Part shown: piece by piece, positions 1-64,000 of the stretch
Layout of the letters: every line of letters starts with the position of its first letter
How positions within the stretch are numbered: position 1 is the stretch's first letter
Source of the DNA: Octopus bimaculoides
Lineage: Eukaryota
DNA: 64,000 bases
Reading direction: 5' to 3'
Assembly (NCBI RefSeq): GCF_001194135.2
Contig: NC_068989.1
Span: 733,550 to 797,549 of the forward strand
Program-made: the position numbers and the translations under genes
Notes under the pieces: generated by a model
The model's input: only the letters and a program-made list of their open reading frames with translations
Database searches by the model: none
What the model was told of the DNA's origin: nothing

Positions 1-131
1 AACCAGAGTTATTTATTAGTTTGTTTCAATATAATTACTTTGTTTTTTGTAAATCTCATCTTGAGTGAAGTACTGTTGCTGTTGTCATATTTATTTGTTG
101 ATAAACTTTTCTAAAATTTCTATTCTCTCAG

Positions 132-211
132 CATCCTCTCTCGTTTCATTTCTGCTCTGTATAACCAGTATCAGGATTTGCATTTCACTTACCTAGAAAT
201 CAACCCTTTGG
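132..211 (+). CDS. ACLY: ACLY exon ([26 protein letters not shown])
   Basis: cag acceptor at 129-131, gtaagt donor at 212. Confidence 0.93.
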
Positions 212-3200
212 GTAAGTCTTCTTTCTCTTAATTCTTAAGAGTGAAATCAGAGATTTTAGCAAATAAAAGACGAGACCAATTAGTTTCTGTTGTTGTTTAG
301 CCCCAAGTCGATCTTGATCATTCAGGCCTAGTTTTTTTTTTTTATTTATTTATTCAGGATGACATTGCTCTACAAGTGCCTTTTGAATAAGGTAGGGTGT
401 GATTTGAAAGGAACTTGACTATTATTTCTAGCAAGTCAAGTGACCATATAGAGGCTTCCTTATTGGCTGATATGCAGTCTTTTTGATTCAAATACAAAAT
501 CTCTGACTTTGCTCTTCATTTTCTGGTGGTTCATTAAAATAAATACTATTGATAGCTGAGAATTGGTGGCGCTCAGACACCGTCATCACTGTCTTGAGGA
601 ATTTTTAGTCAAATGAATCGACTCCTTATGGCTGGTTCATAGGGTTACCCAGAGTTTTGTGTCCATAAAGCGCTCAGCTTTACGCACATCTTGTTAGACC
701 CTAATGGCTGGTGGCCTATAAATTGCAGGGACAAAAGGCCTTGTGGCTAGTTTTCAAAGGTGAAGCACAATGGATTTCTCCCTTAGACCAGTATCCGGAA
801 TCCACCCGGTCAGCTTGCAGGTCCCAGGATTTCAGTAGGAATTGTCTGAAGTGTAAACAAGGTCCAAAGACTTCCGTCCTGGAGTTTAATATGCTCCCCA
901 GGTTGAGGGAGTTTTTTAATACCCTTGCCTGTTTTGTTATGCACAGCTTGCAGCATTTGCTCTCATTGATGTAGGAACCTGGTTTTCTAGAATTTTCCAT
1001 GTGATTTCAGGTGCCACACATGGCTGGCCAAGGACGTGGCATAACTTCTATCCAGATAGTGATCTATGGGAGACAGTCCCTTGCACTTGACCTTTCTTCT
1101 TTGTGTTTAAAAATTAGCCACGAAGCCTTTTCCCCCTTCCAATTTGAAGAGAGGTTATGGGCCACCGGCCATTAGGGTCTGATGATGTGTGTGTAAAGCT
1201 AAATACTTTATGGACACAAAGCCCTGGCTAATCCTATGAACCAGCCATAACTAACATTCTCTAAATACTCTACTGCTCTATAATTTAGAGTGTACTTTTC
1301 TTTCGAATTTATGTTTTACTGACAATATATATATATATATATATGAAAATAAAGGCATCCATATAGTCTGCATCACAAGGTATTGATTCACCTGAGGCTG
1401 CAGTAAAAGACATTTCTCCAACAAAACAAAAAGTGAATGAAAGCTAAAATTATGTGACTGCCAAGTGAACTCTTCGACCATTCAGCCTGAATACCATAAA
1501 AACATGTACGAATATTATTAAACAGAAATTATGAGCAAGGAGCCCGGATGACAGTATTTTCTATTACATTAAAAGTTATTTGTAATTATGAAATGCTGTG
1601 ATGTATTTTCTCCTCATATATACTTCCTCAGTGATAAAGTTATGTTAATATTAGTATAGATTAATGAGATTTATAGTATAACACTCACCATAAGAAATAC
1701 AAATGGTTCGTAGTCTGAAAATGTCTTCATCAAATGAAGTTTTTTTTATATTTTGTTTAGTTGTGACCAATGGCAAAGTTTTCATCCTTGACTTAGCTGC
1801 CAAGATTGATCAGTGTGCAGAATTTTTGTGTAAAGCAAAATGGGGTGATGTAATGGAATTTCCACCCCCTTTTGGCCGGGATGCTTTGCCAGAGGTAAGT
1901 TTTTTTTAAGTTTGGGAAACTCTGAAGTTCCTAGGGAGCTCTACATGGTGCCCACTTTCAATTTCCATTTTATTTCTTTTTTACTATTTCAATTCTTTTA
2001 TTTCACTGGTTTTGACCCCAGTTTTTAGTCTAGTACTCATTTTATCTGATGACTATTCCCCGAGAGAATAACAAGGAATTTACACCAATTCACTCAAAAG
2101 TACACATGCATGCGTTCACATGACAGGCTTTTGCACAGTTTCCATCAACCAAGTTTCAGCCACAAGTTTCCTTTCAAACCAAAACTAAAGTACAAGATAT
2201 TGACTCAAGTTTCTGCTGAGTGGAACCAAATGTAGAATTATATAGTTGTGAGGTCAACTTATTAGCCATAGAACCATTGCTAAATTTGAGAACAGCAAAA
2301 ATAGAAGACAACCTGATTTCTCTATTCCCGAAATCCCTCTGAAACTTTGTGTAAATGTGAGGAGCAAGTATTTACTTTTGTGAACAGGTTTATGTTGTTG
2401 TACCTATTGTACACAACTAAGTGAATTGTGGTATGTTGGATAGTGTTCAACTCAGTGGCTCAGCAAACTACTTGTTGTGGATACCATGGTTCATAACCAA
2501 AGAGTAAAGTACCTCATGCACTTTGTCATTTTCAACTGTTTAATGTTCTATTTATGCAACAAGGCTATTCTCATTAAATTACATTTTATGACTCCTATTT
2601 TTGATACAATAAATCTGAATTTTGCAATTATTAGATCAGCTTTTAAAAATTTCTAACCCTAACCCTATCTTTAAAATTAAATTTTGTGATTATGTTGTAT
2701 TAACTTATTGTCATTAACTCCTCTTCAACTCCTAATATGAAAACCTCCCATTTCATGACATTATCTTGCAAATATTTACTGTTTTACACTGGCATCCTCC
2801 ATTTAAAATTGACTCTGATATTTTCTTATTTCTTCTCTTTAGGAAGCTTATATTGCTGATCTTGATGCCAAGAGTGGAGCATCTCTTAAACTAACGATTC
2901 TCAATAAAGTAGGCCGGATTTGGACAATGGTTGCTGGAGGAGGTGCTTCTGTTATCTATGCGTAAGTTATTTGTTGTTTTATGTGATACAGCTTAATGTT
3001 TCCAAACAAAATTGTTATTATTGTTATAGTCTTATATTTATCATTTTATAGAGATTTACTTAAAAATGAACTGCAGTCTTGAGTTAGGAGTTGTAATTTT
3101 CCATCAGAATGAAATACTGAATGCCTCTTGAAGCAACCGTAAAAAATGCAGATAAGAAATAACAGAAATAGTTTCATGAATAAGAGTTATGGTTTGATCT

Positions 3201-6200
3201 CCTATTAAAAAATGCTGATAATCAATTATTAAAAATTAATTGTGATGAAATATATTGTGACTGATATTTTTATAAAACATTACACTAGTTTGATAAAGAA
3301 TGTGGTATTTGCTACAACCAAGAATTGTTGAACTCCTTCTAAATTCCAATTCTATGTTGGACAACTTTTAAATATTTTCTTGATGCTTGCCTTCTTTCAG
3401 CGATACTATTTGTGATCTGGGAGGAGCATCAGAGCTGGCTAACTATGGAGAATATTCAGGAGCCCCCAGTGAAATGCAAACCTATGAATATGCCAAAACT
3501 ATTCTTAGTCTCATGACAGAGACCAAGCATAAAGAGGGTAAGTTCAATGATGCTTCTCTTGTAATCGCATCTATTCAAAGAAACTTTCAAAGTTAAAAGA
3601 TTTCAATAATTTCATAAATGAAAAAATCAGTCACAGTGTCTGCATATAATGTGTTCCTTCAGTTCCTTCATGCTTGAATAATTTTGGAAATTAAACCATA
3701 ATTGTGTCTAATGTTGTACAGTAGTAATAACAGCCGAGCTCAGTGATTGAGAGGCTTGTTAAACTATATATTAGACATGAACGAGGGGAGATAACTGGTG
3801 CCTGAATATGCCCCACCCAAACAAATTAAAAGCAGACTGACTTGAGAATATTATATGGAATTGGTAATCTAATACCAATATCGCATCAGCACTTCTGTCA
3901 GCCACTGGATGTGTTTGATCGAATTCTTTTTGAGCTGCATCAGAATCTTTTAAACTTTTCAACATTCCATCAATTGTAAGTAATCCATGCCTGTGTTGCA
4001 AAAATCATTGCTGAAACAATTGGAAATACTTGGCCCAACGCCCAAAGAAACTGGATTTTGATGTGGAGTTTGCCAATTACCGTTATATTGGGAAATCGGT
4101 AAAGTGCCAACTCTAAAGTTTCCGGTAAACTGAACACATCCTCCATTTAGTTAAACCTGAGTTTTTAGAACCAAAACTGTTTCTACTTTAAGGAATACCA
4201 TAAACTTTACAGAAGTACTCCAGGTTTAATTTTTCTTGATCAATTGATAATTATTAGTTCTTAATAAATAAGATTAGTACTAGTTAGAGGAAATGCCATA
4301 AGTTTATATTGTATCAGAATGTAATTCTACTCTTGACACCAGCATTTAAGATTTATTTAGCAAGTAGTACATATTTTTGAATATTGAAATAGTTACTTTT
4401 GTTTAGTCTGTATCCGTGCTGGAAGACAAAAAATACTAACAGCCGGCTTGTGTGAATTTTCTGAAACTCCTCCCCTCGGCCCTTGGGGAAAAATTTTCCC
4501 AACAAATTCTGATATTTATCAGAATCCACACTATGTGAAGCATATTTGTAGAAAATTTCATTAAAAGTATCTATTTTTGTGAAAGTGAAGTGAAGTGGGG
4601 TGGACACATCTGTGTAGGTATGTTTACCTCTTTGTAACACAATAAAGTGTTTTCCTAACCATTCATTGTGGATAAACATCCGATGGTGAAATGAACAGAA
4701 CAACAAATAGAAACTTGTGTTTATCATAATTTTCTTCTTTATTATTTATAATTATTTTCTTGCAGGCAAAATTCTTATTATTGGTGGTGGTATTGCTAAT
4801 TTCACTAATGTTGCGACAACATTCAAGGTTTGTATCTCAACATTGTTAATTTCATTTGATGATCGTATAAGATATAATTTATTGATTCAGAATTAAAGTT
4901 TCAAAAATCAATTCTTCAGCAATTTTTGTATAAAATATAAAATTACTTTGCTGTAGTTGTACTGCTGCTATTCATTTTCTGCTATGCATAAAATTGAGAT
5001 GTGCAAATCGAAAAATGTTTCTTTGTTGGGATTTGAATCCAGGCCATGTTTGGGTAAAAGCTATTAAAGACTGAACATTTTCTAATCTTCAGTTGATTTT
5101 CAATGATGGTTTCAACATAAATTTGTGTGAGTGAAGAGGTGAGAGAATGGGAGAGATTATAACGTAATAAAAACAATCCTGATGACCCTCAGTTGTTTAA
5201 TCTATTTTTTTCATTTTATCATAAGCAATCACCAACCTTTTGAGAAACATTTTGTAAGATGTTTTATCTGTATTTCAATGGCAGTTTATATCTTAACACC
5301 AATGTTATTTGTGGCCATGGCACTTGGCTCTAAACAGCCAAGTCCATGTTTCTCTAAATAGGTGCAGTGAAACAGATTGGTTTATTACTGTTGTGAAGCT
5401 GATTCATTATCTTGTAGAGCAAAGTTAAATTCTTCCTCTCTGTAATAGATTTCTATTGAAGCCAAACTAAGATTTCTCTTTCTTAATGCCGTAAAGATAA
5501 GCATCAGCTTTGAAAATTCTTGTGATTCTGGAAAGAATTTGCATTAAAAATGGGGTAAAATGACCAAGAAATGGTTCATTTAATCCTTAAATTCCACCAA
5601 ATCAGTGATTTAGTATAATCATTAATTTGTTCACTTATGATTTTTTAGTCTAAATTGCATTTCTTAATCTTGAATGCTACTTATAAAGTACTAATTTTGC
5701 AACCAACTTTCGCACCTCATGTGACTAATTTTCTCCATTTTTAACAACATATTAAACTGAACTTTATTGTCTTGACTTTGTAGGGAATTGTACGAGCTCT
5801 AAGAGAATATCAGCAGAGATTGATCGAACACAATGTCTCCATCTATGTTCGACGTGGTGGACCTAACTACCAGGAAGGGTTGCGTATCATGAAAGAACTT
5901 GGCAAGTTATAACTCTGTACTAGCTCTGTCTTTGAGATGTGTTTTGTGGCTGTATGATTAAGAGGTTCACTTCTCCATCGACCACGTAGCTTCAAGTTCA
6001 GTCCTACTGAATGGCACCTGGGGCAAGTGACTTCTATGATAGCCTAAGCCTACCAATGCCTTGTGAGGGAAACTGAAAGAAGCTCGTCATGTGTAATATC
6101 ATTGTCATAATCATTTCAAGGATGATTGGAAACAAGGGATGCTTGCTTGAATGAGAGTGATGCTTATTTACAACAATTGTGCAGTATCATGTGTACTCAA

Positions 6201-9200
6201 CACTGGCCCCCCTCCACTTTCACCAATGGTTTATAGTCATGAGACATAACTTCACTAAATCTACCATTGTATACATAAATACATTTTGTAAATTCTTTTA
6301 TCTTTTAATTTTATTCTTAAGTACAAAAACAAAATTGACTTATTTCTTTAAATTTGTATTATTTTTTTTACAATTCTTTTGTTTCCTTTTTTTTTTTCAA
6401 GGTTCCACACTTGGGGTTCCGATCCATGTTTATGGTCCTGAAACTCATATGACTGCCATTGTTAGCATGGCACTTGGCAAGAAAGACATTCCAACCACTC
6501 CACAACCTGTGCAAACTACTGCTAACTTTTTACTTCCAGGAGGGACAGTGAGTTTGTCTTTGTTTTTAATGGTTACCAACTATTTTAGTTCTCTTTTCTG
6601 TATAGTTTCCTCAGAGGAGGAAGGACAGCATCCATGAGCCCATGTCAGAGACCTGGACTGCGCTAGTAGATCCTTATGAATTCTTTTCTGAGGTGCCTAT
6701 AAAAAAAAGGTACCACGTGATTAAGAACTGTCAAAAGGGTACCATATACTAGATGAGTGTAAAATAGGTACCATATTATACAGAATGGTAAAATGCATAC
6801 CATGTGATAGAGGACTGTAAATAGATTATGTGTAATAGAGATCTGTGAAATATCATCATCATCATCATCTAATATCTGCTTCCCATGCTGGCATGGATTG
6901 AATGGTTTGCCATTGTCTGTGAAGTAGTTGGAAGGGCATCAGGCTGTAGAAACCATGCCAGAACAGAGTGTACTGGGTTCTTTTTATGTTACATGGCACC
7001 TGTGTGAGTCCCAGTTGAGAAAAATGTTTTGAGTAATTTAAAATATGACCATCTGGAATTGTAAGAAAGAACTGTATGGAGAATTAGAATTGATTCTGCA
7101 TAGCCATTACTTAATAGACGTGCAGTATATCATCATCATATGTCCGTTTTTCATGCTGGCATGGGTTGGACGGTTTGACAGGATCTGGCCTGGCTGCATG
7201 TCTGTCTTGGCATGGTTTCTATGGCTAGATGTCCTTCCTAACACCAACCACATTACAGAGTGGACCGGTGCTTTTTATGTGACACTGGCACGGGGCACTT
7301 TTACATGGCACCAGCACCCATGAGCCTGTAAGATTAGGATCACTCAGCTGAAGAAGTATGTAACTTGGAATGCCGAGTTAAAATCCTCCATAACTGTGGT
7401 AAAATATTTCATTTTAAAAACAAAACAGCTCCAAAACATTTTAGATTTATTAAACAAACAAACTACTACTGCAATTAGATTGTGGGTGATTGAGAACAGC
7501 TATGTAAGCCATGTGTATTTTTATATACATTTTTTCATGTTTGTAAGTATTGTTCCAGACGAATGTATGTTCACAACTTGATTACTGAACCAGTTCCACC
7601 TATTAACTTTCAAATTTGTTTTAAATGGTTTTATTCCAGCCTCTGATATTTCACTGCCATTATACAATCCCACATCAAACAAATACAAGTCCAACATTAT
7701 TCTATATTTCTCTTTTATTTTTGTATTTTCTATTTGTTTTCATTTTTCAATTAATTATATTTTTGTTTTTCCTTTCAGAACATGCAGGTAATCCTTGCAG
7801 CTCCGCCTTCTCCCCCTCCCCTTTCTTTCTCTATTGGACACAGTAGCAAGCATGATTCCATTGCAATTCTCTTCGTTTCTTTTAGCTTCTGTCTCTCCCA
7901 TGTTTATGCTACTCTGCACTTCTATATTCATGATTGTGTTAGTGGTGTTGATGTTGTGATAAGTATCCCTGGTTTCTCTTCTCCATGGAATATCGATTAT
8001 ACAGAGACACTTGACCTGAAGTATTGCGTGCGCACACGTGTGTGTGTGTGTCAGTTGGTAAATGTTCTGACTATTCTAAACACATTAGCTTTGAAAATTA
8101 AATAAAACTGCTTCAAAGTGGAATGGAAGTCGGTAGATCTGGCTAGCCAGATGCTTATTTTTGTTCTCTACCTCTGATTACCATTTTAAATGGAGCTGTT
8201 TGCAGTACCTGGGTGTCTCATCATCATCATCATCATCATTCAACGTATGTCTTCCATGCTGGTATGGGTCGGATGATTTAAGAGGAGCTGGAAAGCCTGA
8301 GGACTGCACCAAACACCACTGTCTGTTTTGGCATAGTTTTTACAGCTGGAATGCCTTTCCTAATGCCAACCACTTTACAGAGTGGACTGTGTGCTTTTTA
8401 CATGTCACCAAGTAACTTGCCAGATCCTTTGAGGGGCAGCCAATTTTTAGCTTATGTTAACTGACAGGTATTAGTAAAAAAACTTATGCAAGACTTCTAC
8501 ACTGCTTCTCTGTTCAAAATTCTATGGCTACATGAGGCATTGACCAAGCCAAGTGTATGAGAGCAGAAACTTGCTGAAATGTGAGGTTTGACCATTCCTG
8601 AACCTGAGACTGTTTGTGATAGCAAAATGAATTGCTTAACCTCCTCACAAAGTTGTCTAACCCCAAGTCAGCTCTGGTTGAACCAACCTATGATCAAAAG
8701 CATTCCAATGGTGACCATTCCATCTTTGTCTTATCTGCATGGAACCCAAGACCACATTAGCCAGTGTGACATAGATGATAGTGTAATTTCTAGGTAGGTA
8801 TGGCTACTCTTTCTAGCAGCTTGACTGACCACATAGAGGGGAAAAAACGTGTTTGTATTTTCAATATGTTTTGACCATCTTTTCCTTAAAAAATGTTGAT
8901 ATTAATTCATTATGAAATCTGTTAACAAGAACTGGTTTGAACGCTATTAAAACATTTTGCAATTGGTTAAATACTTCATATTTTAGTGCCAAATGGCACA
9001 GAAGTCTTTAGCAATAGATGTCTTTATTAACATATGACTGGCCAAAGGTCTTTCAGCAAACGATGTCTTGTAGTTGCCAGTGATAAGTTATTTCTCTCCA
9101 GTAATCTAGATCTGTCACTTGAGGTTACAGTAATAAATGATTTCTCTGACATTTAATGTAAATTATTTGTCACTTTGAATTTACCTGCCATTGAATACCT

Positions 9201-12200
9201 AACAGCTGAGGATCAAGGAATAATCTGTGATTGTTTTTATTGTAATTTCTTATATTTTTTAATGAATGAATTTTCACAAAAGCGTTACAACTAGTCACTT
9301 AATGAAGTAATTACAGCCCATGAAATGAAGGATCTGCAATTTGTATCTTGTAACCAGCTTTGTGCTATATTCCTGGTTCAAAGCAAGTCTAGTTCATCTG
9401 ACCAAATATAAAGATGATACAATTCCCTGTTGAAATCAAAGAGTAGGAGGAACACCATAGTTGAGGAATGTTGCATTATTTTGTACTGTGAGCTCAAACT
9501 CCAACAAACTGGTTTGCTATCCAGGAGGATATGACTTATCTGTTCAATTGCAAAGATTAGTATAATCTCTCTCTCAGTAATAGCAGGTGATAAACTAGGA
9601 TGCTGATTATTATTAAGATTAGTGTATTCATGAGTTTTATAATTGTGCTAAGATTATAGTATGAATTAATCTTGAGTTAGCATTTTTTTTTTTTTGTGGC
9701 TAATAACCTTTGACTAGATTCGGAGCTTGGTTCTCTTTTTTTCCCCATCAACCTTTTAATGCTTTGTTGTCCCAGCATCATGATGCATGTGTAACCTGAA
9801 TGAACTGAAGAGTGATATTAACCATTTTATTCCTTCGTTCCCTTATTATTTTCTTTGGAACAAGAGAATAGAAAACTTAAAATTAAAGAAACCAATGTTT
9901 TTATTTTCCCCCCTCAGGGTGGAGGGAGACAGTCAAGGAAATTAATTTGCTGGCTAAATTATAGAATTAATTTTAATTCCACTTGATTTTGAACTAAGAT
10001 TCTTATGGGTTGATTATAAATACCTTTCACACAAACATTTACTGTGTATTTAGCAAGAAATTTAATTTTTGTTATTGCCTGGGTGTGGTTAAGAACTTGG
10101 TTTCCCAACCATGAGACCTTCAGTTCAATCCTGCTACACAACATCTTGAAATTCTTCTACTATAGCCATCAATTGACTAATGGTTTGTGAATGAAATTGG
10201 TTGATGGAAACTGTGTTGAAGCCTATTGTTTGTCTTTACATTAACATCTTTTGAGAAAAGATGGGTCTGTAACTTGGCAATACAATTAAGAGATTGCTAA
10301 AGAAAAAAAGTCCCAGGTTTCAAAATAAGTACGGGGGTGGTGGTGATAGAATTAATTAGTAATTAATAGGTATTTGTTAATCAATGTGGGTGTTATTGAC
10401 TTCAGAAGAGGAAGAAATAGAGATTATACCATTCCTATATTTCCCAGCAAAGTAAATGGAAGTTGCCACTGGGAATCAGAATCCAGTTCTGTATTCAGCT
10501 CAAGAATTTTATACTTTCCAAAGGCCACTTCTATAGAAATCTCAAGCAACATGCATTTCCCCATTTTTCATTATTATACAAAATTATTTTGGAGATTCTA
10601 ACAACTGCTTGCACATTTAGTTACTTATATTTAGCTTCCATGTTTGATTATTTCTAATTTTTCTTGTGTTATTTTCTGTTTTGCTTGATATTCATTTTGT
10701 GTGTTAATTGTTCAATCAATCTTCAATAAGTAGATTTTAAATTGTATACTAATTAACACCTCCCACCCCTGGGTTTTGTTTGTGCCTTTTGATGTTTTTG
10801 TTTTGCTTTTGTTTAAACAAGAGCAATGTTTTTTGCTAAATTTTTGTTGTCAGCATGCATACAAATTTTATATTGTGAACATTTTTTTTTATTCCTAACA
10901 AAAGTCTGTGTACATTGAATGTTTAAGTAAATCATCATCATCAAAACTTTATATACTTATTAATTACTAAATTATTTTAGGCCACTAACCTCTTAGGAAC
11001 GCATTTAGTATTTGCACTCATTGACAAATTGATGTGCATAACAGTGCATAAGATTTTATTAGTTTTGCACTTTTATTACATTATTTCACAACAATGTGAC
11101 CCAATTATCATCATCATCATCATCGTTTAACGTCCGCTTTCCATGCTAGCATGGGTTGGACGATTTGACTGAGGACTGGTGGACCAGATAGCTACACCAG
11201 GCTCCAATCTGATCTGGCAGTTTCTACAGGTTTTTTAAAATCTCTTATCATAGACACAGATTTATATTACGCTTGGTTAATAGAAATATAGAAAAAGTAA
11301 TGGAGAAAAGCGCATTCTAATTGTATTCTATAAATATTGGATAACATACCTTGAGGTTTTGAATGCTTCTTCATCCTTTTCTTGTACACTTTTTATCAAG
11401 GGTTGCTTTGGCCAATCTTATGGAAGTGCAGCCTGTTTAACTACTGAGGCAATGCAATAACTACATTCACATAGATCATCATCATCATTATCATCAATGA
11501 TTAATGTCTCTTTCCTATGCTGGCATGTGTTGGACGGTTCGACAAGAGCTGAAGAGCTGCCCAGGCTCCATGTCTGTTTTTGCATGGTTATTATGTGCTC
11601 TTGCACAACACCAGCACTCATGACCTGCATGATTAGGGTTGCTCAGCTGAAGAGAGATGCAAGGACCACCATGATTTCATGATTTCACTTAGCTTGATGT
11701 GTCTTTCTCAATAAACAGTCAACCACCAGAAGTCTTGCTCCCTTGTCATCCTCTCTGCGAGGCTCAGCGTCTGACAGTTCCTTATTAGACAAATGGTTTT
11801 TGTAACTGATACACTTTCTGTTACTACAGGATTGGGAGCTGCTGGTCAGCTGGGCAGAGTAATGAATCTGGGTCAGAAGTATCAAATTGTTGGATAAGGT
11901 GATGAAAGTCATGGAGAGGGTCATGGCCCAAATAATTGGGGAGAGTTAGCTGAGATGAAATGCAGTTTGGTTTTGTGCCAGGGAGAAGCACCACTGATGC
12001 TATATATCTGGTAAGGCTGTTGCAGGAGAAATACTTGGCTTTTGTTGACATGGAGGAATCCTTTGACAGGGTCCCCCAATCCCTTATCTGGTGGTCAATG
12101 TGGAAATTAGGGATAGACGAGTGGTTGGTGAGAGCTGTACAAGCTATGTACAGGGATGCTGTCAGTAAGGTGAGGCTTGGCAATGAGTACAGCGATGAAT

Positions 12201-12511
12201 TGATTTCCCTCAAGCCAACTGAAATCCTAGTCATGGCTGATACTGGTGTCATGCAAACGGCACCCATGCTAGCAGCAGGCAAAAGCACCTGTCACACCCT
12301 TGAAGTGACTGGCGTTAGGTGGTGCATCCAGCTCTAGAAGCTATGACAAATCGGACTGAAGTCTGGTGCAGCCCCTCAGCTTGCCAGCTCTAGTCAAACA
12401 GTCTAACCCATGACAGCATGGACAAATGAACATTAAATGATGATGATGATTATATAGATATGGTGCTCCAGCATGGCCAGAGCCTTTAGGCAGTAACATA
12501 AAAATAAATAA

Positions 12512-12542
<31 letters not shown>

Positions 12543-15500
12543 TTCATGCCCTATTCAGTTGTTTAGCTTTGCTTTTCAATGAATTGTTTGTTTTACTAAC
12601 CATACAGTTACATAATTAATTACCGTACATTTTAATTAAGATATGTTATAAATTTTTGAAATACGGGTTTTGTGTGTGTGTTTTCTTTGGGCTTAAGCTT
12701 TTTGTTTTTAATCCTACATTATTTCAAATTTCTTTTCTTGGTAAATTAGAATTGGATTTACTTAAATTGTTAAATAATTTCTCTATTTCAAATGTGCTGC
12801 TTTTTTGTAAAGAAACTATAAACCAATTTCTGTTGTACCCTTATAGAATATATTGATTCTCACAAACTTGTTGCTTTTGTATCGAAAGTTCATTTTTTTG
12901 TTTTGTTTACCAAAGTTTTTAAAGCTGTGACATTTATAAGACTATTCATAGAAATAATTAAATAAATATTTTTTAAAAAATAGTTTAAAAAATTACTTTC
13001 AAATACATTAAGTAATTTGTAAATGGATTTGTTTGCTTTATTAGAATCTTGCAAAAAATATTTATATGGAAATGTTTGAATAGAAACTGAAAAAACAAAA
13101 AAACTAGTTTGTGTTCCTGAGAAATAGTTTGAATCGAGGATATTTTCATTCAAGGCACGATTAATTACCAGACAAAAGAGCTGTTCTTGCAACTTGTTTC
13201 ATAGGATGTGTTTTCTGGGTTTTATTTGGTTTTTTTCCATAGTTCTTTTCATATTCTTGTAGCTATTGTGTTCTTGACTCTAAGATTTTCTTAGATTTTA
13301 ATTCTGCACCATAATACCATAGTAACACAACCCACACTACAGGAAAATAGATTACATGACTAAAATGGTTCCTTAAGACAAGAATATCTGATGAACCTTA
13401 TCAATACAGCTATCTACAAGACCCAAAACATTCCAGTGACAACACTGAGAAAAACAAACCAAAATAATAAAAAGGACAAAAATCCCAAAATCCCAAATCT
13501 TCAGATCTGTTTGACAACAAATGCGAGAAAGTTCTCCAAAAAAGTTAACAAGAAAAGAATTTTTTTTTAAAAATTCTCCACACCAAAGTTAAGAAAGAAC
13601 TTACTAGATCTATGAACTAAAATTTATATTATCAAAAAATAAACTAAACTGATTAGAACTACCAGTGAAGTCATTCTTTTCCTTTTTTCAAATATATACA
13701 TATATATACATATATACACACACACACAGCACCCCTTTACTATTGTAAACTGATACTGTTATTTAACAGATGATCAGCTTGGAAGTACACCAATGATTTC
13801 TTTTTGTTTCTATTAACAGAGTACATTCTGTCAAGCTCAGCTTGGTGTAAGTCAATTTTGTATTTTCTTTCCTTTGCATGATGTAATGACTCTTAGTTGA
13901 ACTACTAATGTTTTTGGTTTGAATCTGGTAGCCTCCAATTAAGCACTGTCTTGTCTCGAAAAGTCTCTGTATTTTGTGTGAAAACCTTCAATCCTTGGCC
14001 ACTTGATGTTGTTGCTTTTTGTTCCTATGTCTGTTGTTTCCAGGTAAGTAGTTTTGTTTGTGGTGGTTCATGTTATGAATAAAAAAACTCCCCTTACACA
14101 ACAGTGATTAAAGAAAGGACTTTCAATCTAGTTCCTGTGTTAAACACACAACACTTTGTAGTGTGTGTCTCCGTCCTTCACTTGTAAACAAACAGCAGCG
14201 TAGTTTGGCTGTTCCCCTCCATCCAAGCACTTTTGACTCCCTTGCCTCTCCTCCACCTCCTCTCATCACCCATGCTTGTGTGTCCAAGTCCCGAGCCTGC
14301 ACTAACCTCCATCACCAATCCTTCCTCCTTCCACAGAATCTCAATTGTCTTTCATTTCTTTGTTGCACTTGCTTTTCCTGCAGCCATCGACTTACAGGTG
14401 TTTCAACAGAATGCCAATGGCATCCGTCTTCTTCTTATTGTTGTTGTTGTTGGAGGGGCTGGGAAGAGGCTGGGCTCAGCTTCTTACTCAAAATAATAAT
14501 AATAGTAAAAAGAGAAAAAAAAAACCCCAGACAATTATGGATGCCCCAATCATAATAGTCTCTTTCTGCATGTATATATTTGTGTTTCATATGTATGTGT
14601 TTGTGCTTCTATGAGTATTTGTGTGTGTGTGTGTGTGTGTGTATACATGAAAATAACCCAAAAGTCCACCTGACCTTTTTCTGGAAAACATTTAAATGCT
14701 GTGTTGTGGGACTCTCTCTATATTCACTTTAGATGACTCTGGACATACACATAGGATAGATACAATGTGCAATAATAGAAGACTCTTGCCAAAATGGTGC
14801 CATGTATCAGGGTGGGACCTAAACCATATGGTTGTTGTATAATGAACTTGTTGATCAGCCATATATAAAACTGGAAATATTGATATCAGTTCTGGACGAA
14901 CAGATTATTTCCAAGGATGAATTATGGAAACATTGAGTTTTACTTAGGAGAAAAATCTTATGTATTTTCTGAAAGCATCAAAAAACTTAAGATCTCTAAG
15001 TGGGTGGCCATGAGAAGGAAGTGGTGATCCTTTTGCCTTTTTTAAGGTCATTTCAATTGAAATTGAGTAACAAATGTTTCAATTTTATGTTGAAATTAAA
15101 AACTTTCACCACAATTACTTGAATAACTACTTTCAAGTGGAATCTATCAAATGTCATTCTTTCAATTGTTGTTGGACTTTTAGATGCTGTTTTCTTCATT
15201 ACAGGTTTGTATTGTGACATAGGCTTCCAAGGAATGTTTGTTTTTATATAATGTGTTTGTGTGGGTGTAGTTTTTATTTGCACTCTGCTTCAGTTTGTAT
15301 AGTTATATGCACACACACAGCTCTCTAGTTGCAATTCATTTTTGCCAACAATGCCATATCGTTTTCCAATCACTGCTTGAATACTGATTATACCTCAGGT
15401 TGAACATTTAAAATGTATTCTGTTGGTTCCCCAGGTTACAGATAATAGACCATGATTAGTAACTTAGTAACATTGTAATCAGAGATATTTGTAGCACATA

Positions 15501-16743
15501 AAAGATTATTTACTTTTAATTTCTTGAAGTATGAAATAAATTAATTTGTATTATTCAACCGTTTGTACTATTCTTATTCTCAGGAACTTTAAATTTAACT
15601 TTTATCTTTAGATTCCATGGATTTTTCACTGAAATCAATGAACAAGACATTGGCCCGACTGCATTTGTTGATTCTTGTGTAATCTTACCTGAATTTCCTC
15701 CTCAAGTTCTGCATTCATTAATAGGTATTTTATTTTCTACCTTCTCTTCAGCGTTCACCAATATTGAAGCGAAAATCATCAGGTGATCTAAGCGCCAATT
15801 CCAGCAATTCCAAGATTGCTCACCATGACATGGCCAATGATGTAGAAACAAAGCAGCAGCATGGTCTCTTCTCCAAACAGACCAAAGCTATTGTATATGG
15901 AATGCAGCAACGGGCTGTACAAGGGATGCTGGACTTTGACTATGTCTGCTCCAGAGATGAGCCTTCAGTTGTTGCTATGATGTACCCCTTTACGTAATTA
16001 TCTTTTTTTCAATTCAATTTTTCTTTGTTATTAAGAGTAAGGAAGGTGGTGGGCGAACAGAATCCCAGAATCCTTAGTGGCATTTCTTCTGACTTTATGT
16101 TCAGGAATTCAAATTCCTGCAAAGTCAGTTTTGTGTTCCATCCTTTCAGGGTCATAAATAAGATAAGAACCAGTCAATCACTGGGGGTTGATGGAAGTGG
16201 CTAAACCCCTTCTGCCAAAAGTTCAGGCCTTCTGTCTATTGTAGAAAGAACAAGTAATGGGATTGCCATCTAATATTTTGTTATAGCCTTTCCTTCTTTC
16301 CATCATATTCTTGTTCCTTGCACCTTCCCATCCATTCTGGCACTTCTAATATCATTTCTCTCTCTTTTGGTCCCCCCCTCTCAAAAATTTCTCGCTTTGC
16401 TGTCATCATTGTCCCCTCTCAATGCCCACCTTGGTCTACAAGCTTTGACTACTGACCACTCTTGACACATACCCTGTCCTAGGCGCTTCTCCCACCTACT
16501 CTTCCCACTGTGAACGGTTTGGTTGAAGAAACAGAGAGTGCTGTGTGGTTGTGGAGTCCCTCTTGTCCCGTTTCTAGTATTGCTACCATGAGAAAATTAT
16601 CCCAGTATATTTTGTAAAGTGGTTGGCAATAGGAAAGGCATGTAACCATAGAAACTAGACCAAATAATATGTACCAGCACCAGTTTATCAGGCTGATCCA
16701 ACCTGTGCCAACATGGAAACTGGTTATAAAATGAGAATATGAA

Positions 16744-16774
<31 letters not shown>

Positions 16775-19700
16775 TCTCTCTCATTGCATGCTTGCCTGCC
16801 TGGATTAGATGAAATTGGTGGTTGGAGGCTCTTCTTGTCTTTTTCTAAGCAAGAGTATATTTCCTCATTGTGAGACATGTTTGCAGATTGGAAATGGACA
16901 CCTCTTGCATGATGGTTATTTGATGTCAAGGCAAGGAGGCAGTTAGTCTCTCTCACCCACCTCTCTTTCTCTCACTCACACACACACACACACACACACA
17001 TCAACAGTATTGTTTTGTTTTTTTTCCAGTGGTGATCACCGACAGAAATTTTATTGGGGCCACAAAGAAATTCTCATTCCTGGTAAGTTCTTTTATAGAA
17101 ACATATTCTCAATAAATCCTTAATTGTCAACCTCATCTTCAATAATGAAGCAGTTTTCAATATCTACATTCCACATCTATTTTCATCAATAGGAATTAAG
17201 AATTTCATTGTGAGAATCATTGAAATATTTGCTTTCTAAATTTTTATCACCAAATGGATGATTTACTATCTTTGATCTGTCTCAACAGAATGGAATGTAT
17301 TGGATGTAATTCCGATATCATCATCATCATCATTTAGCATCTGGCAGGAGTTTGACTGGAGACGGTAAACTGGAGAGCTGTGCCAGGCTCCAGTCTGTTT
17401 TGGCTTGGTTTCTATGGCTGGATGACCATTCCACAGAGTGTACTGAGTACCTTTTATGTGTCACTGACACAGGTGCCATTCACGCATCACTGGCACTGGC
17501 TGTGACTACAGCTTGATATGTCTTCTTAAGCCCAGCAATTTACCATATGTCTCAATTACTCATCATCACTTCCATAAATTAAGTCATTGTCTTTTTTTTT
17601 TCTCTTGCACTTTTTGCTAAATATTTCAAAATATTTTACTATATTATTAAACATTTCTATATATTTAATTTCATTTAATGTTTTTTAGTTTACAAGAATA
17701 TGGCAGATGTCATGAAGAAACATCCTCATGCTGATGTCTTGGTGAATTTTGCATCTCTACGTTCGGCTTATGAAAGTACAATGGAAACTCTCAACTACCC
17801 TCAGGTTCGAATCACATTCGTTTGCTGTACTTTAGTTTTTTTTTGTTTTTTTTTTTATCCTTTGTAATTTTGGAATTTCCTCCTCAGTCACATTTTCCCT
17901 AACATCCACCCTACAGATGTTCACACTGACCATTTGTCGTTTAGATTTCACCAGGGTTGGAGAGAGCTGACAAATGTCATGAGCTTTGTGTCTCCTAACT
18001 TTGAGTCATTCATCAAAACAATGGCTATAGCACAGTTTTGGTGAGAAAGTACAAACCATTGTCCCATTAGCTTTGCAAATTAGAAGAAACCTATTGATTC
18101 ATCTGACTTCAATGCTTCACTGAAATTTACTACACACTGTACAGAATATGTCTTTAACTGGAATCACCAGTGTTTGTCTTGGTGAGTGGTGATGTGTACG
18201 AGTGACACTCAGTACAGTCAAGTAAAGAAATAAAAAATTTTTGGTGAAAAGGAAATATCTGAAGCAGTTTTAGCTTCACTTGTGAATGGCAACTCAAATT
18301 CAATGGTCTTTTCATTCTTCTCATCCATTAGCATAAGTCATTTGCTGCTTCTCTTGGGTATAAATGGTAATCTTAGACTTTTTGAGATTTCTCATTCAAC
18401 CGTAAAATATTTCAGGGTTGAATACTTTGCAAACATTACAGTGAATAAATTTAAGTAGTTAATTAATACAGACTCCAGACGAGCAATTAGTAATTAGAAG
18501 CTTAAAGCTTGTATTTAACAAGAAAGAAAAATATAATTTCAGTAAAATGACCAGCATGGTAGAAAAGCAAGTAATGTAACATAGGGTTAGTAAAGTTATC
18601 TCCCCTGAGAGGGTTGTTACTATTTCACCCCAGGTCGACCGTAACCAAGTAGACTCTAGATCATAATCATTCTAACTGTTATCATCCCATCTCATTTTCA
18701 GTCATAATGTAACTAGGATTACATTATCAAATGTGTCCTTCCTTTTTTAAGATGGTAGGAGATGACTACAAAGAAATTTGGCTGCCATTTCTAAAATGTC
18801 AGCGACCATGCACAAGCTTCCTCATTAGTTTGATTTCCCAGCAATTTTCACACGATTTATGTAAATCATAAACACACACACATTTTGTTTTTTCAATTTT
18901 TAATATGTTTATTGTATTTTATTCCTTCTGTTTGTTTTATTCATTAAATTTCATTATAGATACGAACAATTGCAATCATTGCTGAAGGAATCCCTGAAAA
19001 CCTCACCAGACAACTAATCATGGAAGCTAACAAGAAAGGTGTCTGCATAATTGGCCCTGCAACGGTACGGGTTTTTCTTTTTTTTCCCCCATTTTTAAAG
19101 GAAATTTTGCAACTGAAATTGGGAAGTTTATGTCTTCTTTGCCAGAGCTTTCCCAACAGTAGTGTTGTGGTGTACCTCTATGTGTGTGTATGTGTGGTTA
19201 TATGCTCTTTAATCCAGCCATATCCCGTCCAAATATTCTCCCTGTTTTATGTCAAAACTGACCAGATCCAGCCTCTCACACCTTCCCTACAATGTCACTC
19301 TAGTCGTGGTTGTAGTTTTATTATTTCTTTATGGTATTTCTGTTAGGTGTAATGGGACAAAATATTGACCTGTTTATAATTTTAATGCATTCCCTAGAAT
19401 TGAGTTATAAGTTGCAATAATGAAGTCAATCCAAACAGTGATATTTTGAAATGTCTTAACTGAGGAAGGTCTTACGTAATGGATGGATGTCCCATTACAT
19501 ATATTATGCAAGTGTGGCTGTGTGGTAAGAAGCTGGCTTTCCAACCACATTGTTCAGGTTTCAGTCCTGCTGCGTGACACCTTGGACAAGTGTCTTCTAC
19601 TGTTGCCTTGGGCTGACCAAAGCCTTGTGAGTGGATTTAGTAGACAGAAACTGAAAGAAGTCCAATGTTGGTGTGTTTCTGCCTCTGTAACTTAGCGGTT

Positions 19701-22700
19701 TGGCAAAGAGACAAACAGAATAAGTACCAGGCTTACAAAGAATGAGTCTAGGGATTGATTTCTTCAACTAAAAGCAATGCTCCAGCATGGCCGCAATCAA
19801 ATGACTGAAACAAGTAAAAGAATATTTATTGCACAGACCTGAAACATGTATTAAATGATTTCAAAATATCACTGTCTGGTTTGCAACTTTATATGTGTGT
19901 GTGTGTGTGTGTACATATATACACACACACACACATTGTATGCTGTGTTGTATATGTTTGTTTTTTGCTATTATTTCACCTTTTACCCTCAAACAGGTTG
20001 GTGGAGTAAAACCTGGTTGTTTCAAAATTGGAAACACAGGTGGCATGCTGGATAACATTTTATCTTCAAAACTCTACAGACCTGGCAGGTAAGGCTTAAT
20101 AATTCCTTGAAGTGATCAGTTTCGCTGAGATGGCATAATTGCTTAGAGCAGTCTAGGTTTAATTCTAATTTGAAATCCTTTTTCTTTGGTAAAGGCATGA
20201 ATGTCACTAACTCTCATATCATTGTTTATTAATCTAAAGCTCAATGCTCTTCTTATAAATAGTTATTTTATAGTAATTATATTTCATTATGAGGTGACAA
20301 AGCTCTCATGCCTTTCTTACAGGAATTACAGACTTAAATGAATTAATTGCAACAAAAAAAACTGTGACCTGGTCATGTATTTGGCTTTTTCTTTGTTTTA
20401 ATGATGTCCTGTGTAAAAGAATCCTTAATTTTGTTAACCTTTTTATTTTCAGCGTAGCGTATGTATCTCGTTCAGGTGGGATGTCAAATGAATTGAATAA
20501 TATCATAGCATTAAACACAAATGGAGTCTACGAAGGTGTTGCTATTGGTGGAGACAGGTGAGAAAATAATCCATGGTTAAATTACTTTTCATTTTTACCC
20601 ATGCCAGCATGGAACGATGATGATGATGATGTTGTTTAGAAAATAAAGACAGAAATTCATTCTTTGGTGACAAGATACCTTTCTTTTTGTTTCAGCATGA
20701 TTTCCTGACTGTAGAGGGGTGGAGAACTCTGAAAAAGTTCTTTCTAACGTATTTTAATAAGTCAATCAATGCAACTCAGTTTTTTCTTCTTACAGAGACA
20801 ACTGATGCCTTTTATTTGCAAAGTTTCCTTCACATTCTTTGGAATGTGCTGCAACTGTTTCTGTGAAAGGTTGAAAATTGTTGGTACCATATAAAGTTGT
20901 TAACGCCTTAATCGTTTTCATATGATACTAAGAAAGTTAGACTCTTCTTAGCTTAAACTATTAATAGTATAACTTATCAACAAGGACACCTACCAATATT
21001 CATCTTGCACGCACACACACACACACACACACACGTGTATATGTGTTTTGCAGTAATTTAAATCTGATTCTCCATTTGCATCTGAGTTTAATGTCCATCT
21101 TTGGAAGTGGAAATAATTTAAAAACGGTTGTTTAGTTTAGATTAAAATAAATATGATTTTTTTTTTAAAACTAAGAGTGAATTTTTATTTCAAAATATGT
21201 CTTTGTTTAGATATCCTGGCACAACATTCCCTGATTATATAATGCGGTATCAAGAACAAGAAGATGTGAAGATGATAGTTCTTCTGGGAGAGGTAATCTC
21301 AAGAGTTTTAAGGGCTTTTTCTTTTTAAAGATCATTGTAGAGATTGCATGTGTGTGTGTGTGGGGGGGGGGACTTCATGATGTTACCATAAAAGAATGTA
21401 GAAATAGATGAAAGATCCTGTGATGATAAAGTAGCTGTTGATTAGTGTTATCATCACCAGCTGTTTATTATATTATGTAGTGCAGACTAGCTTTAGTTAC
21501 TGTTATATTTGTCTTGCCTTGGCTCCTCATCTTCTGGTGGAATTGCAAGTGTGCCATCATGGTACATGGTTTGGGTAAATTTTTAGAATTGTCAGAGCCT
21601 ATCCCTCTCCAGATCAGACTACAGCAGATTTCTTCAAGAGAGAGAGAAAGAAAAGAATTAGTACCAGTACAGCATTAGTACCCAAAACAACAAAAGGCAA
21701 GTTTGTGTCTGGCAATTTTTGAAGTCAGATCACAGTGAGCCAGAATGGACAGATAACTCTACCGGTTCATCAGCTTGTAGATTGGCACTGCTTACAGTGT
21801 TATATTTACCAATATCAACTGTAAATGTAACCTTTACAGTATGGAGTATAAATTTGCTCCAATTTAAAATTCTCAATATTATTGTTTCATGTAAAATTTT
21901 GAATAATATTTTTACATCCATTTAGTTTAGAAGATAATTATTTTACAAACTATTTACACGTTAAGAGAATTGATTGACATTTAAGAAACTTATGATTTTT
22001 TTTTAACAATAACTCATATGAGATGTCTAAAAATGTATCGATCTGTGTGTTATGCAAAGCTTTTGTCTCTCCTCAGGTTGGTGGTGTTGAAGAATACAAA
22101 GTAATTGAAGCGATGAAGGCTGGTAAAATCACCAAACCTCTTGTGGCTTGGTGTATTGGCACATGTGCCCGAATGTTTACCTCTGAGGTATTTTAGCTGA
22201 TTTTATCTTCATTTCTCTTAAAACACCACTAGTATTCATCATCATCATCATGGTTTAACATCCGTTTTCCATGCTGGCATGGGTTGGACGGTTTGACTGG
22301 GGACTGGCAAGCCAGGAGGCCTAGTGCAGCCTCCTGGCTTGCCAGTCCCCACCACTCTTTTGTATCGTTCACAAATGCAGAACACGTTTACTTTTCCTTC
22401 ATCTCTACACTTGGCTCCCTTTGGCCCCGCCGCCTCACCTACTTTTAAGTGGCCACACTGGACCCTTTGCCTCCCCTCCTGTCCTGCCTGTTACTCTTAT
22501 TTCTTTTGTACTCCACAATCTGTGCATTTGTCATCACTCCATCTTATGGATCGCATGGGTTTCCCTTACCTCCCTGTCGTCTCAGTCAGATTGCTTTGAA
22601 TATAGAAATACCAATCTCAGGATGTTGAGTCCTTCTCATCACTGTTGTCTCTGCCTCTGTCACTCCTGCTTCTCACTCGGTAAAAAGAAGCTGGCAAGTA

Positions 22701-25700
22701 AGCAGACACATGTGGGGGAACTTTCCTTTTTGTGACACCATGCCCTCAATATGGTTCTGTCTGTCTGTCTCTTGTGTTGGTGGAATCACAAAAACATACC
22801 CCTTATATTCTGTAAAGGGCTCTTCAACCGTATCAAGGACATGATCCTGGGTCCACAAAAGAAAAGGTATCCAGCATTAGTGGCTGGTGTTACTAAAGGG
22901 ATCCAGTCATAGGAACTGAGCCAAAAACGAAACACAAGGTAAAGTTCCCTCCAACCCATTTTATATGAGTGCTACCCCTTGAATACATGTTGTTGATGAT
23001 GATTGTGTGTGAATTGAGCCTTCTTTTCTTATATTCAATCATCATCATCATCATCATCATCATCGTTTAACGTCCGCTTTCCATGCTAGCATGGGTTGGA
23101 CGATTTGACTGAGGACTGGTGAAACCGGATGGCAACATCAGGCTCCAATCTGATTTGGCAGAGTTTCTACAGCTGGATGCCCTTCCTAACGCCAACCACT
23201 CAGAGAGTGGAGTGGGTGCTTTTACATGTCACCCGCACGTTGCTGAAGTAGTTTTAAACTGTCATTTTTAATGTGTGTTGGTTGAGTGTTTATATTTAAT
23301 GAACTCTTTTAACCTGTTGGTCATTGAAATATCTTCTACAGTTTGATCAGCAGAGATCAATTGCCTACGTTTTGTTCATTGATACATGTTCAGTTGTACT
23401 TGATAAATAATTAGTTATTCATTCTCTCTAGATATTGTTATTTATTCCTTATGTATTTTTATTAATAGTCTGAGCATTTTCTTGTAAAACTTGTGAAGTT
23501 ATCTTTTATGTTAACCTAAATTGTTTTTTTTCCCCCCCTTTATAGGTTCAATTCGGTCATGCTGGTTCTTGTGCTAATGCTGACCGTGAAACAGCTGTTG
23601 CTAAAAACAAAGCACTCAGAGAAGCTGGGGCTTATGTTCCTAACAGTTTTGATGGACTTGGGACACTTATAAAGTAAGTGTGATTATATTCTACATTCAG
23701 GCTGGACATATTATTATTATTATTATTATTAAAACCCGAAAACCAGCACACCCACGATTGACACATTAACTTATATGTTTCTATATCTTTCTTCAAGGAA
23801 AGTCTATGAAAATCTTGTTGGCCAAGGTATTATTATTCCAGAGCCAGAACAAGCCCCTCCAACTGTACCAATGGATTATGCATGGGCTAGGGTATGTTAA
23901 CGATGTTTCAATCCTACTTTATTGTTTTTCATTATTATTATTTAATCCACTTAAGGCAGAATCGTTAGCTCACTGGATGAAATACTTGGTGGTATTTCAC
24001 CTATCGCTATGTTCTGAGTTCAAATTCTGCCAAGGTTGACTTTGCCTTTCATCCTTTTGGGGGTCAATAAGTACCAGTTGAACACTGGGGTCGATGTAAT
24101 TGACTCATCCCCTCTCCCAAAATTGCTGCCCTTGTGACAAAATTTGAAACCCTTATTTAATCTAAGTGGATTAAATAAAGCTTACAGGCTTTGTGGTTTT
24201 AATTGTTGATTAAATAAGTTTCTTGATGATTTTTGTTGAATACAGGTGGGGACAAGTGTTTTAATTGCTTGAAGCACTTCCTACTATTTAGCAAAAAACT
24301 GTGATTCCCCCTCAGATGAGTTGTCATGGATATATCTGTGTAGAAGTCCTATCTCATCACTGGCGCAGTGAACGAATGACTCACTGCCAAAGATACTCCA
24401 AAGAATGGAGTTTTCATTAACTTACTGTCATCAGTTCAATTCCTCCGCTTAAATTACAACAGTTTGGTTTTTCAGTTCAAGAATATTGCCATATTTAAGG
24501 CTCAATTTTTCTTTCCTTATTATAAAAATACTTCTGAGAGGCAAGTAGCAAACAAGAAATACACATAACCTTGTTTCATTAATATCTTCCCAAATATTCC
24601 CGCATTTAATTATGTTTGAATTACAAGAAATAAATGAATGAATTGTAAAATACTTGACATACTGAAGCAAGCAAAGTGGTCTGGGTATAACTTAATGGTA
24701 ACTATGAGTATTGAACTCAAGACCATGCAGTTTGCATCCACTGCCTCATTTACACATGACATTTACCTCTGATGGTCCATCAGATTTACTTCTTGGAGAA
24801 TTATTTCTTTTGATTTCTTAGTTTGATGAAATGGAATTTGTTTCAAAATACTTAAACTTTGACCATAGTTTTATCACATTCTGGGTGCTTTTTCTCTTCC
24901 TTTTCTTCATCACTTGATCAAGTGATGAAATTTACTTCCTTATCACTGGGTCCTGGGCTCAATTCCACTCTATGATCACATCGGGTGAGATTTTCCTCAC
25001 TCAATTTCTTGAGTGAGTTTGGATAGAAGGGAACTGTAGAGGCTCTACCTAGAGGTCATAGGTCACTAACGTTTTTTTCACTAAGTCTGCCTCAAGGTTG
25101 CATTCATTGACTGAAATATACCCCTAATGACACTGTTAATACAATAAGGCTGTGCTTTGGATTGAATAACTGGAATACTTTGTCAGAGCCACTTATTTCA
25201 ACATCATTATTTCTCTCTCCTTTGTAATTCACTCAGTATTTCGTTGCACTTCCCTTTATTCACTGAGCCCTTCGTTCACACAGCTCTCCACTCCCAGTCC
25301 CATACCCACAGAAACTACCCACACCCATCAAGCTCCCCACTGACTGAGCCCTCCATTGACCAACTCCTCACTCACCAAAACCCCTACACCCACTGAGCCT
25401 TTCACTCACTAATCCCCACCCCCTGATCAAGCCCTTCACTTACTGCCATCTGTCGTGAACCTTTATCCCTAGGACTAATTCATTTCTGCTTTTCCTTCAC
25501 AGGAACTCGGTTTGATTCGTAAACCTGCATCTTTCATGACCAGCATTTGTGATGAACGAGGTTCAGAGCTACTCTATGCTGGAACTCCAATCACAGATAT
25601 TTTTAAAGAAGATTTAGGCATTGGCGGTGTCCTTAGCCTTCTCTGGTTCCAAAGACGGTAACTTAATATTTCAATTATATTCTTTCCATACATTTTTTAT

Positions 25701-28700
25701 TTATTTTTGCCTTTGTCAGGAATCAATAAAATAAAAATATTAGTCAAATGGTATTGATTATCTCCACATCTCTCAAATTGATGGCTTTGTGCCTAAATTA
25801 GATACAATTATTATTGTTATTATTATTATTAAACAAATTTCATTCTGTTTAAAGTATTTCCTATCATTGAATTCCAGTCGACCCACGACTCTCTTTTTCT
25901 CCCTCTCTCCTTCCTCTCTTTCCTCACTCTTCTCCCTCTCTACTTATTCTTTCTTTCACTAATACATGAAAGGTTTTTCTTTCTATTATTCAACTTCCAA
26001 GACTTCCAAAATATGCCACCAAATTCATCGAGATGTGCCTGATGGTGACGGCTGACCACGGACCGGCTGTTTCTGGAGCACACAATGCTATTGTCTGTAC
26101 ACGGGCAGGCAAAGACTTGGTCTCAGCTCTAGCTTCTGGACTCCTTACTATTGTAAGTATATTCTTACAGTCACACATCATCATCATCATCATCATCAAC
26201 AACACCATCACTCTCGTTATTCTCATCATCATCTTACATTTATCTTTCATTTGTAATTTTTTTTACCCTTTTTCCATTTTATATCTTCCACTTCCTCTAA
26301 TTTAACATCTTTGATATTATTACCTCCATCCATTTCACTAGAAACGAATTCTGACCCATGTTTTGCTTCTTGTGGCAGGGTGATCGCTTTGGTGGGGCAC
26401 TAGATGCAGCTGCCAAGCAGTTCAGTGAGGCCTACGACAGTAGCATGATTCCAATGGAGTTTGTTAACTCTATGAGGAAAAAGGGGAAACTTATCATGGG
26501 CATTGGACACCGTGTGAAATCCGTGAGTAGTCTTGAGTTTTAGTTACATTCATGTGTACATATATTTCGAAATTCTTTACACACACACACACACACACAC
26601 ATGTATATAACACAATATAATTATCAGGATACACTCTCGTTTACTGAGATTACATCAGAGGTGTGTAATTCAATCCTCATGTGCATAAACAACATGCAAT
26701 TATCTTGCATCAAAATACAAATCAGAACATTTTCTGTTATTGATTGAAGATTGATGAAGGTAGCTTGTGAATATGGTGAGTGAATTACACAACTTTGGTG
26801 CAATCTCACAAAATGGTACATAGTCTATCTTGGCAATTGCATTATGTTATAATAATTCAACCAAGCTGGCATTGTGTGCTACCATTTATATATATATATA
26901 TATATGAAAATACAGAGTGACTCTTAGAGACTGTCGTATTCCTGGGAAATTCATCAGGGAATCTCATCCGTTGCCTGGTTTGGAGTGGTGGAACTAGGCA
27001 TGAACAATCGCAGATCTTCCATGGGGTGGGGGTGGGGGGGAATGGCTTTGTCCAAACCTGCANNNNNNNNNNACTAGGCATGAACAATCGCAGATCTTCC
27101 ATGGGGTGGGGGTGGGGGGGAATGGCTTTGTCCAAACCTGCATCTTAAAGAAGTTTCCAGGTGCAGATTTATCATCTCACAACACCTACAAAAGCTGTTC
27201 ATCTCATTGAAATATTTACTAAATTCACGAATACGACGTCTCTGTTTAAATCTTTTCAGTTGAACAACCCTGACATGCGTGTAGTGATCTTAAAAGATTA
27301 TGTGAAGCAACACTTCCCTGCAACTCCTCTGCTTGATTACGCATGCGAAGTGGAGAAAATAACCACCTCGAAGGTAAGTTGGATTCTGGATCAAAAGAGA
27401 TATGCTGTAGTATAAGGTTTAACTGAGGTCTGGATCAAAAACTTAGGTAATATAAGGATTAACTAAGACTATCCAGGCAGTGAGTAGACAAAATCTCCCA
27501 AGGTGTTTAAAATCCAAGAACAAGCAGGGCAGATAACTTATCAAAATTTTTGAAAAAGACTCTGCAGATTAAAATCGATTTGGTTGTTTGAGAGGTAAGA
27601 AGTAAAAATCACAAATTTGTTTCAGTTGTATTAAATCTCCTTGGTGAAGTATATTCTTCTCAGCTGGTGATACAAAGTGATTAATATTACATGTATAAAT
27701 AGAGAGAGAGAGAGAGAGAGAGTGGGGTGTGTAGTGACACTGATTATGAATATCTACAATCCAGTTTGTATGAATATCTACAATCCAGTTTGTGAGGCAA
27801 GTTTCCGAGATGAATGTCCATTTTCCATGCTGGCATGGGTTGGACGGTTCAACTGGGGGTCTGGGAAGCCAGGAGGCTGCACCAGGCTCCAGTCTGATCT
27901 GGCAGTGTTTCTACAGCTGGATACCCTTCCTAACGCCAACCACTCCGTGAGTGTAGTGGGTGCTTTTTACGTGCCACCGGCACAGGGACCAGAGGAGGCT
28001 GGCAATGGCCACGATTAGTTGGTGCTTTTCATGTGCCACCAGCGCGGAAGCCAGTCAAGGCGACACTGGCATCAGCCACATTCGGATGGTTCTTTTTACG
28101 TGCCACCGGCACGGGGATCACAACTACAATCTCCATTTGATTTTCATTTTGATGTTGATGTACTTGACTCAATAGGTCTCCTCAAGCACAGCAGGTTGCC
28201 CTACGATCCAAGGTAGTTTTGAATGGGCTGGGGCTGGTTATGTGAAACTGATGTAGGATACAGCCATGAATTCACTTTATTTGCCGGGTCTTCGCAGTCA
28301 CAGCATATCTCCAGAGGTCTCGGTCTTTCGTCATTGTTTCTGCATAACTTTCTACTATTCAAGATGTTAGGAAATTGGAATTGTTTTCTCTCATGTGAGT
28401 TCTTTGTTTTATAAAGATGAGAGGAACATAATTGGTTGGAGTTCTATTCTAATTCTCACATAAAGTGTTATTGTTATGATGATGATGATTGTTCTAGTAT
28501 TTTCCTTCAGGGAAATAAATGTTGTTTCTATTTTGATTTCAGAAACCTAACCTAATTTTAAATGTCGACGGCTTCATTGGTGTTGCAATGGTTGATCTTT
28601 TCCGGAATTGTGGATGTTTCACACGGTGAGTTAACTGTGTGTGTGTGTGTGTGTGTGTGAACATGGGAATAGCAGTTGTCTTCATATGAACATTAGATTC

Positions 28701-31687
28701 TGCTGACTTTGATGTTGCGACAGTTTTGTTCAGGTGAGAAAAGTCAGGTTAAAGGATGGGTGGACACATTTGCTGGGCTGAAGTTGTTCAATGGAGTTGG
28801 AGAGGATTGAGATTTCTAGGTTGTGTGTTGGTAGGACGTGGTGGAGGGGGTCGAGACTAGAATAATTTGTGAGAACTGTTCAGTCAGTTGGTTTGGAGTT
28901 GGAGTGAATGTTTTGATCCTGGAGGTAAACTGTTGCTCATAAGGGACCCCTAACCAGTGTTGATCCTCTATCAATAGCCTTGTCTAATATCAGGTGCCAA
29001 AAATGGGCTTCTCAAAAGTTTGTTCGTACTGGGACACTTGTTGGGGACTGAGGTAGAAGAGAATTCAGGGTATTGAGCCAACTTTGAGGACAACTACCAG
29101 AAGTTCAAGTGTTTGGGGATCCTGTCCTATCTGTGAACCTCAACTGAGAGACTTTCATGACTTGTACACTTTGGTAATCGGTGGCACTTTACGAGAATAG
29201 TTGGAAGCAACTCCTCTTGAAACTGTGTCATCCTTAAACTGGGGACTTTCCTGATCTGAAGACTTGCAACAAAACAAGAGAACTAAAAACATCCAAAGAC
29301 TGGGTGGTAGCGTTAAAGCAGGTGACATGTTTAGGCACCAGAAAAATAATGATTGTCTTATGCAAAGTCCTTTCTGTGTTGACATTTGAGAGAAATGGGC
29401 CTCATTTGTAGATGGGAAGTCTCTCTCTCTCTCTTAAAACAGTTCTCTAACAACAGCAGGTAAATTTGCAAGGTTATCAGAAAGATAAGTTTTGCAGGAG
29501 AGAAAAAAATATATCAAATGGGTGGGGGTGGGGTCAAAAGGAGAAGAAAAAAAAGGAGGAAAGATAATTGAATTGTGACTCTTTGTGGTCTTTCAGCTAA
29601 TTAACTCCATTAATGGCCCTTGCTATATTTGAATCTCCATTGATATTAAAACTACATGTATCAGGTGACATTCTATATATTATTTCTCATGTTGTCTAAT
29701 GTGAAGTAACAAAACTCTCCAACATCGAAGAGACAGTTGTAACTTCATCATTTCTAACTCGAATCCCAGGCAAGAACAGTTTCTTCTCCTTAATTTACCA
29801 AAACAGAAAGCTGCAACCATGGATATGGTGTTAAAAAGTTTGAGGCTGACAAATGCCTTACGAGTGAAGTTCGGGGAGATGGAAACTTTAAGAAGTCACT
29901 TGTATAAGTACGTAATAGCAGTGTAGGATAACTCGGCAGATTCAAACAATACCCAATGGTTACATCCAAATTCATTTGAGTTATCTCCCCTCACGTCGGT
30001 ATCTACTCTACATTTAACATTATTGAAGCCAGTAAAACGACCGACAGCTCCTCTAGACCACAAAGATTTACCTACAATTAACTAGCTTCCCCAGCTAACA
30101 CCTCAGACACCATTTTTATATTCCAGTACCATTTAGTGTTCTGCAAGTGACTCTGGTTTCCATTTTATTTATACAAGAATACTATTAGCCAGTTGGATAA
30201 ATAGCAAGGAAAACAAAAGGTGATTTAATTTTGAAATAAACTGGTGGAAACGGTGCTCCAATCTGGCCTTTCATATGATGGCATAATCAAAATAAACACC
30301 TCAAGATGTTATATGGAAGGTAGCTGTCATCAGGAAATTAAATTTTAAGTAATGTTATGAAAGAAAAGGTTTCTTTGCTAGGATGTAATGTTTTTGGAAT
30401 TCTTTAGAATGTATTTTATAGGAATTTCAGGTGGTGAGCTGGGAGAACCATTGTGCCTATAAAAGAAAGGATTCATCATCATCATCGTTTAACGTCCGCT
30501 TTCCATGCTAGCATGGGTTGGATGATTTGACTGAGGACTGGTGAAACCGGATGGCAACACCAGGCTCCAATCTAATTTGGCAGAGTTTCTACAGCTGGAT
30601 GCCCTTCCTAACGCCAACCACTCAGAGAGTGTAGATTCAGTCTATTGGAATTCATGATTTAGTTTGTGATAATTTCTTTCTTAGGCTCAAGATACTTCGT
30701 TGATTGATTTGATTTTATTACTTTATTGATCATTTATTGATCAGAGAGCACTAAAAGACAAGATTTGGTTTTGGTATTTGATGTTAGGAAACTAGAAATA
30801 GATTCCTCACTCTCCCTCTGTCAGAATTGATTTAGCTATAATATGATTAATTAATTTAGCTATAATAATAAAACTATAACTATTTATTGCGAATATTTTT
30901 CTTTTTTTATTAATTTCACCAGAGAGGAAGCTCAAGAATATGTGGAAATTGGTGCTCTGAACGGACTCTTTGTGCTTGGTCGTAGCATGGGCTTCATTGG
31001 TAAGTTTTTTGGAAAGTCAACGATAGAGGACATTTGTTTTGAGAAGTTGCAGAATATTTGAATGAACCAGTTTCATGAACCTTACTCTCATCCTCTATAT
31101 ATGTGTGTGTGTGTGATATATATATATATAATATACCCCGGCAAAGAAAGTGAGATCACAGCTGTAGTCTGCACCAGTGTCGCAAAACCAGCCCATTTAA
31201 AAAGTACCTTTGAATTGTTGGGTGACATTCCGTGCTTGAGGAAATCTGTTGAGTCAAGTAAATCAAAATCAAATGGAAATTCTAGTTGTGGCCTGCAATA
31301 AGCACCATTCATGTGTGGGTTGCTACCAGAGCCGCCTGGCTGGAAGCCGTCAGCAACTGTAAAGACTCAGCAGAGAACAACGAGAATTGCTGGTCCTTGC
31401 ATCTGGCACCATGAGGAACCTGTAGTAATGTTGAAGGTGAAGTTATATTCAAAATAATTTCAATTTCCTTCCATAAATTTAGAAAAAACAACTTGTACTA
31501 TTCTTAGGTTTTTGATCACATCACTATTTGCCTAACAAATACTTTTTGCATNNNNNNNNNNATATATATAATTGTTTGTATTTTAGGTCATTATTTGGAC
31601 CAAAAGAGATTGAAGCAAGGTTTGTATCGTCACCCATGGGATGACATCTCCTACATCTTACCCGAGAGTCTACATGAAAGTCTTTGA
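132..31687 (+). CDS. ACLY: ATP-citrate lyase, 5'-partial multi-exon gene (24 constitutive exons, about 915 aa in window)
   Basis: Exons 132-211, 1761-1894, 2843-2961, 3401-3537, 4766-4827, 5784-5901, 6402-6547, 15752-15993, 17030-17082, 17689-17804, 18960-19064, 19997-20088, 20453-20557, 21211-21292, 22077-22187, 23546-23673, 23798-23891, 25503-25657, 26002-26152, 26379-26522, 27260-27373, 28543-28625, 30923-30999, 31587-31687 splice in phase. They give [56 protein letters not shown] (phospho-His), [19 protein letters not shown] and [11 protein letters not shown], colinear with animal ACLY. Confidence 0.98.
626..1250. mobile_element. Non-autonomous DNA transposon (MITE) with about 95-bp terminal inverted repeats
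   Basis: 626-721 is the imperfect reverse complement of 1155-1250 (ttatggctggttcatagg... / ...cctatgaaccagccataa); a TA target duplication is possible. Confidence 0.75.
1761..1894 (+). CDS. ACLY: ACLY exon ([14 protein letters not shown]...[12 protein letters not shown])
   Basis: tag/gtaagt boundaries, motif match. Confidence 0.96.
2843..2961 (+). CDS. ACLY: ACLY exon ([16 protein letters not shown]...GGGASVIY)
   Basis: tag/gtaagt boundaries, motif match. Confidence 0.96.
3401..3537 (+). CDS. ACLY: ACLY exon (DTICDLGG...[10 protein letters not shown]...ETKHKE)
   Basis: cag/gtaagt boundaries, motif match. Confidence 0.96.
4766..4827 (+). CDS. ACLY: ACLY exon ([20 protein letters not shown])
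   Basis: cag/gtttgt boundaries, citrate-binding ANFTNVA motif. Confidence 0.95.
5784..5901 (+). CDS. ACLY: ACLY exon (GIVRALREY...[17 protein letters not shown]), GC donor
   Basis: tag acceptor; G|gcaagt donor is required for phase. Confidence 0.92.
6402..6547 (+). CDS. ACLY: ACLY exon ([20 protein letters not shown]...FLLPGGT)
   Basis: aag acceptor after poly-T, gtgagt donor. Confidence 0.94.
7779..7787 (+). CDS. Candidate 9-nt ACLY microexon (NMQ)
   Basis: About 88-nt AG-free pyrimidine tract ending cctttcag|AACATGCAG|gtaatc; phase 0-0 fits the flanking exons. Confidence 0.5.
11850..12200 (+). mobile_element. RTE-clade LINE reverse-transcriptase fragment
   Basis: Translation [30 protein letters not shown]...[15 protein letters not shown]. 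Confidence 0.85.
13820..13846 (+). CDS. Candidate 27-nt ACLY microexon (STFCQAQLG)
   Basis: tttttgtttctattaacag|...GGT|gtaagt, open frame, phase 0-0; TGCATG and ACTAAT lie downstream. Confidence 0.55.
15752..15993 (+). CDS. ACLY: ACLY exon ([11 protein letters not shown]...[26 protein letters not shown])
   Basis: cag/gtaatt boundaries, motif match. Confidence 0.95.
17030..17082 (+). CDS. ACLY: ACLY exon ([17 protein letters not shown])
   Basis: cag/gtaagt boundaries. Confidence 0.96.
17689..17804 (+). CDS. ACLY: ACLY exon (YKNMADV...NFASLRSAY...NYPQ)
   Basis: tag/gttcga boundaries, motif match. Confidence 0.95.
18960..19064 (+). CDS. ACLY: ACLY exon ([13 protein letters not shown]...IIGPAT)
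   Basis: tag/gtacgg boundaries. Confidence 0.96.
19512..19823 (+). mobile_element. tRNA-derived SINE; related copies near 5945-6090, 10080-10220 (-), 45440-45545 (-)
   Basis: A/B-box-like head (gtggctgtgtggtaag...gtttcagtcc) and shared body gccttgtgagtggatt..ggaaactgaaagaag. Confidence 0.7.
19997..20088 (+). CDS. ACLY: ACLY exon ([16 protein letters not shown]...LYRPG)
   Basis: cag/gtaagg boundaries. Confidence 0.96.
20453..20557 (+). CDS. ACLY: ACLY exon ([16 protein letters not shown]...IGGD)
   Basis: cag/gtgaga boundaries. Confidence 0.96.
21211..21292 (+). CDS. ACLY: ACLY exon (YPGTTFPDY...VLLGE)
   Basis: tag/gtaatc boundaries. Confidence 0.95.
22077..22187 (+). CDS. ACLY: ACLY exon (VGGVEEY...[13 protein letters not shown])
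   Basis: cag/gtattt boundaries. Confidence 0.96.
23546..23673 (+). CDS. ACLY: ACLY exon with catalytic His ([11 protein letters not shown]...)
   Basis: tag/gtaagt boundaries. Confidence 0.96.
23798..23891 (+). CDS. ACLY: ACLY exon (KVYENLV...[12 protein letters not shown])
   Basis: aag/gtatgt boundaries. Confidence 0.95.
23953..24150 (+). mobile_element. Second tRNA-derived SINE family; related copies near 16030-16250, 47930-48040, 56520-56640 (-)
   Basis: B-box gagttcaaattc followed by conserved body ctttgcctttcatcct...taagtaccagttg...ggggtcgatgtaattgac. Confidence 0.7.
25503..25657 (+). CDS. ACLY: ACLY exon ([20 protein letters not shown]...LWFQR)
   Basis: cag/gtaact boundaries. Confidence 0.96.
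26002..26152 (+). CDS. ACLY: ACLY exon ([12 protein letters not shown]...[11 protein letters not shown]...LLTI)
   Basis: aag/gtaagt boundaries. Confidence 0.96.
26379..26522 (+). CDS. ACLY: ACLY exon (GDRFGGALD...GIGHRVKS)
   Basis: cag/gtgagt boundaries. Confidence 0.96.
27260..27373 (+). CDS. ACLY: ACLY exon (LNNPDMRV...EKITTSK)
   Basis: cag/gtaagt boundaries. Confidence 0.96.
28543..28625 (+). CDS. ACLY: ACLY exon ([13 protein letters not shown]...CFT)
   Basis: cag/gtgagt boundaries. Confidence 0.96.
30476..30633 (-). mobile_element. Young copy of an abundant (GAT)n-tailed retroposon; other copies near 6853, 7130, 8218, 11108, 11476, 12340, 17318, 22238, 23040, 27830, 51280, 51615, 58715, 59740, 61355
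   Basis: Recurrent catcatcatc-gtttaacgtccgctttccatgctagcatgggttggacg...cttcctaacgccaaccact unit; GATTCA direct repeat on both sides of this copy. Confidence 0.8.
30923..30999 (+). CDS. ACLY: ACLY exon ([25 protein letters not shown])
   Basis: cag/gtaagt boundaries. Confidence 0.96.
31587..31687 (+). CDS. ACLY: ACLY terminal exon ([32 protein letters not shown])
   Basis: tag acceptor, TGA stop at 31685-31687. Confidence 0.96.
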
Positions 31688-33379
31688 AACTGCTCATTGA
31701 TTGCTGCTTCCTGTTAAAGAATCTTCTTCTTCCATCTGGTGCTGTTACTTCTGACTGCTGAGATTGTAGATGTTCCTTACAAACGGCTGGTTTAATGTTA
31801 CCATTTGGAGATGAGGGAGTCGAACCTGATCACGTATTGTTGCCGACATTATTCCCTAGAAGTTGAGTCTGTTTTGGTAGATTAGCTGTAGGGCTACATC
31901 ATGTACCAACTACCTAATGTCTTTTTATCTCTAAGGTAGACATGTATTTATCAAGTGTCCTCTAAAACTACTGTGTAGTCTTCCTCCTTTCTTCTTCCTC
32001 TTTCTCTTCTTCCCTTTGTAATTTATTATTTTCTTTAATTCATGAAAATAATTAAATTATTATTTGGATCATGTGACCAACATATTTTTTATTTTTTATT
32101 TACAACCAATCAAACTTCTTCAATTAAAAAAAATTTTTTTTTTATTTCTTTCACTTTGGGGGAATGGGTGATTTTGTTTCAGGTTTTAATAATGTATCTT
32201 TTTTTAAAAAAATTTATTCAGTGTTTTCACTTCTGTCTCAAATATATTAATGAAAGAGTAGAAGAAAAGCAATGTGGTCCAAGCTGTAAATCTAGTTAAA
32301 ACTGTGTCCTGAAGCTATAATTGGATTAAAAGTGTTTATTTCTCTTGCTAACTCAATCAATCACCTATTATTCAATGTCATTCTGGTGGAATAATAGACC
32401 AAATAACACTTCATATTTGTTCCTAAAGCAATAAAACATTTCAAAGTCACTCAATTTTAGGCATTCTTTCATCTGTTTCTTTAAATTCAAAACCAAAAAT
32501 AAAAAAAAAAATTTAATTATTTCCATGGCCTGTGTTGGTGTGGTTATTTATTCGAATTATCAGGTTCTGTTGTTACTCTTATTTTCAGGAATTGGAACAA
32601 GTTGAAGGTCAATTAACTTGAACAAAATGAGATAAATAATGGGAAACTATTTAGAAATAATAAATTCATGTGAAATATAACCCCCCCCCCCCCAAAAAAA
32701 AAACATTTATGATAACACTTTGTGGAGTAAACAGCCAGAAAACATCTGTAATAATAATAGTTACAAGGTCAGCCTAAAATAATAAAGTTGGTGTTAAAAT
32801 AGGTTATGTATGAGCCAAAGAATTTATATTAAACTTACATTTGTGAAGAGAATTAATCACTGATGTTTGTCAAAGCAGGTGAAACAACATCCAAAATTTC
32901 AACTAATTAAAACAAAGCAGGTAACTAGTACTCTTCGATTTCGTGGAGAGAGGGGGAGAGAGTGAGTGAGGAAAGGTGTGTCATTTATGTATTTCTTTTT
33001 TGGCCTGTACAACATAAATATATCCTATTTATGCACATTTTCAAATAATTTCAGGGAGGTGGGGTTCCAGTTTCCTACCCCATCCTTTTTTTTTTTTTGA
33101 AGAAAAATAAGGGGTTTGTGGCACATTAGGAGGTCAAGGTAAGGTGATTACACACGAGAATCCGAGGGTTTTTGTTTTATGAACTGCGTGGAGGTGCACT
33201 TGTAAAAGTTTATCCAAATGGTTTCATAAATATGGTGTTGACTATCGTTTCATGATAGAAAAATATTTAAGGGTGATTGAACATCAAGAACCAATTCTTC
33301 CGTGTCCTCAGGAACATGGATACAGTCTTCCAAGTTCCAAAACAAACTTACGAAGTCGGTGAGATGGCTCGTATAAAAA

Positions 33380-34130
33380 GTAGTCTAACGACATACTCTT
33401 TGAGATACTTCGGTCTCATTCCGGGAAGAATAATGCACTTTTTCAGGCTTCCCCATAAACACTGATCCAGTCTTCAGCGTGATTAACCTGATAGGTGTGT
33501 ATAGCCCATGCTGCTCAAGTTACTATACGCACGTCAACAGTCAATATAAATTATTGATCCCGGCCTGACGTAACGTCTAATGATAGGAATGAGGGCGTCA
33601 GCATCCCTTCTGTTGCCCTCGCCACATTCGGTCAAAAGTGGGACCATAAAGGCTCTCTTCATCAGACGTTCTTTCAATAGACCAGAACCGTTTCATCGAT
33701 CTCAGTTTCAACCCCCATCTCCTCCGATCATATTTTGGTGGTTTTCAGCCTAAAACTGGTAAACCTCAGCACAGAGAGACCGCCAATCTACAGAGGTTTT
33801 ACGGCAGAATCCGAGATTTTCCTTGATTAATCTGTACGACCAAGCTGTGCTGAGGAAGTGATTCACGAAAAGCAAAATCTTCCAAGGCGGAACATGGGTG
33901 TCTTCCAGAAAGGAGTTCTTCAATACAGATTCAGAATATCCACACTCCCTTCTGTATTGGCGACGTCTTCGTACCATCCTACGGCAACGGCGCATGATCG
34001 TTTTTTCGTGCAAAATACATGGAAAATGACATGTCGGACAATTGTGGGTAAACGGCAGGACACCGTGTTCCAGGAAAAATGTAATGGCAGTATTATTTTT
34101 ACCGTGGAAACGGAGAACTCCTCCATAAAG
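33380..34130 (-). mobile_element. Degenerate Merlin/IS1016 (ISXO2-like) transposase, copy A
   Basis: CPTC...WKILLF...TSVDWRSLCAEV, then with stops and frameshifts IGGDG-VETEIDET, LIPIIRRYVRPGSIIYIDC*RAYSNL..GYTHL-VNH. Confidence 0.75.
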
Positions 34131-35296
34131 AATGATATTGCAACAGTTGCATAGGATTTTGTGTGTCTGTGCGCACGTGTGGGAGAGAGATAGTGAGTGA
34201 AGGTGATGATGGATGTCTTTTAAGGTCCACACTCATGTAGAAAATGGGACGTCATCATGGTCGTCGTATAAAATGTTTACGGTAGATAACTTATGGAAAA
34301 GATTATAATTTAAAATTTTTGTAATTCAAATATGTCAATGAAAATAAAGTTTAGTTAGTCGTGGAAATAGTACTGAATCTTTTGATACCCCATACATGAA
34401 AATCAACAACTTGGTTTTGGACTGCATAAGGAATATTTGCACCCTGAAAAACTCCAAAATTGATCCACACACCCGTCTCCCTATTCAACAATAAAGGGTG
34501 CGCGAGCGCAACAATCTTTACAGCTCAGAAAACGAAGGACTAAAAGAAATAAAACAGCATGTTATACATACCTGTTGTATACGTCGGTCTTGTTTTTTCG
34601 CTTTAAAGGTAAGCGATTCTCATAGAAGCAAACATGATATTGAATAATTCTCCGTCATACGTCTATTAAAAACTTTAACAGACTTCCAAAACGGGATTTC
34701 ATCTATGTTTATCTCCGTGCGTCAACAAGAAGTTTCCCCAATAAATTCGAAGGGTTAACATCGCACAAGTTCATACATTATTTCCGTAATCTCTAATTGA
34801 AATTAAGAAGCTACCACAACCACCCCATCAGAAACAATCATCATTATCTCCACAATATTTGTACCCTTTAAAAAGAAGCAGCTTTGTTATTTTTCTGAAT
34901 TTATTTTACATTGTGTACACCCAGATTGGAACTTTTACTGTACCTTGCACCAGAGAACATTATAGATTATGTGAAGACAAAACATATTGCCAATGAAAAA
35001 AACGTCTGCTTGCACACATTCGATGAATTTTCAAAATTCTAGTCGTTCTATTGACGGGTTTGTCAATAGAAAGTGCGCTAAATGTTAAAAAAAAAAAAAC
35101 CTCTTTCCATCAGGAAAGGTACATTTACGGAAAACTCTAAGCTGCCATTATATGTAATTTTTCATTTAGTGTTTGATTTTATTTTCGATTGACAATATCT
35201 GCAAGTATGAATTTGCATTGATAAAAAAACTGCCGTTCAGTGATACCAGTTTTGTAGAGATGTCTGTTTGGCAAAACTGCTGCAGGATGAAACTCC

Positions 35297-35670
35297 CATT
35301 GGCGGTCCGGTTCATAATAGTGGAGATAGATGAAAGCTTGTTCTTCAATAGCAAGAACAATGCAGGAAGAATGTGTCGCCCAACTTGGGTTGTCGGATGT
35401 TATGACACCACAACCAGAAAAGGATTTCTTCTACGTGTACTCGAGAGACGTTGGAGAATGTTATCAGACAAAACGTTCTCCCAGGAACTACTGTTATGAC
35501 TGACAATTTGGCAAGCTATTGTAATCTCCACACACTCGGTTACATTCCCCATACGGTAAATCATTCCCCAAATTTCATAGATCGGTCACCAGGACTTGTA
35601 CAAATCGGCAGAGGTAAGGATCATGGACCGCACCCATTTTAGGATATTTGTTTGGTTTTATTTTTACATG
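35297..35670 (+). mobile_element. Degenerate Merlin/IS1016 (ISXO2-like) transposase DDE domain, copy B
   Basis: IGG-IVEIDESLF...GR...WVVG.YD..T.KGFL and VLPGTTVMTDNLASY..L..LGY.PHTVNHS.NFID across two frames. Confidence 0.8.
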
Positions 35671-35851
35671 AACACACTATATCGAGGGCGGAGATTCCGA
35701 ATTTGCAAAAGAAAAAAAATTATCTGCATTTCAAAATTTATATTGTACAGGCAAAAGAAAACCCCACATAAATGACGAAACACACCTTTACTCACTCAGT
35801 CTCCCCCTCCCCTTCTCTCTCTCCACTCTCCCCCCTCTCTCTCTCTCTCTC

Positions 35852-36455
35852 NNNNNNNNNNNNNNNNNNNNNNNNNNNNNNNNNNNNNNNNNNNNNNNNN
35901 NNNNNNNNNNNNNNNNNNNNNNNNNNNNNNNNNNNNNNNNNNNNNNNNNNNNNNNNNNNNNNNNNNNNNNNNNNNNNNNNNNNNNNNNNNNNNNNNNNNN
36001 NNNNNNNNNNNNNNNNNNNNNNNNNNNNNNNNNNNNNNNNNNNNNNNNNNNNNNNNNNNNNNNNNNNNNNNNNNNNNNNNNNNNNNNNNNNNNNNNNNNN
36101 NNNNNNNNNNNNNNNNNNNNNNNNNNNNNNNNNNNNNNNNNNNNNNNNNNNNNNNNNNNNNNNNNNNNNNNNNNNNNNNNNNNNNNNNNNNNNNNNNNNN
36201 NNNNNNNNNNNNNNNNNNNNNNNNNNNNNNNNNNNNNNNNNNNNNNNNNNNNNNNNNNNNNNNNNNNNNNNNNNNNNNNNNNNNNNNNNNNNNNNNNNNN
36301 NNNNNNNNNNNNNNNNNNNNNNNNNNNNNNNNNNNNNNNNNNNNNNNNNNNNNNNNNNNNNNNNNNNNNNNNNNNNNNNNNNNNNNNNNNNNNNNNNNNN
36401 NNNNNNNNNNNNNNNNNNNNNNNNNNNNNNNNNNNNNNNNNNNNNNNNNNNNNNN
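35852..36455. other. Assembly gap (N run); another long gap at 55266-55920, and 10-N gaps at 27063, 31552, 54225, 59412
   Basis: N characters. Confidence 0.99.
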
Positions 36456-36559
36456 TATATATATATATATATATATATATATGAGTATGTGTGCTTGTAT
36501 ATATGTATATGGATGTGTGTATTTATGTATATGTATCTATCTATCTCCATATATATTTA

Positions 36560-37734
36560 GATAGAAAGAGAGAGTAATAACAAGTGAATGAGAATAGTGA
36601 CGAAGGGTTAAAAAAAGCGTAAAAATAATTGGAGATAAAATGAAACAAAAACGAAGCCAAAACATTAAGAATTATTGAAAGTGGGTAGAAAATAACACTT
36701 CGTAGTGTAAGTAGTACTATACTAGGGTATCTGTAGAAAGTTGAATGGGATTTCAGAATATAACTAGGAAAAATTCGGATCTTGTGAATTTTCCAAAGTC
36801 CTCTCTCCCACCCTTTTTGAAAAGATTTTTCCTACAAGTTTCTTTATAATCGTAATGTATTCCGTTTGAAAAGTATTTCTATAAAATTTCATTGAAAAAA
36901 AACTCCATTTTCCTAAAAGTTACGAGGGAAAAGCTCGGATCTTGTGAATTTTCCGAAGTCCTTTCCCCCAGCTTCCCGTTGCTTCTGGAGCTGTTTTCAC
37001 ATATGATCCATCCCATTCTTATAAAAATGATAACTCTGTCCAAATTGGTGTGCTAAACGCAAATTGTCATTTCTGTAGAGCTTTAAAATTTTCAAATGAA
37101 ACAAATGGCATGTGCTGCTCAGGCGGTCATGTAACATTGCCATTACTACTAGCTCCTTCTCAACCTCTTATGGATCTTCTGGAAGGCACTTCCATCCAGT
37201 CAAAGGATTTTCTGAACAATATCAGACAATACAACTCTGCATTTCAAATGACATCGTTTGGTGCATCTAAGAAGATAGATAAACATGAATTTACGCCGAC
37301 GTCAAAGTTCAAGGGCAAGTCTATCACTTCATTGGTTCCCTGTTACCCACAAATGAACGACCACAGCTCCTCCAAATTTACTTTATGTTTGGTGTAGAAC
37401 AACAAACCCGAAGGAGGTGTCACAATTTTCAGATGATGGGTCGTGTTAGACACAATGCAGACTGCTGCAAAAGAGTCTATCCACTGACAGCTTTTTGGTA
37501 CATTAAAAAAATCACATAACCCCCTACCCCCAATTTTCCATGACAGGTTAGGGCCTGAAATACTCCAAACGGACTCATAGCATGTTACTTAGTCGAATTA
37601 GCCCATCATTTTCTCCATAAATGCTTTGTTGTCAATGCTGCACTTTCCCATATCAATTGTTTCAACATAACTGTAATATAATATATACAAACTATGCCAT
37701 TTTAATCCTGAGCAATGCTGGGTATCTCTGCTAG
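36560..37734 (+). mobile_element. Internally deleted Helitron remnant with Rep-helicase N-terminal fragment and CTAG 3' end
   Basis: 37050-37400 encodes CHFCRALK..E..GMCCSGG..LP...FLNNIRQYNSAFQMTSFGA, then frameshifted QGQVYHFIGSLLP...QIYF; 3' end cctgagcaatgctggg (decayed hairpin) plus CTAG|T at 37731-37735. The left boundary is approximate. Confidence 0.8.
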
Positions 37735-37760
37735 TGTGTGTATATATGTGTGTGTGTGTG

Positions 37761-37793
<33 letters not shown>

Positions 37794-38879
37794 CTGATAA
37801 AGAGGAGAGTTGAGGAATAAGGAAAGGTTTAATGAAGCAAGAGAAGGTAAAGGGATGGAAGGAAAACCGTTCCTTTAAGCCTGTTATCAGTAAAAGGTGC
37901 TGGACTCGTTCCCCAGATGTAAAGGTGCTGCATATGATGATGTGCAACTAAAGTTCTGAATAATATGATATTGTGACTTTGGCCTAGAAGATGGCTGTTA
38001 AAGTAAGGGCAGATGTTGCATTGTCACAAATGCATTTAAAAGTTCCAGGTTGCTGGTGGCTGAATGCTGAGAAGCTTCTTCTGAGGAGCCTTCCGAGGTT
38101 CCTATCTTCTTTTTTAAAGGTGAAGAGGGGTGATGTGGGAAACAGTTGTTCGGTCAGAAAACAGAATTCAGGTGTTGCAGATAAGTTTATCTTGGAATGG
38201 AAGGACAATGGACAGGAGGAAGGTGCAGTATGGTCTGTAATTGTGCATAAAGTGGGATGGAAAGCGGTGGTATGGTTGATCACCTTCAATTTCTCTCATA
38301 CAATTTCTTCTACAACTTCTTATTTACATATGAAGCCCACATGATTCTGCATTCCTTATTAATTGCAGTCTCAGTTTATCTTTGAGGACATAAAACTCTA
38401 CTGTCCTCACTCACTTCATCAGATGTTTGAATGGACTCCTTTTATCAATTCTATTAAATATTACAAGTCTTGTTGATCCAACAGCAACCACTTAGATCAT
38501 ATATACTCTATACAAGTGTATATAATATTATATATTACAGGGGCAACATAGTAGAGAGGTTGATAAGTTTGTTTCACAAGCACAAAGTCTTGGCTGAATA
38601 TCATTTTCTGTAGACTTGACCCAGAGCTTGTGACTGAAAAAAATACAACTTTGTCACACCTATTCTGGCTGAGAATTACATTAAGGGTTCATATGTCCAG
38701 GGAATACTGTCAATCACTTACACAGTAAGTCAGTCGATCAAATAACTGAAACCTCATCAGACATCCATCAGCTAGGTGATATAATCAATAGACAGGATGC
38801 AGTGAATAAACTGTCATCGAATTTATGCAAAAAGGAAAATAACACTGACATCTCATTTTAACAGATATATTTACCAAAA

Positions 38880-39604
38880 TTACATAAAGATTTCTTGATA
38901 TACAACCACTGCCGCCAGATGACTTTGGCATCTCCTGCAACTCTTCTGGATGTTCTTGTTGAAGTTGGTCAATGCTGCCATAATCCTTGCCTTCAGTTCA
39001 TCTTTGGTGTTACAAGGAGTTTTGTTGGTCTGCACCCACACATAATAATCAAGGGGGTTGCAGTGTGAGAAATTAGGTGACCAGATGTTAGGGGTGATGT
39101 GGTCACAGAAATGGTCTGACAGCCATGACTCGGTTCTCCTGCTTGTGTGGCATGGTGCAGAGTCCTGTTGCCAGGCATAGGGTCTAACAGCAGCCACCCC
39201 CTTGACCCAGGGCAGCACCACCTCCTCCAGGCACTTGATGTAGGCCTCTGTGTTGAGTCTGAGGCTGTGTGGGAAGATGAATGGAAGCATAGCATCGCCA
39301 TCACTAATGATCACTCCAAACACCATGATGTTGACTGGATGTTTGATTTTTATCACTCTTGGGACACATTTTGGGGACAGGGCAAGCCAACGGTTGTTCT
39401 ATCAGAGCTTCCAGTGCAGATGCCAAGCAGTACAGCATGTTGTTTCCAAATTTCTGGTTGAGTGAGTTGCATCATGGTGCTGTTTTTCTCACAGACAGTG
39501 CCCAACTGACCCTACCATACTATGTAGTCAACGAAATAAAAAACAATGTACATGCACGAAATTAAGAATATAAAATTGTGACAATTTACCCATCACACCG
39601 TGTA
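38880..39604 (-). mobile_element. Tc1/mariner DD37D (maT-type) transposon remnant
   Basis: MVFGVI.SDG...WQQDSAPCH...NPLDYYVW with 37 residues counted between the second and third Asp; mariner-like end tacacggtgtgatgggtaaattgtcac at about 39577-39603. Confidence 0.85.
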
Positions 39605-40585
39605 TATGTGGGTGTATACGTGTATATATAGCTTGTATTTTGCTTGAAGGGGCCTTGTGTCAGGCCCTGCATCTGATGGTTGGACGTGTTTGGGGGAAGA
39701 TCTGCAGAGGCTCAACGTTACCTTGGAGGATGCATGGGACCACCAGCGATAGAGAGCACTGGTGGACCTGGTTGGCTCTACACATGATGATGTCTCTGCG
39801 GCCACTAAACTGGGATGATCCCAGCCCCATCAAGCATGAGGATGAAGCAGAGTGAGCAACATTTACATGTTTGCTGACCCTATTATAAGGGGACGACGTA
39901 CAACGACATTTTTGGGCATACCTACACAAGTGGGTAAATTTTCAGATTAACACTCGCACGATTTTCACTCGGGTGTTAGGGCTAGGGAATTCCTAACAAG
40001 TCTGCCTTGCCCGACTTCCTTTCCTTATAGCTTCTAGAAAAATGGATATTTTTTAATGAAATTTTCAACTAATACTCTTCAGATGGTGTAGATTGTATCA
40101 GAATCTACACCATCTGAAGCATATTTGTATAAAAATTTCATTACAAAATATACATTTTGTCTGGAAATTACGAGAAACAAAGCCGTGGGGGGAGGGGGGC
40201 ACACTTGTGTAGAGATGCAATTTTTTTTAAACCTTTTATTGCAAATTCTATCACAAAACGGTAAGATATCTACACCAAAGCAGAGTATGACATTTCGAGA
40301 TCCTAAATTCTATTTGATTTTCATAAGAGAAAGTCATTTTTAGGTTTTGTCCATCGTCATCTCCAACCGAAAGTTTTGACGTTGACGGGAATTAATATTC
40401 CAATGGACAGGAAAATAGGATAAAAGTAAATGTAGCATGAAATTTCGAAAATCTTATTGAAAATATTTTCAACAATTCAGTATCGTATTTTTATATTCTA
40501 AACGTAAAAACTCTTCTTTTTTTTTTTCGACCGTATTTAAAAGAAATACGAAACTAAGACTAAGAAAAGACGCATTGGTTTAAAG

Positions 40586-41818
40586 ATGGCTCCGAATACT
40601 TCGAGGAAGTTAAACGATGCTGAGAAGGAAATCATTGACAAAATCCCTTCAGCTTCCATTGAAGAAATTAAACAGTTATTGAGTGAACCAGAAGTCCGTA
40701 TCGACTGCCTGGATGAGCAAGGAACTACACCATTACAACATGCTGCATTCAAAGGACGAAGCGACTTGTGTGAGTTGTTCTTACAACACGGCGCCGATGT
40801 CAACTCCAATCAACACATCGATGGTTACACCGCCCTCATGTTTGCTGCCCTTTCCGGTAAACCTGCTCTTGTTCGAAAGATGTTATGTGCCGGGGCAAAG
40901 ACCGACCCCGTGAACCGTGTCAATCGAACAGCCGCTCAAATGGCAGCCTTTGTTGGCTACCACAAATGTGTTTCAACCATAAATAATTTCATTAGCTTCG
41001 ATGAAGTGGAATATTACGCCAAACCACAAGGCCTGGAGAAAGAAGCGAAACTTCCCAAACAATTGGTCGCACCACTGGTAGAACTGCTTAACAACTCTTA
41101 TCTTCACCCGTTAAAGGTTTCTTATTTCTTAGAGGCTAATCCAAGTCTTCTGGAAAATTCGCATAAGGTACAAAACGTTTTAGATATTATGTGCGAAAAA
41201 AGTATGAAAAGTGCTGAGACAAATGATGTGATGGCTATCAAAGTAAATTATTACTCCTTTATGATTCGAAACATCGCCAAATCGTACAATGAAAAAGAAA
41301 AATCGCTAAGTAGTTGGATTAAGAGTTTAGTGAAAGGCAGAGAGAGCGATGGCTTTGCCGAGAAACCCGAAAAGCTTATACGTCAGTCCATGAAAGAATT
41401 TATCTACGTTGAGTCGGATCTTTTTTTGCAATTTATTCGAACTGTGTCTCCTGTAGCCATCGGAGATTATCCCACGGCTATTTCAGTGCTCACTAACTGT
41501 GTCCATGGACAACAGTTTAAAAACGACAATGTCAGTTGTGAAGCTTGTGGAGAAATCGACTTTACAAAGAAATGCTCTGCTTGTAAAATGGTTTACTATT
41601 GTAGCCAACGGTGTCAGAAGCTGCGCTACACTACACACAAGAAGTTCTGTGCTCAGCTTCGAAAGCAATTTGAAGAGCTTGAAAAGAAGAACAAAGATGC
41701 GGAAGATAAAGAGGAATTCTCTGAAGAGAAAAATGGAGAGCAACAGGTAGAAGTGAAGGAAGATAACGGTAAATTAGAAGAGGCTGTGGAGAAAATCGAA
41801 ATTAAATCTGAGGTATAG
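40586..41818 (+). CDS. ANKMY2: Ankyrin repeat and MYND domain-containing protein 2, single-exon ORF, 410 aa
   Basis: Three ankyrin repeats (TTPLQHAAFKG, YTALMFAALSG, RTAAQMAAFVG), central helical region, MYND finger CEAC..CSACKMVYYCSQRCQ...HKKFC, acidic tail; aagATGg start context; candidate AATAAA at 42417-42422. Confidence 0.93.
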   Translation: MAPNTSRKLNDAEKEIIDKIPSASIEEIKQLLSEPEVRIDCLDEQGTTPLQHAAFKGRSDLCELFLQHGADVNSNQHIDGYTALMFAALSGKPALVRKMLCAGAKTDPVNRVNRTAAQMAAFVGYHKCVSTINNFISFDEVEYYAKPQGLEKEAKLPKQLVAPLVELLNNSYLHPLKVSYFLEANPSLLENSHKVQNVLDIMCEKSMKSAETNDVMAIKVNYYSFMIRNIAKSYNEKEKSLSSWIKSLVKGRESDGFAEKPEKLIRQSMKEFIYVESDLFLQFIRTVSPVAIGDYPTAISVLTNCVHGQQFKNDNVSCEACGEIDFTKKCSACKMVYYCSQRCQKLRYTTHKKFCAQLRKQFEELEKKNKDAEDKEEFSEEKNGEQQVEVKEDNGKLEEAVEKIEIKSEV

Positions 41819-42651
41819 TGTGCTTGAGACTTACTGTTTCCTGGTGTTTTAAATGAATGACTGAGGTTTCTTGGCAATTCATTCAAACAATTATAAGATT
41901 GAACTATATATTTCAAATGTAATTAACACCTTTACTTTATAAACTATTTTCTGACTAGTTAAGGACGAAACATTTTAGTTCTATTATGAAGTGAAAAAAA
42001 AAAAAAGTTTTCTATTTCTGTTGCTTTTATTTAGTTCGGAAAAGCCAAAATTATTTGACTGTCAAAAAGGATTCTAGAGTAAAATTCTGTGTAAGGTAGG
42101 GCGAAGAAAATGAATTTTAGCTTAGACTGATTGAAATAAAATGAGAATGTTTTACTGAAAGACTTAACATTTATCAACAAAAAAAAACCAAAAGGAGAAA
42201 CGAACGAATATTTTGTTGGTTTCTTTTGCATGTGAAAAATTATCGAATTTTCTCGGCGGTTTTTTTTCTCACATCAGGGGAGATAACGCCTTTCCTATAA
42301 ACCAGGACTGTTCTCGCCCCTGCAGTGTGAAACCGCTTTCTATTCCCTATCATTCATAAAGCATTTTTGTTCATCAGTCATTATTTCCTTATTGTAAAGT
42401 TGTAGAAATATTATTGAATAAAGTTCCTCTCCCTCATTATTTTCTCTTATTTTTCATCTGATTTGCTTGAGAAGTGTATTAACGTTTTTACAGTTGCCAC
42501 CGTGAGGTTATTCTCTTCACACAAGGAGTCCAAGCGTCACTAGAGTTTGGAATTTACCGCCGAAAAAAAAGTGAAACTAAACTGTTCTTAGAAAATGAGA
42601 GTATATTGCGATAGAAACAGAAAGTCTCGTAATTCCATATAATATATATAG

Positions 42652-42812
42652 GGCTATCTTTCGATCTGATGTGAGGAAATGTCAAGTGAAAAGCACATGG
42701 GTTTTGTTTACATCTAATCAGCTAACCCTAACCCTAACCGGCCGATTAGATGTAAACAAAACCCCATGTGCTTTTCACTTGACATTTCCTCACATCAAAT
42801 CGAAAGATAGCC
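42652..42812. repeat. Near-perfect inverted repeat (68/69-bp arms) with a (CCCTAA)-type loop
   Basis: Arms 42652-42719 and 42744-42812 pair with one mismatch and one bulge; loop agctaaccctaaccctaaccggcc. Confidence 0.9.
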
Positions 42813-42929
42813 AAGACCTTCTGGATAACCCCGATGGCTCCAGAACATAATTACTATATGATGTACCACTATATCCAATTCATATATATATAGTGGTTGA
42901 ACAAAACAATGGAAACACCAAGCATCATG

Positions 42930-43800
42930 TGAACAAAAGCCAGGTATAGAGGTTTATTTTTGGCTAGATATTTCTCCTGCAGTTGTTTAACCAGGAATAT
43001 AATAGTACCAGTCGTGCTCCTTCCTGGTGCAAATCCAAACTGCATCTCATCTACTACACTAACTCTCTCCCTAATTAATTGACCCTTTCTCTGACTTTCA
43101 TCACCTGGCCCACCAATTTGATGCCCTCTGTAATTATTCCTGTCTAAGGCATTACCTTTACCTTTGCAGCAGCTGACTATAATACTGCTACACCAATCAT
43201 TGAGTGTGACTCCCTTGTGGACAACGGATGACTAGACTATATACTACTCCCTCAGATATTTTAAGCACCTCAGTAGTGATTCCCTGTCTTCATGTCCTTA
43301 ATTGCTTTATCTACCAAGCTATTATTGATTTGGATAGCTGGTCTCTCAGTTGGGTCTACATTAGGCAGACTCTCGCACTCATTTTCCACATTTAGGAGCC
43401 TTTCATATTGGCACCTCCAAGCCTCTTTCTTTTCTGAATCATTAAATGCAAGTGCACCATCATCCATGTGGACACATTTCTCTCTTATGACATTACGATT
43501 TTCTTGTACACACTATCTTACCACCTGAAATATTTCAAGTCTCTGGTCCTCACAGAACATAGGCAAACTTCTTTTCTGTTTCTCCTCTGGCTTGATATAC
43601 CTGCCTCTTAGCTTCCTTTCTGGCTGAGACAGTTTGCTGCTACCCCCACACTTCCAATCCTGTTTCTTTGCTCTAAGGGCCTTGTCTACAGTATCATTCC
43701 ACCACCATGTCACACAAGGTCTGGCTAGGGCTTTGCACCAGACACAGATTTGGTCTGTGGCACTTAGCAAGCTGTCCTGCAGGAATCCCCAGTTGCCCAC
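42930..43800 (-). mobile_element. RTE-clade LINE ORF fragment, degenerate
   Basis: RPCVTWWWNDTVDKALRAKKQ.WK, DGALAFNDSEKKEAWRCQYERLLNVENE, and the MQFGF.PGRSTT segment also seen at 11960. Confidence 0.8.
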
Positions 43801-45601
43801 TAATGTTATTAAGTAATCCAGTCTCTGTTTGGTACATGCAGTCATGTAGATGAGATTGGTGGTGGGAGGAGCTATGAGAGTCTCCTGGTAGAGGAGAGGC
43901 TTTTCATACGAGTGTTGGTGCGGAGGTGGAGCCATGGAGAGGGTTCTGGTGTAGGTGGTAGGGGTGGGTCTAGGTGGGCACATCATGGATAAGTAAAAAG
44001 GTCAACTTCACTAAAGGAAATAGCAGCCAAGACGGAAAGACATACGAAGGGTAGAGAGAGAAAAATTTGAAAAGCTTAATTGCCAGAGAAATCATAGCAA
44101 AAGACATGGGTTTTGAAACAGGGAGAGAATATTGTGAAAATGAAAGCAAGCAGGTGTTGAGAATTATGAATTTTGAAAATTAGGTTAAATCAGATTACAG
44201 ACAGGTTAGTATTACGAAGCAGATGAAAAATGAAATGACAAGAGTTGTTTGTTAAAAACAAAAATAGTTACTCTTTGTACTTTGGTTGGAAATGAATAAA
44301 TGGCTGTTAACATTGGACTGGAGTTTTGTGTAAGGATCAGGCAGAGTTATTTCTTTTAGCATGGCTAAACTATCAATTCAGAATTTTTGCATTGTTGCGG
44401 ACAGAATATAGTAAATACATCTGAAATATGGTATTTGAGTGTAAAACGAAATCAGGCTTTAAACAGGATAAATTAACCTCTCCTGCAGGGAACCTAAATG
44501 TAAACTAGCTGTGATACTTTTATCAACTTGGGGTGGGGAATCATTCCTGGATCATAACTCAGCAAGTTCACAATGTTTATCAGCCGAGTTGATATTGCTT
44601 GCCGTGTATGCACCAGTATTTATATATCTTATCTTATAATAAGCCGTTTACAGTTGGCAGGTAACTGAAATATGACAATAGAACAATGCAGCAGTGAATA
44701 GAAAGGTGTACCATACCTGCTGTTGTAATATTTCTTAACTTGGAGTAACACGAAATGGGGTCATTCAATATATAATGTGTGTGTGTATGCACATACTTAC
44801 ATATACAGTGATAGACGGAATGTAGGTGTGTATGTGTAATACATATATGGTGCAAAATTGTACAGAAGGCAGAGACAGGTGAGGGAACAACAAGTTTTGA
44901 TATTCAGAGTTTTATGCTAAAAAGCAGCGCGGAGTACCTGAAGTTTGAACTTGAGTCAAGTCTAACAAACTCCTCCGAATTGTTGTTAGAGTATCTGCAG
45001 GAGTGGAGTGAAGCCGAGCTGGTTTTGTATTGGCATTGAGTCACATTAGTTGTAATACTGAAGTCAAACCAAACAAACAGTGATACTTTGAAACCATTCT
45101 ATCTTAGTGTAGCAGGGATTTGAAACCCTCACCGATAATCATTCAGACACCACCATTGAACCACCATAGTTTCATGTGATTGGATTGATAATTGACCCTT
45201 GAGTGTGAGGCTGTGGCATGATTGTCTCAAAAGTTCTAGAATTTGGTTTCAAGTCTCCTATAAAAACCACTTGGTGCACAGTTTGGACCGAAGATTATCA
45301 AAGACATCCGTTGCCATGGAGATTTGAACAGTACATCTTTTTTTTTAAAGCTTGGTACTTATTCTATTAGTCACTTTTGGTGAACTGCTAAGTTATAGAG
45401 ATATAAACAAGCCAACAGCAGGTGTCAAGAGGTGGCAGGAATACAAACAGTCACAATGGGCTTTCAGTTTCTGTCTACTAAATTGACTCACAAGGATTTG
45501 ATTGGCTTGAGGCTATAGTAGAAGATACTAGCCCAGGGTGCCATGCTTCATATCAGCTGAGGTGACATAGCATTAACATTTCCCCAGAATGCTACAAAAA
45601 A

Positions 45602-45760
45602 TTATAGTTTTAAAAATGTTCTAATAGTTTTTTCCCGTTTTGTTTTACAAATTTTTGGGAAGGGAGATATTAGTTCTGATTCGGGAAGACGTTTTTTCAA
45701 GTCATCACGATGAACATTGAGGTATTCTCGGAAGAAGGCCACTGTACTGTTCCATCCTTG
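45602..45760 (-). CDS. Patatin gene terminal exon (QGWNSTVAFF...FLKL*)
   Basis: cag acceptor, TAA stop. Confidence 0.85.
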   Translation of the reverse strand, partial: QGWNSTVAFFREYLNVHRDDLKKRLPESELISPFPKICKTKREKTIRTFLKL

Positions 45761-48700
45761 CTGCAAGACACAGAATAAACCAATATTAGATTCTTCAAAG
45801 AATTCAAAGACATAAAAGAATTGATACAGATGAATAGAAGTCTGTACATACATGCCAGAATTGATAAAATGGAAAATATACTCCTCATTAAATACACTGC
45901 TTATACATCTGTGAGGATTTGGATGTGGGACAGACCAATAGGCTGATCAGCATTAAAAACAAAAATGTCTTGCAATTAACAGACCAGTGGTTCTTAAACT
46001 GGACCAGAATACCCCAGAGGCACATGCTGGATAACACAGCAGACATAATAAGTTTCTGGTTGATTAACCCTTTTGTTACTGTATTTATTTTGAGATGCTC
46101 TGTGTTTCTTTCAATTACTTTAAATATAACAAAGAATTTAGTAAAATAACTTAGTTATCATTCAGCTAGTGTTAGGAACATAAATTGTGACTAAGTTTTG
46201 GTGGAAGATTTTAATTCAAAACTTATGAAAATGACATTTGTATTCAGAGCCAGAGCCGGTTTCAGCCGGGTTGGTAACGAAAGGGTTAAAATAAGCCTTT
46301 TTTTTTTTTTCTCTCTCTTATTGCAAAACACGAAGAGAGAGCTTTCATAAAACCTCAAGTAATGAAGTGGTGTGGAGGGATTTAGCTAGAAACAGTGGTA
46401 GACTTAGTGTTTCCCATTTGTTCCTTTTATTACTATTGTGATAGATTTGGCTCATTTAAGGTTGGAAACAGCATTCCAGTCTTTTTCCAAATTCTCTTGA
46501 TACACTTTCTTATACAACTTTGTCAACAGAGACAACAGAAGTTCTGTTACCTTAATCAGGAAGTTTTTGTCGTCATGTTCCAAACAGAAATCTGTGGTGT
46601 CAACATAACCTGTGTTTATACCAACTGTACGATGTTTATCTTCTTCCTAGAAGAGTACCAGAAAATATAACAATGAGCTGTAGTAGTAGTAGTAGTAGAG
46701 ATATTAATGATTGCACAAATTTTTGACATCCTCAAAGCTGCATCTAGGAAAACAGCCACTTATGTTTTCATTGCTGGTGACTTCAATTACTCTGAGATTG
46801 ATTGAGGAACCTTCTGTTGGCCACAAAATGCAAATGATTTCCTTGATTCAGTGCTGGATCCAAGCAGGACCCAAGTAGTCACCTCCCCCACAAGATGTAA
46901 CAACACTTTAGACCTGCTCTTTACCACTATTCCTGAAACGGTTAACAGTGTCACTACTGGGGGAACCTTTGGGCTACTCCGATCATGCTATGATCATTGC
47001 CTTTCTGTCTCTTATGGGCAGAAACAAGAACCACTACTACCTCCAAACTGTTCACTTTGACTGGAAAAATGCCGATTGGAATTCTTACTGAACTCGGTTA
47101 CAATGCCTAAACTGGCTGGAATTTTGCAATTCTGCACTTCAGAACATCCTAAACTCAATCTGGGCTACATCTGAAGCATCAGTACCATACAAATGCTTTA
47201 AAACTCCCAAAAGTGCAATTTGGGAGGCTACAGCAGTTCCACTTGTCGGGAAAGATTCTCGTGATGATGAACAGGAATAGAGACTACATAGAACAGAGAA
47301 GAATAGAAGGCACATCTTCCAACCATCTCAAGCAAATGACAAAAAAAGGCAGTGCTTGAATTTTAACAATTTATAGCAACCATCCACGACAGCAAAGTGT
47401 TCTGGAAAGATGGACATTTGAAGTAGGGACCTCACTCTCCAGTCGGCCTTCCTCGCAATCCCCACACAGGTCGGATTACGGATGATCACAAAGAATGTGC
47501 AGAACTTATTGCAGAATGTTCCCTGTGAATCCATATTTAAAATGGATTGTACAGTCTTTAATAACATTGTTGTCGTTAATGGTAGAGTCTTTAAAAACAT
47601 CTCTCCATGAAATATTGAAGACAAAACAGGGTTAAAATTCAGTGACCAGCTGCGTATTTTTCATATTTCCAGTAACTTTACATAATGTTTCCATTCCTAC
47701 TGGAAATCTAAAAACACAGCAAACTTAGAAGAGCTCAGAGAAATGAGCAAATATTGGTTTTGTGGAATCAGTTAAGACATTATTATCAGGAATATGATGC
47801 AAGCAATAGAAAAGAGAGTCTGAAAGTAGTAATTCTAACCAGCAAAACACAAAAGAAAATCTTGCATTCATCATGTTCCTGATACTTATCTTGTGGAAAG
47901 TGGTGAGCATTCCAGGCAATATGCTTAGTGGCATTTCATCTGATGTTATGTTCTGAGTTGAAATTCCACTGGGGTCAACTTTGCTTTCCATCCTTTCAGG
48001 GTTGATAAAGTGAGTACCAGTTGGGCATTGGAGTTGATGGAATCAATAAAAATGGGACGTAGGATAACGAAGGTAACAGGGACGATAACGAGAGACAAAA
48101 CAATGACTCTTCCTTCAACATCCATCACAACATTATCTTCATTAGAGATTATCACCACTTGACTCATCAAGGACAAGATGAAAACTAGCTCTGATGGCAG
48201 TGACTATGAATATAGTGATGATAAATTCTGAATTATATAAAACATCAATACCACAATGGTGGTGGTGAAGGTAGTCATATAAAGGATTGTGGGAACATTA
48301 GTAATAATAAAATTTAACATATATAAAACTAATATCAATACCACTATGTACGCTCGTTTAGTATTCGTCAACATGGTCTCCATTAATGCTGAAAGGTATG
48401 ATTGTAAACTATTGACTTGTCTGCCAAAGTATCCAAGAAAGCGAGACTGGACGTTAATTCCTTTTGTTTCAAGAATTTGAATCAATTCTTCATATTCAAT
48501 CTACAAAAAGAAAAGGATTTCTCAGATTCTTACAGAAGATTTTAAAATTTGTTAGCAATTAAGATCTTTAATTTATGCAAGAGAAACATATTCCTACACA
48601 CACATACAAATAATTAGAAAAGAAATTCCAAGTGTGAAAGCAAAACCTGGAATCAAAGGGCTTTAAAGTTTAACCTAGTAAAATATGGCGTAAGCATTTT

Positions 48701-51543
48701 TGGTGGAATTATTCCAGGAGTCTAGAAGGAGTATAGAAGAGAGAATAAAAAAGGATTTATAAACAGATATTTTTGTTTCATTATTGATTTGTCTTTGAGA
48801 TGAGATCCAAAACTAAACTACCAAAAGACTTTACCATCTTTTGAATCCTGAGAGAATCCTTAAAGATATTTCTGAATTCAGTGTTCTGTCTTTATTCTCT
48901 GTGCTCTCAAGGAATATGAAAGATTCAACAATGTTCAGAAGATTACCTTTCACATGTTTTGGGTTGCTGCACAACTTGACCAGGCAGAGACACAAAGTTT
49001 TCTTTAAATTTCTAGACAAACCATAGATGTCACCTGCTGAATCAAATGCAGAAATCAATGATTGCGATCCATGCTCTATATATGACTGGCAACGTGTCAG
49101 TCATTAGCAGTCTCTTATTTGCTCTTAAATTTGATCCTTACTAAATTAAAGACACTTCTTACATATATCCCCATGTTTTGGTCTTAGAGAGTGTGATAGA
49201 ACTTGGAAACAAAATACAACACAAAGACAGTAGGCGCATCAAGGTGTCCCTGTTTCACACTACTCTGCTAAAAACCTTCCTGACGACTGTCTTTGTAATC
49301 CCCCAAAATATCGTAACCATTTGTCCAGCCCTCTGGCTGTGAAGAGGGAACAGACATAATGCCCATAGCAAATCTGCCCATCTACTATGGGAAATAAAAG
49401 GATAGTATCGCAAGTCTAAATCCTCTGAATTCATGAACTATATGAAAGGTGATTTATTAATTCAAAACTCAATATTCCAATAAATAATCATACTTTTTCA
49501 CATTTTTTTCACTAAAAACCTTCCTGATTACCTCCTTTGTAATCCCGATAAACATCATGACCATTTGTCCAGCCGTTTGACCGCGAAAAGAGAAGAGACA
49601 GACAGATGGCTGGACATAATGCCCATTGTAGTAAGATAAATAGAGAACTAACTAAACCACAGACATTTCCAGATGAATCTTCAAACAAAACAAAAAATTA
49701 TTTTCATCAGACTCCTGATTATCAATGCCATTCAGATTCTTTAAAAGTTCCTTATTCCAAGGGGCCTGTCCCACATCTCTATGAACCTGTCACAATCAAG
49801 AATACACACACACACACGTACACTTATGTTCCAAAGACAATCTCATATCTACTGTTGTTGTAATGAATTTAGTTTTACCTCATTATCAAGATTTTTGTCC
49901 AAAGTCATAAAGATATCCTTAATATCCCATTCATTAACAATTACTTTGTCAAACAGGAGGAGATGGTCTTCTTCACTTAGTTCAGGATCCTGTAGGAAGG
50001 AGAACCATTAATACAATTATCAATAATAATTAACAAATTAAAAATAATAATGATGATGACTTCTTACCACAACAGAAGGCAACCCATTCAGTGTACTCTA
50101 ATTCTATGGGGAGTGTTACTGACCCAAAATGGGAGAAGAACATTGAAGGATAAAGCTAATTACTTTATCTGGTCTGGAATCCTTGCAAATCTGGAGAAGA
50201 TGAAATTCAGAATCAATCATACAGAAAACAGATTCCATCACGCATCGGTGGGTCCTTTCAAACTGACCGAGCAGATCACAAATTTAAGTTTTGTTCTCCA
50301 CTCTCTTCCTTCATCAACATCCTTGCTGCTCCTATACAACATCCACTCTCACACAAATGACACTTTATCCCTCCTTAACATTTTCCAGTTATGCATTATC
50401 CACTTGCAACCTAGACACCACACATCACACACACACACACACACACATACTTCCTGAACAAAGACTTCACAAGCATCTTCCAGCAAAGATAGACTAAACT
50501 TGTCTATCCTACTTCTATCTAGAAAACATCATACCATGCCTCCGTAACCATGAATCACTCTCAGGCGAGAGGCCTATCAGTATCAATGAGAATCTGTCCT
50601 GGTGGAGCGTATCCATAACTACAACCCAATGATTGGCTCCTTTCTTCCGAGCCAGAAGACACTTCGTCCCATCTGCTTTTGTGATTGATCTGGTCAATGT
50701 AACATATAACAAACTCCTCAATGCTTTTAGAATGGTTGGACGACATATGCATGGAAATGTCAGGTGTCTCTGGTACCGTGGGTTAGGGGAATAGTAAAAC
50801 AACCTGAGATGGCTAAAAATACTGGAAGAGAACGTGAAATTCTAGAACAGAAGAAACAAAACATTCAAAAGACATATATTCCAGGAGAATATTGTTTTAG
50901 AACAGTGTTTGTATTTAGTTTACAACTCACATGTAAAACAGCAATGAACATGTCCATATTGATGGTTCTTCCGTGTTCCGGGTTGTGTTTAGCAATGACC
51001 TGAAAAATAATTTGAGAGTTTTTATTCTAATAAATTTATTGCATTAATTTAATTTATATTAAAACACTAGGCTTAATGGAAATACAATGAAGAAGAAATA
51101 CATAGCCTCTGAGTTTTATGAAATGCCTAGATTATAATATGCACAACCAGGGTCATTGCTGTTTACAATTGTTTAAAGAGATACCAAATATAAATTAAAC
51201 TGAATTAGAAATATTACAACACACATATAATGTTTGTATACACACACACACATCTGTATATATATATATTCATACTCTCTGAGTGGTTGGTGTTAGGAAG
51301 GGCATCCAGCTGTAGAAACTCTGCCAAATCAGATTGGAGCCTGGTGTTGCCATCCGGTTTCACCAGTCCTTAGTCAAATTGTCCAACCCATGCTAGCATG
51401 GAAAGCGGACGTTAAATGATGATGAATGTATGTATATATATATAAGAAGATGGAATGAATAGGCTTTAATTACAAAACACAACAATTGTTTCTGTGCAAT
51501 GGTAACAGCCGTTAGTTACTGAGTTTTCCTATCCTACAATTAC

Positions 51544-51613
<70 letters not shown>

Positions 51614-53765
51614 ATCATTTAACGTCCATTTTCCATGCTGGCATGGGTTGGACAGTTTGACCAGAGTTGGCCAACCAGAGAGCTGCCCAGGCTTCAATTG
51701 TCTGCTTTGACCTGGCTTCTATGGCTTGATGCCTGCCACCTTTCTTAATGCCAACCCCTGCGGATTGGACTGGGTGCTTTTTGTATTGCCAAGCCTGGTA
51801 CTTTTTATGTGACACAGATACCAGGGGGATTGCCACGTGACTTGTGAGACAAAGACCTCTCACCTGGGAAAGAGAAAGGCACTGATCCAGGTGAAAGGCT
51901 AGAGTATAATAGAGGGATAGGGAGAGTTGTCTTACTGTAGGGGAGATGCTTGGGTACTCCAGTAGGAAAAGAGAGGAGAGGAAGGAGAAATAGATTGTGT
52001 TGGAGATGCATCAGGACCTTCTCTCAGGGAGCAGAATTGGCACAGAGGGGATAGATGTTATATATATAGACACAGGCCTGCATGCGCCTACACACATGAA
52101 GGCACATGGCCTAGTGGTTAGCGAGTAGCAATCATGGGTTTCATTCCCAGATCTAGCAGTGTGGTCTTGAGCAAAACACTTCGTTTTATGTTGCTCCCAT
52201 CCAGTCAGCCGTGAATGGGGGTACCTTGCAACAGACTAGCCTTCTAAAACTATGCAAAGTGCATTGTGATCAGTGAATACTTATTACACGTGTTTGGAAA
52301 TACTAACCTTCACCAATTGATCAAAGGCTCTACAAATATTTTTATGCTTTCCGCATTCATCCAATTTCATGCTACAGTTTTGTTTTCTGCCCCTGTAAAA
52401 TGAATGCTTATTTCTTAAACTGTATTTGATCAATGGCATTTTAACAATAATTCAGAATGAGTGGTAAAGATATACTGCTCAACATATTAAACATGAATTT
52501 ATGAAACAAATTGTTACAATTCTATAATACTTCATTTTAATGAGATTACCTCAAGTTTAATCAAATTCTGAGGGAATTTTTTTAAATACAGTCTTTGTTA
52601 GCAAATGCTGCTGTTCTTGTACAAAGAATCTTTGTCTGGTACTGGATCGACATATGGGTAGTAAGAGCTCTGCAGTCTTGGTTGACAATCTTATTAGAAA
52701 TGGTGTCTTGATAAAAATACCGGTTGGTGGTTAACCTTAAAATACAAACTTCACTATTGGTTGGCGAAGGAGTGCTTATAAACAGAAATATGCGTGACAC
52801 CAGTATCTGCCACGACGGCAATTTCGTTTGGCTTGATGGGTCTTCTCAAGCATGACATAATGCCAAAGGTCTCGGTCATTGCCTCCGTGAGCCCCGAAGC
52901 TCGAGAGAAAACAGTTGTATAAAGAAATGCCAACTACTTAATTTGAACAGAACCTGTGAAAAAAGAGGACCCAGGAAGGTGTAGGATGAAGTGGTGAAAT
53001 CTGATCCCAGGATATTGAGCCTCATGAAGAAGATAATATGTGGTACGGTACTTGAGAATACTTGCCCATCTATGCCAGCACAGTGAAAATTAGGTTCTAG
53101 AAACGTGTATGCACACCTCAGGATTGCTCAGCCACTATGTCCTTGTCAAGCTTTCAATTGCTGCTTTCTCATCTTCTCATCTACCTATCACTCATCTCTC
53201 CATCACTTTTGTATTATTCTGCAACTCTTATTAAAGGAGGGCAAAATTACATATCATATAATTATCTTTTATGTTCTGCTAGTCATCACTCTCTCTTCTC
53301 TGAATACTTCCTGTTGACATCTATTCCTGCATTTTAAACTTTGTTTTTCCTCTCTTATATTTGCCATTGACCACACCCTTTCTGTGCTGCCAATAATCTC
53401 TACGTCTCTCTCTCTCTCTCTCTCCTGTATTACTTCCCCTTGACAGCTGTCTCTCATTCTTAACACTGTACCCCCTTTTGTTCACCACTCATTACATTCT
53501 CTCCAATATATGTATAATCATACATGCAATGTGTACTACATTTGTGCCTATATATGTACAATAAGAACTTACTTGGCTAGTTTGGTTTCTGGGTATCTAT
53601 TAAGTTCATAACATCCATACTCTTTGAGTCGGTTCTCCAAATGGGTCCGCATAATCTCTGGTTCATCATCTGAAAACTAATTAGGTTAAAACATTGTTTG
53701 TAAGATCTTTGATTAGTTTATACAAGTACATAATTTATATTAACTGCAATGTGTTCCCTAACTTG

Positions 53766-53805
<40 letters not shown>

Positions 53806-54257
53806 TATTACCATAAATGGTTCCTTTGTCTTTTTCTTCATGCTAGCATAAACCAGAAACATTTGCGGTATGCCAGCTTTCCAAGCAGTTCAGTCCTGCA
53901 AAGTTTATAGTGTGACACCAGTGCAACAGCATGACCATTACCGGCCATTCCATACATTGATTTAGGTGTATATGATACCTAGGGACTATTTAGTTCTGAA
54001 GATATCCAACTTCAGCAAGCACAGCACAGTGCTAGCAACATGACACCAATATGCAAATTCTTCTAATTAATTTTTCAAAACAGAATTACCTTCACATATT
54101 GTAAGCTGAGTTGTCCACTAGTTTGAAGCTAAATAGATATTTCATTCATACTAAAGTGAAGAATAAAATGTCTTTGGAAGAGTGAAAGTGGCAAGTATTT
54201 TATTCATTGAAATACCAAAAAAAANNNNNNNNNNAAAAAAAAACAAAAAACAGTAAC

Positions 54258-54290
<33 letters not shown>

Positions 54291-57200
54291 TACCAAGAGA
54301 AATCCAAGCGTCTTTTTATTAAAGGTATCAAATCTGACTGATTTGTCAAAGAATTCGTGCAATTGCTCAAGAGGACGAAGTCGATTAATGAAATTATCTT
54401 TTGGTGCCATTGAAAGCCACCAACCTGGAAAAGAAAATTAACTTTTAAACAAAGAATTTATATTACAGTAATCCCTCGACAATTGCAGGTGATACGTTCC
54501 AAAAACACTCCATGATAAGCGAAAATCTCGAAAGTGGAAACCAATAATGTATATTTTTTTTTATTATTCTTATAATTTGTTTATATTCATTTCATTACAA
54601 ATGCAAAACAACACCATGGAGGAATTGATATAAGCTTAAATAATAAACCGTGATACAGGAGGGGATTACTGTATATAGAGTAAATACAATTCTCATTGAA
54701 CATTAAATGCTGTAGCTGTGTTTTCCAAAGTTAAGTGGAATAAAAAATCCCTTACTTGAAAAAGTGATGAAGGCTGGCAACAAAAACAACAAAAATATTG
54801 CTTCAATTAAGTACAGAAACATGAGCATAAAATGAATGACTATGCACTGAGGTAAACAAATACACACATATACATGTGTGTACCTGCATAGGTGTGTGTG
54901 TGTGTGTGTGGTATTAGCGATTTTCTAGCACCCATTTATAAGACATGCAGAAAGCCTGGGGTTAGGATTACACAAATACATAAATCACCTGTTGTTACTG
55001 CAACTAGATAAAAGTAAGACACACACACGGGGAAGTATTACACAGGGAGATGAAAGTGTACACAGAAAATACAATATGGATAATATACAATAGAGATAAA
55101 GAAGGTGAGAAAACTTACCCTCTATGTACAACCATTTAATTTTTAATGAACCTCAAATTTGAAGTTTCAGCTTTTTTATTAAGTGTCATTAATAAGAATT
55201 GTTAATATGTGTTTAATACGTATCATCATCCAGTGTTTTAAATCTGGGCTTTGTCCCTTTTAACGNNNNNNNNNNNNNNNNNNNNNNNNNNNNNNNNNNN
55301 NNNNNNNNNNNNNNNNNNNNNNNNNNNNNNNNNNNNNNNNNNNNNNNNNNNNNNNNNNNNNNNNNNNNNNNNNNNNNNNNNNNNNNNNNNNNNNNNNNNN
55401 NNNNNNNNNNNNNNNNNNNNNNNNNNNNNNNNNNNNNNNNNNNNNNNNNNNNNNNNNNNNNNNNNNNNNNNNNNNNNNNNNNNNNNNNNNNNNNNNNNNN
55501 NNNNNNNNNNNNNNNNNNNNNNNNNNNNNNNNNNNNNNNNNNNNNNNNNNNNNNNNNNNNNNNNNNNNNNNNNNNNNNNNNNNNNNNNNNNNNNNNNNNN
55601 NNNNNNNNNNNNNNNNNNNNNNNNNNNNNNNNNNNNNNNNNNNNNNNNNNNNNNNNNNNNNNNNNNNNNNNNNNNNNNNNNNNNNNNNNNNNNNNNNNNN
55701 NNNNNNNNNNNNNNNNNNNNNNNNNNNNNNNNNNNNNNNNNNNNNNNNNNNNNNNNNNNNNNNNNNNNNNNNNNNNNNNNNNNNNNNNNNNNNNNNNNNN
55801 NNNNNNNNNNNNNNNNNNNNNNNNNNNNNNNNNNNNNNNNNNNNNNNNNNNNNNNNNNNNNNNNNNNNNNNNNNNNNNNNNNNNNNNNNNNNNNNNNNNN
55901 NNNNNNNNNNNNNNNNNNNNGATTAGTTTGTCCAGGCAAAAGTTCAGGACACGAATTGCAAGAAAAGAATAGCAATGTGATATAGGACAGTGGAACTTGT
56001 GAGTGATTTTGACCAACCTATTGAAATATGAGACTTACCATCAAAACAATGGATTGGATAATTGCACAGAAGTCCTCCATCAGCATAATGCATGTCTGTC
56101 CCATCAGAAGCATAATATTTTGGTGGATGAAACATTACAGGGATGGACATTGACATACGCACAGCCAGGCGTACTGGCATATTTGGAGTTGTCTTTGTGT
56201 GGCAATATTCAACAGCCATGTGGTTAACATTAGTCACAACCACACATAATTCTCGACCATAATATTTGTAGATCTTGAAGAAGAAAGAAAATGAAACCAA
56301 CATTTGAGTTTGGCATAAAACTTGATTAAAAAGGAAAACATTGAAGATGTATTTACTATTTCAAATTATTTTATTAGAATTTTACTAATTTTTTCCCTTC
56401 CAAACCAACAACAGTATATAATTCCAGTATATTTTAGCAATCTTATAGGAATGTCAAGTAAAATTGATTTTGAACATGAAATAAAGGTGATTCAAACCTG
56501 ATATTTTCTTGTCCTATAAATCAAAAATTGGTTTCAAATTTTGGCACAAGGCCAGCACTTCGATTACATTACTCAACTGGCATTTGTTTTATTGACCCGA
56601 AAGGCTGAAAGCTGAAGTTGACATTAGCAGAATTTGAAGGCAGTTTATCGCAGATGTATTCCAGATACATTTCTTCTTTACTATTTCGATCTATTTCACA
56701 TCTCCCTCTCTATTTAGAAATATTGGATAATGTCATTGACAGATGTTGACAAAATGATGTTCTACTTTAATTTATCTAACTGTAAAAGAAACTAACTTAC
56801 TAATTTGCATTAATGAGCTAATTAAGGCTCATTTATAGTCTCACTGCTGTTTGCCTCTGTGTTGTCACTTAGTTCAGGAAACTTTAGAACAGAAACTATG
56901 GGGTTTAAATTGTAAGTCATAGGACAATATGGAAAGTAATTGCATTGATGACAATAAAAGTTATGACAACTACAATACTGACAGCTAGTGATGACACTGA
57001 TGACAATGATTGACTAATAATATCTATTTCTGTTCTAATAATCAATCAGAAAGCTAGAAAATACTCACCTGCCAGAAAGTAACCTCTGCACTGCCAGTTT
57101 TGTCTTTGAGTACATTTTTAAACCATGTGTCAATTTTTTTGCCAGGATTCCAGCCAAAGTTCTTGATTAGGTTTGGTAAAAGGCTTAAATATCCCCATTT

Positions 57201-60200
57201 ATGATCTACAAGAAAAAAATTAAAAGCAACAATGTGACAGTTAATTATAGTTTTGGTAACAAGGCATATACATCTTCAACTGCTCCAAGAGACAAATGTG
57301 AAAATAAACTTCTCTAGAAATTTAATCATCAAACATATTTGTTGTAGATTCTTTGTTTGGCATATGCTCATTTTCATAAAAAGTGGGAAAATGTAGTAAA
57401 TAATTTACATTATCCTAATATATTACTGGTACCTTTTTTATTGAACAAAGTAGCATTAAAATGATAATTTAGTCTCAGCAGGAACTGAACTTAGAAATAT
57501 ATGAGTTACAATCAAATGTCTTCTAATCCAGCATCCTAGCCTCTGAACCATAACTATTACATTATATGTATACAGGGGACATAGTTGCTTTCATTTAAAT
57601 GTAGCAGCCATATCTTCCTCAACAATTCTTTAACTATATTTTTAAAACGGCACCTCTATCTAAAGACAGTTTGTCTTAATATAGAAGGAGAAGAGCTACA
57701 GCTCATATGCTTCAGATAATTGCTAAGCATTTGATTGGTTACCTGTGTCATGTGACATTACAGAAAGCCCAACCTCATTCCTCTCTGCAGAGGCAGCAGT
57801 AGATTATGACACAACTGGATCTGAAAGCAAAATAAACATAACTACTCTAATGACTATATATCTAATTGTGAAAACCAGTCTTGTTCATAGTCACAAACAT
57901 ACTGAGATGAGGTTGACTAAAGGAGATTGTTTGTTATAATGATTTCCATCAGCTTTGAGATGCTACAAGTGACTATGACATGTTGGGAGTTGGTAGGTTA
58001 AAGGGTTTGCCCTTTTTAGGAATGAGATATAATTATGTCTGTTTCAATAGATTAAAATAAATCTTGTTAAAGAGACAAATATTTGGTGAGGACAGAAGCT
58101 GGCTTTGGAGGTCAACTGTTTGTAAGAAACTGTGAACCAGTTGCCTTATCAAATTTGAGGAATTGAGGGTATTTTCATACTTGAGGACTGTGTGAGATTG
58201 AGGCAGAAGAAGTGAAGCAGTGTGTGTGTGTGTTAGCTTTGTCAGCAAGATTCTACATAGATTCGATTTGGCTGATGAGTGGCTGGTAGAGAGCTTGCAT
58301 GCAAAGAACTGAATGAAGGCATCCTTTACATCCCAGATAGTGTATCTTAGTTCTCAGTTATTGATAACGACTGACTTTTCCCTTGTGTTCTATGCAATAG
58401 GCTTTACCACAGAATCATAGCCTCAAGTGAATTGGAAACTTGAAGTTGTGTAGCTGATATGAAGAGTCATACCAAAAAAGATGCTGTGATATCCTAATAC
58501 TCCATAAATACTAGCATGTGATATCCAAGATTTTCATAAAACCAAGGCTTGATACAAACACAAATAACATTACTTTGATAAAGTATCTTCACCTTCCATA
58601 AAACTATTACATTGATATCCCTAATATGTGAAAGCCACACCCTCTCCAAGTAATTACAGTACAATATTAATATCTGTATTATCCTGTGATAGCTGCATCT
58701 TCCATCAAATTATCATAATCATTTAACATCTCCTTTCTATGCTGGCATGGGTTGGACAGTTTGACAAGAACAAACAAGCCAGAAGGCTCTGCCAGGTTCT
58801 ATGTCTGTTTTGGCCCTTTCTACTGCCAACCGCTTAACAGAGTGGACTGGGTGCTTTTTACATGGTACCAACACCAATGAGGTCACCAAGTAACCACAAG
58901 ATAAGACCCCTCAACAGTAGTCTATCAATATCCCTATTACGAATATAACGGCCACACATTCTGCCAAAATGTTATAGTAGTACTTACCAAGCATCAACTT
59001 GCCAATGTCTTGACTTAAGTAGTCCAAGAGTTCAGTGCTTGAGACGCCAACACTGATTAACGCAGCAACCATGGCCCCAGCGCTTGCACCAGCCAAGCGT
59101 TTTGTATTATTTAATACACCAAGTTCTTCAAGGACCTGGAAACAAAAGAAAACAACAACAGCTCAGTTTAAAGAAAAAAGAGAATAACAATAATAACAAC
59201 AACAGAAATAAATTTATTTCTCAAACGTGTGATAATGCTATAAATAGCATGATCAAGGTAAATTATCCATTTATTGCAGAAAACTATGTTACTGGGCAGC
59301 CATGAGACTCGAACTCACATCTCTGTGATTACGCGTCAAGTGTTTTACCATTAAACTAAACTGCCCAGCAATGAATTCTTCTGCAATTTTAGAACTTATA
59401 ATAAGACGCTANNNNNNNNNNCAGCAATGAATTCTTCTGCAATTTTAGAACTTATAATAAGACGCTAACATTAAATTCAACTTTACGATGAAAGTAAACA
59501 AACAAAGTTTGTTCTTTTTTAGAAGCGTTGAGATATCCTGATCACGCTATTTATAGCATTGTCACACGTTTGAGAAATAGATTTATTTCTGTTCTTACAA
59601 TACATCTCAACGCTTCTAAAAAAGAACACAACCTGCCAATGCATTAGTAGGTCTTTCTCATCTGCTGTCTTTGGTACTTCTTGTCTTTTCTATTGCACTC
59701 AAAGTGTTTGCAGGTAAGAGAGTAGAGATTCCTCCACTATCATCATCATCAACATCATGATTTAACATCTGTTGTCCATGCTGGCATGGGTTGGACGGTT
59801 TGACAGGAGCTGGCAAGGCTGGAGAGCTGTGCCAGGCTCCAGTCATCTGTTTTGGTATGGTTTCTGCAGTTGGATGCCTTTCCTAACACCAACTTTACAG
59901 AGTGTACTGGGTGCTTCTTAGTGGTGCCAGCACAGGGAAAGTACATGTGGGTGTGTGAAAATATTCTAGCCTCCACGACAGTCTCAAATATTACAGAGTG
60001 GAAGGTTATGCTTTAGGACATCTCAGAATTTCAATTGTGGTCTTCCATTGTAACATTTTCTTGTATTTCAGAATAAAAAAACGGTCTCTGGTAGTCATTC
60101 ATTGTCTATCCTTTGGGCACAACCAATCCAGTAAAACAGATGTGTGATAATCATTGCCTCAATCTTTGTCTTTTCTGTTTGTTCTTGGAATTTTAAGCAT

Positions 60201-61314
60201 TGGTTTTCTTTTGCTTTTGGTTAATTACTAGAAGTAGATGAAGTTCGATGTGGTTCTGATAAGGAATCCACATCTTACAAGCATAAAGAAGTGCTCTGGC
60301 AACTACTGCTTGGTAGAAATTATCAATAGAATTATCAGCAAAATTACCAGCTAGGTATTGAAGAGGGTTCAATTCTCAGACCCCTAATATTTATTATAGT
60401 CTTCCACACCACAACAGAAGAATTGAAGAAGATATTTGTGGCAGCTCCTGTATGTTGAATCTTTTTATCACTCTCCCTCTTTTCCCCTCCCTCTTTTTCT
60501 CTCTCTATTGGTACCTGTCTCTTTTTCACACATTACTTCCTCCTCCATTTATCATTGACAATACACCTCATTCTCTCATTTTCATTACTCCTTTATCTAT
60601 CACCCTGTCTCCTTTCCCCCTCATGGTTTCCTCACCAAAATTCAGCTGATAGGCTTCTATATCAGTCTTTCGATATTCCCCCCTCTATCCCCCCCCCTTC
60701 ACTCAAATTCTTTCAGTTTCATCACTTTCTGGGTGAGGTTGATTTTTAGTTTTGCTGAAGTTAAGACAACCTCTCCAGTGCTGGTGCCATGGTATTAGGA
60801 AAGGCAAATGGTTATTAAAAAGTATGTCAAAATTGAACCTCTAAGTAATTATGTGGTCTCTGGCCCATCTATGGAAGCATTAACTTCAAATAAGAAATTA
60901 GTGGATACTGATGACTTATCCAAACTATGACAGTACAGAAGGTACACACAAAATGATGATGATGATGACAACAATAATGATGACATTGATAATAATGATG
61001 ACACTGTAGCCTATGTAAGATTTCAATCTGCTTTAAATAAATGTGACTCATAGAAAAACTTAAAATCTCACATGTAAAGTCCCACAATAAGCAATGCCTT
61101 TACTTCCACCACCTTCAAACACCAAATTTTCAAAGGGGTATTCATAGTCTTTCAGATCGTTAAGTTGTGCTTTACCAGTATCATGGATTTCAGTGGTAAC
61201 GGCACCCGTTCTTTTCGAAATGCATTTTTCTTCATCACATCTAACTAATTCATACAAATCAGAATCGGAATGAGAATGCTTTAATTTTCTGAAACATTTT
61301 GTAACATTTCCCAT
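45602..61314 (-). CDS. Uncharacterised patatin-like phospholipase (ExoU/VipD-like) with EF-hand module, 12 coding exons, 558 aa
   Basis: Exons 61314-61072, 59135-58988, 57205-57069, 56273-56039, 54424-54294, 53676-53573, 52392-52308, 50999-50931, 49989-49879, 48500-48342, 46646-46551, 45760-45602 splice in phase (1677 nt). Motifs: FEGGGSKG (oxyanion hole), GASAG (nucleophile Ser), YADGG (catalytic Asp), EF loop DKNLDNEIEYEE. Confidence 0.88.
46068..46285. mobile_element. piggyBac-type MITE (TTAA|CCC...GGG|TTAA)
   Basis: TIRs ccctttt-gttac / gtaac-gaaaggg with TTAA at 46064-67 and 46286-89; an inverted sister copy lies at 62012-62222. Confidence 0.85.
46551..46646 (-). CDS. Patatin gene exon 11 (EEDKHRTVGINTGYVDTTDFCL...LIK)
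   Basis: tag/gtaaca boundaries; T.GI.T...TTDF is typical of the patatin C-terminus. Confidence 0.88.
46740..47640 (+). mobile_element. CR1/L2-type LINE ORF2 fragment (endonuclease to RT linker), degenerate
   Basis: YVFIAGDFNYSEID*, QVVTSPTRCNNTLDLLFT. Confidence 0.7.
48342..48500 (-). CDS. Patatin gene exon 10 (IEYEELIQIL...TNTKRAYIV)
   Basis: tag/gtattg boundaries; the donor could alternatively be 3 nt earlier. Confidence 0.82.
49879..49989 (-). CDS. Patatin gene exon 9 (DPELSEED...TLDKNLDNE)
   Basis: cag/gtaaaa boundaries, EF-hand entry. Confidence 0.82.
50931..50999 (-). CDS. Patatin gene exon 8 (VIAKHNPEHGRTINMDMFIAVLH)
   Basis: cag/gtgagt boundaries, phase 0-0. Confidence 0.75.
51546..51611. 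repeat. (TA)n microsatellite; many other (CA)n, (GA)n, (CAT)n, (TAA)n tracts occur throughout
   Basis: Direct reading. Confidence 0.95.
52308..52392 (-). CDS. Patatin gene exon 7 (GRKQNC...RAFDQLVK)
   Basis: cag/gttagt boundaries, phase fit. Confidence 0.75.
53573..53676 (-). CDS. Patatin gene exon 6 (FSDDEPEIMR...PETKLA)
   Basis: tag/gtaagt boundaries; only the upstream of two tandem acceptors keeps frame. Confidence 0.78.
54294..54424 (-). CDS. Patatin gene exon 5 (WWLSMAPKD...KTLGFLL)
   Basis: cag/gtatgt boundaries. Confidence 0.88.
54466..54671. mobile_element. pogo/Tigger-like MITE with TA target duplication
   Basis: TA|CAGTAATCCCTC ... GAGGGGATTACTG|TA. Confidence 0.85.
56039..56273 (-). 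CDS. Patatin gene exon 4 (IYKYYGRELCVVVTN...YADGGLLCNYPIHCFD)
   Basis: aag/gtaagt boundaries, DGG motif. Confidence 0.92.
57069..57205 (-). CDS. Patatin gene exon 3 (HKWGYLSLLPNLIKNFGWNPG...TFWQ)
   Basis: tag/gtgagt boundaries, open frame, phase fit. Confidence 0.88.
58988..59135 (-). CDS. Patatin gene exon 2 (VLEELG...LAGASAGAMVAAL...)
   Basis: cag/gtaagt boundaries, GxSxG motif. Confidence 0.92.
59201..59593. mobile_element. Inverted-repeat (about 55 bp) element enclosing a tRNA-like sequence
   Basis: aacagaaataaatttatttctcaaacgtgtgataatgctataaatagcatgatc versus its near-identical reverse complement ending at 59593. Confidence 0.75.
59293..59366 (-). pseudogene. tRNA-Thr(CGT)-like pseudogene
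   Basis: Hand-folded cloverleaf: acceptor GGCAGTT/GGCTGCC, D-stem GTTT/AAAC, anticodon loop CGCGTAA (G33 instead of U), bulged anticodon stem, T-arm GTGAG-TTCGAGT-CTCAT. Confidence 0.6.
61072..61314 (-). CDS. Patatin gene coding exon 1 (MGNVTKCF...FEGGGSKGIAYCGTLH)
   Basis: tttcag acceptor 4 nt before ATG, gtgaga donor. Confidence 0.88.
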
Positions 61315-62011
61315 TTTACTGAAAGAGAAAATAAAATAGCATTGATTATCCAGTTCAATACACACACACACAATCTTTTATCTTATATATAATCAACATC
61401 AAATCACAATCAAATGGAAATTGTAGTTGTGGTCCCCGTGCTGGTGGCATGAAAAAAGCACCATCCGAATGTGGCTGATGCCAGCACTGCCTTGACTGGC
61501 TCCCGTGCTGGTGGCACGTAAAAAGCACCATCCAATCATGGTTGATGCCAGCCTCCTCTGGCCCCTGTGCCAGTGACACGTAAAAAGCACCCACTACACT
61601 CTTGGAGTGTTTGTCTTTAGGAAGGGCATCCAGCTGTAGAAACATTGCCAGATCAGACTGGAACCTGGTGCAGCCTCCTGGATTTTCAGACCCCAGTCGG
61701 ACTGTCCAACCCATGCCAGCATAGAAAACAGACATTAAACAATGATGGTGGATTATATGTAATATTCCCAAAGTACAGACAGATACTTTGGAGTGAACAC
61801 ATAGAGAAATGTGCTGGGAATCTCCAACCAAATTTCACAGTTTTCCCCATCTACCAGTGCAAAGAAACGATTTCTGTATAAGAACATTTAAATAAAGAAA
61901 ATTTATTTATTGGAAAATACAGAACATGCCTAAATATGAACGCATAACCAACTTTGGTCTCAGTATATAATTTAATTCATAATCACATATCCATCACTGC
62001 ATATTCCATCT

Positions 62012-62222
62012 CCCTTTCGTTACCAAACCGGCTCTGGCTCTGAGTACAAATGTCTTGTTTTCATAAGTTTTGAATTAAAATCTTCCACCAAACCTTAGTC
62101 ACAATTAATGTTCCTAACACTAGCTGAATGATAACTAAGTTATTTTACTAAAATTCTTTGTTATATTCAAAATAATTGAAAGAAACACAAAGCATCTCCA
62201 AATAAATACAATAACAAAAGGG
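62012..62222. mobile_element. Second copy of the piggyBac-type MITE, inverted relative to 46068
   Basis: Reverse complement of 46068-46285 with high similarity; TTAA is present only on the right side. Confidence 0.8.
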
Positions 62223-62873
62223 TTAACTCAATAGTTTTTGTATGTTTATTTATCTTACCCCAAAAAAGAGCAATTACCTCCCCTGTCCCGAGTAATAATT
62301 ATCACCAATTCCCCACTCCTTTACATTTTTCTACTTAATTCATTCACAAACTTTCATATAAGAACATGGACTAAAGTCCTCTTAAGAAAACATGAAATTA
62401 CAATAATTTCAATGTCATGATTAGCAAAGGTTAAACTGATCAACAACCACAATACACTTTCATTTAAAATATGTCAAAAACTATGTTGCATGCATTTTCC
62501 TTCTTTTATTATATATTTTGCATTACAACTCACCACATGGCGATAATCAAAATTCTCTTCCACCCTTTTCTGACTATGTATATCTTATCTTATACAGATA
62601 TAAAAACAAGTTGTCTGTATCAAGTTGCCGTCTACACCTGTTAACGAATTTTCATGAAACTTTGCAAATATGCTAAAGTAGCATCCAGTTTGTTGCTAGG
62701 CTCATTGAAGTTCAATAAAAATCTATAATTGGATGGCTAGGGCTCCTAGAAGGGATCCATATTTATAACCATTACCCGCCAAGGGAAATAACCCATTCAT
62801 TTTCCTATATATAATAAATGAAAAAACATATAATAAATACTTCTCGATTTATTAAACAAGCTTTCTACATTAC

Positions 62874-62910
62874 CTGGACTTTCTTGCCAGAAATTGTCAG
62901 ACAAGGTCAC
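62874..62910 (-). other. Possible 5'-UTR exon of the patatin gene (donor at 62874; upstream boundary unknown)
   Basis: CAG|gtaatg donor; if spliced to 61318 it places an in-frame TGA upstream of the ATG at 61314. Confidence 0.3.
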
Positions 62911-63439
62911 TGATTTTATTTGATATAAATCAAGTTGAGTATGTTTATTTCATAGTATTTGAACTGTTAGACTTATTTTCATAATTTACCCAGTACAACC
63001 CTTAAACAAATAAGCGGTATTTTCTTAAACAACAGATCCACTTATTTCAATTAGAGACTTATTCATGGATATTCCATGAATGACGATGCCTTTCATGTCA
63101 CTTCAGCCAATTGACAAGTGCTGCATGAAGAGCTGTTCTGCTTTTAGACAAATGCATTGTCATCACAAAGGTCACACCCTGTTTACATGTAGGAACACCT
63201 TCTTCATTTATATTGATAGATGTGTTAATGTTTTGTAATGATGTATTCTATGTAACAACCAACCACACATTTATCTATCGATAACATTGCAGTCTGCACT
63301 GTATTCATACAGTTCACACGCTGTTTACGTGTAGGAACATTTTCTTAATTCATATTGATAGCTGTGTTGATATTTTCGTGTTGTAAATGTATTGATAATC
63401 TACATGTTATTTTATTTTTAAATCTATATGCAAATTTAT

Positions 63440-63886
63440 TTATTGTGGTTTGCCAATCCCTGGTTTAAGGGAAGACGCAAGGGATCCAGTACTCACGTTT
63501 GTCACGTGGAGAGAGACGAGAGGGAATAGGAGCAGTTTCTGTGAATCCAAGGTGTTGTTGGATAAGCACACATTAAGAACACGGGCAAAATAAGTCCAAG
63601 CTCCTTTAGGGATCTGATTGATGAGCTTCAACTTGAACAAGCCCTGAAGGGCAGGGGCATATTCCTCAACAGGGATCTGAATTTCAATGCAAGGTTCTGC
63701 CCTACAAAGTATGTTGGAGGTGAAATGGCATTGGTTGCATGACCAGTTTGAAAAAATTTCAGCTTGAACCTTAGTTCTGCCAACGCAGCTCCTGTGGTAA
63801 CTACACAAGTGGCATTTGATGGTCTTGAAATAGCTACGTGTACAGGTGCAGAGAACACAGCTTGGGGGGGGGGGAACGGGTAGCAT
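63440..63886 (-). mobile_element. Probable non-LTR retrotransposon ORF fragment (Cys/His region then IPKGA..FARVL...LLLFP)
   Basis: Motif resemblance to N-termini of early-branching (CRE-like) LINE proteins; not confirmed. Confidence 0.4.
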
Positions 63887-64000
63887 CTGAAGTAGAATTC
63901 AGAGGGGATGGCAGTGGGAGAAGATTGGCGCTGGACTCGGGTGGGGTGCAGGAGGGGATGGCAGCAGGCTGGTTGTTACAGGAAGGGTGGAGTGAATGAG

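Follow-up and report, generated by a model that had tools for sequence, protein, structure and literature searches.

An intact, intron-rich octopus gene for a probable cytosolic, calcium-regulated lipase of the ExoU/VipD-like patatin branch

The gene LOC106879487, located in a stretch of 64,000 nucleotides of Octopus bimaculoides DNA (the window), is best explained as coding for an intact cytosolic lipase of the ExoU/VipD-like branch with one probable Ca2+ site, belonging to an ancient animal family of which no vertebrate member was seen, a reading to which we assign a probability of about 70 %. Its most likely function is that of a cytosolic calcium-regulated phospholipase A.

LOC106879487 comprises 12 coding exons on the minus strand, running from 61314 to 45602, and all 11 coding introns have canonical GT...AG borders. 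Joining the exons generated a single open frame of 1,677 nt (558 aa plus stop) whose product was identical to RefSeq XP_014784574.1 (isoform X1) and UniProt A0A0L8G3E6, in exact agreement with the complete 558-aa spliced ORF with 11 coding-region introns claimed in the preliminary description of this DNA. When the individual exon peptides were searched separately, they already matched Patatin. The protein had also been called uncharacterised, which holds: it carries the NCBI label "uncharacterized", every named relative is 'uncharacterized/hypothetical', and a literature search returned no paper naming LOC106879487. The features, in window coordinates, are as follows.

45602..61314, minus strand: coding span of LOC106879487 isoform X1, 558 aa; joined exons equal XP_014784574.1 / A0A0L8G3E6
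61072..61314, minus strand: exon 1, aa 1-81; start ATG at 61314, MGNVTKC; block I GGGSKG at 61096-61113
59412..59421, no strand: assembly gap of 10 N inside intron 1, coding sequence untouched
58988..59135, minus strand: exon 2, entered in phase 0 and left in phase 1; block II GASAG with nucleophile Ser99 at 59076-59090
57069..57205, minus strand: exon 3, middle part of the patatin domain
56039..56273, minus strand: exon 4; block III MSMSIP at 56139-56156; block IV DGG with Asp241 at 56073-56081; start of FDGWW
55266..55920, no strand: assembly gap of 655 N inside intron 4, no missing exon
54294..54424, minus strand: exon 5, aa 255-298
54225..54234, no strand: assembly gap of 10 N in intron 5, within low-complexity sequence some 60 nt beyond the donor of exon 5
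53573..53676, minus strand: exon 6; acceptor is the upstream tag| at 53677
52308..52392, minus strand: exon 7, long helix aa 330-366
50931..50999, minus strand: exon 8; degenerate first EF-hand loop, aa 367-378, at 50949-50984
49879..49989, minus strand: exon 9; second EF-hand loop (canonical), loop residues 1-7 at 49879-49899
48342..48500, minus strand: exon 10; second EF-hand loop, loop residues 8-12 at 48486-48500, and exit helix
46551..46646, minus strand: exon 11, with Arg480 in a conserved C-terminal block
45602..45760, minus strand: exon 12; conserved QGWNSTVAF helix at 45734-45760, basic tail, stop TAA at 45602-45604

For exon 6, an alternative acceptor (cag|) 7 nt further on was rejected in favour of the upstream tag|. 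A splice acceptor lies 4 nt upstream of the ATG, implying a further 5'-UTR exon. The reading phase was preserved over all three N-gaps, and the O. vulgaris and Argonauta orthologues were continuous through the gap-bearing junctions. In a 98-sequence alignment, none of the 97 relatives had residues inserted at the junctions of exons 1 and 2, 4 and 5 or 5 and 6, indicating that no exon is concealed in the gaps.

The Pfam search proposed earlier recovered Patatin at aa 64-251 (E = 1.2e-29), and the four quoted motifs and the intact Ser-Asp dyad were all found. According to published definitions of the patatin blocks (PMC5127104), the protein carries block I (ENLVFEGGGSKGIAYCG, with GGGSKG at aa 68-73), block II (LAGASAGAMVAAL, with GASAG at aa 97-101 and the nucleophile Ser99), block III (AVRMSMSIP, aa 213-221) and block IV (YADGGLLCNYP, with DGG at aa 241-243 and Asp241). 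The key residues were invariant or at least 90 % conserved across 98 relatives, and the D-G of the FDGWW motif was invariant. Judging from sequence and model, catalysis would proceed via the Ser99-Asp241 dyad with GGGSKG as the oxyanion hole, and the protein is most likely a lipid acyl hydrolase of the patatin fold, either a phospholipase A or a lysophospholipase.

The catalytic domain had been described as ExoU/VipD-like rather than PNPLA-like, and sequence comparison supported its placement in the bacterial-type branch, outside the vertebrate PNPLA/iPLA2 branch. Searching solved structures with a profile of the patatin domain only, we obtained VipD at 1.4e-22, ExoU at 6.6e-20 and PlpD at 7.7e-14, while iPLA2-beta (PNPLA9), the sole vertebrate PNPLA to match, reached 0.035; a single-sequence search returned no PNPLA at E ≤ 1. 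In block III the octopus protein follows the bacterial S-x-x-x-P pattern as opposed to the eukaryotic A-A-P form, and the top NCBIfam model was the Legionella effector VpdC, with a score far under its cut-off. The CDD model cd07207 (Pat_ExoU_VipD_like) already includes proteins from sea urchin, sea anemone, Trichoplax and lancelet (2016 review, PMC5127104), and in our hit lists proteins from these animals were 40-56 % identical to the octopus protein. It is highly improbable that the protein is instead a divergent canonical animal PNPLA/iPLA2 member with a superficial likeness to effectors, as could be read from its UniProt name 'PNPLA domain-containing protein' and from the four blocks common to all patatin-fold enzymes, given the gap between the E-values, the form of block III and the fact that the nearest full-length non-animal relatives are bacterial (about 35 % identical along their entire length). 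Like iPLA2-beta and PNPLA1-9, the octopus protein has a patatin fold with a Ser-Asp dyad (structure E = 1.3e-5), but it lacks ankyrin repeats and has another regulatory module.

Among solved structures VipD, VpdC and ExoU were the top sequence matches, and they have in common with the octopus protein the oxyanion loop G-G-G-x-K-G, the nucleophile motif G-x-S-x-G, a block III of the form S-x-x-x-P and the aspartate of D-G-G. This likeness stands for the catalytic domain and not for the rest of the protein, where we found no match to the C-terminal domains by which the effectors bind host factors. Outside the core the octopus model superposed poorly on VipD and ExoU (TM 0.24-0.36, rmsd 14-24 Å), and identity in the structural alignment was only about 15 %. 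Unlike these secreted effectors, the octopus protein has no secretion signal, and it carries an EF-hand pair, a conserved C-terminal helical module and 11 introns. In the AlphaFold2 model (pLDDT 89.3, pTM 0.86) the protein is predicted to form one compact unit, with aa 1-34 disordered. Foldseek ranked VipD first among solved structures (E = 5.7e-11), followed by CapE/CapV, potato patatin, ExoU, PlpD and iPLA2-beta; since this ranking is shallow, with TM-scores of 0.24-0.37 over the whole query, the subgroup was assigned from sequence.

The C-terminal EF-hand pair had been overlooked in the preliminary description. Pfam EF-hand models matched aa 406-433 at E = 3e-4, slightly below the gathering threshold; with these models the corresponding region of the sea anemone, acorn worm and bacterial relatives scored above the cut-off, and a family profile search also yielded calmodulin-type matches. 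The second loop (aa 415-426) carries D at positions 1 and 5, N at position 3 and E at position 12, with Glu at position 12 in 86 of the 98 aligned sequences, while the first loop (aa 367-378) is degenerate, with Met for Glu at position 12 and Gly for Asp at position 5. As the calcium ligands are retained in the second loop only, the octopus protein probably has one Ca2+ site, which is likely to activate the enzyme or direct it to membranes. In the model, the helical C-terminal half with the EF-hand pair is packed on the catalytic core and would replace the effectors' host-factor-binding domains. Group IV cPLA2, also a cytosolic Ser-Asp lipase under calcium control, offers a working analogy with a distant fold relation (E = 4e-3); it is not a member of the family and senses calcium by a C2 domain, which Pfam did not find in the octopus protein, where the EF-hand would serve instead.

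Full-length relatives, likewise overlooked before, were present in Myxococcota (including Cystobacter fuscus) and Actinomycetota (e.g. Ilumatobacteraceae and Nanopelagicales, annotated 'patatin-like phospholipase family protein'). Encoded on genuine bacterial contigs, these proteins share the full-length architecture over octopus residues of about 57-520, with the EF-hand pair at the same place, and they are 34-39 % identical to the octopus protein along the full length, rising to about 50 % within the patatin domain. Unlike the octopus gene, theirs have no introns and no Met-Gly start, and they form a separate clade. In the myxobacterial/proteobacterial branch, a Peptidase_C92 (NlpC/P60-type) gene lies directly downstream of the patatin and EF-hand gene; no counterpart was seen in the octopus window.

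The Met-Gly start, a further feature missed earlier, was present in 69 of 114 animal members and in none of nine bacterial ones. It may allow N-myristoylation, which would tether the protein to membranes on their cytosolic side, although in the octopus protein this modification is uncertain because position 6 is Lys rather than Ser/Thr, making the motif imperfect. Phospholipases are known components of cephalopod venoms, and a venom-type enzyme had been put forward as one option. That the protein is a secreted venom or salivary phospholipase is very unlikely, however: we found no signal peptide (within the first 60 aa, 15-residue hydropathy peaked at -0.02) and no transmembrane segment or hydrophobic N-terminus, the Met-Gly start is typical of cytosolic acylated proteins, the EF-hand is of intracellular type, and the family also occurs in sponges, placozoans, echinoderms and amphioxus, which are not venomous.

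The gene had been described as ancient and fully domesticated, and its introns bear this out. Nine of the 11 matched introns of Nematostella, Trichoplax or amphioxus exactly in position and phase, indicating that the gene is ancient in animals; the remaining two had the same phase and lay within one alignment column, and the intron splitting the second EF-hand loop was common to all four phyla compared. The family is at least as old as the common ancestor of placozoans, cnidarians and bilaterians. In a neighbour-joining tree, a single split parted animals from bacteria. The bacterial sequences formed their own clade with 100 % bootstrap support. Loss in vertebrates, also suggested earlier, agrees with the hit lists: no vertebrate appeared among 240 best matches (the best 120 of each of two lists), lists that are not exhaustive. 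LOC106879487 is a real, intact and vertically inherited gene. It is scarcely credible that it represents a pseudoenzyme, a decaying pseudogene, bacterial contamination or a recent transfer, even though RefSeq isoform X2 begins downstream of Ser99, the nucleophile serine has been lost from the octopus paralogue LOC106880002 and close bacterial relatives exist, since the 12-exon frame is open with all catalytic residues intact and the O. vulgaris orthologue is 84 % identical. Contamination and recent transfer are refuted by the shared introns, the octopus repeats that the introns contain and the separate bacterial clade.

A possible though rather unlikely alternative for the function is that the same enzyme serves innate immunity or cell death as an executioner that damages membranes once triggered by calcium, like the CBASS patatin effectors, instead of taking part in routine lipid signalling. 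CapV and CapE, which are defence lipases, share the patatin fold and dyad and ranked high in Foldseek, PADLOC gave weak phospholipase-effector matches (E = 1.8e-8), and the relatives closest among solved structures are lipases that are cytotoxic or manipulate the host. Invertebrate immune gene families typically expand within particular lineages, and in the hit lists this family was greatly expanded in bivalves, echinoderms, hemichordates and amphioxus, the last with more than 20 paralogues. In contrast, only two octopus members were among the matches listed, one of them without the catalytic serine, and apart from EF-hands we found no immune-effector sensor or oligomerisation domain. By sequence profile CapV and CapE matched weakly (1.6e-9 to 2.9e-6), VipD and ExoU far more strongly than any defence family, and activation of CapV and CapE involves cyclic nucleotides and filament formation, not an EF-hand.

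In the viral library, the top fold matches were patatin-like proteins of giant viruses that infect protists (for example Edafosvirus and the Mimivirus lineage, E = 1.3e-19), with only 15-21 % identity to the octopus protein; one Mimivirus-lineage patatin aligned with the octopus model over 465 columns at 3.5 Å rmsd. Some animal relatives take their name from mimivirus R571, among them the Exaiptasia relative, called 'Uncharacterized protein R571'.

The exon peptides of Octopus bimaculoides LOC106879487 were searched one by one, after which the splice sites were read in the DNA and the predicted exons were joined. Three of the peptides, each searched alone, matched Pfam Patatin. The gene lies on the minus strand (61314 to 45602). 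Its 12 coding exons, separated by 11 GT...AG introns, combine into a single open frame of 558 aa, and the resulting protein has the same sequence as XP_014784574.1 ('uncharacterized protein LOC106879487 isoform X1') and UniProt A0A0L8G3E6 ('PNPLA domain-containing protein'). The preliminary description, made from the sequence alone, had proposed a 558-aa spliced ORF with 11 coding introns, and the joined exons give exactly that. For exon 6, a cag acceptor was discarded because it breaks the frame; the real acceptor, as seen in the orthologues and in RefSeq isoform X2, is a tag 7 nt upstream. A tblastn search of the window found no tandem paralogue beyond the 12 exons.

The gene span contains three assembly gaps, located in introns 1, 4 and 5. 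Phase is preserved over all three gap-bearing introns, the orthologues of O. vulgaris (84% identity) and Argonauta are continuous across the corresponding junctions, none of 97 aligned relatives has extra residues between the flanking amino acids, and the three introns lie at positions common to other phyla, indicating that no coding sequence was lost in the gaps. A hidden exon in the 655-N gap was ruled out on the same grounds, since the phase fits across it and no relative carries additional residues there.

Pfam PF01734 (Patatin) matched aa 64–251 with a score of 104.3 bits (cut-off 27.7; E = 1.2e-29), covering profile positions 1–188 of 191. Using the definitions of patatin blocks I–IV in a 2016 review of ExoU (PMC5127104), we found the block I oxyanion loop with its Arg/Lys position as GGGSKG (aa 68–73), where 90% or more of 98 relatives keep G68, G69, G70, K72 and G73, and the block II G-x-S-x-G element as GASAG (aa 97–101), conserved in the 98 relatives, with Ser99 as the nucleophile. 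Block III reads MSMSIP (aa 216–221), in which P221 is invariant and S217 is shared by 90% or more of relatives; it corresponds to the A-S-x-x-x-P form of bacteria, with Met in place of Ala, and not to the A-A-P form of eukaryotes. The block IV D-G/S-G/A element is D241-G-G, which provides the catalytic Asp and is kept in at least 90% of relatives, and just after the patatin blocks comes a nearly invariant FDGWW motif (aa 253–257). All the motifs quoted in the preliminary description are present in the 558-aa protein, and both members of the Ser-Asp dyad that it called intact, Ser99 and Asp241, were found. The AlphaFold2 model (pLDDT 89.3, pTM 0.86) is disordered at aa 1–34, and when it was searched against the PDB all 32 matches at E ≤ 0.001 were patatin-fold lipases. 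The Ser-Asp dyad and the oxyanion loop are thus intact within a confident patatin fold.

Isoform X2 (456 aa) is an exact suffix of the 558-aa protein. It begins at Met103, past the oxyanion loop and Ser99, and its start falls in exon 2 (58988–59135); if the isoform is real, no active lipase is possible from it. An alternative 5' exon may have given rise to it as an artefact.

The protein had been described as ExoU/VipD-like, that is, similar to bacterial effectors, and unlike vertebrate PNPLAs. When the single N-terminal sequence was compared with solved structures, only VipD (3.8e-15), ExoU (8e-10), PlpD and a CBASS lipase were matched at E ≤ 0.1, with no PNPLA at E ≤ 1. A patatin-domain profile ranked VipD (1.4e-22), ExoU (6.6e-20), PlpD (7.7e-14), CapE (1.6e-9) and CapV (2.9e-6) ahead of iPLA2-beta (0.035). 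The top NCBIfam model was the Legionella effector VpdC, at 8.9e-20 yet well below its cut-off, and VipD was also first in the fold ranking (5.7e-11), a comparison that discriminates patatin-fold lipases weakly and superposes poorly outside the core (TM 0.24–0.37). Taken together, these rankings indicate that the catalytic domain is, at the level of its sequence, of the ExoU/VipD-like type, nearer to VipD and ExoU than to PNPLA/iPLA2 or the patatin of plants. By the same measures the octopus protein does not cluster with vertebrate PNPLA1–9 or iPLA2, in line with the preliminary description. The comparison with bacterial effectors holds for this domain and fails for the protein as a whole, which is not effector-like. 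While ExoU/VipD-type effectors carry C-terminal host-cofactor domains and are delivered by secretion systems, the octopus protein has neither feature, its C-terminal half matches EF-hand proteins instead, and its gene is an intron-bearing animal gene, unlike those of injected effectors. The preliminary description was accurate in all checkable details and its interpretation was essentially right. Against the PADLOC defence families, only weak generic phospholipase matches were obtained.

The conserved domain family Pat_ExoU_VipD_like (cd07207) already holds invertebrate proteins, from sea urchin, sea anemone, Trichoplax and lancelet, given by species name alone (PMC5127104). Relatives from these invertebrate taxa, matched by taxon and not by accession, are 40–56% identical to the octopus protein. 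Since the gene model and the family placement are already public in databases, the novelty does not lie in the find as such but in three points, namely the conservation of introns across phyla, the calcium-sensor module and the probable anchoring by lipid. Our literature search on the gene, its accessions and invertebrate patatin plus EF-hand proteins returned nothing past the 2016 review.

The C-terminal half comprises a long helix (aa 330–366), an EF-hand pair (approximately aa 367–433) and a conserved helical block ending in QGWNSTVAF. The second EF-hand loop (aa 415–426), located between helices 404–414 and 424–433, has the canonical ligands D, N, D and E at positions 1, 3, 5 and 12. The Pfam EF-hand score in octopus was 20.9 bits, under the cut-off of 25, while the sea anemone, acorn worm and bacterial relatives score above it at the equivalent position. 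In cephalopods the first loop (aa 367–378) is degenerate: Gly occupies position 5, and position 12, which is Glu in 84 of 98 aligned sequences, is Met; the octopus pair therefore does not have two calcium-competent loops. The confident AlphaFold2 model implies that the EF-hand module would pack on the catalytic core as a single unit.

The octopus N-terminus, MGNVTKC, has Gly2, but position 6, where the myristoylation pattern has a small residue or Ser/Thr, is Lys in both octopus and Argonauta. A Met-Gly start was found in 69 of 114 animal members, most of them MGxxxS/T and often with cysteines nearby, and in none of nine bacterial members. Most animal members thus probably carry an N-terminal lipid anchor, a suggestion that is weaker for the octopus protein because of its Lys at position 6. 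No signal peptide or membrane-spanning segment was found in the 558-aa protein. This makes unlikely the venom-type enzyme suggested previously, in which the patatin would act as a venom component. We propose that the enzyme would act on the cytosolic side of membranes, where it would remove the acyl chains of phospholipids or lysophospholipids, and that calcium bound at loop 415–426 may govern its activity or its engagement with the membrane. Group IV cPLA2 serves as a working analogy, although it senses calcium through a different domain: cPLA2 combines C2 with a cPLA2-type lipase domain, while the octopus protein has no Pfam C2 or PLA2_B match and resembles cPLA2 only as a distant fold match (E = 4e-3).

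Named relatives were found in molluscs, one annelid, echinoderms, hemichordates, amphioxus, cnidarians, one sponge and Trichoplax. All are labelled as uncharacterised or with names borrowed from distant matches ('YqhO-like', 'R571'), in agreement with the earlier view of an uncharacterised enzyme. No vertebrate, tunicate, arthropod or nematode name occurred in two lists of the best 120 hits, one of them with an amphioxus query, which is suggestive of absence from these groups. A 50%-identity library contained 382 cluster representatives at E ≤ 1e-30. Some metagenomic members are 1,178–2,271 aa long, with the patatin plus EF-hand module embedded in them. More than 20 family paralogues are present in amphioxus and several each in bivalves, sea stars and acorn worms. 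Such lineage-specific expansions, and the kinship with bacterial membrane-attacking lipases, suggest the main functional alternative to the proposed phospholipid-cleaving role, in which the octopus enzyme would act in defence or cell death.

To compare gene structures, the exons of Nematostella, Trichoplax and amphioxus were mapped on their own loci and the intron positions were projected onto the protein alignment. Of the 11 octopus introns, nine match one or more of these genes in both column and phase, and the other two lie within one column with identical phase. Three are common to all three comparison genes, among them the one that interrupts the second EF-hand loop. These shared positions indicate that the gene structure is older than the split between placozoans, cnidarians and bilaterians. 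Contamination and a recent transfer are both excluded.

An octopus paralogue, LOC106880002 (490 aa, outside the window), is 42% identical to the patatin protein. It has G-V-G-T-G in place of G-x-S-x-G and G-C-G in place of the G-G-G of the oxyanion loop, and both EF-hand loops are degenerate, while a textbook MGSGLS start is retained. From these substitutions, it looks like a catalytically dead copy.

Bacterial proteins of identical full-length architecture are encoded on genuine, gene-dense bacterial contigs. They occur in 61 species-representative genomes, mainly of Actinomycetota and Myxococcota and including the complete genome of Cystobacter fuscus. A neighbour-joining tree showed a single split between animals and bacteria. 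When more distant patatins served as outgroup, bootstrap support was 100% for the bacterial clade, and animal monophyly was recovered in just 5–10% of replicates. The rooted trees lean towards placing the bacterial clade within animal diversity, which would mean transfer from an animal to a bacterium. One inter-domain transfer between animals and bacteria, in either direction, is likely.

In 12 myxobacterial or proteobacterial loci, a gene for Peptidase_C92 (permuted papain-like, NlpC/P60-type) lies just downstream of the patatin plus EF-hand gene. The two genes overlap by 4–11 nt in the three annotated loci (L001, L004 and L005) and look like a conserved two-gene module; the partner is absent in the actinobacterial branch. 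In two actinobacterial loci (L002 and L040), a gene of the animal haem peroxidase family (PF03098) adjoins the patatin plus EF-hand gene. The neighbouring genes are as follows.

L001, 11494–12195: Peptidase_C92 (annotated locus)
L004, 4506–5189: Peptidase_C92 (annotated locus)
L005, 9511–10245: Peptidase_C92 (annotated locus)
L006, L007, L009, L012, L013, L016, L020, L056, L064: Peptidase_C92 (further loci)
L002, 7391–9790, minus strand: PF03098
L040, 349–2091: PF03098

Several of the bacterial patatin proteins carry the JGI label 'arachidonate 5-lipoxygenase', although their listed Pfam domains comprise nothing other than Patatin and EF-hands. The peroxidase neighbour and this label may reflect a link to fatty-acid oxygenation or may be annotation noise. 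The octopus window contained no credible match to a counterpart of the Peptidase_C92 partner or of the haem peroxidase.

A more far-reaching and less probable reading, at about one in five, is that the animal patatin plus EF-hand proteins may constitute an ancient family of metazoan phospholipases, not described before, that are switched by calcium and anchored by lipid. Vertebrates and ecdysozoans would have lost this family, and one inter-domain transfer would link it to the Myxococcota and Actinomycetota proteins. Its members would either supply oxylipin signalling in marine invertebrates with freed fatty-acid precursors or act as calcium-triggered, membrane-damaging immune effectors. The value of the find is a testable picture of an unstudied family, whose bacterial-type patatin core is combined with a calcium sensor and, in the majority of its animal members, probably also with a lipid anchor. 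Together with its introns, the family has been conserved since before the cnidarian/bilaterian split, and it has expanded in several marine phyla. If control by calcium is true, the family would be a second, independent coupling of calcium to phospholipid cleavage in animals, beside C2-domain cPLA2. With its full-length bacterial relatives, the family also offers a clean case in which to study how genes were exchanged between bacteria and early animals.

The DNA of the window is animal and AT-rich, with a GC content of 0.21–0.42. An uninterrupted 410-aa ORF encodes ankyrin repeats (Pfam Ank_2 1.2e-17) together with a MYND zinc finger (zf-MYND 4.7e-8); it is ANKMY2-like, lies tail-to-tail with the patatin gene at a distance of approximately 3.8 kb and, being a single exon, may be a retrogene. 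A short dispersed repeat, probably a SINE-like element, occurs at about 16 places in both orientations, with a core of approximately 60–160 bp and 70–89% identity, and is also found in introns 1, 2 and 7 and upstream of the patatin gene. The features of the window are as follows.

40586–41818, plus strand: ANKMY2-like ORF
11960–12337, plus strand: reverse-transcriptase fragment (Pfam RVT_1 7.8e-5, under the cut-off)
38880–39356, minus strand; 37050–37397, plus strand; 33750–34232, minus strand: ORFs judged transposon-derived by eye, with no Pfam match
6855–6912, 11113–11169, 22241–22320, 51373–51425, 51613–51665, 58709–58870, 59753–59855, 61647–61747: examples of the dispersed repeat
53770–53810: (GT)n microsatellite in an intron of the patatin gene
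54240–54290: (TTA)n/poly-T microsatellite in an intron of the patatin gene
51532–51618: (TA)n-type microsatellite in an intron of the patatin gene
27063–27072, 31552–31561, 35852–36455: further assembly gaps, outside the patatin gene

The (TTA)n/poly-T run adjoins a 10-N gap, and the 604-N gap at 35852–36455 lies between simple repeats, namely CT/GA-rich and TA-rich runs.
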